Positions 1 to 64,000 of a stretch of DNA of 64,000 nucleotides are shown here, in pieces; position 1 is the stretch's first letter, and every line of letters begins with the position of its first letter. The translations under genes were made by a program, and so were the position numbers. Source of the stretch: Squalus acanthias (lineage: Eukaryota); contig JASTWF010000340.1 in the NCBI GenBank assembly GCA_030390025.1, positions 248,001-312,000 of the forward strand. The letters run 5' to 3'. A model generated the notes under the pieces. That model did no database searches. It was not told the origin of the DNA and worked only from the letters and a program-made list of their open reading frames with translations.

Positions 1-2846
1 TCAGGAAGGACAGACAGGAAGGAAGAGGAGGTGGGGTAGCTATGTTAATAAAGGAAGGAATCACTGTATTACAGAGAAATTATATTGGGTCAAAGGATCA
101 GGATAATGAAACAGTTTGGGTGGAGATAAGGAATAATAAAGGGGAAAAAAACACTAGTGGGAGTAGTATATAGGCCTCCTAATAGTTGCAACTCTGCTGG
201 AAGAAGTATTAATCAGGAAACAGTTGGGGCATGTAATAAGGGAACAGCTATAATTATGGGGGATTTTAACTATAATATTAACTGGACAAATCAAATTGGG
301 CAGGGCAGCCTTGAGGAAGAGTTTATTGAGTGTATTAGGGATGGATTTCTTGAGCAGTATGTAACTGATCCTACAAGGGGGCAAGCAACCTTGGACCTGG
401 TCCTGTGTAATGAGTCAGGATTAATTAATAATGTCCTAGTTAAGGATCCCCTTGGAATGAGTGACCATAACATGGTTGAATTCCATATCCAATTAGAGGG
501 TGAGAAGGTTGGTTCTCAGACAAGCGTACTGAGCTTGAATAAATGAGACTATGATGGTATGAGAGCGGAATTGATTAAATTGGACTGGGAAAATAGATTA
601 AAGGGTAAGACGGTACATGAGCAGTGGTGTTCATTCAAGGAGTTATTTTACAACTTTCAAAAAATATATATTCCACTGAGGAAAAAAGGGTGTAAAAGAA
701 ATGACAGCCATCCATGGCTAAGTAAAGAAATTAAGGATAGCATCCAACTAAAAACAAGGACATATAAGGTAGCCAAACTTAGTGGGAGGATAGAAGATTG
801 GGAAGTCTTCAAAAGACAGCAAAAAGTAACTAAAGGATTGATTAAGAAAGGGAAGATAGATTATGAAAATAAATTAGCAAAAAATATAAAAACAGAAAGC
901 AAGAGTTTCTATAGTTTTTTAAAAAGAAAAAGGGTGGCTAAGGCAAACGTAGGTCCCTTAGAGGATGAGACCGGGAAATTAATGGTGGGAAACATGGAGA
1001 TGGCAAAATTGCTGAACAAATATTTTGTTTCAGTCTTTACGGTAGAGGGCACTAAGAATATCCCAACACTGGACAAACAGGGGGCTCTAGGGGGGGAGGA
1101 GCTAAATACGATTAAAATCACTAAGGAATTGGTACTCAGTAAAATAATGGGACTCAAGGCGGATAAATCCCCTGGACCTGATGGCTTACATCCTAGGGTC
1201 TTGAGGGAAGTGGCAATAGGGATTGTGGATGCTTTGGTAATAATTTTCCAAAATTCCCTGGAATCAGCAAAGTTCCCGGAGATTGGAAAACTGCTAATGT
1301 AACACCCTTATTTAAAAAGGGTAGTAGGCAGAAAGCTGGAAATTATAGACCAGTTAGTCTAACATCTGTGGTGGGTAAAATTTTGGAGTCTATTATTAAG
1401 GAGACAGTAACGGAACATTTAGATAAACATAATTTGATAGGACAAAGTCAGCATGGCTTTATGAAGGGGAAATCATGTCTGACATATTTGCTTGAGTTCT
1501 TTGAGGACATAACGTACAGGGTGGATAAAGGGGAACCAATGGACGTAGTGTATTTCGACTTCCAGAAGGGATTCGACAAGGTGCCACATAAAAGATTATT
1601 GCTCAAGATAAAAAATCACTGGATTTGGGGGAATATTCTGGCATGGGTGGAGGATTGGTTATCTAACAGGAAGCAGAGAGTTGGGATAAATGGTTCATTC
1701 TCGGACTGGCAACCAGTAGCCAGTGGTGTTCCGCAGGGGTCGGTGCTGGGTCCCCAACTCTTTACAATCTATATTAACGATTTGGAGGAGGGGACCAAGT
1801 GTAATATATCAAAGTTTGCAGATGATACAAAGATGGGAGGGAAAGTAGAAAGTGAGGAGGACATAAAAAACCTACAAGGGGATATAGACAGGCTGGGTGA
1901 GTGGGCGGGATTTGGCAGATGCAATGCAATATTGGAAAATGTGAGGTTATGCACTTTGTCAGGAAAAATCAGAGAGCAAGTTATTTTCTTAATGGCGAGA
2001 AACTGGCAAGTAGTGCAGTACAAAGGGATCTGGGGGTCCTAGTGCAAGAGAATCAAAAAGTTAGTATGCAGGTGCAGCAGGTGATCAAGAAGGCCAATGG
2101 AATGTTGGCTTTTATTGCTAGGGGGATAGATTATAAAAACAGGGAGGTATTGAGGCAGTTATATAAGGTATTGGTGAGACCGCATCTGGAATACTGCATA
2201 CAGTTTTGGTGTCCATACTTAAGAAAAGACATACTTGCTCTCGAGGTCGTACAAATAAGGTTCACTCGGTTAATCCCCGGGATGAGGGGGTGGACATACG
2301 AGGAGAGGTTGAGTAGATTGTGAATCTACTCATTGGAGTTCAGAAGAATGAGAGGCGATCTTATTGAAACATATAAGATTGTGAAGGGGCTTGATCGGGT
2401 GGATGCGGTAAGGATGTTCCCAAGGATGGGTGAAACTAGAACTAGGGGGCATAATCTTCGAATAAGGGGCTGCTCTTTCAAAACTGAGATGAGGAGAAAC
2501 TTCTTCACTCAGAGGGTAGCAGGTCTGTGGAATTTGCTGCCCCAGGAAGCTGTGGAAGCTACATCATTAAATAAATTTAAAACAGAAATAGACAGTTTCC
2601 TAGAAGTAAAGGGAATTAGGGGTTACGGGGAGCGGGCAGGAAATTGGACATGAGGCTGAGTTCGTATCGGTCGAGGCCCTGTGGGTGGCGTAGCGGGCCC
2701 AGGGGCTGAGTGGCCGGGTCCTGCTCCTACTTCTTGTGTTCTTTAGATTTCAGGTGAGGATCAGATCAGCCATGATCTTATTGAATGGCGGAGTAGGCTC
2801 GAAGGGCCGATTGGCCTACTCCTGCTCCTATTTCTTATGTTCTTAT
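1..2846 (+). mobile_element. CR1-clade LINE, ORF2 (APE + RT) disrupted by stops/frameshifts; 5' part lies outside the window
   Basis: Consecutive ORF pieces 157-546, 559-1302, 1368-2042, 1901-2323 and 2333-2653 carry [34 protein letters not shown] and RNFFTQRV; ends in a TTCTTATG-type tail. Confidence 0.95.
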
Positions 2847-3349
2847 ATCACAAAGAGGTTGAAATTCTATGTAACTCTATTTAATTTCAGGCTGAAGTTA
2901 ACAGTGACAGCAAATGCTGTAAAGGGAGCCTGTGGATTCAACTCAGAAGCGCTTCAGTTCAGGCAGAGAGTAATTTAATCCCTGACAGTAAGAACAGTAC
3001 ATCAGAACCAAGAATGTGTTTAAACACATTGAAAGAAATACATTGTGGCATTCTTTGTTGTACACTTTCAACCGAATAATTAATTAATTCTTGGACAACC
3101 CTCCACCATGTGTGATGCAGTAGCAGACAGAAACTCCGTACTTTCATACATTAATACAATTCAATTCAATTCAATTTTTTAAATGCAAAAAAAAGTTAAA
3201 TCAGATTCTACTCGTATCTTCTAAACTATATAACAGGGGATGTGTTTAGGAAAATTACACAAACAGAATGGGATAAATCACAGGATACTGTCAGCCACAG
3301 TGCAATTTAGGAAGAGAATGACAGTAACTTAAGAGACGGATGATTCATT

Positions 3350-4092
3350 GGCCCAAAAATTCGTGAGGAAGCCTTCGTGCGAGGGTAAGGCTTCTATGCG
3401 ATCTCTCACTGCGCGTTGGCTTTTTCAGTTCCAGCTCGCACGAACTTGATGTTCTGGACAGCTGCTGTGCTGGGCTTGCGTATCCCACCGGCGTAGTTAA
3501 TTCGTGCGAGCTGTGGGATCACGTGACTCAGTTAGAGCCAATGACAGCACACCATCTTCCATTCATAACTTTCACATAAGTGCTGTGAAAGTTATGAATA
3601 CTATAGCCCCCCAAAAGAACCGCTAAACCTCAATTAAATTAAAAAAAAAACCATCACATTAATAAAATAAGTATAGTTAAATAAATTAACCATTTTATAT
3701 AAAAAAATAAATTTTTGAAAATATTTTAAATCTTTTAAAACGTTATAAAAATAAACTTACCTGTCTTTAAAGTCTCTAAAAAAGATATACCTGTTAAAAA
3801 AAATTCAAAATAATACTTAATTCACTACTTACCTTGTTAAAAGTGGGTCTTACTCCTCCTTTTTTTATGTGTAGAATCTTCCGTACTTACCTGCGCGTTG
3901 AAACCACTAAGTGCACAGCGTGCGCGCAGCCTGTAGCGCGCACGCGGTTCACCTAGGACCCGCCCCATTTTCCATTCACCAAGTGCCGGTTTTCAGCGCA
4001 TGCGCAGTGCATGCAGAAAACCGGCAATTGGAGACAGAATACGCGAGAGTACGCAGTGCGTACTCTCGCGTAGCGGCACTAATTTTTGGGCC
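3350..4092 (+). mobile_element. Non-autonomous TIR DNA transposon (MITE) copy 1, PIF/Harbinger-like
   Basis: Perfect TIR GGCCCAAAAATT...AATTTTTGGGCC; TSD ATT at 3347-3349 and 4093-4095; no transposase-like ORF; four further copies in the window. Confidence 0.9.
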
Positions 4093-7000
4093 ATTATTTC
4101 AGCTTTTATCAGCTATGAAAGGAAGTTAGATGGTCAGCTGTTTACTTAGAATATGGCCAAGGCCAAGGTAGTGGGTTTCACAGGCAAACTATTCAGCAGA
4201 AGAGCATGTGTAGGGATAGGAGAGAGATTGGGGAAAGACTCAGAATCAGAGCTCGGAGAGGGCGGAGCCTCAGATGTGTTTGAAATTTGTGACCAGGGGA
4301 ATTGTGGGATTTAGCAGAGGCATCTAAACGGATGGTCCTAATCTTAGTGACTTCGGTTATGTGGAGAGCCTAGAAAAGTTGGGATTTTTCTCCTTATAGC
4401 ATCTAGGTTCAATGGCTGATTCATCACAAAGGCAACAGGGCTGAGAAACTTCAGTTATGTGGAGAGATTAGTAGCAGGGATTATGTTTTTCCTTAGAGCA
4501 GAGAAGGTTAAGGGGATATTTATGATTAATATACCGAGAGTGAGGGACTTTGTTCGGTGGAGAGACTAGGGAAGGGGGGATTGTTCTCCTTAGGGCAGTG
4601 GAGGGTTAACTTGAGTTATACCAGTATGGTACCGGCGATGAGGGGCTTCATTTATGAGGAGATGTGATAGAAGCTGGGGTTTTACTGGTGCAATCTGCAT
4701 GGAACAAAGAAGAGGAATTAAATACGGATCAGCAAAGAATATGAAAATATTTCAGGCTACAGTCAACAGTGAAAGGAAATGCTTACAACGGAAACCTGTA
4801 GTTTCAGCTCAGAAGCTTCACTTTGGCCAATGAAGCATTTAAACCATGACATTAAGAAAAAGGCATCAGAACCAAAACTCAGGCTAAACATATTGAAGGA
4901 TAATGTATTGTGCGAATCTCTCTGATATTTTTAAGCGGTATAATTAGTTCATTATTTGAATACCACCACAGTTAGAATCCTTAAATTATAAAATCTTAGA
5001 GCAGAGAAGGAGGTCACTCGGTCCAACCTGCCTGTGCGGCTCTTTGAAAGACCAATCCATTTAGGCCATTTCATAGTCTTTATCCACCTAAACCTGCACG
5101 TGTTTCCATTTCAAGCATTTACCCAATTCACTTTGGACAGTTACAAATAGAGTTTCAGAAACAGATTGATTCTCAGTCATTAATTTATTAATAAAATTTA
5201 AATCCAGTCTTTTAAATTACATCCGGGATGATATTCCACCTAGAATCACTTAAACTATAAATTAGGGGCGTGTACTCAAACATAATGTGTGAAATAGGAA
5301 CATACAAACCGACTCTTAGCCCTGTATTGTGCGACAGATGTAACTGTGCCTTGAAATCAATGTAAGTTTGTTTCAGAGTCCAAAACATTTAAAATGAGGA
5401 AACGGAATCGGAACCATAAGATTTAAATTCCCTTTGCAGGAAAATGAAATCCATGTGTTTCACATTTCCTTTATCTAAAAAGCAAGTCTGCTTGAGGAAC
5501 GGTTGGAAATGTAGTAAACTTGAAATATAGTAAGCATTGATGAGGTTAGCTGCAGACTTCAGGAAGGCAGAGATAGGCTGGTGAAATGGGCAGACACGTG
5601 GCAGATTACATTTAATACAGAAAAATGTGAAGTGATGCATTTTGCGTAGGCAAATGAGAAGAGGCAATATAAAGGATATTATAAAATGTTACAGGGCATT
5701 CAGGGTGCACATAAACAAGATACGTTGGTCAATATATTTTAAAATCTTTAAGAACTTTGACTGTAAAAGTTGAGGTATAAAGTACAAAAGGAAGGAGGTG
5801 ATGCTAATCATTTGTATATCACTGGTAAGGCTTCAGCTGGAGCAATGTTTCCAATTCTCAGCAAAACACTTTAGGAAGGATGTCACGACATTGTAAAGCG
5901 TGCCAAGGAAATTTACCAGAATGGTGCATTGGATGAGGGAATTCAGGTATGTAGAATAACTAGAGAAGCTGGGATTGGTTTCCTTAGAGCAGAGAAGGTT
6001 AAGGTGTGATGTATAAGTAATATAGCGGGAATGAGGGACTTCAGCTCCGTGGAGAGGCTAGAGAATGTGGGATTATTCTCCTTAGAGCAGTGAAGGTGAA
6101 GCGGAGATTTACCAGTACGGTAGCGGGGATGAGGGTCTTCAGTTATGAGGAGAGACTAGGGAAGGTGGGATTATTCTCCTTAGAGCAGTGAAGGTGAAGT
6201 GGAGATTTAACAGTATGATACCGGAAATGAGGGACTTCAGTTTGGAGGACTGATGAGAGAAGCTGGGGTTGTTCTGCTGTTATCTGCAGGGAATAAAGAA
6301 GAGGCATTTAATACCGATAAGCAAAGAGTATGAAAATAATTCAGAGTGCAGTCAACATTGATAGGAAATGCTTACAAGGGAAACCTATGTTTTCAGGTCA
6401 GAAGCGCTTCACGTCGGACAAGGAGGAATTTAAACACTGACATTAACAACAGGGCATCAGAACCAAGAATCAGGCTAAACACATTGAAGGATAATGCATT
6501 GTGGGAATCTCTCTGATATGTTTTACGCCGTATAATTAGTTAATTATTTGAATACCACCACAGTTAGAATCAGACATTTATAGATCAATAGAGCAGAGAA
6601 GGAGGTCACTCGGTCCAACCAGTTTGTGCGGCTCTTTCAAAGACCAATCCAATTAGGCCCTTTCATAGACTTTATCCACCTAAACCTGCCCGTGTTTCGT
6701 GTTCAAGCATTTACCCAATTCCATTTTGACAGTTACAATTAATGGATCAGAAACAGACTAATTCTCAGACATTCATTTATTATTAGAATTGATATCCAGT
6801 CTTTTAAATTTAATCAGGGATAATATTCCATCTAGAATCTCCTAAACTGTAAATTAGGGGACGTGTACAGAAACACAATGTGTGAATTAAAAACGTACAA
6901 ACCGCCTCTTAGCCCTGTATTTTGAAACAAATGTAACTGTGCCTAGAAATCAATGTAGTTTGGATCAGAGTCCAATCAATTAAAATGAGTGTAGTAAGCA

Positions 7001-10000
7001 TTGAGGAGGTTAGCAGCAGATTTCAGGAGGGCAGAGATAGGCTGGTGAATTTACAGACACGTGGCAGATGACATTTAATGCAGAGAAATGTGAAGTGATG
7101 AATTTTGGGTAGACAAATGAGGAGACAATATAAAGGAAATAATACAATGTCACAGGGCATTCAGAGTGCACATAAATAAGATAAGTTGGACAATATGTAA
7201 AAAAAAACTTTAAGATCATTGACTTTAAAAGAAGAGGCATAAAGTACAAAAGGAAGGATGTTTGCTAAACCTTTGTATATCATTGGTTAGGTCTCAGTTG
7301 GAGCATTGTCTCCAATTATGGGCACGACACTTTATGAAGGATGTCACGACCTTGTAAAGGGTGCGAAGGAAATTTACCTGAATGGTGCCAGGGATGAGGG
7401 AATTCAGTTATGTAGAATAAAGAGAGAAGCTGGGATTGGTCTCCTTATCGCAGAGAGGTATAAGGGAACATTTACCAGTATGTCACGAGGTCTGAGTAAC
7501 TTCAGTTCTGTAGAGAGATTAGAGAAACTGGGAAGTTTTTTCTCCTTAGAGCAGAGAAGGTTCAGGTGTGATGTATCAGAAATATACAGGGAAAGAGGAA
7601 ATTCAATTACGTGGAGACACACGAGAGGATGGGATTATTCTCCTTAGAGCATTGAAGGTGAAGTGGAGATTTACCAGTACGGTACCGAGGATGAGTGACT
7701 ACAGTTATGAGGAGAGACTAGGGAAAGTGACATTATTCTCCTTAGAGCAGTGAAGGTGAAGTGGAGATTTACCAATACAGTAGCGGGGATTAGGGACTTC
7801 AGTTTTGAGGAGGGACTGGGGAAGGTGGCATTATTATCCTTAGAGCAGTGAAGGTGAAGTGGAGATTTAACAGTATAGTACCGGGAATGAGGGATTTCAG
7901 TTTGGAGGACAGATGAGAGAAGCTGGGGTTGTTCTGCTGTTATCTACAGGGAACAAAGAAGAGGCATTAAATACCGATAAGTTAAAAATATGAATAAAAT
8001 TCAGGCTGCAGTCAACAGTGACAGGAAATGCTTACAACGGAAACCTGTGGTTTCAGCTCAGAAGCGCTTCACGTCGGACAATGAAGTATTTAAACCCTGA
8101 CATTGACAACAGGGCATCAGAACCAAGACGCAGGCTAAACATATTGAAGGACAATGCATGGAGGGAATCTCTCTGATATGTTTTAAGCCGTATAATTAGT
8201 TAATTATTTGAATAACACCACAGTTAGAATCAGACATTTATAGAATAATAGAGCAGAGAGGGAGGTCACTAGGTCCAACCTGCCTGTGCGGCTCTTTGAA
8301 AGACCAATCCAATTGGGCCCTTTGATAGACTTTATCGACCTAAACCTGCACGTGTTTCCTGTTCAAGCATTTACACAATTCACTTTTGACAGTTACTATT
8401 AGAGGTTCACAAACAGATTGATTCTCAGACATTAATTTATTAATACAATTGAAATCCAGTCTTTTAAGTTACATCAGGGATAAAAGTCCACATAGAATCT
8501 GCTAAACTATAAATTAGTGATGTGTACACAAACACAATGTGCCAAATAGCAGCATAAAAACCGCCTCTTAGCTCTGTATTCTGCTACAGATGTAACTTTG
8601 ACTAGAAATCAATGTAGTTTGTTTCAGGGTCCAAAAAATTAAAATGAGTAAACGGCATCGGAAATATGAGATTTAAATCATCTTTGCAGGAAAATGAAAT
8701 CCATGTGTTTCACATTTATTTTATCTGAAATGCAAGTCAGCTGGGATCACGGTGGGAAATGTAATAAACTTGAAATTTTAATAAGCAGTGATGAGGTTAT
8801 CAGCAGACTTCATGAGGGCAGAGATAGGCTGATGAAATGGGCAGACACGTGGCAGATTACATTTAATGCAGAAAATGTGAAGTGATGAATGTTGGGTAGG
8901 CAAATGAGAAGAGACAATTCTCAGCAGTAGAATTTAGGAAGGATGTCACGACCTTGTACAGGATGCTAAGGAAATTTACCAAAATGTTGACATGAATGAG
9001 GGAATTCAGTTATGTCGAATAACTAGAGAAGCTGGGATTGGTCTCCTTATGGCAGAGAGGTATAAGGAAAGATTTACCTGAATGGCACGAGGCCTGAGCA
9101 ACTTCAGTTAAGTAGAGAGATTAGAGAAACTGGGATGTCTTTTCTCCATAGACCAGAGAAGGTTAAATTGTGATGTATCTGTAATATACCGGGAAAGAGG
9201 AATTCAGTTACGTGGAGACACTAAGAAGGTAGGATTATTCTCCTCAGAGCAGTGAAGGTGAAATGTAGATTTACCAGTCCGGTAGCGGGTATGAGGGACC
9301 TCAGTTATGAGGAGAGACTAGGGAAGGTGGGATTATTCTCCTTAGAGCAGTGAAGGTGTAGTGGAGATTTAACAGTACGGAATCGGAAATATAAGATTTA
9401 AATCATCTTTGCAGGAAAATGAAATCCATGTATTTCACATTTCTTTTCCTTGAAAAGAAAGACAGCTTGGAGCACGGTGGGAAATGTAGTAAACTTGAAC
9501 TTGTAATAAGCAGTGAGGAGACTATCAGCAGACTTCAGGAGGGCAAAGACAGGCTGGTGAAATGGGCAGACACGTGGCAGATTACATTTAATGCAGAGAA
9601 ATGTGAAGTGATGAATTGAGGGTAGGCAAATGTGAAGATATAATATATAGGATATTATAAAATGTTCCAGGGCATACAGGGTGCAGATAAACAAGATAAG
9701 TTGGTCAATATATTTTAAAATCTTTAAGATCTTTGGCTTTAAAAGTTGAGTTATAAAGTACAAAATGAAGGAGGTGATGCTAATCATTTGTATATCACTG
9801 GTTAGTCTTCAGCTGGAGCAATGTTTCCAATTCTCAGTACCACACTTTAGGAAGGATGTCACGACATTGTAAAGGATGCCGAGGAAATTTACCAGCATGA
9901 TGCCATGGATGAGGGAATTCAGTTATGCAGAATAACTATAGAAGCTGGGATTGGTCTACCTATGGCAGAGAGGTATAAGGAAAGATTTGCCAAAATGGCA

Positions 10001-13000
10001 CGAGGCCTGAGAAACTTCAGTTATGCAGAGAGATTAGAGAAACTGGGGTGTCTTTTATCCTTAGAGCAGAGAAGGTTAAGGTGTGAACTATCTGTAATAT
10101 ACCGGGAATGAGGAAATTCAGTTCCGTGGAGACACTAAGGAAGGTGGGATTATTCTCCTTAGAGCAGTGAAGGAGAAGTGGAGATTTACCAGTACGGTAC
10201 CAGGAATGAGGGACTTCAGTTTGGAGGACAGATGAGAGAAGCTGGGGTGGTTCTTGTTTAATCAGCAGGGAACAAAGAAGAGGAATTAAATACCGATTAT
10301 CAAAGAACATGAAAAAAATTCAGGCTGAAGTCAACAGAGACAGAAAATGCTTGCAATGGAAACCTTTGATTTCAGCTCAGAAGCGCTTCACGTCGCACAA
10401 TGAAGCATTTAAACACTGACATTAACAACAGGGCATCAGAAACAAGACTCAGGCTAAACACATTGAATGATAATGCATGGAGGGAATCACTCTGATATTT
10501 TTAAGTCGTATAATTAGTTAATTATTTGATTACAATAAAAGTTAGAATCAGACATTTACAGAACCTTAGAGCAGAGAAGGAGAACAATCAGTCCAACATG
10601 CCGGTGCGGCTCTTTGAAAGACCAATCCAATTAAGCCATTTCATAGGCTTTATCCACATAGCCCTGCACGTGTTTCCTGTTGAAGCATTTACACAATTCA
10701 CTTTTGACAGTTACAATTAATGTTTCAGAAACAGATTGATTCTCAGATATTAATTTATTAATAAAATTGAATTCCAGTCTTTTAAATTATATCAGGGATG
10801 ATATTCCACCTAGAATCTAACACACTATAAATTAATGGCGTGTACACAAACACAATGTGTGAAACAGGAGCATACAATCCGCCTCTTAGCCCTGTAATGT
10901 GCTACAATTGTAACTGTGCCTTCAAATCAATGTGGTTTGTTTCAGGGTCCCAAAAAATAAAATGAGTAAACGGCATCGGAAATATAAGATTTAAATCCCC
11001 TTTGCAGGAAAATGAAATGCATGTGTTTCACATTTCAATTATCTAAAAAGCAAGTCAGCTTGGAGCACGGTTGGAAATGCAGTAAACTTGAAATTGTAGT
11101 AAGCAGTGAGGAGGTTAGAAGCAGACTTCAGGAGGGCAAAGACAGGATGGTGATATGGGCAGACACGTGGCAGATTACATTTAATGCAGGCAAATGTGAA
11201 GTTAGGAATTTTGGTAGGCAAATGAGAAGAGACAATGTAAGTAAAGTATAAAATGTTTCAGGGCATTCGGGGATGCACATAAACAAAGTAAGTTGGTCAA
11301 TATATTTTAAAAACTTTAAGAACTTTGGCTTTAAAAGTTGAGGTATAAATACGAAAGGAAGGAAGTGCTGTTAATCCTTTTATTGACACTGGTTAGGCTT
11401 CAGCTGGAGCAATGTTTCCAATCCTCAGCAACACACTTTAGGAAGGATGTCACGGCCTTGTAAAGGGTGCCAAGGAAATTTACCAGAATTGTGCCATGGA
11501 TGAGGAAATTCAGTTATGTAGAATAACTAGAGAAGCTGGGATTGGTCTCCTTATGGCAGAGAGGAATAAGAAAAGATTTACCAGAATGGCACGAGGCCTG
11601 AGCAACTTCAGTTATGTAGAGAGATTAGAGAAACTGTGATTTTTTTCTCCTTAAAGCAGAGAAGGTTAAGGTGTGATGTATCAGTATTATACTGGGAATG
11701 AGAGACTTCAGTTTAGTGGAGAGACTAGAGAAGGTGGGATTATTCTCCTCAGAGCAGTGAAGGTGAAGTGGAGATTTAACAGTACGGTGCCGGGGATGAG
11801 GGACTTCAGTTTGGAGGACAGATGAGTGAAGCTGGGATTGTTCTGGTGGAATCTGCATGGAACAAAGAAGAGGAATTAAGCAAAGAATATGAAAAAAATT
11901 CAGGCTGCAGTCAACAGTGACAGGAAACGCTTACAACGGAAACCTGTGGTTTCAGCTCAGAAGCGCTTCACGTCGGACAATGAAGCATTTAAACACTGAC
12001 ATTAACAACAGGGCATCAGAACCAAGCCTCAGGCTAAACACATTGAAGGATAATGCATGGTGGGAATCTCACTGCTATGTTTTAAGCCGTCTAATTATTT
12101 AAATACAACCACAGTTAAAATCAGACATTTATAGAATAATAGAGCAGAGAGGGAGGTCACTCGATCCAACCTGCCTGTGCGGCTCCTTGAAAGACCAATC
12201 CAATTAGGCCCTTTGATAGACTTTATCGACCTAAACCTGCACGTGTTTCCTGTTCAAGCATTTACTCAATTCCCTTTAGACAGTTACAATTAGAGATTCA
12301 GAAACAGATTTCTTCTCAGACATTCATTTATTAATACAATTGAAATCCAGTATTTTAAATTACATCAGGAATAATATTCCTTCTAGAATCTCTTAAACTG
12401 TAAATTAGTGGCGTGTACGCAAGCACAATGTGTGAATTAGGGAATACAAACCGCCTCTTAGCCCTGTATTGTGCTACAGATGTAACTATGACTTGAAATC
12501 AATGCAGTTTGTTCCAGATTCTAAAAAATTAACATGAGTAAACGGAGGCGGAACCATAAGATTTAAATCATCTTTGCAGGAAAATGAAATCTATGTGTTT
12601 CATATTTCTTTTGTCTGAAAAGCAAGTCTGCTTGAGTAACGGTTGGGAATGTAGTAAACTTGAAAGTATAGTAAGCATTGAGAAGGTTAGCAGCAGACTT
12701 CAGGAGGGCAGAGATAGGCTGATGAAATGGACAGACACGTGGCAGATTACATTTAATGCAGAAACATGTGAAGTGATGAATTTTGGGTAGGCAAATGAGA
12801 AGAGGCAATATAAAGGATATTATAAAATGTTACAGTGCATTCAGGGTGCACATAAACAAGATAAGTTGTTCAATATATTTTGAAAACTTTAAGATCTTTG
12901 CATTTAAAAGTTGAGGTGTAATGTACAAAAGGAAGGAGGTGATGCTAATCCTTTGTATATCACTGGTGAGACTTCAGCTGAAACAATGTTTCCAATTCTC

Positions 13001-13862
13001 AGCACCACACTTTAGGAAGGATGTCACGGCCTTGTAAAAGTGCCAAGGAAATTTACCAGAATGGTGCCAGGGTAGAGGGAATTCAGTTATGTAGAATAAC
13101 TGGAGAAGATGGGATTGGTCTCCTCAGGGCAGAAATGTCTAACGGAAGATTCACCAGAATGGCACGAGGCCTGAGCAACTTCAGTTATGCAGAGAGATTA
13201 GAGAAACTGGGATGTTTTTTCTCGTTAGAGCAGAGAAGGTTAAGGTGTGATGTATTAGTAATATACCGGGAATGAGGGACTTCAGTTATGAGGAGAGACT
13301 GGAGAAGGTGGGATTATTCTCCTTAGAGCATTGAAGGTGAAGTGGAGATTTACAAGTACGGTACTGGGAAAGAGGGACTTCAGTTATGAGGAGAGACTAG
13401 GGAAGGTGCCATTATTCTCCTTAGAGCAGTGAAGCAGAAGTGGCGATTTAACAGTATGGTACCGGGAATGAGCTACTTCAGTTTTGAGGAGAGATTCGAG
13501 AAGCTGGGGTTGTTCTGGTGCCATCTGCATGGAACAAAGAAGAGGAATTAAATACCGATAAGCAAGAATATGTAAAAAAATCATGCTGCAGTCAACAGTG
13601 ACAGGAAATGCTTACAACGGAAACTAGTGGTTTTAGCTCAGAAAACCTTCACCTCGGAAAAATGAAGCATTTAACCCCTGACATTAAGAACAGGACATCA
13701 GAATCAAGACACAGGCTAAACACATTCAATGATTATGCATTTTGTGAATCTCTCTGATATGTTTTAGAAACATAGAAACATAGAAAATAGGTACAGGAGT
13801 AGACCATTCGGTCCTTCGAGCCTGCACCGCCATTCAATGCGTTCATGGGTGAACATGCTACC

Positions 13863-16799
13863 TCAGTACCCCATTCCTGCTTTCTCGCCATACCCCTTGA
13901 TCCCCCTAGTTGTGAGTGTTATATCTAACTCCCTTTTGAATATATTTAGCGAACTGGCCTCAACAACCTTCTGTGGAAGAGAATTCCATAGATTCACCAC
14001 TCTCTGGGTGAAGAAGTTCCTCCTCAGCTCAGTCTTAAATGGCTTCCCCTTAATCCTCAGACTGTGACCCCTGGATTTAGTTTTCCCTAACATTGGGAAC
14101 ATTCTGCCCACATCTAATTTGTCTAAACCAGTCAGGATTTTAAATGTCTCTATAAGATCCCCCCTCATTCTTCTGAACTCCAGAGGATACAAGTTCAGTT
14201 GACCCAATCTTTCTTGATATGTAAGTCCGGCCATCCCAGGAATCAATCTAGTGAACCTTCGCTGCACTCCCTCAATAGCAAGAATGTCCTTCCTTAAGTT
14301 AGGAGAATAAAACTGCGCACAATACTCCAGGTGTGGCCTCACCAAGGCCCTGTACAACTGCAGCATCACCTCCCTACTCCTGTACTCAAATCCCCTTACT
14401 ATGAAGGCCATCATTCCGTTTGCTTTCTTGACTGCCTGCTGCACTTGCATTCCCACCTTCAGTGACTGATGTACCATGACGCCCAGGTCTCGTTGCACCT
14501 CCCCTTTCCCTAATCTGCCACCATTCAGGTAATAGTCCGCCTCTCTATTTTTAACACCGAAGTGGATAACCACACATTTATCCACATTGTACTTCATCTG
14601 CCATACATTTGCCCATTCACCCAACCTGTCCAAGTAACTCTGTAGCCTCCTAGCATCCTCCTCATTGTTCACACTGCCTCCCAATTCAGTGTCATCCGCA
14701 AATTTGGAGATATTACATTTAATCCCTTCGTCCAAATCATTAATATATAATGTAAACAGCTGGGGTCCCAGCACCGAACCCTGCGGTACCCCGCTGGTCA
14801 CTGCCTGCCATTCTGAAAAGTACCCATTTGCTCCTACTCTTTGTTTCCTGTGTGCCAACCAGTTCTCAATCCACATCAACACATTACCCCCAATCCCATG
14901 TGCTTTAACTTTGCTCACCAATCTCTTGTGTGGGACCTTGTCGAAGGCCTTCTGAAAGTCCAAATACACCACATCTACTGGTTCCCCCCTGTGCAGCCTA
15001 TTGGAAACATCCTCAAAAAATTCCAGAAGATTTGTCAAGCATGATTTCCCTTTCACAAATCCATGCTGACTTGGACCTATCATGTCGCCACTTTCCAAAT
15101 GGTCTGTTATGAAATCTTTAATAATTGCTTCCATCATTTTACCCACGACCGATGTCAGGCTGACCGGTCTATAATTCCCTGCTTTCTCCCTCCCTCCTTT
15201 TTTAAAAAGAGGGGTTACATTGGCCACCCTCCACTCCATCGGAACTGATCCAGAGTCTAAGGAATGTTGGAAAATGATCGTCAATGCATCCACTACTTCC
15301 AAGGCCACCTCCTTATGTACTCTGGGATGCAGACCATCAGTCCCCGGGGATTTTTCAGCCTTCAGTCCCATCAATTTCCCCAATACCTTTTCCCGACTAA
15401 TAAGGATTTCCCTCAGCTCCTCCCTCTTACCAGATCCTCTGACCCCTTTTATTTCCGGCAGGTTGTGTGTGTCCTCCACAGTAAACACCGAACCAAAGTA
15501 CTTGTTCAATTGATCTGCCATTTCCTTGTTCCCCATTACGACTTCCCCTGTTTCCGACTGCAGGGGACCTACGTTTGTTTGTACTAACCTCTTTCTTTTT
15601 ACATATTTATAGAAGCTTTTGCAGTCCATTTTAATGTTCTCTGCAAGCTTCCTTTCATATTTTATTTTCCCTGCCCTAATCAAACCCTTCGTCCTCCTCT
15701 GCTGAGTTTTGAAGTTCTCCCAGTCCCCGGGTTTGCTGCTACTTCTGGCCAATTTGTATGCTACTTCCTTGGTTTTAATACTATCCCTGATTTCCCTTGT
15801 TAGCCATGGTTGAGCCACCTTCCCTTTTTTATTTTTACGCCAGACCGGGATGTACAATTGTTGTAGTTCATCCATGCGATCTCTAAATGTCTGCCATTGC
15901 CCTTCAACTGATAGCCCCTCAAATATCGCTTGCCAATTTAACCTCGCCAATTCACGCCTCATACCCTCAAAGTTGCCCTTATTTAAGTTCTGGACCATGG
16001 TCTCTGACTTAACTGTTTCCTTCTCCATCCTAATGTAGAACTCCACCATACTATGGTCACTCTTCCCCAGGGGGCCTCGTACCACAAGATTGCTGATTAG
16101 TCCTTCCTCATTACACAACACCCAGTCCAGGATGGCCTCCCCACGAGTTGGTTCCTCAACATATTGGTTTAGGAAACCATCCCTTAAACACTCCAGGAAA
16201 TCCTCCTCCACCGTATTGCTTCCAGTTTGAGTAGCCCAATCTATATGCATATTAAAGTCACCCATGATAACTGCCGTGCCTTTTTTGCACGCACCTCTGA
16301 TTTCCTGTTTCATACCCTGCCCCACCTCACTACTGCTGTTTGGAGGTCTGTACACAACTCCCACTAACGTTTTCTGCCCTTTGGTGTTTTGCAGCTGAAC
16401 CCATATTGATTCCACATCCTCCAAGCTGATGTCCTTCCTAGCTATTGCATTAATCTCCTCTTTAACCAGCAATGCTACCCCACCCCCTTTCCCTTTAATT
16501 CTATCCTTTCTGAATGTTGAATACCCCTGGATGTTCAGTTCCCAGCCTTGATTGTTCTGGAGCCACGTCTCTGTAATCCCAATCACATCGTATCTGTTAA
16601 CATCTATTTGCACAGTCAATTCATCCACCTTATTACGGATACTCCTTGCATTAAGACACAGAGCCTTTAGGCTTATTTTATTAACATCCTTTGTCCTTTT
16701 AGATTTATGATTTAATATGGCCCTTTGTGTTTCTTGCCTTTGTTTACTCGGTCTTCCCCTATTGTTTCTCACCCTTCTAACATTTGTTTCTGACTGCAT
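13863..16799 (-). CDS. CR1 ORF2p (apurinic endonuclease + reverse transcriptase), uninterrupted 978 aa
   Basis: APE motifs NARS, GITETW, GDFN, ILD, SDH; RT motifs [23 protein letters not shown]. Confidence 0.95.
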   Translation of the reverse strand: MQSETNVRRVRNNRGRPSKQRQETQRAILNHKSKRTKDVNKISLKALCLNARSIRNKVDELTVQIDVNRYDVIGITETWLQNNQGWELNIQGYSTFRKDRIKGKGGGVALLVKEEINAIARKDISLEDVESIWVQLQNTKGQKTLVGVVYRPPNSSSEVGQGMKQEIRGACKKGTAVIMGDFNMHIDWATQTGSNTVEEDFLECLRDGFLNQYVEEPTRGEAILDWVLCNEEGLISNLVVRGPLGKSDHSMVEFYIRMEKETVKSETMVQNLNKGNFEGMRRELARLNWQAIFEGLSVEGQWQTFRDRMDELQQLYIPVWRKNKKGKVAQPWLTREIRDSIKTKEVAYKLARSSSKPGDWENFKTQQRRTKGLIRAGKIKYERKLAENIKMDCKSFYKYVKRKRLVQTNVGPLQSETGEVVMGNKEMADQLNKYFGSVFTVEDTHNLPEIKGVRGSGKREELREILISREKVLGKLMGLKAEKSPGTDGLHPRVHKEVALEVVDALTIIFQHSLDSGSVPMEWRVANVTPLFKKGGREKAGNYRPVSLTSVVGKMMEAIIKDFITDHLESGDMIGPSQHGFVKGKSCLTNLLEFFEDVSNRLHRGEPVDVVYLDFQKAFDKVPHKRLVSKVKAHGIGGNVLMWIENWLAHRKQRVGANGYFSEWQAVTSGVPQGSVLGPQLFTLYINDLDEGIKCNISKFADDTELGGSVNNEEDARRLQSYLDRLGEWANVWQMKYNVDKCVVIHFGVKNREADYYLNGGRLGKGEVQRDLGVMVHQSLKVGMQVQQAVKKANGMMAFIVRGFEYRSREVMLQLYRALVRPHLEYCAQFYSPNLRKDILAIEGVQRRFTRLIPGMAGLTYQERLGQLNLYPLEFRRMRGDLIETFKILTGLDKLDVGRMFPMLGKTKSRGHSLRIKGKPFKTELRRNFFTQRVVNLWNSLPQKVVEASSLNIFKRELDITLTTRGIKGYGEKAGMGY

Positions 16800-16846
16800 A
16801 TTACTTCCCCCTGTTTCGCTACATAGGTTCCCCTTCCCCTGCCATA

Positions 16847-17230
16847 TTAGTTTAAATCCTCCCGAACTGCTTTAGCAAATATTACCCCGAGGACATCGGT
16901 TCGAGTCCTGCCCAAGTGCAGACCGTCCCTTTTGTACAGGTAGCACTTCCCCCAGAACTGGTTCCAATGCCTCAGGAATTTGAATCCCTCCCTCCTGCAC
17001 CACTGCTCAAGCCACGTATTCAATCTCACTATCCTGTTCTCTCTATTCTGATTAGCACGTGGCCCTGGTAGCATTCCAGAGATTACTACCTTAGAGGTCC
17101 TACTTTTTAATTTAGCTCCTAGCTCCCTAAATTCTGCTTGTAGGACCTCTTCCCGCGTTTTACCTATATCGTTGGTACCTACATGCACCACGACAGCTGG
17201 CTGTTCACCCTCCCTCTTCAGAATGTTCTA
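16847..17230 (-). CDS. C-terminal part of CR1 ORF1p (SGNH/GDSL esterase-like domain), 5'-truncated
   Basis: VHVGTND and DGLHL motifs directly upstream of ORF2. Confidence 0.85.
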
Positions 17231-20200
17231 ATGTTTTAAGCCGTATAATTAGTTAATTCTTTGAATAACATCGCAGCAGATTCATATAATTGTAGAACCT
17301 TAGAGCAGAGAAGGAGGCCACTTGTTCCAACCTGCATGTGCGGCTCTTTGAAAGACCAATAAAATTAGGCCCTTTCATAGACTGTTTCCACATAGGCCTG
17401 CACGTGTTTCCTTTGCAAGCATTTACCCAATTCCCTTTTGAAAGTTACAATTAGAGGTTCAGTGACAGATTGATTCTCAGACATTAATTTATTAACAAAA
17501 TTGAATTCCAGTGTATTAAATCACATCCGGGATAATATTCCACCTAGATACTCCGAAACTATAAATTAGGGGCCGAGTACACAAACACAATGTGAGAAAA
17601 GGAGCAAACAAACCGCCTATTCGCCCTGTATTGTGCGACAAATATAACTGTGCCTGAAATCAATGTAGTTTCTTTCAGAGTCCCAAAAAATAAAATGAGT
17701 AAACGGTATCGGAAATATAAGATTTAAATTCCCTTTGCAGGAAAATGAAATCCATGTGTTTCACATTTATTTTATCTGAAAAGCAAGTCTGCTTGGATCA
17801 CGGTGGGAAATGTAGTAAACTTCAAAGTGCAGTAAGCAGTGAGGAGGTTAGCAGCAGACTTCAGGAGGGTAGAGATAGGCTGGTGAAATGGGCAGACACG
17901 TGGCAGAGTCCAATTAATGCAGAGAAATGTGAAGTGATGAATTTGGGAAGGCAATTGAGAAGAGACAATATAAAGGATATTATAAAATGTTACACGGCAT
18001 TTAGGGTGCACATAAACAAGATAAGTTGGTCAATATATTTTAAAAACTTTAAGATTTTTGGCTTTAAAAGTTGAGGTATAAAGTACAAAAGGAAGGAGCT
18101 GATGCTAATCCTTTGTATATCACTGGTTAGGTCACAGCATGAGCAATGTTTCCAATTCTCAGCACATCACTTTAGGAAGGATGTCACGACATTGTAAAGG
18201 GTGCCAAGGAAATTTAACAGAATGGTGCCAGGGATGAGGGAATTCAGTTATGTAGAGTAACTGGAGAAGCTGGGATTGGTCTCCTTAGGGCAGAGAGGTA
18301 TAAGGGAAGATTTAGCAGAATGGCACGAGGCCTGAGCAACTTCAGTTAAGTAGAGAGATTAGAGAAACTGGGATGCTTTTTCCCCTTAGAGCAGAGAAGG
18401 TTAAGGTCAGATGTATCAGTAATATACAGGGAATGAGGGACTACAGTTATGAGGAGAGACGAGAGAAGGTGGGATTATTCTCCTTAGAGCAGTGAAGGTG
18501 AAGTGGAGATTTACCAGTACGGTAGCGGGGATGAGGGACTTCAGCTATGAGGAGAGACTACGGAAGGTGGCATTATTCTCCTTAGAGCTGTAAAGGTGAA
18601 GTGGAGATTTAACAGTATGGGACCCGGAATGAGGGACTTCAGTTTAGAGGACAGATGAGAGAAGCTGAGGTTGTTCTGGTGTAATCTGCATGGAACAAAG
18701 AAGAGGAATTAAATACCGATGAGCAAAGAATCTGAAATAAATTCAGGCTGCAGTTAACAGTGACAGGAAATGCTTACAACGGAATCCTGTGGTTTCAGCT
18801 CAGAAGCGCTTCACGTCAAACAATGAAGCATTTAAACCCTGACATTGACAACAGGGCATCAGATCCAAGACTCAGGCTAAACATATTGCAGGATAATGCA
18901 TGGTGGGAATCTCTCTGATATGTTTTAAGCCGTATAATTACTTAATTCTTTGAATATCACCACAATTAGAATCAGACATTGATAGATTAATAGAGCAGAG
19001 AATGAGGTCACTCGGTCCAACCTGCCTGTGCGGCTCTTTGAAAGACCAGTCCAATTAGGCCATTTCATAGGCTTTATCCACATAAACCTGCACGTGTTTC
19101 CTGTTCAAACATTTACACAATTCCCGTTAGACAGAAACAATTAGAGGCTCAGAAACAGATTCATTCTCAGACATAAATTTATTAATAACATTGAAATTCA
19201 GTCTTTTAAATTACATCAGGGATGATATTCCACCTAGAATCTCCTAGCCTATAAATTAGGGGCGTGTACACAAACACAATGTGTGAAATAGGAGCATACA
19301 AACCGCCTCTTAGCCCTGTATAGTGCTACAGATGTAACTGTGCCTTAATATTAATGTAGTTTGTTTCAGAGTCCAAAAAATTAAAATAAGTAAACAGAAT
19401 CGGAAACATAAGATTTAAATCATCTTTGCAGTAAAATGAAATTCATGTGTTTCACATTTCTTTTATCTGAAAAGCAAGACTGCTTGAAGAACGGTTGGAA
19501 ATGTAGTAAACTTGAAAGTGTAGTATGCAGTGAGGAGGTTAGCAGCAGACTTCAGGAGGGCAGAGATAGGCTGGTGAAATGGGCAGACACGTGGCAGATG
19601 TCATTTAATGCAGAAAAATGTGAAGTGATGAATTTTGAGTAGGCAAATGAGAAGAGACAATATAAAAGATATTATAAAATGTAACAGTGCATTCAGGGTG
19701 CACATAAACAAGATAAGTTGATCAATATATTTTGTAAACTTTAAGATCTTTGGCTTTAAAAGTTGAGGTAAAATGTACAAAAGGATGGTGATGCTAATTA
19801 TTGATATATCACTGGATGGCTTCAGCTGGAGCAATGTTTCCAATTCTCAGCACATCACTTTTGGAAGAATGTCAAGACCTAGTAAATGGTGCCAAGGAAA
19901 TTTACCAGAATGGTGCCATGGATGAGGGAATTCGGTTATGTAGAATAACTAGAGAAGCTGGGATGGGTCTCCTTATGGCAGAGAGGTATAAGGGAAGATT
20001 CACCAGAATGGCAGGAGGCCTGAGCAACATCAGTTATGTAGAGAGATTAGAGAAACTGGGATTTTTTTCTCCTTAGAGCAAAGAAGGTTAAGTTGTGATG
20101 TATCAGTAATAAACCGGGAATGAGGGACTTCAGTTATGAGGAGAGACTAGGGAAGGTGGCATTATTCTCCTTAGAGCAGTGAAGGTGAAGTGGAGATTTA

Positions 20201-23200
20201 ACAGTATGGTACCGGGAATGACGGACTTCAGTTATGAGGAGAGACTAGGGAAGGTGGCATTATTCTCCTTAGAGCAGTGAAGGTGAAGTGGAGATGTGCC
20301 ATTATGGTACCGGGAATGAGGGACTTCAGTTTTGAGGAGAGATGAGAGAAGCTGGGGTTGTTCTGGTGAAAACTGCATGGAATAAAGAAGAGGAATTAAA
20401 TACCGATAAGCAAGAATATGAAAAAAATGCAGGCTGCGGTTAACAGTGACAGAATATGCTGACAACGGAAACTAGTGGTTTTAGTTCAAAAAATCTTCAC
20501 CTCGGACAATGAAGCATTTAACCCCTGACATTAAGAACAGGACATCAGAACCTAGACACAGGCTGAACACATTGAATGGAAATGCATTTTGTGAATCTCT
20601 CTGATATGTTTTAAGTCGTATAATAAGTTCATTCTTTGAATAACATCACAGTAGATTCATATAATTGTAGAACATAAGAGCAGACACGGAGGACACTCGG
20701 TCCAACCTGCCTGTGCGGCTCTTTGAAAGACCAATACAATTAGGCCCTTTCATAGACTGTTTCCACATATGCCTGCACGTGTTTCCTTTTCAAGCATTTA
20801 CACAATTCACTTTTGAAAGTTACAATTAAAGGTTCAGTAACAGATTGATTCTCAGACATACATTTATTAATAAAATTGAATTCCAGTGTATAAAATTACA
20901 TCAGGGATAATATTCCACCTAGATACTCCGAAACTATAAATTAGGGGCCGTGTACACAAACACAATGTGAGAAAAGGAGCATACAAACCGCCTCTTAGCC
21001 CTGTATTGTGCGACAAATGTAACTGTGCCTTGAAATCAAAGTAGTTTCTATCAGAGTCCCAAAAAATAAAATGAGTAAACGGCATCGGAAATATAAGATT
21101 TAAATCCCCTTTGCAGGAAAATGAATTTCATGTGTTTCATATTTCTTTTATCTGAAAAGCAAGTCAGCTTGGAGCACGGTTGGAAATGTAGTAAACTTGA
21201 AATTGTAGTAAGCAGCGAGGAGTTTAGCAGCAGATATCAGGAGGACAGAGATAGGCTGCTGAAATGGGCAGACAGGTGGCAGATTACATTTAATGCAGAA
21301 AAATGTGAAGTGATGCATTTTGGGTAGGCAAATGGGAGGAGGCAATATAAAGGATATTATAAAATGTTAAAGGCATTCAGGGTGCATATAAGTAAGATAA
21401 ATTGGTCAATACATTTTAAAAACTTTAAGATTTTTGGCTTTAAAACTTGAGGTATAATGTACAAAAGAAAGGAGGTGGTGGTAATCCTTTGTATATCACT
21501 GGTTAGGTCACAGCTGGAGCAATGTTTCCAATTCTCAGCACATCACTTTAGAAAGGATGTCACGACATTGTAAAGGGTGCCAAGGAAATTTACCAGAATG
21601 GTGCCAGGGATGAGGGAATTCAGTTATGCAGAGTAACTGGAGAAGCTGGGATTGGTCTCCTTAGGGCAGAGTGGTATAAGGGAAGATTTAGCAGAATGGC
21701 ACGAGGCCTGAGCAACTTCAGTTAAGTAGTGAGATTAGAGAAACTGGGATGATTTTTCCCCTTAGAGCAGAGAAGGTTAAGGTCAGATGTATCAGTAATA
21801 TACCGGGAATGAGAGACTACAGTTATGAGGATGGACGATAGATGGTGGGATTTTTCTCCTTAGAGCAGTGAAGGTGAAGTGGAGATTTACCAGTACGGTA
21901 GCGGGAATGAGGGACTTCAGTTATGAGGAGAGACTAGGGAAGGTGGCATTATTCGCCTTAGAGCAGCGAAGGTGAAGTAGAGATTCAACAGTACGGTAGC
22001 GGGAATGAGGGACTTCAGTTTTGAGGAGAGATGAGAGAAGCTGGGATTTTTCATGTGTAATCTGCATGGAACAAGAAGAGGATTTAAATACCGATAAGCA
22101 AAGAAGAAGAAAAAAATTGAGGCTGCGGTTAACAGTGACAGAATATGCTGACAACAGAAACGAGTGGTTTTAGTTCAGAAAAGCTTCACCTCGGAAAATG
22201 AAGCATTTAACCCCTGACATTCAGAACAGGACATCAGAATCAAGACACAGGCTAAACACATTGAATGTTAATGCATTTTGCGAATCACTCTGATATCTTT
22301 TAAGCCGTATAATCAGTTTATTCTTTGAATAACACCACAGTAGATTCATAAAATTGTAGAACCTTAGAGCAGAGAAGGAGGCCACTCGGTCCAACCTGCC
22401 TGTGCGGCTCTTTGAAAGACCAATACAATTAGGCCCTTTCATAGACAGTTTCCTCATAGGCCTGCACGTGTTTCCTTTTGAAGCATTTACCCAATTGCCT
22501 TTTGAATGTTACATTTAGAGGTTCAGTAACAGATTGATTCTCAGACATTCATTTATAAACAAAATTGAATTCCAGTGTATTAAATTACATCAGGGATAAT
22601 ATTCCACCTAGATCCTCCGAAACCATAAATTAGGGGCCGTGTACACAAGCACAATGTGAGAAAAGGAGCATGCTAAACGCATCGTCGCCCTGTATTGTGC
22701 GACAAATGCAACTGTCCCTTGAAATCAAAGTAGTTTTTTTCAGACTCCAAAAAAGTTAAAATGAGTAAACGGCATCGGAAATATAAGATTTAAATCCCCT
22801 TTGCAGGAAAATGAAATCCACGTGCTTTACATTTCATTTGTCTAAAATGCAAGGCTACTTACAGCACGGTTGGAAATGTAGTATACTTGAAATTGGTGCA
22901 ATCAGAAAGGAGGATAGCAGCAAACTTCAGGAGGGCAGAGACAGGCTGGTGAAATGGGCAGACACATGGCAGATTACATTTAATGCAGAGAAATGTGAAG
23001 TGATGTTTATTGGGAAGACGGATGAGAAGAAACAATAAAAAAGGAAATTATAAATCGTTACAGGACATTCAGGGTGCACATCAACAAGTTAAGTTGGTCA
23101 ATAAGATAAGCCATCTTTAAGATATTTTACTTTTAAATTAGAGGTATACAGTACAAAAGGAAGGAGGTTTGCTAAACCTTTGTATATCACTGGTTTGGCC

Positions 23201-23459
23201 GCAGCTGGAGCAGTGATCCCATTCTTGGCACAACACTTTAGGAAGGATTTCACGACATTGTAAAGGCTGCAGAGGTAAGTTACCAGAATGTACCAGAGGT
23301 GAGGATATTCAGTTATGTAGAATGACTAGAGAAGCTGGGATTGTTCTCCTTATGGCAGAGCGGTATTAGGGAAGATTTATCATACTGCTTCCAGGGATGG
23401 TGGACTTCAGTTATGTGGAGAGGCAGGAGAATCTGTGTTTGGTCTCCTTCGTACAAACC

Positions 23460-25495
23460 AGATATGTACGCATAAGGAGCAAAGATGGGGCTTCAGAAGC
23501 TAGAGTGCCTGGATGAGAAAGCGTATACGGTTCAAACTAAACAGAAACAGCAGGCTTATGACAAATGTCAAGTGCATAAATACAACAGAACACCGCGTAA
23601 AATCTGGAGAGTGCAGGCTGCAATTGAAAAACGATGTAAGATGTGCAAAGAGAGATTACGAAAACAGATTAGCGGGTAACATTAACAGGAATACAACAAT
23701 ATTTCACATACAAAAACTGAAAGGGTAGTTAAAGGAATAGTGGGGCCGAATAGGGTCAAAAAGGAAATATTCTTGTGGAGGCTGATGGTATGATTGAGGT
23801 ACTGAATGAGTATTTTGCATCTGTATTCACAAAAGAAGTGAATGAAGTTGCAGTAGAGGATGTGGAGTATATATATTGGATAGAATAAAAATAGATAGTA
23901 AGGTGTTGATAAATGTGTTGGAATCACTCAATGATAACAAGTCACCCGGGCCAGATGGGATCCATCCTACGTTGCTGAGGGAAGCTATGGTGGAGATAGC
24001 AGCTGTTCTGACCACAGTCTTCCAACCCTCCTTGTGAATGGGAGCGTTGCCAGAGGACTGAAGGATTGTAAATGTCACTGACTGTTCAAAAACGGGGAGA
24101 GCGATAAACCTGGTAACTACCGGCTAATCATTCTGCATTCGGCAGGAGGCAAACTACTGCAAACCACAGTCATTGACAACATTATTTCTCATTTAGAGAA
24201 GCTTGGTTTAGTAAGGGAGAGCCTTGTATCCCTTATTAAAGTATATTGTTCCAGTCTAATCGGTTTGACTGAACTGATTGAGTTCTTCGATGAAGTATGA
24301 ATGAAGGTTGATGAAGGTAATGCAGTCGATGTTGTGTATCTGGAATTTCAATAATGTATCACATAACAGACTCACTGGTAAATTAGAAGCACGTGGTATT
24401 AAAGGGACGGTGGTGATTGGTGTTCTTAAATGTCTAAGAGATAAGAGGCAGAGAGTAGTGTTGAACAGATGTTCTCTTGACCATGTGGAAGTACACAGTG
24501 GTGTAACCCAGAGGTCGGTGTTAAAACCATTGATTTCCCTGTTATATAACAATGATCTGGACTTGTGTATAACGGATAAAATTTCAAATATTGCGTTTGC
24601 TGCTAAATTTGGCAAAGTTGTAATTAATGAGCAGGATAGCAGCAGACTTCAGGAGGATAGTGTCAGAGTGGTGAAATGGACAGACATATGCCAGATGGAA
24701 TTCACTGCGGCTAACTGTGCAGTGAAGCACTTTTGGAGAAACAACATGGAGAGGCAGTTTAATGTAAACGACAATATCGTCAATGGGTAAAAGAGCGAAG
24801 GGAGCTGGCCGAACACACTCACAAATCATTGAAGGTGGCTGGGCAATTTGACAAAGCAGTATAGAACGTGTATGGGATAATTGGCTTTCAAAAAAGAGCC
24901 ATTTAATACAACAACAAGGTAGTCATGCTAAACACTTACAAATCACTGGTTAGGCCTCAACTGGAGTTTTGTGAACAATTCTAAGCACCACACTTTATGA
25001 ACGATGTCAAGTACTGTGGAGGATAGAGAGAAGGTATCCAGGATGATACTAGGGATGAGTGTCCTCAATAGGAGAATCTGAAATTGTTCACCATATAACA
25101 GAGCACGACAATGTGAGACCAGATTCATGTACTCGCAATAATATGGTGTTTTGATAGAGCAAGTAGCGACAAACCCTGTCCCCTAGCAAGTGGGTCGACA
25201 ACCAAAGGTCACAGATTTAAAATTAATTTGAAAAACGCCGAGAGGGGAAATCATGCGAAATTATTTGACATGGGAGGTTGATAAGATCTGGAAAAAACCA
25301 CCTGAAATGCTGGTGGAATCAGATTCCATGGGATCTTTCATAAGGCCATTGGACTTGTACTTGAAGAGCACTAATTTGCATGGTTATGGATAAAATGGTC
25401 CAGGCTGGGAATAATTTGGACAGATCTTTCAAACAACCGACACAGGGAGGACAGGCAGAATGGCTCCTTCTGCACTGTAAGGTTCCATGATGCTA
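23460..25495 (+). mobile_element. Old decayed CR1 LINE (ORF2 3' part and 3' UTR)
   Basis: Degenerate KSPGPDG-like, SGVTQRSVL and MEFTAANC segments with many stops. Confidence 0.85.
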
Positions 25496-27104
25496 AATAA
25501 ATTAGGTCAATTGAGATGATCGTTTGTAAAGAATTCCAATAATCCATGGCTAGAATCAAGATGTACCTTGGGCCTAATGACACAAACCAGCTTTAAATGA
25601 TGATCAGATACACAAACGGTCCATTTTGTGACTGAGTGAAACCATCAGTGAAAGATAAAGTCGAGCAGCTGGGTGGACTCTGTTTGCAAATACTGAGCAT
25701 CTCTACAGATCTCCACATGCGACCAAAAACGCGGAACAGGATGGCAATGCATGCGGCGGAGCTCCATTATGGAATGGCTGGAGGCATTAACGGTCGGAAT
25801 TGAGATTGAACATGATGGCGATTAAGAGATAAATTTTGAACACAAATGGTAGCTGCAGTACTGTGTTTGTTGAAGGACATGAGTCTCCGCCAACTGTGCA
25901 GATCAATATCTCAGTGAGATGTTTCAGCTCCTGCACACTGAATGAGGAAATGGACTTAATATAAATTCCTAGATCTGTATGCTGCCTGAATTATTCACCA
26001 GAAAATTTTAGTTTTACAGACAGTACACACACCCTCACAAATATCACAAAGTGCCCTAAATTGAGATGCAATGTGGTAAAGAAAATGAAAAATTAGCAAA
26101 CAAAGGGAAAATGGTCAGTACTGCAGAGAACAGGAACAGCAGTTAAGTCTCATAACGGCAGGCAGCGGTTTCAAATCGAAGGAGCTTTAGTTCAAAGAAA
26201 GAGCAGCTAAGCTGCTCACAGAATGAACAGTTTCTCAGAACCAAGGGCAGAGATAAAAATATATATACTGGAATATCCACTGACTGTTAATATTTTTTTT
26301 CTCCTCTTTCTCTCTCCAAATCACCGGAAACATAGAATCATATAAGCGTACGGCACAGTAGCAGATCATTCGGCCCATCGTGTCTGTGCCGGCAGGAAGG
26401 GATTTTCTTTTGCCCACTGGACACATTCCTGTTCTGTTCAGCAAATGACCAGGCTTAACCGAACCGACAGAAGAACATTTAGTTCAAGTGAACATCTTTG
26501 TGAAACCTCAAACCTAATCAGCTGGTATTGTGCATTATCAGACACAAATGTAACCGTTTTATTTCAATAAGTCTAATCCTTCCCCTTTCTTTATAAAGGA
26601 GCCGATTCCCCCTGGAACACGGCTGTAAGGGCGGCGCTTTTCTGTTTTGCCCTTGGGTAGAGCGGACACTTTCCATGTCTGAGCTCAGACGCTGTGTGTC
26701 CGTGAAAAGTCTGATAACAGATGGTGTAAACATGGATCCTGAATGTGCCCTCAAATGACATCCACTGATCAACAGTTTACAATGGAGCCACACGGTAACG
26801 ATCAGCAGCGGGCACTCTCTCTACTTCGCTCTCCGCCCTAAATCACCCAACTCTCCCGAAAACTAAAACCAGTTTCACTCTCTCAACGCTACCAACTGAG
26901 AATTCTGCACAAACAAGCATCCGCTCCGACAGCTTTCCAATCTAAAGTGCTTCACACCAAACTAGGAGTTACTTTCATTCACTGAACTACTGGAGATCGG
27001 ACACTGCCGGGCTCAGTCCCGCTCTACCGCTTATATTTGCCCACTCTATTGCTTCAAAGAACTGAAATGCAGTAATTTAGGTATAAAATTGTTTCACAAC
27101 TCAC

Positions 27105-27135
27105 CAAACATCAGTAACAAGGCGGCTGTGTCCAT
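27105..27135 (-). CDS. Candidate signal-peptide first exon (MDTAALLLMF + phase-1 donor) of an unidentified gene
   Basis: Strong Kozak AACATGG, hydrophobic codons, donor TTG|GTGAGT; lies in non-repetitive sequence. Downstream domain exons not identified. Confidence 0.4.
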
Positions 27136-27257
27136 GTTCTAGAGTGAGCTACTTTCCGACATGAGAGCTGTAAGGAATGGCGACTCAGTCTCTTGCTCCG
27201 CCTCCAGGATTGTCATACCTGGAAGCGTTCAGAGAATGAGAGCAGAAACAGAGGCTG

Positions 27258-27300
27258 AGAGGAAGTGAGGTGGCCCCACAATTAAAGCAACAGCACCACA
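27258..27300 (-). promoter_or_regulatory. ETS (AGAGGAAGTG) and RUNX (ACCACA) motifs upstream of the candidate leader exon
   Basis: Motif matches at 27258-27267 and 27295-27300; motif-level evidence only. Confidence 0.3.
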
Positions 27301-27369
27301 ATTAAATAAGGATTGGAACTTTGCAAGATTCAACATGGGACACATTTAAATTTCATACAATCTTCTCAG

Positions 27370-29050
27370 TATGTAGAGCCTAGAATGGACAATGAACCCA
27401 GAACAGCACCGTCAATCATTTGTCTTTAGTTAGAACCTCATCTCACAACATGGTCAGGAACTCCAGTGCTGTCAAGAGACCGTTTTCCCCCCTTCAGCCT
27501 CTTAGTGTCAACATCAAACACTCAAAAGTCATGCGCTCTACAGCAAAATACAAGGGCAAAGTGACTCAACAGAATTCTCAGAAGAGCGCCTCCTACTGTA
27601 TAGATCATAGTTTCTGAATTTCGTTAATCGTCCATCATTTTGGCTGCTTTAGTGAGATGCGGTTTGCTCCAGAATCGTTGCTGCTTTTACGCTGCAGTCG
27701 ATTAAAAAGAAAACTGAATCATCCAGAAACCGACAGCAGTGTTTTTCACGGAGGTCGGGGAAAATTAATGTACACGGGTATGTTTAATGTGAATCCCATA
27801 TTGAGCTGGTTTACTGTTGGTAATAATTGATTGATTTCTACCGTCTTCCTCAAATACTATCTCATGCATCATGGAAATGAAGGTGAAAACAAAACTAATG
27901 ATGTTACAGTGCAACGTTCCAGCTCTCCTCAGTAGAAGAGAACTGGAATGGCCTACGATGAAATGCACCGACACATTTAGAGATGTGTTCGAAACTGAAA
28001 ATGCTCATTTGAAACATTTGAATTAAAATGCAGAAGAGAATCAGTGCAGCTCTCTTCCTTAACCGCTTTCCCCTCCACAGCCATGCTGAACCATGTCAGA
28101 CTGTGAATGGGAGCTCACATTTCCCCAAAGAAGAGGGTCAGATTAGACGATTATAAGTAAATAAATGCATTAATAACCTTCACTCAAAATCAAGGGCGAT
28201 TTCATCAAGAACCACACATTCCCCCGTTGGTTCAGTAAGTTCAACGAGTGTGAAACTTCATTAATAATCACAAAAACATGGGGCTTTGGTAAAACGAGGC
28301 TGAGTTTGACATTTCTTCTTCCATTTTTTTCAGTATAAGATCTACCAGGACCGCGTCTGACGGGCAAAAGGCACTGGTAATATTCCCTGAAGCAGTGAAT
28401 CCCTGATACTCAGTGTACCAGAATACCTGTCCAACAACAACAGCAACAACAAGCATTGATAGAGCGCTGTAAAATGTCCCAAGGCGCTTCACAGGAGCGA
28501 TTATCCAACAAAATTGGACAGAGTTTTAGGGAAAAAGTTCCGTACCTTAGGTCCTGGGCAACTGAAGACACGGCCGTCAGAGGTGGAGCGCAGAAAATGA
28601 GGATGTTCAAGAGCAAGGAGGCCATTCGGCCCATCTTGTCTGTGAATTGGAATGTTGCAATGTATAACATCATAATCTTTGAATATTAGACTGAATGAAG
28701 GTTCTAGAGTGGACTATGGACCCAGATCAACGCCGTCAATCATTTGTGTTTAGTTATAACATTAGCTACCATCATGGTCAGGTACTCCAGTGCTGGGAAG
28801 TGTCCGTTTCCCACTCGAAACGAATGCGCAGGTCAGTAAAATGCAACAAAGTGACTCAACCCAAACCTCAGAAGAGCGCCACCTACTGTATCGATCCAGC
28901 ATTTTCTGTTTTTATTTTGTATCGATCATTGTTCCTCTATGTCGGTAAACAACCATCCTGTGGTCGATTTGAGTGAGATGCCGTTAGCTCCGGATACGTT
29001 GTCGATTTTACGTTGCAGTTGATTAAAAACAAAACCGGAACATCCTGAAA
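27370..29050. repeat. Old direct duplication of a ~350-bp non-TE segment (about 27370-27730 and 28700-29050), each copy with AP-1 and CTCF-like motifs
   Basis: Shared blocks CCGTCAATCATTTGT, CATGGTCAGG.ACTCCAGTGCTG, CAAAGTGACTCAAC and CTCAGAAGAGCGCC.CCTACTGTAT. Confidence 0.8.
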
Positions 29051-29721
29051 CTTAGAGCAATTTTGTTACATGAGTGTCTGGTGTAATGAATATCCAAGAG
29101 GCAAGAATTCGATGATTGCAGTGGTCTCGGAGGGTTGTAGGGCTGGATGATGTCATGGAGGAATTTGTATAGCAGGATGAGAATTGTGGGGCTGGAGAAG
29201 GTTACAGAGATAGGGAGGGGCGTGGCCATGGAGGGATTTGAACATAAGCATGAGAATTGTGGGGCTGGAGAAGGCTCCAGAGATAGGGAGGGACGGGGCC
29301 ATGGATTTTTATATCACGATGAGAATTGAAATAGTTTTTTTTAAAGGCATAGGGTTAAAAATAATTATGGACAGATTAATAGATAGAATGCTTTTAACAA
29401 TAGTCGAGAAATATTTAAATTAAAGTTGTCGTGTTTTCTATGTATTCTTTGGTAGTGAATAGAATGTATATTTGTGTTTCTGTCCTCTGTCTATTTTCAG
29501 GTTCCTTAGCATGTTAATAAGTGTTGTTATTTTTATTAAGTGTAGTAACGACATGAAGGGCTTTTTATGCAATAAATGCATAACAAATTTTATTGGTAAC
29601 TGTTGTTAACATCATTCATTTTGTGCCATTTAGCTCTTTCAGTTTTGCTCCTCTGAACGTTTAACTTTTACGATGAAGTCCAGTCATATCATTAAAACTC
29701 ATCGGACGGGATATCCCGCTT

Positions 29722-30400
29722 ATAGAATCTTGGAAATTTACGGCACAGAAGGAGGCCATTCGGACCATCGTGTTTGTGCCGGCCGAGAAAGCGCCAGCCA
29801 GCCTAATCCCACTTTCCAACTCTCAGTTCGTAGCCCTCTAGGTTACAGCACTTCAGATGCATATCCAAGTACTTTTTAAACGTGATGAGGGTTTTTGCCT
29901 CTACCACCCTTTCAGGCAGTGAGTTTCAGACCCCTACCACCCTCTGGGTGAACCAAGTCCTCCTCAAATCTCCTCTAATCTTCTACCAATTACTTTCAAT
30001 GTATGCCCCCTGATTATTGATACCTCTGCTAAGGGAAATAGGCTGCTTCCCATCCACTCTATCAAGGTGCCTCGTTATTTTGCACACCTCAATTAAGTCT
30101 CCCCCCACGGCCATATCTGCTGCAAATCAATCAACCCAGCCTATCGAAAATAACAAGTTAAAATGCTGGAAATGCTCAGCAGGTTAGGCCGCAACTAGGT
30201 GAGAGAAACAGAGTTAACGTTTCAGGTCGATGACCCTATCAAATCTTTCCTAATAGCTAAAATTCTCCAGTCCTGATAACATCCCCGTAAATCGGTTCCA
30301 TACCCTTTCTCGTGCAAGCACATCTTTCCTGTAATGTGTTGACCAGTACTGTAAGCAGTGCTCTAGCTGTTGTCTAACTGGTATTTTATACAGTTGAAGC
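29722..30400 (-). mobile_element. CR1 3' fragment interrupted by a short Penelope-type insert
   Basis: Antisense CR1 3' UTR and LQLYKIPVRQQLEHCLQYWS remnant. Confidence 0.8.
30146..30234 (-). mobile_element. ~90-bp Penelope-like terminal fragment with partial hammerhead core
   Basis: TSD CCTATC at 30140-30145 and 30235-30240; homologous to 39410-39510 and 40434-40525. Confidence 0.7.
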
Positions 30401-30596
30401 ATGTGGTGACCAGAAGTGTACGCAGTACTCTTGCAGTAATTCCGGCGAAGTAACGCCAGCGAAACGGGAGCAGGCTGTCTGGACCGCAATGTCCGGTGGC
30501 TTCTTGGTCCCCCTTAATCAGCTGGTCGCCCCCATCGCCCCCAGTTTGGGAATCTCTATTCTATTGTATGGAAAGGAACAATGGCACGAAACCGAG

Positions 30597-30695
30597 TGAC
30601 GTAATCTGTTTGTTCAGAGGACTGTAACTAACATGAGGAAAATTGCTTCACTGGAGACAGGTATAACTGAGGAATCCATTGAATGTGACACAGAG
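30597..30695 (+). promoter_or_regulatory. Proximal promoter of GPCR gene A (bZIP-like TGACGTAAT, FOX-like TGTTTGT, TATA-like GTATAA)
   Basis: 30/35 identity to the reconstructed block upstream of gene B, plus shared TGGAGAC, GTATAA and CCATTG(G)AATG in the same order. Confidence 0.7.
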
Positions 30696-31203
30696 ATAAA
30701 GTCTACAGCTTTTAGGATTCACATCGCTTTTCATAGAAAATGCGCCGATCAGCCATTGGTCCGGTGTATGCCATTTACTATCCCGTCCTCGCTGCTATTG
30801 GCGCTCCACATAAGTTGCTAAGACATTGAGTGTGCAAACGGCTTCTCAAAGCAGTTACTTAATTTGTTGTTTTTTATTCAGAGTTCAGTCTCTTCCTTTA
30901 AGGATCGGGCGGACCTTTTCACATCTTCTGCTGTGCTTGAAAGTGAGCGATTTCAACTGAGATCCCACCTTGTGATCAGAAATGATTGAAAGCACTGCGA
31001 TCGCTTTTGTTGATTCTCGCAGATGTACACCGAACAGTTTCCTTAGACTCGGCATTGTGCACCACTTTAGAGGATTTGTTCACCCATTTATTGAAAAGTT
31101 TTAACATTTGCCTTAAAACAGCCAACAAAACGTCTAATGAATGGTTAGCTACACTAATGCCACCGACATTTCAGTTTAGCTGATGTCGGGCGATGCATTA
31201 CAG

Positions 31204-31400
31204 TGTCAGCCGTGGCTCAGTGAGCAGCACTCTCGCTTCTGAGTCAGAAGGTTGTGGGTTCAGCGACCCACTCCAGAGGCTTGAGCACAACTATATAGCC
31301 TGACGCTCCAGTGCAGTAGCGAGGGAGCGCAACACTGTCGGCCGGTGCCGTCTTTCGGATGAGGCGTTAAACCGAGGTCCCGTCTGATCTATCAAGTGAA
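31204..31400 (+). mobile_element. tRNA-derived SINE, 5' half (Deu-domain type)
   Basis: A box TGGCTCAGTG, B-box-like GGGTTCAG, central GTGCCGTCTTTCGGATGAG block. Confidence 0.75.
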
Positions 31401-31409
31401 GGTGAAGGA

Positions 31410-31915
31410 GGAAGGATTTCAAGGTGTTGGAGAATATACAGAGGAGTTTTACCAGGAAGTTGCACGGGATGAGGACATTTAATTATGTGGAGAGTGTTGG
31501 GAAACTCGGATTGTTCTCCTTCGAACAGAAAAGATTAAGAGGTAACCGAATAGATGCATTCAAAATGCTGAGGGATTTTGATACAGCAGGTGGTGATAAA
31601 TGTAGGGCACTGGCAAAGCGGTCGGTAATCAGAGTTCATAGATTTACAGAAATTGCCAAAATAATTAGAGGGGAGCTAAGGATTTTTTTACACAGTGAAT
31701 GGCTAAAATCTGGAACGCACGACCCGAAAGCGTGGTGGAAGCAGATTCCATGGGAAATCTCAAACTGCTTTTGTATATATTCTGGAAGACTAATTTGCAG
31801 TGTTATGGAGAGGAAGCTGGGGCGTGTGACTGAATTGGACAGTTCTTTCGAAGAGCCGGCACAGGCACGACGGGCCGAATCATTTCCTTCTGTGCTGTAA
31901 CATTCTGTGATTCTG
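31410..31915 (+). mobile_element. CR1 3' fragment
   Basis: RSFTRKLHGMRTFNYVESVGKLGLFSFEQKRLRG; TTCTGTGA tail. Confidence 0.8.
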
Positions 31916-32187
31916 TGGTATTATAGTGTATTGTAATGCATTAATTACATTACGGTGTATTTTATTGTGCTAGACTCTATTATAATTATATACTTGTATT
32001 ATAATTCTTCATCTGGTATTATATTTCTAATAGCTCTCTAAAAGTATTATGGTCTAACACATGTTATTACACTGTGTTAGAGTGCACTAATTGCATTACA
32101 GTGCATTATTTGATATTATAATATATTATAATTGAATGAAATGTATTACGGTGCACTGTGCAGCATTATACTGTATTATATGGAAAG

Positions 32188-32650
32188 GGTCAGCAGTGGC
32201 TCAGTTGGTAGTACTCTCACCTCTGAGTCAGAAATTAGTGTGTTCAATGTCCCACCACAGAGACTGAGCACAGAAATCTAGGCTGACATTCCAGTACAGT
32301 ACGGAGGGAGTGCAGTACTGAGGGAGCGCTGCACTGTCAGAGGTGCCGTCTTTCGCATGAGATTTTAATCCGAAGCCCCGTCTGCTCTCTCAGGTGGGCG
32401 TAAAAGATCCCATGTCACTATTCCAAAGAGGAGTTGGGGAGGTACCGCTGGTGTCCTGGGCCAAAAATGTATACGTCAATCAACAAAACAAGATTATCTG
32501 CTCTGATCCACATTGCTGTTTGAGGGAGCTTGCTGTGCAGAAATTGGCTGTCGAGTTTCCTACATTAAAACAGCGCTTCATTGGCAGTAAAGCACTTTGG
32601 GACGTCTGGAGGACGTGAAAGGCGCTATATGAATGCACGTTTTTTCTTTC
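32188..32650 (+). mobile_element. Near full-length tRNA-derived SINE with Deu-like core and L2-type tail
   Basis: TGGCTCAGTTGG A box, GTAAAAGATCCCATG core, tail AAGGCGCTATATGAATGCA. Confidence 0.8.
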
Positions 32651-32981
32651 AATATGGAGCATCAATTGTATTACGGTGCTTTACATGGTATTGCAATGTA
32701 TTATCTGTTAACTCACTGTATTATACTGATTTAGCTGCGTTATAGCGCACTATATGGTGTTATGCTGTATTATACTGAATCAATTTTATTACAGTGCACC
32801 AATAGAAAATAAGAACATAAGAATTCGGAGGAGGAGAAGGCCATATGGGCCCTCGAGCCTGCTCCGTCATTCAATAAGGTGACGGCTAGTCTTCGACCTC
32901 AACTCCAGTTTCCGTCCGACCCCTTACCCCGTGATTCGCTTAGTAGCCCAAGAAACTATCGACCTCTGCCTTGAATATACT

Positions 32982-33204
32982 TGAATGAACTGGGACACAT
33001 CTCATTGTCTTGGCTGTGCTCTTAGTGTGTCTTTGATGTAGGGAAAGATTTAATCTATGCATTTTCTCTGTGTTTATATTCTGTGAATTCTGATAGATTC
33101 TCTCACAGTAACTTTACCTGACGAAGGGGCGACAGCTCCGAAAGCTTGTAATTTTAAATAAATCTGTTGGACTATAACCTGGTGTTGTGCGATTTCTCAT
33201 TTTG
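32982..33204 (+). mobile_element. Penelope-like terminal repeat fragment inserted into an antisense CR1 tail (about 32805-33400)
   Basis: 9-bp TSD GAATATACT at 32973-32981 and 33205-33213; contains a hammerhead motif followed by AATAAA. Confidence 0.7.
33114..33151 (+). ncRNA. Minimal type I hammerhead ribozyme motif
   Basis: UUAC-CUGACGA-A-GGGGC-GACA-GCUCC-GAAA-GC-UU-GUAA: both core boxes, stem I UUAC/GUAA, 5-bp stem II, palindromic AAGCUU in place of stem III. Confidence 0.7.
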
Positions 33205-33917
33205 GAATATACTAAACGAATGAACATCCACAGCCCTCTGCGGTGGAGGATTCCAAATATTCACTAACCTCTGAGCGAAGAGATTCCTTCTCTTCTCATT
33301 CTTAAAGGGCTGATCCCTTATCCTGAGTCAATTTCCCCTAGTTCTAGACACCCCAGCGCGGGGAAACAGCCTCACAGCATCTCCCATCTCAATCCCCCTC
33401 TGATACGGTGCTATACTCTATTATACTGAGTTCGATTTATTACATTGCACTATGTGGTGTGGTGATGCTGCGTCACCCATTTACCAAGACCACACAATGA
33501 AACAAATGGTTTAATTTCGGCTCCTAAGTGAGATTGACTGATTTTGAACCACTGCAGTCCGTATAGTGAAGATGCTCTCACAATGCTATTGGGTAGGGAT
33601 TTCCAGGATTTGAACCCAGCGATAATATTATGTGCAACTCAGGATGGAATTTGACTTGGAGATGAACTCCCACACCTGCTGCCCTAGGTCTTCCTGCTGG
33701 TGGAAGTTGCAGCTTTGAGAGGAGCTGCCGAAGAGGTCTTGGCGGGTTGCTACCGTGCATCCGGTTGATAGTACACACTGCATCCACCGTACTCCGCTGG
33801 TGGAGGGAGTGGATGCTCAGGTTTAATGTGGAAGAGCTGGATCAAATGTCAAATTTACAATTTTCATAGAACGTGCGGTGAAAATCGAGCCTGTGTTGTG
33901 AGTCTCAGCCCTCATTT

Positions 33918-35625
33918 ACATAGATACATAGATACATAGAAGATAGGAGCAGGAGTAGGCCATCCGGCCCTTCGAGCCTGCTCCGCCATTTAATGAGATC
34001 ATGGCTGATCCTCCAATTCAGTATCCCGTCCCCGCCTTCTCTCCGTAACCCTTAACCCCTTTTGCCTGTAGAAATATATCTAATTCCCTCTTAAATATAT
34101 TTAATGAGCTGGCGTACACTGCCCTCTGTGGCAATGAGTTCCACAGGTTCACCACCCTCTGAGTGAAGAAATTCCCCTTCATTTCTGTCCTAAATGGTTT
34201 AGCCCTTATCCTTAAATTATGTCCTCTAGTTCTGTTCTCACCCGCCAAGGAAAACATTCCTTCTGCATCTAGTCTGTCTAGACCTGTCAGAATTTTATAC
34301 ACTTCTATGAGGTCCCCTCTCAATCTTCTAAACTCCAGTGTGTACATCCCTAAACTACATAGTCTCTCCTCATAGGTCAATCCCGCCATTCCTGGTATCA
34401 GCCTGGTGAATCGCCGCTGCACCCCCTCCATGGCAAGAACATCTTTCCTCAGATGAGGCGACCAAAACTGTACACAGTACTCGAGGTGTGGTCTCACCAG
34501 TGCCCTGTACAGCTGCAGCAAGGTATCCCTGTTCCTGTATTCCAACCCTTTTGCTATGAAGGCCAGCATACCGTTTGCCTTCTTGACCGCCTGATGCACC
34601 TGCATGCTCGCCTTCAGTGACTGGTGTACAAGAACACCCAGGTCTCTCTGTACTTCCCCCTCTCCCAATTTATTGCCATTTAAATAATAATTTGCCCTCC
34701 CGTTCCTGCACCCAAGGTGGATAACTTCGCACTTGTCCACATTATAGTGCATGTGCCATTTATCCGCCCAATCACCCAGTCTGTCCAAATCGCTCTGGAG
34801 CTTCCTGGTCTCCTCCTCTGAGCCCACCCCCCCTCCTAGTTTAGTGTCGTCTGCAAATTTGGAAATGCTGCATCCGACTCCCTGATCCAGGTCATTAATG
34901 TAAATTGTGAACAGCTGGGGACCCAGGACAGATCCCTGTGGTACCCCACTTGTTACTGCCTGCCATTCAGAAAATGAGCCGTTTATTCCAACTCTCTGTT
35001 TTCTATCTGACAGCCAGTTCTCTATCCACGTCAATACTTTCCCCTTTATCCCATGAGCTTCAATTTTCCATGCTAATCTTTTATGTGGGCCCTTATCGAA
35101 GGCCTTTTGGAAGTCCAGGTACACCACATCTACTGGCTCTCCCCCATCTATTTTACCAGTTACTCCCTCAAAAAATTCCAATAGATTAGTCAAGCACGAT
35201 TTACCCTTTGTAAATCCATGTTGACTCTGTCCTATCCTGTCCCCATTTGCTAAGTGCTCCGCTATTTCATCCTTAATGATGGACTCCAGCATTTTGCCCA
35301 CAACTGATGTAAGGCTTACAGGTCTGTAATTACCTGCTTTTTCCCTACCCCCCTTTTTGAATAGTGGGGTAACGTTAGCTACCCTCCAATCCATGGGCAC
35401 TGTTCCCGAGTCTAATGAATTCTGAAAAATCATACTTAGTGCATCCGCTATCTCTAGGGCCACCTCCTTCAGTACCCTAGGATGCATGTTATCAGGCCCT
35501 GGGGATTTGTCCGCCTTCAATCCCTTTAGCTTCCTTAACACCATATCCTTAGAGATATTGAGTTGCGTCAGTTCCTCCTTTGCCAATGTCCCTATTTTTC
35601 CCGATATCCCAGGGAGGTTTTTTGT
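33918..35625 (-). mobile_element. Young 5'-truncated CR1 with open RT frame (34018-35586), in the intron of gene A
   Basis: ACATAGAT tail repeats; near-identical to 46060-47893. Confidence 0.96.
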
Positions 35626-36871
35626 CCTTTCCCGCTCTTGTTAACAATGAATTTGGTGGCGGTTGTGATCCTGTCGCAGGGAAGGTGCGGACTCTCCAGA
35701 TGCATCACTCACTACCTGGTGGGCATGGCAGCGACGGATCTGCTGGTCATCCTCACCGCGGTGATACTGAACCGGATCGGTGGGATTTATTTACTGGACT
35801 GTTGGCTCTCCATCACTCCCGCCTGTAGTCTCAGTACGGTTCTGGTTTACATAACCAGAGACAGTTCGGTCTGGTTAACGGTCGCTTTCACTTTCGATCG
35901 ATTCGTAGCCATTTGTTTCCAGGAGCTGAAAACGAGATATTGCAACGAAAAAACGGCCTCTGAGGTTATAGCGGCTGTTTGTGCGCTGGGCTGTTTGAAA
36001 AACATTCCCTTTTACTTTACATACCAGCCGTTGTATATAGTCAACAGAGTGCCCTGGTTCTGTGACATCAAATTAAGCTACTACACTTCCCCTGCATGGA
36101 AAGACTACGACTGGCTCGACCGTATATTAACACCGTGTCTCCCTTTCTTTCTGATTCTGCTGCTCAATGTTCTGACCGTCAGGCACATTGTAGCGGCCAG
36201 TCGAGTCCGCAGGGGACTCCGGGGAAACAGGGACGGTGAGAATCACAGGGACCCAGAGATGGAGAACCGGAGTAAATCTATCATTTTACTGTTCGTGATA
36301 TCCCTCAGTTTCCTGCTGTTGTGGATAACGTACGTCGTTCACTTCCTGTACGTCAGAATTATAGACGATTCTTATTTCACTGGTTTGAATTTCAATGCCC
36401 AACGCTTTATTCTCCAAGAAAGTACAAACATGCTCCAGCTCCTCAGCTTCTGCACCAACACCTATATTTATGCAGTGACACAGACTAAATTCAGAGAAGA
36501 GTTGAAGAATGCGATGAAATATCCCATGACTTTGATTGTGAATTGCTTTAAGCATTGCAAGTGAAAGCTTCCAGCGTTAATTATTGGGTAACGTTTCGCC
36601 CTGTGTTATTCCTATATTTGATTTTTAAACTCGCTTTCTTCCACTTTCCCCTGTCCTAATTAGAATTGCAAGCACTCCCTCTGAGACTCTTCCCCATCAA
36701 TGTTACCCCACACTTAAAATAAACCACTTGCATTTATATAGCGCCGTTCATGTCCATGTGTCAGCCGTTCGATTCCGACACCAAATAGAGGTTTGCGACG
36801 TTTTGCCTTTTACTGTATTTGACACACACAGTATCTTTATTCCGTAGACATACAGATAAATAAACGATGTT

Positions 36872-37634
36872 GGCCCAGAAATTCGCCACTCCGGCTTGCC
36901 GCGGCTGTAAGGATCGCGCGCGCTCCTACCTACCGCTCCTGCCGTTGTGTTTTGGGTCCACGGGAACTTCGGGTCCTGGGCCTCTCCCAACTGCTGGTGC
37001 GCAGTGCTTGCGTGTTCCAGGGGCGCAGTTAGTGCGATGCGTCCCCTGGGATCACGTGGGCCATGCAGAGTCAATGGCAGCAGACCATCTTTCATTCATA
37101 GATTTGACAGGAGACCTGTCAAATCTGTGAATTGAAATCGGCCCCAAAAGAACAGCTAAACTTAAAATATTTTTTTTTACAAACCATCACATTTATAAAA
37201 CAGCTATAGTTAAATAAATTAACCACATTAAACAAAAATTTTAATTTTTGAAAAAATTAAAATACATTTTAAAAGTGAAAAAAATAAACTTACCTTTCTT
37301 TAAAGTATCTAAAAAAGAAAAACCCGTTGAAAAAAATTTAAAATTATACTTACTTAACCACTTACCTTGTTCAAAACGGGTCTTGCGCCTCCTTTTCATT
37401 AGTGTAGTTTCATCAATACTTACCCTCGCGAAGAAAGCTGAAAAAAAATCTAAGTTTGCTGCATGAGCGCAGCCTCTAGCGCTCACGCGGTTCACCTAGG
37501 AACCGCCACCTTCACCATACCGGAAGTTCCGGTTTCCCGCGCATGCGCAGTGCATGCAGAAAACCGGCACTTCGGGAAGCAATACGGGTGAGTACAGAGC
37601 GCGTATTCACCAGGTAAGACCGAATTTGTGGCCC
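36872..37634 (+). mobile_element. MITE copy 2 (divergent subfamily)
   Basis: GGCCCAGAAATTCG...CGAATTTGTGGCCC; TSD GTT on both sides. Confidence 0.85.
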
Positions 37635-37734
37635 GTTATTGCGATTTCACCGCGTAGCGATGTAAACTTGTCCATCTATTTTGATTCCGACACTCCCTGC
37701 AACTTGTTAAGTTAAGTTTACGGTCTTTATAATA

Positions 37735-38680
37735 TGATTTCATACCCAGCTCTACCTCTCCTCCACTTCTTTAGAACCCTCTGCCAACTCTCTACTATCA
37801 GACTGCTTGTCCGACATCCAGTACTGGATGAGTTGAAGTTTCCTCCAATTAAATATCGGGAAGCCCGAAGCCATTGTCTTCGGTTTACTCCACGAACTTC
37901 ATCCATTTCCACTGATTCGATCTCTTTCTTGGCAACTGTCTAAAGCTGCCCCTGCCTGTTCTCAACCTTGGCGTCATATTTGATTACGAATTGAGATTCC
38001 AAACACATATCCATGCTGTCACTAACACTGCCCATTTCCATCTTCGTAATATTGCCAGTCTCCACCCGCATCTCAACATAGCTACTGCTGAAACTCTCAT
38101 ACATTCATTTATCACCTCTGGACTTGACTATTCCAATGTACTCCCTAGCTCTACCCTTGATAAACTTGAGTTAATCTAAATCTTCAACCCGCAATCTAAC
38201 TCGCAACAATCCTGCTCACACATCTCCTCTGGCTTGCTGACCTACATTTGCTTTTTGTTAAGCAACACCTCGAATTTAAAATGTGCATCCTTTTTCATAT
38301 CCCTCCACGGACTCGTCCCTCCTGATCTCTGTAATCTCCTCCAGCCCTAAAGTCGCCCGAGAACTCTGCACTTCACCTATTCCGGACTTTTGAACATCCA
38401 CGGTTTTAAATGCTCCACCATTGGCGATCGTGCCTTCAGCTGCCTGGGCGCTAAGCTCTGGAATACCCTCCCTAAATCACGCTGCCTCGCTACTTCTCTC
38501 TCCTCCGTTAAGACTCTCCTTAAAGGCCTACCTCTTTCAAACAGCATTTGTTCATCTGCCTTAACATCTCCTTATATGGCTCGGTGTCAATTTTATTTAA
38601 TAGCACTCATGTGAAGCTCCTTGCGACGATTTATTACTTTTAAGGCGCTATAAAAATATAAGTTGATAAGTTGTTGTTGC
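37735..38680 (+). mobile_element. L2-clade LINE 3' fragment, decayed
   Basis: TQLYLS-type RT remnant, AHFHLRNIA, RAFSCLGAKLWNTLP; tail AAGGCGCTATAAAAAT...(TTG)n. Confidence 0.8.
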
Positions 38681-39019
38681 TTCTTACGAACACTGTTATT
38701 TCTGATTCATTATAGCATGACAAGTGTTATTGTGAACAACAGCCCCAGAAATAATATATTTCCTTCAAAACAACAGATTCTAACACGTTTACCATTCTGT
38801 CCTATTGTCTGACTACCTTTCTCAAGACAGTCTTGGTGATATCGTTTCACGCTGTGCCACAAAAAGAAGTAAAAAGACCCGAATCGCACATTTATCCTTT
38901 CAGCAAAACCTAAACTACAGTGTCAGCTAAATTGAACCCTGACACATTAAACCCTATAAAATCCTGGGAAAGAACAACTTTTAACCATTCCGTTATTTTT
39001 CCCAACAGGACAATTTTAG

Positions 39020-39993
39020 TTTATTCATTCACAGGATGTGGGCGTGGCTGACAATGCCATTATTTATTACCCATCTATAATAGCCCTTGAGATGGTGGTG
39101 GTGTACCGCCTTAAACAACTGAGTAGCTTGCTGGAGCATTTCAGAAGACAGTTAAGAGCCAACCACATTGCTGTTGGTCATGAGTGAAATACAGGCTAGA
39201 CCAGGTAAGGTCGGCAGATTTCCTTCACTAAAGGATGTTACTGAACCAGGTGGGTTTTGACGACAATCCGGTAGCCTCATGGTCAACATTACTAGTACTT
39301 CCTTTTTGTTGCAGATTTATTAACTGAAGTTTAATTCACCAGTTGCCGTGGTGGGATTTGAACTCTTGTCTCTGGATCATTCGTCCAGGACGCTGGATTA
39401 CTTTTATAATATAAACAGAAATTGCTGGAAATACCCAGCAGGTCAGGCAGCATCTGTGGAGAGTGAAACAAAATTAAACTTTCAGGTCGATGACATTTCG
39501 TCAGAACTGGAAAAAGTGCGAGATATAACAGATTTAAAACAAATGCAGAGGCAGGGAAAGGGGGAGGGGAGGAAAGAGCTGAAGAGAAGTTCTATGATAG
39601 GGTAGAAGGCAGGAGTGATTAAATGACAAAATGTATGAATGTATAATTCAAAAGAAGGACATAATGGGACAAGTAAATGAGCAAAAGAATAGTCTAGAAG
39701 TGTGAATAGGAATGACAGAAATATCAACAGCTGCCAATTGAAAAAAACAAGAGCAGAGGTCATGCTCTGAAATCGTTGAACTCGATGACGTGTTCATATG
39801 GCAGTAACGTGACTAAGCGAAAGATGAGGTGCTATTCCTCGAGCTTACGTAGAGCTTCGCTGGAACACTGTCAGAGGCCGAGGAGAGAGAGGTCAGAGTG
39901 GGAATGGAAAAGAGAAGTAAAGTGAGACAGGAAGCTTCGGGGGCAGGCTCTGGATTAATAATCCAGTAACATACCCACAATGCTGCCGTACCC
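39020..39993 (-). mobile_element. tRNA-derived SINE split by a Penelope-like insertion
   Basis: B box GAGTTCAAATCCC (reverse strand, ~39353-39365); head remnant resumes at ~39950-39993. Confidence 0.6.
39405..39915 (-). mobile_element. Penelope-like element 3' remnant (ORF C-terminus + hammerhead-containing end)
   Basis: Reverse strand reads EALRKLEE*HLIFR, resembling a PLE GIY-YIG C-terminus, then CTGACGA...GAAA at ~39473-39508. Confidence 0.65.
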
Positions 39994-40129
39994 ATTAAAC
40001 AAATCCAAAAACGAACTATAAGTAAAACTAAACCAACAATATTAACCTTATGTGATTAAACCAAATCCTAATCCTAATATATATGTGTATACATAACTAG
40101 GAGGACCATAAGCTCTTCACAGGCATTGG

Positions 40130-40422
40130 AGAACTTTTCAAATGTCGTCCTTACTGCAATGTGGGAAAACGCGGCTGCGAATTCGTGCAGAAAATCGATT
40201 AAGCAGCATTGACATAAATGTCCATGTAGCTTGTGTTTGGTGCTGCAGAATAATTGTCAGGAGCTCAGGCAAAACTCCCCTTCTCTTATTACTGTAGCGC
40301 GTGGAATCTTTTGCGACTATCTGAGAGGGCAGACAGGGTGCCAGTTTAACGTACAACCAGAAAAAACGAGACCTCTGACAGTGCCGCAGTCCCTCAGTTT
40401 TGCACTGCGAGTATCAGACTAG
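40130..40422 (-). mobile_element. Deu-type SINE body, decayed
   Basis: Reverse-complement similarity to 32188-32650. Confidence 0.65.
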
Positions 40423-40433
40423 ATTATTGTCTT

Positions 40434-40525
40434 AAAAACAAGAAATGCTGGAAAAACTCAGCAGGTCAGGCAGCATCTGTGGAGAGAGAAACAGAGTTAA
40501 CGTTTCAGGTCGATGACCCTTCGTC
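40434..40525 (-). mobile_element. ~92-bp Penelope-like terminal fragment with near-complete hammerhead core
   Basis: TSD ATTATTGT at 40423-40430 and 40526-40533; reverse strand TGACGAAGGGTCATCGACCTGAAACGTTAACT. Confidence 0.7.
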
Positions 40526-40699
40526 ATTATTGTGTTCGCAATGCCCTCAAATAGCCCAGAGCCCCGGACACAGCAATACACATGTTGGGAGGGAAATAAC
40601 ACGAGGGAGTGACAGAGACTGAGAGAAAGAAAAAGACTGCGAGAGAGATAGAAGGAGATATAGACAGATAGGGAAACGGAGACTGAGAGGAAGAGAGAG

Positions 40700-41062
40700 A
40701 CATCTATGAAGTTGTTTTCTGTTGGGTTAAGAAGTTCAATGTTGTGTAAAGATGTTCCCTGTTGCAGAAAGATTTTCCCGTTTACGTTACGGTGTTCCCT
40801 TTTATATAACGTTGTGTATTCGTATACCTGATGTATAACGGTATTCCCTTTTGCGTAAAGGTGTTCCCTGCTTTGTAAAGATATTCCATGTTGTGTTAAG
40901 ATATTCCCTGTTCTGTTAATGAATTTTCTGTTGTGTAAAGATTTTCTGTCTTGTTTAAAGATGTTCCCTGCTATGCAGAAATGTTCACTGTTGTGCAAAG
41001 AAGTTCCCTGTTTTGTAAAGGTCTTCCCTGTTGTAGAAAGGTGTTCCCTGCGTTGTAACGTT
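40700..41062. repeat. 20-bp minisatellite (TGTTGTGTAAAGATGTTCCC), block 1
   Basis: Direct 20-nt periodicity. Confidence 0.9.
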
Positions 41063-41439
41063 GATGCTTGTCAGTTTTATGTGTTAGCGGACTAATTTCA
41101 GCCTCTGGTGTTTATTTAAAGCGATTGAATTGCCCTCAAATAGCACAGAGTCCCGGACATAGCAACGCACGGGTTGGGAGGCTCACCCTGGCTACACAAT
41201 GTCACAAAGACCGTCGGTATTACACCATCTACAATGGGACAGACACAGAATGAAACACAGAAAACCAGCAAGGGAATTTAAGGACACACATCGCGAGGGA
41301 AAGAGAAAGACACTGGAAACCGGAGAGAGTTAGATTGATGGAAAGACTTAGACTGCGAGAGAGACAGAGGGAGAGATAGACAGACAGGGAAACGGAGAGT
41401 GAGTGGAAGACCAATACTAGCATCAAAGTGTTTTGATTA

Positions 41440-43245
41440 GGTTAATGAGGTTAATCTGGTTTACGTAGTGCACATGTATTTCCAAAAGCTGTTCGAAAAA
41501 ATGCCAAATAATAGGCTCGCCAGCAAAGTTGAAGCCCAGGGAATAAAAGGGACAGTAGCAGCATGGATACGAGATTGGCTAAGTGATAGGAAACAGAGAG
41601 TAGTAGTGAAAGGTTGTTTTTCCGACTGGAGGAAGGTACACAGTGGAGCGCCCCAGGGGTCAGTTCTAGGACCACTGCCTGTCCTGATATATATTAATGA
41701 CTTGGACGTGGGTGTACAGGGCACAATTTCAAAATCTGCAGATGACACAAAACCTGAAATTATATTGAACGTTAACGGGGATAGTAATAGACTTCAGTAA
41801 GTCATCAACAGGCTGGTGAAATGGCCGGACACGTGGCAGAGGAAATTTAACACGGAAATGTGTGAAGTGATACATTTTGGTACAAAGGATGAGGAAAGGA
41901 AATATAAACGAAATGTTACAATTCTGAATGTGGTGCATGAACAGAAACGTGGGTGTACATGTGTACAAATCGGTGAAGGTGGCAGGCCAGGTTGAGAAAG
42001 CAGTAAAAATAAGGCTTACGGGATCCTGGTCTTCATAAATAGAGGCTTTGTATTTAAAAGTGTGGAAATTATGATGAAATTGTATAAAACACTGGCCCAA
42101 AAATTAGTGCCGCTACGCGAGAGTACGCACTGTGTACTCTCGCGTATTCTGTCTCCAATTGCCGGTTTTCTGCATGCACTGCGCATGCGCTGAAAACCGG
42201 CACTTGGTGATTTCAAAAGGGGGCGGTTCCTAGGTGAACCGCGTGCGCGCTACAGGCTGCGCGCACGCAGTGCACTTAGTGCTTTGAACGCGCAGGTAAG
42301 CATGGAAGATTTTACACATAAAGAAAGGAGGCGAAAGACCCTCTTTTAACAAGGTAAGTAGTTAATTAAGTATTACTTTGAATTTTTTTCAACAGATATA
42401 TCTTTTTTAGAGACTTTAAAGAAAGGTAAGTTCATTTTTATAAAGTTTTAAAAGATTTAAAATTTTTTCAAAAATTTAATTCTTTGTTTAAAGTGGTTAA
42501 TTTATTTAACTATACTTATTTTATTAATGTGATGGTTTTTTTTAAATTTAATTGAGGTTTAGCTGTTCTTTTGGGGGGGTATAGTATTCACAGCTTTCAC
42601 AGCCGTGCTGTGAAAGCTATGAATGAAAGATGGTGTGCTGCCATTGGCTCTAACTGAGTCACGTGATCCCACAGCTGCGCCTGTGGGATACGAAAGCCCT
42701 GCACAGCGTTTCGTCCTCAACTGGAGTACTGTGTCCAATTCTCGGCACCATCCGTTACGAAGTATGTGAAGTCCTTAGAGAAGGTGCAGAAAAGATTTAC
42801 GCTAATGATTCGAGGAATGAGTGACTTGATAGACTGGAGAAGCGAACGTTGTTCTCCTTCGAGCAGAGAAGATTGAGAGGAGATTTGATAGAGGTGTTCA
42901 AAATTATGAGGTGTCAGGACAGAGTAGATAGAGATAAACTGTTGCCATTGGCATAAGGGTCGAGAACCACAGGACACAGATTTAAGATGATTGTCAAAGA
43001 ACCAAAGGCGACGTAATAAAAACATTTTTATGCAGCGAGTGTTTAAGATCTGCAATGCACTTCCTTAAAGGGTGCTGGAGGCAAATTTAATCACGGCTTT
43101 CAAAAGGGAGTTGGGGAAGTATCTGAAGGAAATAAATTGCAGGGCTGTGGGAAAAGGGTAGGGGAGTGGAAGAAGCTAAGATTCGGCACGGGCTCGTCGG
43201 GCCGCATGGTCTTCTTCCGTGCTGTAACCAGTCTATGATTATATG
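41440..43245 (+). mobile_element. Decayed CR1 RT/3' fragment interrupted by MITE copy 3
   Basis: [11 protein letters not shown] and SADDTK motifs; CR1 resumes at ~42710. Confidence 0.85.
42094..42707 (-). mobile_element. MITE copy 3, inverted, one TIR deleted
   Basis: Begins ACT|GGCCCAAAAATT; near reverse complement of copy 1. Confidence 0.9.
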
Positions 43246-43254
43246 ACACTAAGC

Positions 43255-44312
43255 TGTTTGCTGTTGTGTAAAGATGTTCTCTGTTGTATAAAGATGTTCT
43301 CTGTTGTCTAAATGTAATGTGTTCCCTGTTGTTTATTGGAGTTCCCTTTTGTGTAAAGCTGTTCCGCGGTATGTAAGATGTTCCCTGTGGTTTAAATGTG
43401 TTCTATTTTGTGTAAAGATGTTCCCTGTTATGTAAAGGTGTTCTCAGTTATGTAAAGATATTGCCTGTTCTGTTAAGTCTTTCCATGTTATTTAAAAATG
43501 TTGCCTGTTAAGTAAAAGTGTTCTCTGCTGTGTAAAGGTGTTCTCTGCTGTGTAAAGATCTTCACTGCTGTGTAAAGAAGTTCACTGTTATTCAAAGATG
43601 TTCGCTGTTGTGTAAAGTGATTTTCTATTGTATAAAGATGCTCTCTGTTGCGCAAAGACATTCTCCGTTGTGTAAAGTTGCTGCCTGTTATGTAAAAATG
43701 TTGCCTGTTGTGTCAACGTGTTAGCTGCTGTGTAAAGGTGTTACCAGTTATATAAAGTTTGTGCTTGTTGTGTAAATATATTCTATTTTGTTTAAAGATA
43801 TTTCCCGTTGTATAAATATATTCTCTGTTGTGTAATGGAATTCCCAGTTGTGTAAAAGTGTTCTCTTTTGTGAAAAGATGTTGCGTTAAGCAAATATGTT
43901 CCCTGTTGTGTAAAGATGTTTACTGTTGTGAAAAGTTGTTCCCAGTTGTGTAAAGATGTTCCTTGTCGTGTAAAGATATTACCTGTTGTGTAAAGATGTT
44001 ACCTTCTGTACAAAGAAGTTCCCTGTTGTGTAAAGATGCTTCCTGTTGGGTAAATATGTTCCCTGTTGTTTAAAGATGTTCTCTGTTGAGTAAAGATGTT
44101 GTATTTTCTGTATAGATGTTCTCTGCTGTGTAAAGGTGTTCCTGGTTGTGTAAAGGTATTTTCTGTTGTGAAACCTTGTTCCCCGTTGTTTAAAGATGTT
44201 AGCTGTTGAGCCAAGATGTTCCCTGTTGTGAAAAGTTGTTCCCTGTTGTGTAGAGATGTTCCGTGTTGTGCAAAGAAGTTCCCTGTTGTGTAAAGGTGTT
44301 GGCTTTTGTGTA
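43255..44312. repeat. 20-bp minisatellite, block 2 (~50 units)
   Basis: Same consensus as block 1. Confidence 0.92.
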
Positions 44313-46059
44313 AGCTGATCATGGCACAATGGTGCAAGAGACCAATCAAGTGGGGGGAGTGAAAGGGAATGTAGTTGTGGTAGGGGACAGTTTATTCAGG
44401 GGGATTCATACTGTCCTCTGCAGCCGCGACCGAGAGTTCCGAAGGTTGTATTGCCTGCCCGGTGGCAGGGTTAAATAAAACTCCTCGCGACTGGGGAGAA
44501 CTTGGAGTGGGAGGATGAGGATACATTTCTCGTGGTCACGCAGGAACCAGTGACGTACGTGGAACTGTGAATGAGGTAATGCTGAGGGCGTTTCAGGAGT
44601 TAGGATCCAACTTAAAAAACAGAAACTCAAAGTTATTAATATCTGGATTGCTACACCAGCCACAGAAACATTGTTATAGGGACAAACAGATGAGATGTTT
44701 GAATGCGTGATTCAAACAGTGGTGTGTGGCGGAAGGGATTTCAGTTCAAGTGCCACTGGCACCAGTACGGGGGAAAGGGAGAGCTGTTCTGTTGGGACGG
44801 GCCCCACTTAAACCGGGCTAGGACCAGTGTCCCGGCGAACCGAATAACTAGGGCAGTAGACAGTGATTTAAAGTAATGAATGGGGCGGTTGGGTGTAGCA
44901 GGATTCAGGAAAAAGTAAATTTAAAGCAGCGTGAGAAATGTAAAGTCTCTAGTGCAGAGTGGAGTTTTGGGTAAAAATAAGCAGAGAGTCCGGATGGGAC
45001 AGAGAGAGTAACATAGGTAATAAGGCATCAGTGACTAATGTGACATCAGGGAAAAATCGAAAATATCAAAGCTAAAGTCACTATATCTGAATGCATGAAG
45101 CAATCACAACAAAATCAATGAATTATTATATCAGATAGAAATTAATACGTTTTATCTAATAGCCATTCCGGAGACGTGGTTGCAATGTGGACATGGTTGG
45201 GAAATAATTATTCCAGAATACTTAACTTTTAGAAGAGGTAAGCAAAATGAAAAATGATGAGGAATAGGCCTGATAATAACGGATTGGATAAAAACAGCAG
45301 AGAGAAAGGATTAGCTCCTAAAATCAAGAGGTAGAATCAGTTTGGGTGGAGCTGAGAAACAGCAAGGGGCAGAAAACATTGGTGATAATTGATTATAGTT
45401 CCCAAACAGTAGTTGTAATGTAGGGCGGAGTATAAATCAGGAAATGAAAGGCGCATATAACAAGGGTAATACAGTAAACATGGGGGACTTTAATCTACAT
45501 AGAGACTGGGCAAACCAAATTTGCAGTAATAGTTTGGAGGACGAAATCATAGAACGTATGCAAAGTTGTTTTCTAGGTCAGTGAGTTGAGGAACCAACAA
45601 GGGAACAGGCAATTTTAGATCCAGTATTGTGCAACGAGAAAGGTGTCATTAATACGTTTGTTGTAAAGAGGCCTTTAGGGAAGAGTGCCCATCATATGAT
45701 AGAATTTTAATTTGAAAGTGATTCAGTTAAATGCGAAACTCGGGTCTTTAATCTAAAGAAAGCAAACTATGTAGGTATGAGGGGCGAGTTGGCTAAGGTA
45801 GATTGGGAAACTTACATTAAAAGGTGTGAAGTTAGACAAGCAATGGCTAGCATTTGAAGAATTAATACATCATTTAAAAAAATATATATACATTCTTTAA
45901 GGCACAAAAACCCACGCGAAAAGTGGTCCAACCGCGGCTAACAAGAGAAGTTAAAGATAATATTAGATCACAGGAAGAGGCTGATAATTTTGCCAAAACG
46001 TGTAGTAAGCCTGAGGATTGGGAGGCTTTCAGAATTCAGCAAAGGAGGAACAAGAAATT

Positions 46060-47893
46060 ACATAGATACATAGAAGATAGGAGCAGGAGTAGGCCCTTCG
46101 AGCCTGCTCCGCCATTTAATGAGATCATGGCTGATCTTCCAATTCAGTATCCTGTCCCCGCCTTCTCTCCGTAACCCTTAACGCCTTTTGCCTGTAGAAA
46201 TACATCTAATTCCCTCTTAAATATATTTAATGAGCTGGCGTACACTGCCCTCTGTGGCAATGAGTTCCACAGGTTCACCACCCTCTGAGTGAAGAAATTC
46301 CCCCTCATTTCTGTCCTAAATGGTTTAGCCCTTATCCTTAAATTATGTCCTCTAGTTCTGTTCTCACCCGCCAAGGGAAACATTCCTTCTGCATCTAGTC
46401 TGTCTAGACCTGTCAGAATTTTATACACTTCTATGAGGTCCCCTCTCAATCTTCTAAACTCCAGTGTGTACATCCCTAAACTACATAGTCTCTCCTCATA
46501 GGTCAATCCCGCCATTCCTGGTATCAGCCAGGTGAATCGCCGCTGCACCCCCTCCATGGCAAGAACATCTTTCCTCAGATGAGGCGACCAAAACTGTACA
46601 CAGTACTCGAGGTGTGGTCTCACCAGTGCCCTGTACAGCTGCAGCAAGGTATCCCTGTTCCTGTATTCCAACCCTTTTGCTATGAAGGCCAGCATACCGT
46701 TTGCCTTCTTGATCGCCTGTTGCACCTGCATGCTCGCCTTCAGTGACTGGTGTACAAGAACACCCAGGTCTCTCTGTACTTCCCCCTCTCCCAATTTATT
46801 GCCATTTAAATAATAATTTGCCCTCCCGTTCCTGCACCCAAGGTGGATAACTTCGCACTTGTCCACATTATAGTGCATCTGCCATTTATCCGCCCAATCA
46901 CCCAGTCTGTCCAAATCGCTCTGGAGCTTCCTGGTCTCCTCCTCTGAGCCCACCCCCCCTCCTAGTTTAGTGTCGTCTGCAAATTTGGAAATGCTGCATC
47001 CGACTCCCTGATCCAGGTCATTAATGTAAATTGTGAACAGCTGGGGACCCAGGACAGATCCCTGTGGTACCCCACTTGTTACTGCCTGCCATTCAGAAAA
47101 TGAGCCGTTTATTCCAACTCTCTGTTTTCTATCTGACAGCCAGTTCTCTATCCACGTCAATACTTTCCCCTTTATCCCATGAGCTTCAATTTTCCCTGCT
47201 AATCTTTTATGTGGGACCTTATCGAAGGCCTTTTGGAAGTCCAGGTACACCACATCTACTGGCTCTCCCCCATCTATTTTACCAGTTACTCCCTCAAAAA
47301 ATTCCAATAGATTAGTCAAGCACGATTTACCCTTTGTAAATCCATGTTGACTCTGTCCTATCCTGTCCCCATTTGCTAAGTGCTCCGCTATTTCATCCTT
47401 AATGATGGACTCCAGCATTTTGCCCACAACTGATGTAAGGCTTACAGGTCTGTAATTACCTGCTTTTTCCCTACCCCCCTTTTTGAATAGTGGGGTAACG
47501 TTAGCTACCCTCCAATCCATGGGCACTGTTCCCGAGTCTAATGAATTCTGAAAAATCATACTTAGTGCATCCGCTATCTCTAGGGCCACCTCCTTCAGCA
47601 CCCTAGGATGCATGTTATCAGGCCCTGGGGATTTGTCCGCCTTCAATCCCTTTAGCTTCCTTAACACCATATCCTTAGAGATATTGACTTGCGTCAGTTC
47701 CTCCTTTGCAAATGTCCCTATTTTTCCCGATATCCCAGGGAGGTTTTTTGTGTCTTCCTTCGTAAAGACTGACCCAAAGTATGCATTTAGTTGGTCTGCC
47801 ATTTCCTTATTTCCCGTTATATATTCCCCCGTATCTGACTGCAATGGGCCAACTTTGGTTTTCACCAGTCTTTTCCTCTTGATATACTTATAA
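46060..47893 (-). mobile_element. Young 5'-truncated CR1 with open RT frame (46144-47865)
   Basis: TSD AAATT at 46055-46059 and 47894-47898; near-identical to 33918-35625. Confidence 0.96.
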
Positions 47894-48276
47894 AAATTGA
47901 TAAAGAAGTGGTAAATAGAATGAGAGTAAACTAGCTAGAGACATAAAAACAGAGTGTAAAAGCTTCCATACGTATGTAAAAGGGAAAGATTCGCGAAAGT
48001 AAATGTGTGTCCCACAAAGGCTGAGACAGGAGAAATTAAAGTTTGGAATAAGGAAATGGCGGAGAAATAAAATAAATACTTTGTGTCTGTTTTCAAGGAA
48101 GAAGAAAATAAAACTTTCCCGAACTAGTGGAGAGCCAAGGCTATAGTTAGAATAAGGACCTGAAAGAAAAGAGAATTAGTAAAAAAAAATACTGGAGAAA
48201 TTAATGAGAATGAAAAGCGTTAAATCCCTTGGACCTGATGGCCGACATCGAGGGTTTTGAAATTGGTGGCTAATGA

Positions 48277-49974
48277 GATTAGAAGTGCATTTAACAAGGG
48301 CAATACGGTAATCATGAGGGACTTTAATCTGCATATTGACTGGGCAAATCAAATTACCACTAATGGTGTGGAGGACGAATTCTTGGAATGCATGCGAGAT
48401 GGTATCCTGGATCAGTATGTTGAGGATCCAACCAGGAAACAGGCTATTCTGGATCTGGTACTCTGTAATGAGAAAGGGCTAATCACTAAACTTGTGGTAA
48501 AGGGGCCTTTAGGGAGAAGTGACCATAATATTATTGAATTTTACATTAAGTTTGAGAGTGATGTAGTCCTTTCTGAAACTATTAGCCTCACATCAGCAAT
48601 TGTGAAAATGCTGGAATCTAGTATAAATGATTCAATAACTGGGAACTTAGAAAATAATAGTAAGAGTGGGCTGAGTCAACATGGATTTATGAAAGGGAAA
48701 TCCTGTTTGACAAACCTATTGGAGTTATTTGAGGATGTAACCAGTGGAGTAGACAAAGGGGAACCGGTAGATGTGGTGTATCTGTATTTTCAGAAGGCCT
48801 TCGATAAGGTCCCACACAAGCGGTTTGTGAACAAAATTAGGGCACATGGAATTGGGGGTAATATACTAGCATGAATTGAGAATTGGTTAAAAGACAGAAA
48901 GCAAAGAGAGGGATAAATGGGTCTTTTTCAAGATGGCAGCATTTTACTAGTGGGGTATCACAGGGAACGGTGCTTGGGCCCCAACTATTCACAATCTATA
49001 TCAATGATTTGGATGAGGGGACTTAATGTAACATTTCCAAATTTGCTGATCATACAAAGCTAGGCGGCAGTGTCAGTTGCGAAGAGAAGGTGAAGGGCTT
49101 CAAGGGGATCTCGACAGGCTCAGTTTGTGGGCGGGAACATGGCAGATGGAATTTAATGTGGATAAATGTGAAGTTATCCACTTTGGTAGAAAAAGCAGAA
49201 AGGCAGAGTATTTCCTAAATGGTAAAAGATTGGGGAATGCAGATGTTCAAAGGGACCTGGGTGTCCTTGTACATGAGTCACAGAAAGTGAATGTGCAGGT
49301 GCAGCAAGCCATTAAGAAAGCAAATGGTATGCTAGCCTTCCTTACAAGAGGATTTGAGTACAGGAGTAAATACGTCTTACTCCAATTATAAACGGCCTTG
49401 GTGAGACCACAACTGGATAACTGTATACAATTTTGGTCTCCTTAACTGAGGAAGGATATACTTGCCATAGAGGGAGTGCAACGAAGTTTCACGAGATTGA
49501 TTCCTGGGATGGCGGGCCTGTCTTTAGAGAAGAGATTGAGTAAACTAGGCCTGTATTCTCTTGAAATAAAAGAATGAGAGGGGATCTCATTGAAGCATAC
49601 AAAATTATTACAGGGCTTGATAGGATGGATGCTGGATAAATGAATCCCTTGGCTGGGCAGTCTAGAACCAGGGGCCACAGCCTCAAGATAAAGGGTAGGC
49701 CATTCCAGACTTAGATGAGAAGACACTTCGTCACGTAGAGTGTGGTGAATCTTTGGAATTCTCTACCCCAGAGTACTGTGGAGCCTCAGTCATTGGGTAT
49801 ATTCAAATCAGAAGTCGATAGAATTCTGACAGGTAACGGCATCAAAAGATTTGGCGATGGGTCCGGTGAATGTAGTTGAAGCAGAGGATCAGCCATGATC
49901 TCATTGAAAGGCGGAGCAGGCTCGAAGGGCCGAATGGCCTACTCCTGCTCCTATTTCTTATGTTCTTATGTTCT
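48277..49974 (+). mobile_element. Nested CR1 with internal deletion joining the APE end to the RT start
   Basis: ORF 48257-48874 runs SDHNIIEFYIKFESDVVLSETI straight into SLTSAIVKMLES; TTCTTATG tail. Confidence 0.85.
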
Positions 49975-50472
49975 GATTGAAATAGTGCTAGCATTGGTTG
50001 TCATTTTCCAAAATTCCATAGATTGTGGAACGGTTCCCGTGGATTTGAAAGTAGCAAATGTAAGCCCACTATTTAAGAAAGGTAGGGAGAGAGAAAAGGG
50101 GGAATTACAAACCAGTTAGCCTGACATCAGTAGGAAGGCAAATGCTAGAATCTTACAATGGATTACTTTGCATTACTTTGGATATATGGCACAGAAACAG
50201 TCAGTTGGGCCCATAAAGTCCATGCCGTTGCTCATACTCCACACGAGCCTTCTCCCATCTATCTTCATCTAAATCTATCAGCATAACCCTCTATTCCCTT
50301 CTCCCTCATAGCTGGACATCAGTCGTAGGGAACATGCTACCATCTATATAAAAGGACGTGGTAACGGGGCACTTAGAAAATAATAAAGGGATTGGGCAGA
50401 ATCAACACGGATTTATGAAAGGGTAATCATGTTTGACGAAACTGTTAAGAGTTTTTTGAGGTTGTAGATAAC

Positions 50473-51139
50473 AGACTCACCGGCAGCGGAAGCAGCAACA
50501 GCGGCCATTGGAGGAGCCTGAGCGACAGCGGGGAGAATAAGCAACGGAGGAGAGAGCGAGGCCCAGACTCACGGGCAGCGGCAGCAGCTAGAGCAGCCCT
50601 CAGAGGAGCCTGAGCGAGAGCGGGGAGAATAAGCAACGGGGGAGAGAGCGAGGCCCAGACTCACCTGCAGCGGCAGCAGTGAGAGCGGCCCTGGGAGGAG
50701 CCTGAGCGACAGCGGGGACTATTAGGAGCGAGAGAGAGAGCGAAGCCCAGACTCACTGGCAGCGGCAGCAGGGCGAGCGGCCCTCGGTGGAGCCTGAGCG
50801 ACAGCGGGGAGTTTCAGGAGCGGGAGAGAAAACGAGGCCAGATTCACCGGCACCCGCAGCAGCGAGAGCGGTCCTCGGAGGAGCCTGAGCGACAGCGGGG
50901 AGTACAAGGAGCAGGAGAGAGAGCGTGGGTCAGACTCACGGGCAGAGCAGGGAGAGCGGCCGTGGGAGGAGCCTGAGCGACAGCGGGGAGCATCAGGAGC
51001 AGGAGAGAGAGCGAGGGCCAGACTCACCGGCAGCGGCAGCAGGGGGAGCGGACGTGGGAGGAGCCTGTTCGACAGCGGGGAGTGTAACGGAGCGGGAGAG
51101 AAAGCGAGGCACAGACTCAACGGCAGCGGAAGCAGGGAG
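50473..51139 (+). repeat. ~7 tandem copies of a ~92-bp GC/CpG-rich monomer directly 5' of ORF1
   Basis: GGAGCCTG at 50513, 50605, 50697, 50789, 50880, 50968 and 51060. Confidence 0.9.
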
Positions 51140-54100
51140 ATGAAAGGAATGACAGGGCAGCTCAGTCTAGCGGAGTGCACATCCTGTGGCATGTGGAAAT
51201 TCATGGACGCTTCGCATTGCATGGATGACAACATGTGCAGTAAGTGTCACCAGCTGCAACGACTCGAACAACGGTTTACGGCGCTTGAGCGGCGACAGGA
51301 GTCACTGTGCACAGCACGTTTAGTGAGGAAATCAACCTGCAACCTAAAGGAGGGCGGACAGAGACCAGGTGGGTGACCAGCAGATGGAAGAAGACCAGGC
51401 AAGCAGTGCAGGAATCCCAGGAGGGCATCTCGCTCTCCAACCGGCATTCTATTCTGAGTACTGGTGGGGGTGATACCTTCTCTGAGGAGTGCAGTCAGAG
51501 CCAAGTCCTCTTCACCACGGGTAAGTCCGTTGCACAGCAGGGGAGGAAAAATAGCGGAAGAGCAATAGTGGTAGGGGATTCAATCAGGAGGGGTCAGACA
51601 GGCGTTTCTGTGGCCGCAGATGTGACTCCAGGATGGTATGTTGCCTCCCTGGTGCCAGGGTCAAGGACTTCACCGAATGACTGCAGGGCATTCAGAGGTA
51701 GAGGGTGAAACGACAGAAGTTGTGGTCCACATCGGTACCAATGACATAGGTGGAAAGCGGGATGAGGTCCTGCAGGCAGAATTTAGGTAGCTAGGAGTCA
51801 AATTATAAAACTGGATATCAGACGTCTTAATCTCCAGATTACTGAAGGAGCTACGTGCTAGTGAGTCCAGAAATAGGAGGATAGAGCAGATGAATGCGTG
51901 GCTGGAAGGATGGTGCAGGAGGGAGGGCTTTAGATTCCATAGGCATTGAGACCGTTTCTGGGGGAGGTGGGACCTGTACAAGCCGGTCGGGTTGCACCTC
52001 AACAGAGCTGGACCCATTATCCTCGCGGGGAGGTTTGCTCGTGCTGTTAGCGATGTTTTAAATTAGCTTGGCAGGAGGATGGGATTGGAAGAATAGAGTC
52101 AGTAGGGAGGGAAGAAAAACTGCAATTGGAAAGCAAAAACGTAGAAAGTAAATTGGAAGGACAGAGGATTCAAGGGCTAGATAGTAGTCAACAAGGAGGT
52201 TTGCCTGTACTAAATACTGCATACTTCAATGCAAGGAGCATAGCGAACAAGGCAGATGAGCTCAGGGCACAAGTAGATACTTGGGATATTGATATTACAG
52301 CTATTACAGAGACGTGGCTGACAGAGGGGCAGTTATGGCAGCTCAACATTCCTGGTTACAGGTTTTTCAGACGTGACAGAGAAGGAGGTAAAATGGGAGG
52401 TGGGGTCGCGTTGTTGATTAAAGAAACTATTACAGCTGTGAGGAGGGTTGATATGTTGGTCAGGTCATCAAACGAGTCCATATGGGTCGAATTGAAAAGC
52501 AAAAAATGGGCGATCACACTGCTGGGAGTGTACTGCAGACCTACAAACAGTGAGAGGGAGGTGGAAGAGGAAATATATCGACAAATTTCTGAGAAGTGCA
52601 AAAAACATAGGGCAGTAATAGTAGGGGATTTCAACTACCCCAATATTGACTGGAATAAAATTAGTGTGAAGGGTATAGAGGGTGCGGTATTCCTAAGATG
52701 CATCCAAGATAACTTTTTTAGCCAGTGTTTAGCAAGCCCAACAAGGGACGGGACGGTTCTGGACTTAGTTTTAGGGAATGAAGCTGGGCAGGTAGAAGGC
52801 GTATCAGTGGGGGAGCATATTAGTGATAGTGACATTATTCAGTTAGATGTAAGGCAGTTATGGAAAACGACAGGGATAGACCAGGAATAAAAATTATAAA
52901 TTATGGAAAAACAAATTTTGCTTAGCTCAGAGGGGATTTAGCCATAGTGGACTAGAAACAGCTACTTGAAGGTAAATCAGTGTCAGAGCAGTGGGTGGCA
53001 TTGAAGGAGGAGATCCGGAGGATTGAGAGCAAATATATGCCCTTAAATAAAAAAGGTGGGACTAACAAATCCTTTAGCCGCCTGGATGTCTAGGGACATA
53101 CAGGGTAGGATAAAGAAAAAAAGGGAAGCGCATGACAGATATCGAGGGCTAAATACTGCAGAATCTTTCGAGGAGTACAGAAAGAGAAGGGGTGCAATTT
53201 AAAAGGATATTAGGAAAGCAAAGAGAAAGATGAACAATTCCTGGCAAGTAAAATCAAGGAAAACCCAAAGAGGTTTTAAAATATATGAAGAGTGAGAGGA
53301 TAACTAAAGAAGGGGTAGGGCCTATTAGAGATCATGAGGATAATCTGTGTGTGGAGGCCGGTACGTCGGTCGGGTTCATTATGAATACTTTGCGTCTGTT
53401 TTCACAAAGAAGAGGGGCGAAGCAGACATTGCTATCGGGGGCGGGGGAGGGGGGAGGAGTGTGAAATATTAGATGAAATAAACATAGTTAGAGAAGTAGC
53501 ATTAAGGGGTTTAACAGCTTTAAAAGTGAATAATTCCGCAGTTCCGGATGAAATGTATCCCAGGCTTTTAAGGAAGCAAAAGAGGAAAAAGCAGAGGCCC
53601 TGACCATCATTTTGCAATCCTCTCTGGCTTCAGGTGTGGTGCCGGAGGACTGGAGGATTGCTAATGTGGTACCCTTATTTAAAAAGGGAGAAAAGGATAG
53701 TCCGAGTAATTACAGGCCAGTCAGCCTAACTTCGGTGGTGGGAAAATTATTGGAAAGAATTCTGAAGGACTAGATAAATCTCCGTTTCGAAAGACACGGA
53801 TTAATCGAGGATAGTCAGCACGGATTTGTTAAGGGAAGATCACGTCTGACAAACCTGATTGAATTTTTTGAGGAGGTAACAAGGAGGGTAGATGAGGGTC
53901 GTGCGTTTGAGGTAGTGTATATGGACTCTAGCAAGGCTTTTAATAAGGTTCCACATGGCAGACTGGTCACGAAGTTAAAATCCCATGGGATCCAGGGCGA
54001 AGTTTCAAGTTGGATTCAGAACTGGTTCGGCGGCAGGAAGCAGAGGGTAATGGTTGATGGATGTTTTTGTGACTGGAAGGCTGTTTCCAGTGGGGTTCCG

Positions 54101-55040
54101 CAGGGCTCAGTACTAGGTCCCTTGATTTTTGTGGTATATATCAATGATGTCGACTTTAGTATAGGGGTATGATTAAGAAGTTTGCAGATGCTACTAAAGC
54201 GGCTATGTGGTTGATACTGAAGAAGGGAGCTGTAGACTGCAGGAAGATATCAATAAATAGGTCAGTTGCTCAGAACAGTTGCAAATGGAATTCAATCCGG
54301 AGAAGTGTGAGGTAATGCATTTGGGGAGGGCTAACAAGGAAATGGAATACACATTAAATGGTAGGATACTGAGTAGTGCAGAGGAACAAATTGACGTTGG
54401 AGTGCATGACCACAGATCCCTGAAGGTAGCAGGCCAGGTAGATAAGGTGGTTAAGAAGTCATATGGAATGCTTGCCTTTATTAGCCGTGGCATAGAATAC
54501 AAGAGCCGGGGAGTGTTATGCTTCAACTGTATAAAACACTAGTTAGGTTTCACTTAGATTACTGCGTGCAGTTCTGGTCACCGCATTGCAGGAAAAATGT
54601 GATTGCACTAGAGGTACAGAGGAGATTTACAAGTTATGAGGAAACACTGGATAGGCTGGGTTGTTTTCCTTGGAACAGAGGGGAGACCTTACTGAGGTGT
54701 ATAAAATTATGAGTGGCCCAGATAAAGTGGAGAGAAAGGACCTATTTCCCATAGCAGAGGGGTCAAAAACCAGGGGGCACAGATTTAAAGTAACTGGTGG
54801 AAGGTTTAGAGGGGATTTGAAGGGACATTTTTTCACCCAGAGGGTTGCGGGGGTATGAAACTCACTGCCTGAAAGGTTTTAGAGGCAGGAACCCTAATCA
54901 CATTTAAAAAGTACTTGGATGTGCACTTGGGATGCTGTAACCTGCAGGGCTACGGACCAAGAGCTGGAAAGTGAGATTAGTCTGGATAGCTCTTTTGTGG
55001 CCTCCTTCCGTGCTGTAACTTTCAATGATTCTATGATTCT
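50473..55040 (+). mobile_element. Near full-length decayed CR1: repeated 5' region, ORF1 (CxxC..CxxC + esterase), ORF2, 3' tail
   Basis: ORF1 start at 51140 with ECTSCGMW..CSKC, VVGDS, VHIGTND; ORF2 remnants from 52126; ATGATTCT tail. Confidence 0.9.
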
Positions 55041-55249
55041 ACATCCTTCCAAGGCATTAAAGGTAACTGTGCTGCGGGGAGGGAGAGACGCCATTGATGG
55101 AGATCCTCCGGCTCCAATCAAATAGGTCAACGTGGAAACAAGGAAGGGAAGTCTCACCGAAAGAGAGGCCAGTGTCAGAGGAAAGAAGAGGAGACGGATT
55201 GGAGGAGAGGACCGAGAGACTGGAGCTGATCAATGCATGATTGAGGGTT

Positions 55250-55960
55250 TCCGTGCCAGATCAAAGACAACTATACATCAGAGGATACAAAACATCATAC
55301 TGAGCCTGAGTAAACAGCCAGGGAGGGGGATGGAATCGGCGACATGATTTTGGAGTTTGTGGTGGGCCATATGTGATGGCGTCCGTCTTTCTTATGTTTA
55401 ATTGGGGCAAATCGCAGCTCATGCAGCGCTGTTGCCGTCTGAGAACATAGTGGAGGGTGGAGAGAGATGGTGGAGAGCTGGAGCTGGGTGTTGTCAGCAG
55501 ACATGTGGAAGCTGACCACATGTCTAGATAATGTCACTAAGGGCAACATGTAGATGAGGAAGAGGGCGAGGAATGGGGAAGATTGGAACGTTCAGAGACT
55601 CGAGAGTTAACGGTGCTGGTGTGGGAAGAGAAGCCATTGCTGGAGATGCTCTGGATACCATCTGATCGGTAAGACTGGAACCGAGTGACGGTAGTCTCCC
55701 CGAAAGAGGCCAGTGTCAGAGGTATGGAGAGATCACGGGTGGGTTTGCCGCCGGTTTGGAGGAGTGGGTGAAGATGGCGAGGGGATGAGGCCATGAAGGG
55801 ATTTAAATCCAATAATCAGAATTTTATACTCAATGCTTTGGTGGGATTGAGAGCCAGTGCGGGTAAGTGAGGGCGAGAGCGATGGGCGAGCGGAACTTGG
55901 GAAGGCTGGACATAGACAGCAGAGTGTTGGATCGGTTGACATTGATGGAAGGTAGAGGTT
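55250..55960 (-). mobile_element. L2-clade LINE fragments
   Basis: VSFHMSADNTQLQLS (FHMYADDTQLYLS-like) and IEYKILIIGFKSLHGL. Confidence 0.75.
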
Positions 55961-56454
55961 TTGTTGCCGGCCAAGAGTGAATAAGAGGAAGTTAGTCAGG
56001 AGGTTGCACAGTTCTAATTTAACTGGCGCTGTTAACCCATGGAGACTATATATCTGCATAAAATAGCGGAGAGAGTAATGTCAATGCGGCACGTTTCGTG
56101 TCCATCCCCCTAATAACACCCACAGTAATTTCTAGGCTCCAATCCTGAACATGGCATTTAAATATCTCTGGGAAACTGCAGGGACAGAGTGAAACGGTTC
56201 TGCTTGTGTCCCTGGATTGAGAGTACACGGCGGAGAAATAATTAAAATTCATAAATAAATTGGGAGCAATGATCATGGTTACTATAAACACATGAACGCT
56301 ATAAATGAAGCCGCTCATTATTGTTGGATCAGTCCTGTATGGGGAGATCTTTCAATCTTATTCCCCAGAGAGAGCTGATTAAGATGTGGTCATTGAGATG
56401 TTTGTGTTGTATGCACCACATTATTTAACTCGAAGTCAAAGATCCTGATGTAAT

Positions 56455-57034
56455 GGCCCAGAAATTAAACATGGATGGTTCCCGCGGGGGTAAGGATTCC
56501 CCGCGATATCGCACTCCGCGCCTACCTTTTTGATCCGGGCCCACACAAACTTTAGTTTCAAAGGCTCTCTCTGTTGGAACCATGCAGTGCTTGCGTTACT
56601 CGGAGGCGCAATTCGTTCGTGCGAGCTCGGGGATCACGTGATTCAAGTTGGAGCCAATGGCAGCACACCATCTTTCATTCATAGTTTTGACAGGAAGACC
56701 TGTCAAAGGTATGAATACTACACACCCCCAGAAGAACAGCTAAACCTCAATTAAATTTTTAAAAAGCCATCACAATAATAATATAAGTATATTTCTTTGT
56801 GTGTAAAATCTTCACCACTTACCTGCGCGTTCAAAGCTGGAAAAATGACTAAGTGCACTGCGTGCGCACAGCCTGTAGTGGGCACGCGGTTCACTTAGGC
56901 ACCGCCCCCTTTTCCATTCACGAAGTGCCGGTTTCCCGCGCATGCGCAGTGAATGCAGGAAACCGGCAATTCGGGATCGAATACGCGAGAGTACACAGCG
57001 CGTACTCTCGCGTATTAGGTTTAATTTTCGGCCC
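56455..57034 (+). mobile_element. MITE copy 4 (internally deleted), inserted in the gene B promoter
   Basis: GGCCCAGAAATT...AATTTTCGGCCC; TSD AAT at 56452-56454 and 57035-57037. Confidence 0.9.
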
Positions 57035-57037
57035 AAT

Positions 57038-57135
57038 GTGTTTGTTCAAGTGACTGTAACTAATAGTAATGATCAGGGGTATAATCGTGTCAGTGGAGAC
57101 TTGTCCCCTGTATAAATCAGGGCCCATTGGAATGG
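57038..57135 (+). promoter_or_regulatory. Proximal promoter of gene B with TATA box (TATAAA 57111-57116)
   Basis: TATA 91 nt before the ATG; motifs shared with gene A. Confidence 0.7.
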
Positions 57136-57201
57136 ATCAGCTCAGAGTGCCTGCCGGAGCTGTGGGTTCCACTCCAACAGAAGTCGCTGCTTCTCTCAGA
57201 A

Positions 57202-60200
57202 ATGGGACATCCAGTTATCCGTCAGATAGAAAATAATTATTATCCTGTTATTTCAGCCGTTGGGGTTACTGGTAAGCAGTTATCTTTCTGTGAATGGTGA
57301 AAATCGGTGTTAACTCTGCTGCTGTAGTTGGTAATGGCCCAGAAATTGATCTCGCTCTGTTCCCGCGGGAGTAAGCCTTCCCCGCGTTCTCTCACTCCGC
57401 TTGTGCTTTTTCAGATCCAGCTCGCACGAACTTGATGTTCCAGACATCAGCCGGGCAGTGCTTGCGTATCCCACCGGCGTAGTGAATTCGTGCGAGCTGT
57501 GGGATCACGTGACTCAGTTAGAGCCAATGGCAGCACACCATCTTCCATTCATAAGTTTCACATACGTGCTTTGAAATCTATGAATCTTACACCCCCCCAA
57601 AATAACAGCTAAACCTCAATTAAATAAAAAAAAAACCATCACATTAATAAAATAAGTATAGTTAAATAAATTAACCATTTTAAATAAAAAATTAAATTTT
57701 TGAAAAAATTTAAAATCTTTTAAAAAGTTATAAAAATAAACTTACCTGTCTTTAAAGTCTCTAAAAAAGATATAACTGTTAAAAAAAATTCAAAAAAATA
57801 CTTAATTCACTACTTACCTTGTTAAAAGTGGGTCTTACTCCTCCTTTTACCATTTCTAAAATCTTCAGTACTTACCTGCGCGTCCAAAGCATGAAGTGCA
57901 CAGCGTGCGCGCAGCCTGTAGCGCGCACGCGATGCACCGAGGAACCGCCCCCTTTTCAAAAGACCAATTGCCGGTTTTCAGCGCATGCGCAGGGCATGCA
58001 GAAAACCGGCAATTGCAGAGGGAATACGCGAGAGTACGCAGTGCGTACTTTCGCGCACCGGGGTGAATTTTTGTGCCATTGTTTTTCTCCCTGCATGTTT
58101 TCCACAGCCGCCTGTTCTGTTCCAGCAGTTGAATGATGGGATGTCCTCAGACTCTGCTCTTGTGGTCTTGTAGGAGTTTATTATATCTGGAATGATCTTT
58201 GTGGATCCAACCCTGGCATTGTAACTGGATCATTCTCTGTACAGAATATATTGTGAAGTATTATATCACTGTGTGTGTATATGACGCTGATCAAAGCTCT
58301 GGCGACTGAAGTGTGTTTGCTGCTGACACCTTCACATCTCCTTCTTTGATTCACTGACTGTCACTGGACTTCATTGTAAAATGTAATGTTTTCAGGTGAT
58401 GTTGTATCAGTCTGCATTCTATCTGTTGGAATCAGGAGCCGTTCTATTGATCTGGGGATTATCAGTGGCAGCGGGGAGGTTGCTGTTTTTTTGTTAATTG
58501 AGCAATCCCGCCATCTAAGGCTGCACTTTATAATTACAGGAGAAGGGACTTCAATCATTGTGAGGTCTGTCTGGAAGATTCTGTTTATTCCATGCATTGC
58601 AGATCAATGTCGGTGAACAGGTGGAGACTTGAGTGATCTGTGGGAAGAATAAACTATTCACAGTGGCTTCAGCATTGAGCAAAATTACTCTCGGAATTAA
58701 ATCATTGAACACGCAGAGAGTGAACAGAACTCAGGCGCAGTTGATTAGGATTAAATGAAAAAGGGCATTGAGAAAGTGATTGGAGACAGTTGAGAGAGAT
58801 AAAGAGTAGCGATATGTACAGAGGCTGGGATGGAAAACTAGAGGAAGTGAGTGAAGGGAGGGGTGAGAGAGAGAGATTACAAAAGATTACATAGGTTATA
58901 CAACTGAGAAACTGGCCATTCGGCCCAACCAGTTCATGATGGCGTTTATGCTCCACTCGAGCCTCCTCCCATCCTTCCTCATCTAAATCTTTCAGCATAA
59001 CCCGCTATTCCCTTCTCCTACATATGCTTATCTAGCTTCCCCTTAAATGCATCTATACTATCCGCCTTAACATATCCCTGTGGTAGCGAAGTCCTCATTC
59101 TCAACACTCTCTGTTTCTTCTGATTTTCCTATTTGATTTCTTGGTGAATATCTTATATTGATAACCGCTAATTATTTCCTTTCCCTCAACTGGACATACT
59201 CTCTCTGTGCCTATTCTATCAGAAACATTACTATTTTTAGAGAACTCTATCAGATCACCACTCAGCCTTCTATTTTCAAGGCAAATGGGACCCAGCCTGT
59301 TCATCCTTTCCTGATAGATATACCCTCGCCTTTCTGGTATCATCCCTGTAAATCTAAGACAGAGAGCGAGAGAGGCAACGGTGCGCATATTTCATCGGAA
59401 TGATCTGCTGAAACTTCCAGTCCAATTATGATGAGGAACTGAGCTTTGAAGGTGATGTTCGGATGTTTTCAGATTGTGAGCATTTATTGTATCGCTATGA
59501 GTTCCCAATCTCTTCTGCTGAATGTTCAGTTATCTTATTCACTGACTGGACAAGTGTATTTACAGAATAGAATCCGTGATTTATTGATTGTAATGGATTA
59601 TTAGAGTATTATATTTTAAACGCTCTGTGACAGCGGACTTCAGTAAAGAAAGAGGTTGTTTTAATTAATACATTTTAATTGAATTTGCTGAGTAAATTAA
59701 TTGAACACATTTGGTACACAGCCTGCTGCTCTCTGACACACAAAGCCACATAAATTATTGTTTGATAGTGTTCAATGAGTTGTGTTACTGGGATTTTTAT
59801 TTGATTTGCTCTCAGACTCTGCTTCACTCTCTCCCTGTGAATCCCAGTCTCTCCTCCTCCTGCATTGAATCCTCTGTCTCCTCATCCGATGCTTCAGTTT
59901 GTCCGCTTTCCCAAACTCTCAGCTCCTGATTCCCCTCCAGCTCCCACATGTCCTTTTCCTTCTCTCCCTCCCAATCCCACTCACTGGCCCGCCCTCCAGC
60001 TGCCTGTTCCCGTTTACTGCCAGCCCCTGTCAGCTCTCCTAAACCAGACCAACAAACCAGCTTCACCTCCTCCCACTCACCCCAATCCTTCCCAGCGTTC
60101 AGTCTGGAGCCCAAATCCGGACTTAACCCATTGGATTCTGGCTCCCCAAAACACTTCTCCATTCCCCACCGGCACTGCGCCGTCACTCGGCCCTTCCAGT

Positions 60201-61332
60201 GGATTCCGTTGCTCAATTTATTCACTTTCTGTATCGAGTTCCCAATTCATTCTCGATAATTGTGTTGCAAACATTTCTCTGCCCGAAAGCGCTGCCCAGG
60301 ACCAGGAATCAGTTTCCACCGTTCGATGCAGCAACAAAGCTGGAAATTTCAACCCAGATCCTGTCAAACTGCTGCTTTGGCACCAGATCTGATCAGTAAT
60401 TTGTCGGCTTCCCTTCTCTCTCTCTTACAGTGAACTTGGTGGCGATTGTGATACTCTCCCGAGGAAAGTACGGTCTCTCCAAATGTATCACTCGCTACCT
60501 GGTGGGAATGGCAGAGGCCGATCTCATGGTCGTCATCTCTGATCCCATATTGAGGTGGATTGGTCGGATATATTTCCCATATTCATTCCTGAGAATTACT
60601 CCCTTGTTTAGTCTTGTTCTGTTTCTGATTTTTGCAAGCACGATGGTTTCTGTCTGGCTCACAGTCGCTTTCACCTTTGATCGGTTTGTGGACATTTGTT
60701 GTGAGAAGCTGAAAACAAGATATTGCAACGAGAAAACGGCGGCTGTGGTTATCGGAACAGTGACTGTGCTGGGCTGTTTAGAGTCTGTCCCCTGGTACTT
60801 TACACTTGAACCTTACTATGTAAATGATAATGTTCCCTGGTTTTGTAAGCATAAACCCAGCTTCTATACTTCCCCCTCATGGGTCGCATTTGTGTTGATT
60901 CACCGCATTTTAACTCCTTGTCTCCCGTTCTTTCTGATCTTGCTGCTCAATGCTCTGACGGTCAGACGTATTTTAGTGTCCAGTGGAGTCCGCAGGGGAC
61001 TCCGGAGCCGCAGCGATGGAGAGAATCCCAAGGACCTAGAGATGGAGAACAGAAAGAAATCCATCATTTTACTCTTCAGTATAACCGGCAGTTTTATATT
61101 GTTATGGGTGACCCAGATTGTACTTGTCATCTATAAGCGAATTACAAACAATTATTTTCTTTCCATGAATGAACCACTTTATATCACAGGACACACAACA
61201 GCAATGCTTCAGGTTCTAAGTTCCTGCACCAACACGTGTATTTACGCTGTGACCCAGTCTAAATTCAGAGAGGAGCTGAAGAACGCGGTGAAATACCCAC
61301 TCAAGCTAATTGTAAAATTATTTAAATCATAG
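57202..61332 (+). CDS. GPR139/142-like class A GPCR gene B; join(57202-57271, 60431-61332), 323 aa
   Basis: Exon 1 MGHPVIRQIENNYYPVISAVGVT, donor G|GTAAGC, polypyrimidine acceptor TTACAG|TG, phase 1 in frame; GxxxN, ADL, DRF and NTCIY motifs with hydrophobic helices. Confidence 0.9.
57336..58077 (+). mobile_element. MITE copy 5 in the intron of gene B
   Basis: GGCCCAGAAATT...AATTTTTGTGCC; flanks AAT/ATT. Confidence 0.9.
58885..59352 (-). mobile_element. CR1 3' fragment in the intron of gene B
   Basis: RFTGMIPERRGYIYQERMNRLG remnant plus antisense 3' UTR. Confidence 0.75.
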
Positions 61333-61529
61333 GAAGAGCTGTAATGTTTCAAGCACTAGAACTACATCCCATTTCATCCCCCATCTACTGTACTCCCCAC
61401 TGGATGGACAGTACATTTTACATTAGCAGCACCGAGACCTGAGATTATTTTAAACCTGATGTGGGTATTATATTCTATTCAAAATCCGACCTATTAGGTC
61501 GGTTCTCCTTTGCAAACCACACATGAATT

Positions 61530-62455
61530 ACATAGAACATAGAACAGTACAGCACAGTACAGGCCCTTCGGCCCTCGATGTTGTGCCGAGCATTGTCCGA
61601 GACCAAGATCAAGCTATCACACTCCCTATCACTCTGGTGTGCTCCATGTGCTTATCCAATAACCGCTTGAAAGTTCCTAAAGTTTCCGACTCCACTATCA
61701 CAGCAGGCAGTCCATTCCACACCCCAACCACTCTCTGAGTAAAGAATCTACCTCGGACATCCCTTCTATATCTCCCCCATGCACCTTATAGTTATGCCCC
61801 CTTGTAACAGCTGCCTCTACCCGAGGAAAAAGTCTCTGAACATCCACTCTATCTATCCCCCTCATCATCTTATAAACCTCTATTAAGTCGCCTCTCATCC
61901 TCCTCCACTCTAAAGAGAAAAGCCCCAACTCCCTCAATCTTTCCTCATAAGACCTCCCCCCCAAACCAGGCAGCATCCTGGTAAATCTCCTTTGCACTCT
62001 TTCCAATGCTTCCACGTCCTTCATATAGTGAGTTGACCAGAACTGCACACAATATTCCAAATGTGGTCTCACCAAGGTCCTGTACAGTTGCAGCATAACC
62101 TCACGGTTCTTAAACTCAACACCTCTGTTAATAAACGCCAACACACCATAGGCCTTCTTTACTGCTCTATCCACTTGAGTGGCAACGTTCAGAGATCTGT
62201 GGATATGAACCCCCAGATCCCTCTGCTCCTCCACGTTCCTCAGAACCCTGCCGTTGACCCTGTAATCCTTATTCAAATTTGCCCTACCAAAATGAATCAC
62301 CTCGCACTTATCAGGGTTAAATTCCATCTGCCATTTTTCGGCCCAGCTCTGCATCCTATCAATGTCTCTTTGCAGCCTACAACAGCCCTCCACCTCATCC
62401 ACTGCTCCACCAATCTTGGTGTCATCCAAGTCATTGATAAAAATCACAAACAGCA
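61530..62455 (-). mobile_element. CR1 3' fragment just downstream of gene B
   Basis: LFVIFINDLD..WQMEFNPDKC..LVRPHLEYCVQFW; ACATAGA tail. Confidence 0.9.
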
Positions 62456-62514
62456 GCGCTAAAGAGCCCAGCAGGACTTCATCTGAAGTCGCTGCCAATC
62501 AAAGTAGCTGCTGC

Positions 62515-62659
62515 TGGCCCTCTGACAGTGCAGCGCTCCCTCAGCACTCCACTGCAGTGTCAGCCTGGATTTCAGTGCGCAACTCTCTGGAATGGGACAA
62601 TGAACAAACAACCGTCTGACTCAGAGGTGAGGGTGCTACCAACAGAGCCACAGCTGACA
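62515..62659 (-). mobile_element. tRNA-derived SINE head
   Basis: Reverse complement of the head seen at 31204 and 32188. Confidence 0.7.
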
Positions 62660-62679
62660 ATGTAGGAACATCGATTGAA

Positions 62680-63580
62680 AAATAGACATATGTAGTGAGA
62701 GATGATAAATGGATAGATAGAGAGAAATGAAAGACACATAGATAGATGGAGAGGGAAATACAAAGAGATACTTAGAGCGATGGAAAAACAGGAAATACAA
62801 AGAAGCAGGTGAGATGGAATCAGATCGAGCAACAGATAGAGAGATAGAGAAAAAAGGGCAATTTACACAGAGAGAGATGGAAACAGAAACAGAGAGGGAA
62901 ACTCAGGGAAAGAGAGCAAAATTAATAGAGGGTGATAGAAACAAAAAGGGAGGGCCAGATAAAATGAGAGAGAGATAGAGAGAAGAAGAGAGAGACATAA
63001 AAAGCGTGAAACAGAGAGAAAAACAAACAGATTGAAAAACAAATATAAATAGAGATACACCGCGACAGATAAACAGCGAAAACAGAGAGTTCGATTGGAA
63101 CAAAACAAAGAGAAATATAGACAGAGAGAGAGAGAGGGGAAAATTATTTATGTGTAACTCACAGTGTAGAACTTCTGCCGGTATCACTCACTGCAGCTGC
63201 TCCTGGGAAGTGAAAATGAGAATGAGAATCGAGATAGAGTGAGGCAATGAAAGAAAGATACAAACAGAGAGAGAAAGACACACAGCAAGATGCAGACAGA
63301 AAGTGGTAAAGATGGAGCACGTGACAGAAATCAGAGCGAGACAAAACAAGTCAGGAAAAGATAAGCGAATGGAAATATAGGAAGTCAGGGAGAGAGAAAC
63401 ACAGAAAATGGGAGACAGTAGCTGAATACCGAAAAGTTGCAGAGAGGAAAGTTATAAATAAGAAGGTAAAGAGGCACAAAAGCGTGACAACCGAATAGAA
63501 ACACAAAGAAGCAGAGATTGAACCATGTAGAGGGAGAAACAGACAGAGAGAGTCATGAAGATAAAATGGATAGAAAAGAA
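62680..63580. repeat. GA-rich low-complexity tract
   Basis: Strong purine skew with degenerate GA/GATA runs. Confidence 0.8.
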
Positions 63581-63581
63581 G

Positions 63582-64000
63582 GATTACTACCCTAGAGGTT
63601 CTGTTTTTTAATTTGGCCCCTAGCTGCTCATACTCCCTCAGCAGAACCTCATTCCTTGTCCTATCGATGTCATTGGTACCAACATGGACCACGACAACTG
63701 GATCTTCCCCCTCCCACTCCAAGTTTCTCTCCAGCCCAGAGGAGATGTCCTTAACCCTGGCACCGGGCAGGCAACATAGCCTTCGGGACTCTCGCTCTCG
63801 GCTGCAAAGAACCCTATCTATCCCCTTAATGATACTATCCCCTACCACTACAACATTTCTTTTTACTCCCCCCACTTGAATGGCTCCCCGTACCACAGTG
63901 CTGTGGCCAGGTTGCTCATCCTCCCTGCAGTCCCTGCTCCCGTCCTCACAGGGAGTAAGAGCCTCGAACCTGTTGGACAAGAGCAAGGGCTGCGGCTCCT
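63582..64000 (-). mobile_element. CR1 ORF1 esterase fragment
   Basis: LSNRFEAL, VVVGDS, CLPGA and VHVGTND motifs. Confidence 0.85.

Follow-up and report, generated by a model that had tools for sequence, protein, structure and literature searches.

Two genes for G-protein coupled receptors (GPCRs), here called gene A and gene B, lie in the stretch of Squalus acanthias DNA analysed in this work (64,000 nucleotides of contig JASTWF010000340.1; hereafter the window), and a 35-bp block upstream of the coding sequence is common to both. We observed that this block has accumulated far fewer changes than the non-coding DNA around it since the divergence of two old subfamilies of the receptors; its position and its linkage to the genes were likewise observed directly. 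We consider it probable (approximately 0.7) that the block is the ancestral proximal promoter core of a large family of orphan GPCRs in elasmobranchs, related to GPR139 and encoded by two exons each.

Conservation of the block upstream of gene A and gene B

The intact copy of the block lies upstream of gene A at 30597..30631 (+ strand), where an earlier note on this DNA had placed it. The gene B copy is divided into two parts, with the first nine bases at 56446-56454 and the remainder, seen in the sequence and in contigs, at 57035..57063 (+), and a MITE stands between them. Because of this split, a direct search for the block returned one copy only. Once the MITE and one AAT were set aside, the copies of A and B were identical at 30 of 35 positions, in agreement with that note.

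We compared approximately 350 bp upstream of each gene. The best ungapped 35-mer scored 30, while 200 first-order Markov shuffles gave a mean of 20.3 and a maximum of 23. At a neutral identity of 0.56 the binomial tail for this match is 1.9e-4; 43 of 82 four-fold sites are identical between the two genes. Their coding sequences have diverged considerably (dS 0.86-1.06, dN 0.29-0.32; 191 of 323 residues identical), and 12% of the 863 coding 35-mers of exon 2 reach a score of 30 (mean 24, maximum 32). The best 35-mers far upstream (19) and in the 3' flank (21) did not exceed the shuffle level. The same was true of the starts and ends of the introns (20 and 20), in which the earlier note had seen no similarity. 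Homology upstream of the two paralogues thus stands above that of their non-coding flanks (30/35, with the flanks at null). Between the block and the ATG the comparison was borderline (21/35, reached in 5 of 200 shuffles; 31 of 200 for local alignment), and the words TGGAGAC, GTATAA and CCATTG(G)AATG, which had been reported to follow the block, were all found in both genes.

The block begins with a bZIP-type site, TGACGTAAT, at 30597..30605 (+). It resembles a D-box, a C/EBP-ATF site or a CRE-like site. The word TGTTTGT, which we take to be forkhead-like, follows at 30607..30613 (+), and there are 24 such words in the window. The last part is a 12-mer identical in A and B (30620..30631, +), with only two copies in the window, at 30620 and 57052. 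A TATA-like box of gene A, with a presumed function, is located at 30662..30667 (+), 31 bp after the block and 78 bp before the ATG. In gene B the corresponding distances are 48 bp and 91 bp, a difference of 17 bp in the spacing between the block and the TATA-like box. The block itself sits approximately 110-140 bp above the ATG. Transcription is expected to start about 30 bp below a TATA box, and the upstream ATGs (two in A, three in B) all lie above the start expected in this way from the TATA-like box.

The MITE inside the gene B block (56455..57034, 580 bp, no strand assigned) is bounded by inverted ends and by a target duplication of AAT. We take it to be of the PIF/Harbinger type, which the short inverted ends and the 3-bp target duplication would fit. 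Further copies of the same family were found at 3350-4092, at 36872-37634, from 42094 and, in the intron of gene B, at 57336..58077 (no strand assigned), which gives five in the window; three of the five are in the two GPCR genes or within 310 bp of them. A perfect 3-bp target duplication (AAT, ATT, GTT) was present in three of the four copies for which both ends were found. Among three organisms, the end of the MITE in the block was covered in contigs of organism A only. Contigs clipped at the MITE edge restored the uninterrupted site in all three organisms (10, 40 and 4 contigs), and they continued into a consensus ending in CTGATGT with an agreement of 0.76-0.81. The reconstruction with the MITE removed, on which the earlier note relied, is therefore independently confirmed. 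The insertion displaces the bZIP site of gene B by 580 bp, and this copy of the block is probably weakened or altered.

Contigs of 4 of 23 runs were aligned to 57012-57333 with a likeness cut of 80%. There were 197, 724 and 110 contig pieces on the gene B upstream region from organisms A, H and I, respectively; the block is present in many subfamily B paralogues of these three organisms. The fourth run, X21, presumed to be RNA, contributed no pieces, a result that speaks neither for nor against. Only 1-6% of the aligned pieces run into unlike sequence, and the long ones extend through to exon 1; among the loose ends listed, those at 57215 and 57231 carry exon 1 sequence. Since the contigs run on into exon 1, the block is linked to the gene and does not behave as a dispersed repeat.

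The loose-end consensus of run X2 agreed with the DNA in front of the MITE of gene B at 26 of 30 positions, compared with 14 of 30 for gene A. Over its first 24 bases, directly upstream of the block, the agreement was 20 of 24 for gene B and 9 of 24 for gene A. Conservation in subfamily B therefore reaches at least 24 bp further upstream. In gene B this stretch, displaced by the MITE, occupies 56422..56454 (+) and ends in the bZIP-type TGATGTAAT (56446-56454). The subfamily B consensus of 56422-56445 holds the word TATTTAC, presumably forkhead- or octamer-like, and a CAAAG word, presumably HNF4/DR1-like; gene A has neither. Downstream of the block, contigs and gene models delimit a core promoter and probable 5' UTR conserved in subfamily B (57064..57201, +), with TATAAAT at 57111. 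Conservation in this subfamily covers approximately 190 bp: it begins above the block, takes in the TATA-like box and the leader and reaches the ATG. Rather than a lone 35-mer, the block is probably the core, common to gene A as well, of this longer subfamily B promoter and 5' UTR. The earlier note had asked whether the flanks are equally conserved, and the answer differs with the comparison: between A and B the flanks are at null, in its favour, while within subfamily B they are conserved too, which goes against it. In the 40 of 89 rows listed there were no variants in 57035-57066, variants at 14 positions in 57067-57201 and at 19 in exon 1; the chance of finding none in 57035-57066 is approximately 0.03, a figure weakened by its basis of 40 of 89 rows.

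Protein models gave further information on the upstream DNA. Extra residues before exon 1 were carried by 17 of 238 proteins (over-extended gene models), and eight of these 17 translate the upstream DNA of gene B with a score above their own shuffle maximum (six from Heptranchias, one from Heterodontus, one from Narcine). In eight gene models of three species the subfamily B leader at 57142-57201 forms an open frame in phase with the ATG; this open leader represents either a 5' UTR that has been conserved or additional N-terminal sequence derived from an upstream exon. None of the four over-extended models on the A side matched the upstream frames of either gene, and none of four candidates matched when longer proteins were searched with the gene B upstream frame. 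Neither an exon-1 pattern nor a portion of the block found any locus in metagenome scans. On the subfamily A side the block is represented by one DNA locus, gene A. The element had been proposed to be family-wide, and this holds for subfamily B, in many paralogues of three organisms, and for subfamily A at this one locus.

The receptor family and the state of the two genes

Homologues of the two receptors formed 2323 clusters at 90% identity with gene B as the query and 2339 with gene A. Among the 120 clusters listed per query, all named ones came from sharks, rays and skates, and they mostly carried the name 'probable G-protein coupled receptor 139'. A FastTree phylogeny of 182 sequences (180 of 238 homologues, of length 290-345, and both exons 2) fell at its midpoint into a B-type group of 77 and an A-type group of 105 sequences, with support of 0.948 and 1.0, in a sample composed of the best hits of the two queries, a choice which favours an A/B split. 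Identity was 56% between the groups and 66% within them. Both groups contain sharks and batoids, and therefore the A/B split is older than the split of sharks and rays, which took place some 270-300 million years ago. In the tree, gene A clusters with one gene each from Pristiophorus (85%), Heterodontus (78%) and Heptranchias (80%). The terminal branch of gene B is long (0.24, median 0.10). A profile search of the 50% representatives returned 131 hits at 1e-30, and the ten that were looked up among the 150 profile hits listed include salamander, coelacanth, teleost and nemertean proteins.

We found no literature on the expansion or the promoter of this family, in a search of mainly openly accessible papers. 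The terms GPR139 and GPR142 are absent from the shark genome papers PMC11979771, PMC8455134 and 10.1101/2025.02.19.638963, and the accessible part of a GPR139 review does not mention sharks (PMC12208981). Cartilaginous fishes have been called poor in GPCRs (PMC8455134), whereas we counted more than 2300 clusters at 90% identity. This uncharacterised receptor expansion is a larger story than the block.

Gene A consists of exon 1 (30740..30809, +; 23 codons and one base), an intron (30810..35647, +) and exon 2 (35648..36564, +), which is an open frame of the 7tm_1 type. The last base of exon 1 is C, and the intron starts with ATAAGT and ends with AA, so that its AT...AA ends are non-canonical. 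These ends are supported by the junction residues of orthologues: an odd residue (S, P or C, not V, A or G) is found in 3 of 53 A-type models, which are the three closest orthologues of gene A (chance 4e-5). The intron is possibly an old non-canonical one of the U2-type AT-AC kind, with AT-AA in this case, that has been retained across shark orders; a recent loss of function is the alternative explanation of its ends. U2-type AT-AC introns and G-to-A/G-to-C rescue are described in the accessible part of PMC1557818. A young 5'-truncated CR1 LINE with an RT frame (33925..35625, - strand) ends approximately 22-27 bp before the acceptor.

The splice sites of gene B are canonical, with a GT donor after exon 1 (57202..57271, +); exon 2 (60431..61332, +) is again an open 7tm_1 frame. 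The TM3 cysteine, which is Cys in 178 of 182 members, is replaced by Phe in gene B. This gene may be decaying. We did not observe excess decay in either gene (A departs from 6 of 110 and B from 5 of 122 conserved columns), and 20 of 104 relatives of A and 26 of 76 relatives of B depart as much; therefore neither is shown to be a pseudogene. Both genes may be impaired, gene A by its intron ends and the CR1 insertion, gene B by the MITE and the loss of the TM3 cysteine, and for this reason neither proves that the block is in use.

Beside the two GPCR frames, the window contains many CR1 LINE frames. The CR1 copies at 33925-35625 and 46059-47751 are 98.6% identical, and a further one with a 1002-residue frame lies at 13863-16871. 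A 98-bp CR1-derived unit forms at least seven arrays across 5933-22052, and their recurrence through the first 22 kb suggests a larger tandem unit. A 20-bp satellite, with as many as 52 copies, and a 92-bp array located in a CR1 5' region occupy 40719-44313 and 50472-51140. A 26-bp satellite was looked for over the 5 kb upstream of each gene (25600-30596 and 51450-56445) and is absent there.

Promoter reading and alternative explanations

The block was passed on with each gene duplication. In the promoter reading, a bZIP dimer of the PAR/E4BP4 or C/EBP-ATF class would bind beside a forkhead factor, and another factor would sit at the invariant 12-mer. Hundreds of paralogues would thereby be given a common cell-type address, and subfamily-specific flanks would tune the core. 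The bound factors, the start site and the tissue of expression are in this scheme predictions from sequence. The shortness of each motif and the mostly provisional factor labels count against the promoter reading, and the 17-bp difference in spacing between the block and the TATA-like box counts against it as well. The earlier note had argued for a shared promoter code, and we retain the part according to which members of an expanded family of orphan GPCRs share an element upstream, an element that proved to be gene-linked; the part concerning amino acids was not supported.

According to that part, the block would be an ATF4 amino-acid response element which raises amino-acid receptors on starvation, an explanation we regard as decidedly improbable. 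The consensus of such elements is TGATGxAAx, and TGATGTAAT fits this pattern. The core is present in gene B and in the subfamily B consensus, but gene A has TGACG, not TGATG; there are 16 such cores in the window. Human GPR139 was the sole match among solved structures (PDB), and it binds Trp and Phe in a pocket formed by F109, H187, W241, R244 and N271, according to the accessible text of PMC5430874, which would also agree with ATF4 control. The match is, however, distant (E 1e-6, approximately 25% identity by hand count), and key pocket residues are lacking: when positions were mapped via the GPR139 alignment, F109 was kept in 47 of 182 members, H187 in at most 1, W241 in 169, R244 in approximately 19 and N271 in 86. 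In subfamily B, three of these five vary strongly, as they would in a repertoire that has diversified. We also considered the shark receptors as GPR139 orthologues and rejected this assignment, with identity at approximately 25% and the pocket not kept.

The 9-mer has other possible readers. In mouse liver ChIP-seq for DBP/E4BP4, the accessible part of PMC6687812 lists TGATGTAA as D-box#3 (third-ranked) and TGATGCAA as D-box#8. Gene A carries TGACGTAA, which is absent from the 18 D-boxes listed in that part and differs by one base from TTACGTAA; the latter is related to TGATGTAA and is bound by NFIL3 and C/EBP proteins (PMC10941009, accessible part). Since TGATGTAA is D-box#3 and TTACGTAA is bound by both NFIL3 and C/EBP, the 9-mer is not diagnostic of ATF4. 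The site resembles D-box / C/EBP-ATF composite sites, in which an 8-mer cannot separate PAR/E4BP4 from C/EBP-ATF or CREB/ATF. The proposed link to amino-acid sensing is thus unsupported on three counts: the receptors are only distantly related to GPR139, key pocket residues are missing and a D-box would account for the site just as well.

It is unlikely that the block is transcribed and acts in RNA, whether by serving as an element of the 5' UTR or by providing the branch point and acceptor region of an upstream non-coding intron. The block ends in CTAAC/CTAAT, which we take to be branch-point-like, and the Heterodontus model P0076 enters at its 3' end with a score of 46 against a shuffle maximum of 35, a second and weak match among 397 proteins scanned, with a score which unrelated hits reached too. 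On the other side, no pyrimidine tract follows the block, a TATA-like box lies downstream of it in both A and B, and two to three upstream ATGs would fall in such a leader. No stable fold stood out around the block (z -0.88, 1.09, -0.35), and Rfam gave only weak matches, far below gathering scores. Rather less credible is gene conversion among clustered paralogues, which would homogenise the upstream region without selection on these bases. The non-coding upstream region of subfamily B is mostly at least 90% identical while depth collapses in the coding exon 1, conversion has been proposed for some V1R promoters (accessible part of PMC1955453), and conversion or recent duplication could also produce the conservation of the subfamily B flanks. 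Against this, one consensus extends across three organisms as well as named sharks and a ray, and A and B differ at 5 of 35 positions and share nothing directly upstream (9/24), which argues against a recent A-B tract.

That the block belongs to a dispersed repeat and stands before both genes by chance is very improbable. The earlier note had named this as an outcome that would overturn its reading. Summed depth over 57078-57143 reached approximately 100,000 in run X14, compared with 200-600 in exon 1, as a repeat would predict. Exon 1 of gene B has, however, diverged so far that many paralogues fall below the 80% cut, and contig depth gives no copy number and was not used as such. There are only two copies of the block in 64 kb, both before exon 1; few pieces run on into unlike sequence (1-6%, among the loose ends listed), and the long ones reach exon 1.

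We favour the promoter reading, in which a 35-bp element apparently kept across the two oldest branches of the family offers a handle for a promoter census, for candidate factors and for a cell-type reporter. By analogy with V1R, odorant-receptor and protocadherin promoters, sharks and rays might possess an unrecognised sensory or immune repertoire, made up of hundreds of GPR139-related GPCRs whose ligand pockets vary, in which the block would be a common choice element, with paralogues competing for one factor complex and one or a few expressed per cell. We think this unlikely; if true, such a role in receptor choice would deserve far greater attention than an ordinary conserved proximal promoter.

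Comparison with known systems

Short elements before each member of a tandem family are known from the clustered protocadherins (CSE) and from the odorant receptors (homeodomain and O/E sites), for which the binders are known and a role in stochastic choice has been shown. The shark block differs from them in sequence, and for it a binder and a role in choice would be hypothetical. As regards the receptors, the shark family lies on a common rhodopsin-class branch with GPR139/GPR142 and with GPR210A/B, named as extra fish subtypes of these receptors in the accessible part of PMC6504862. It differs from GPR139/GPR142 in having hundreds of paralogues per lineage and in not keeping the pocket; its nearest bony-vertebrate relatives are found in salamanders, coelacanth and teleosts.

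The closest likeness is to the mouse V1R promoters, which are conserved within subfamilies, have motifs in common across subfamilies and have possibly undergone conversion (Stewart and Lane 2007, PMC1955453, accessible part). A promoter common to paralogues is thus a known kind of feature, and we do not uphold the claim of an undescribed system. Both cases, as far as that part describes V1R, involve a large clustered GPCR family with broad upstream homology within subfamilies and short cross-subfamily motifs near the start site, which in the shark genes is a predicted one. In V1R, however, the homology peaks measure 0.5-1 kb and lie several kb above the coding exon, the starts have been mapped and expression of one receptor is described (PMC1955453, same part). 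Across V1R subfamilies the upstream regions are, according to the same text, not alignable, whereas the shark 35-bp block, in genes A and B, aligns directly between subfamilies, approximately 110-140 bp above the ATG.
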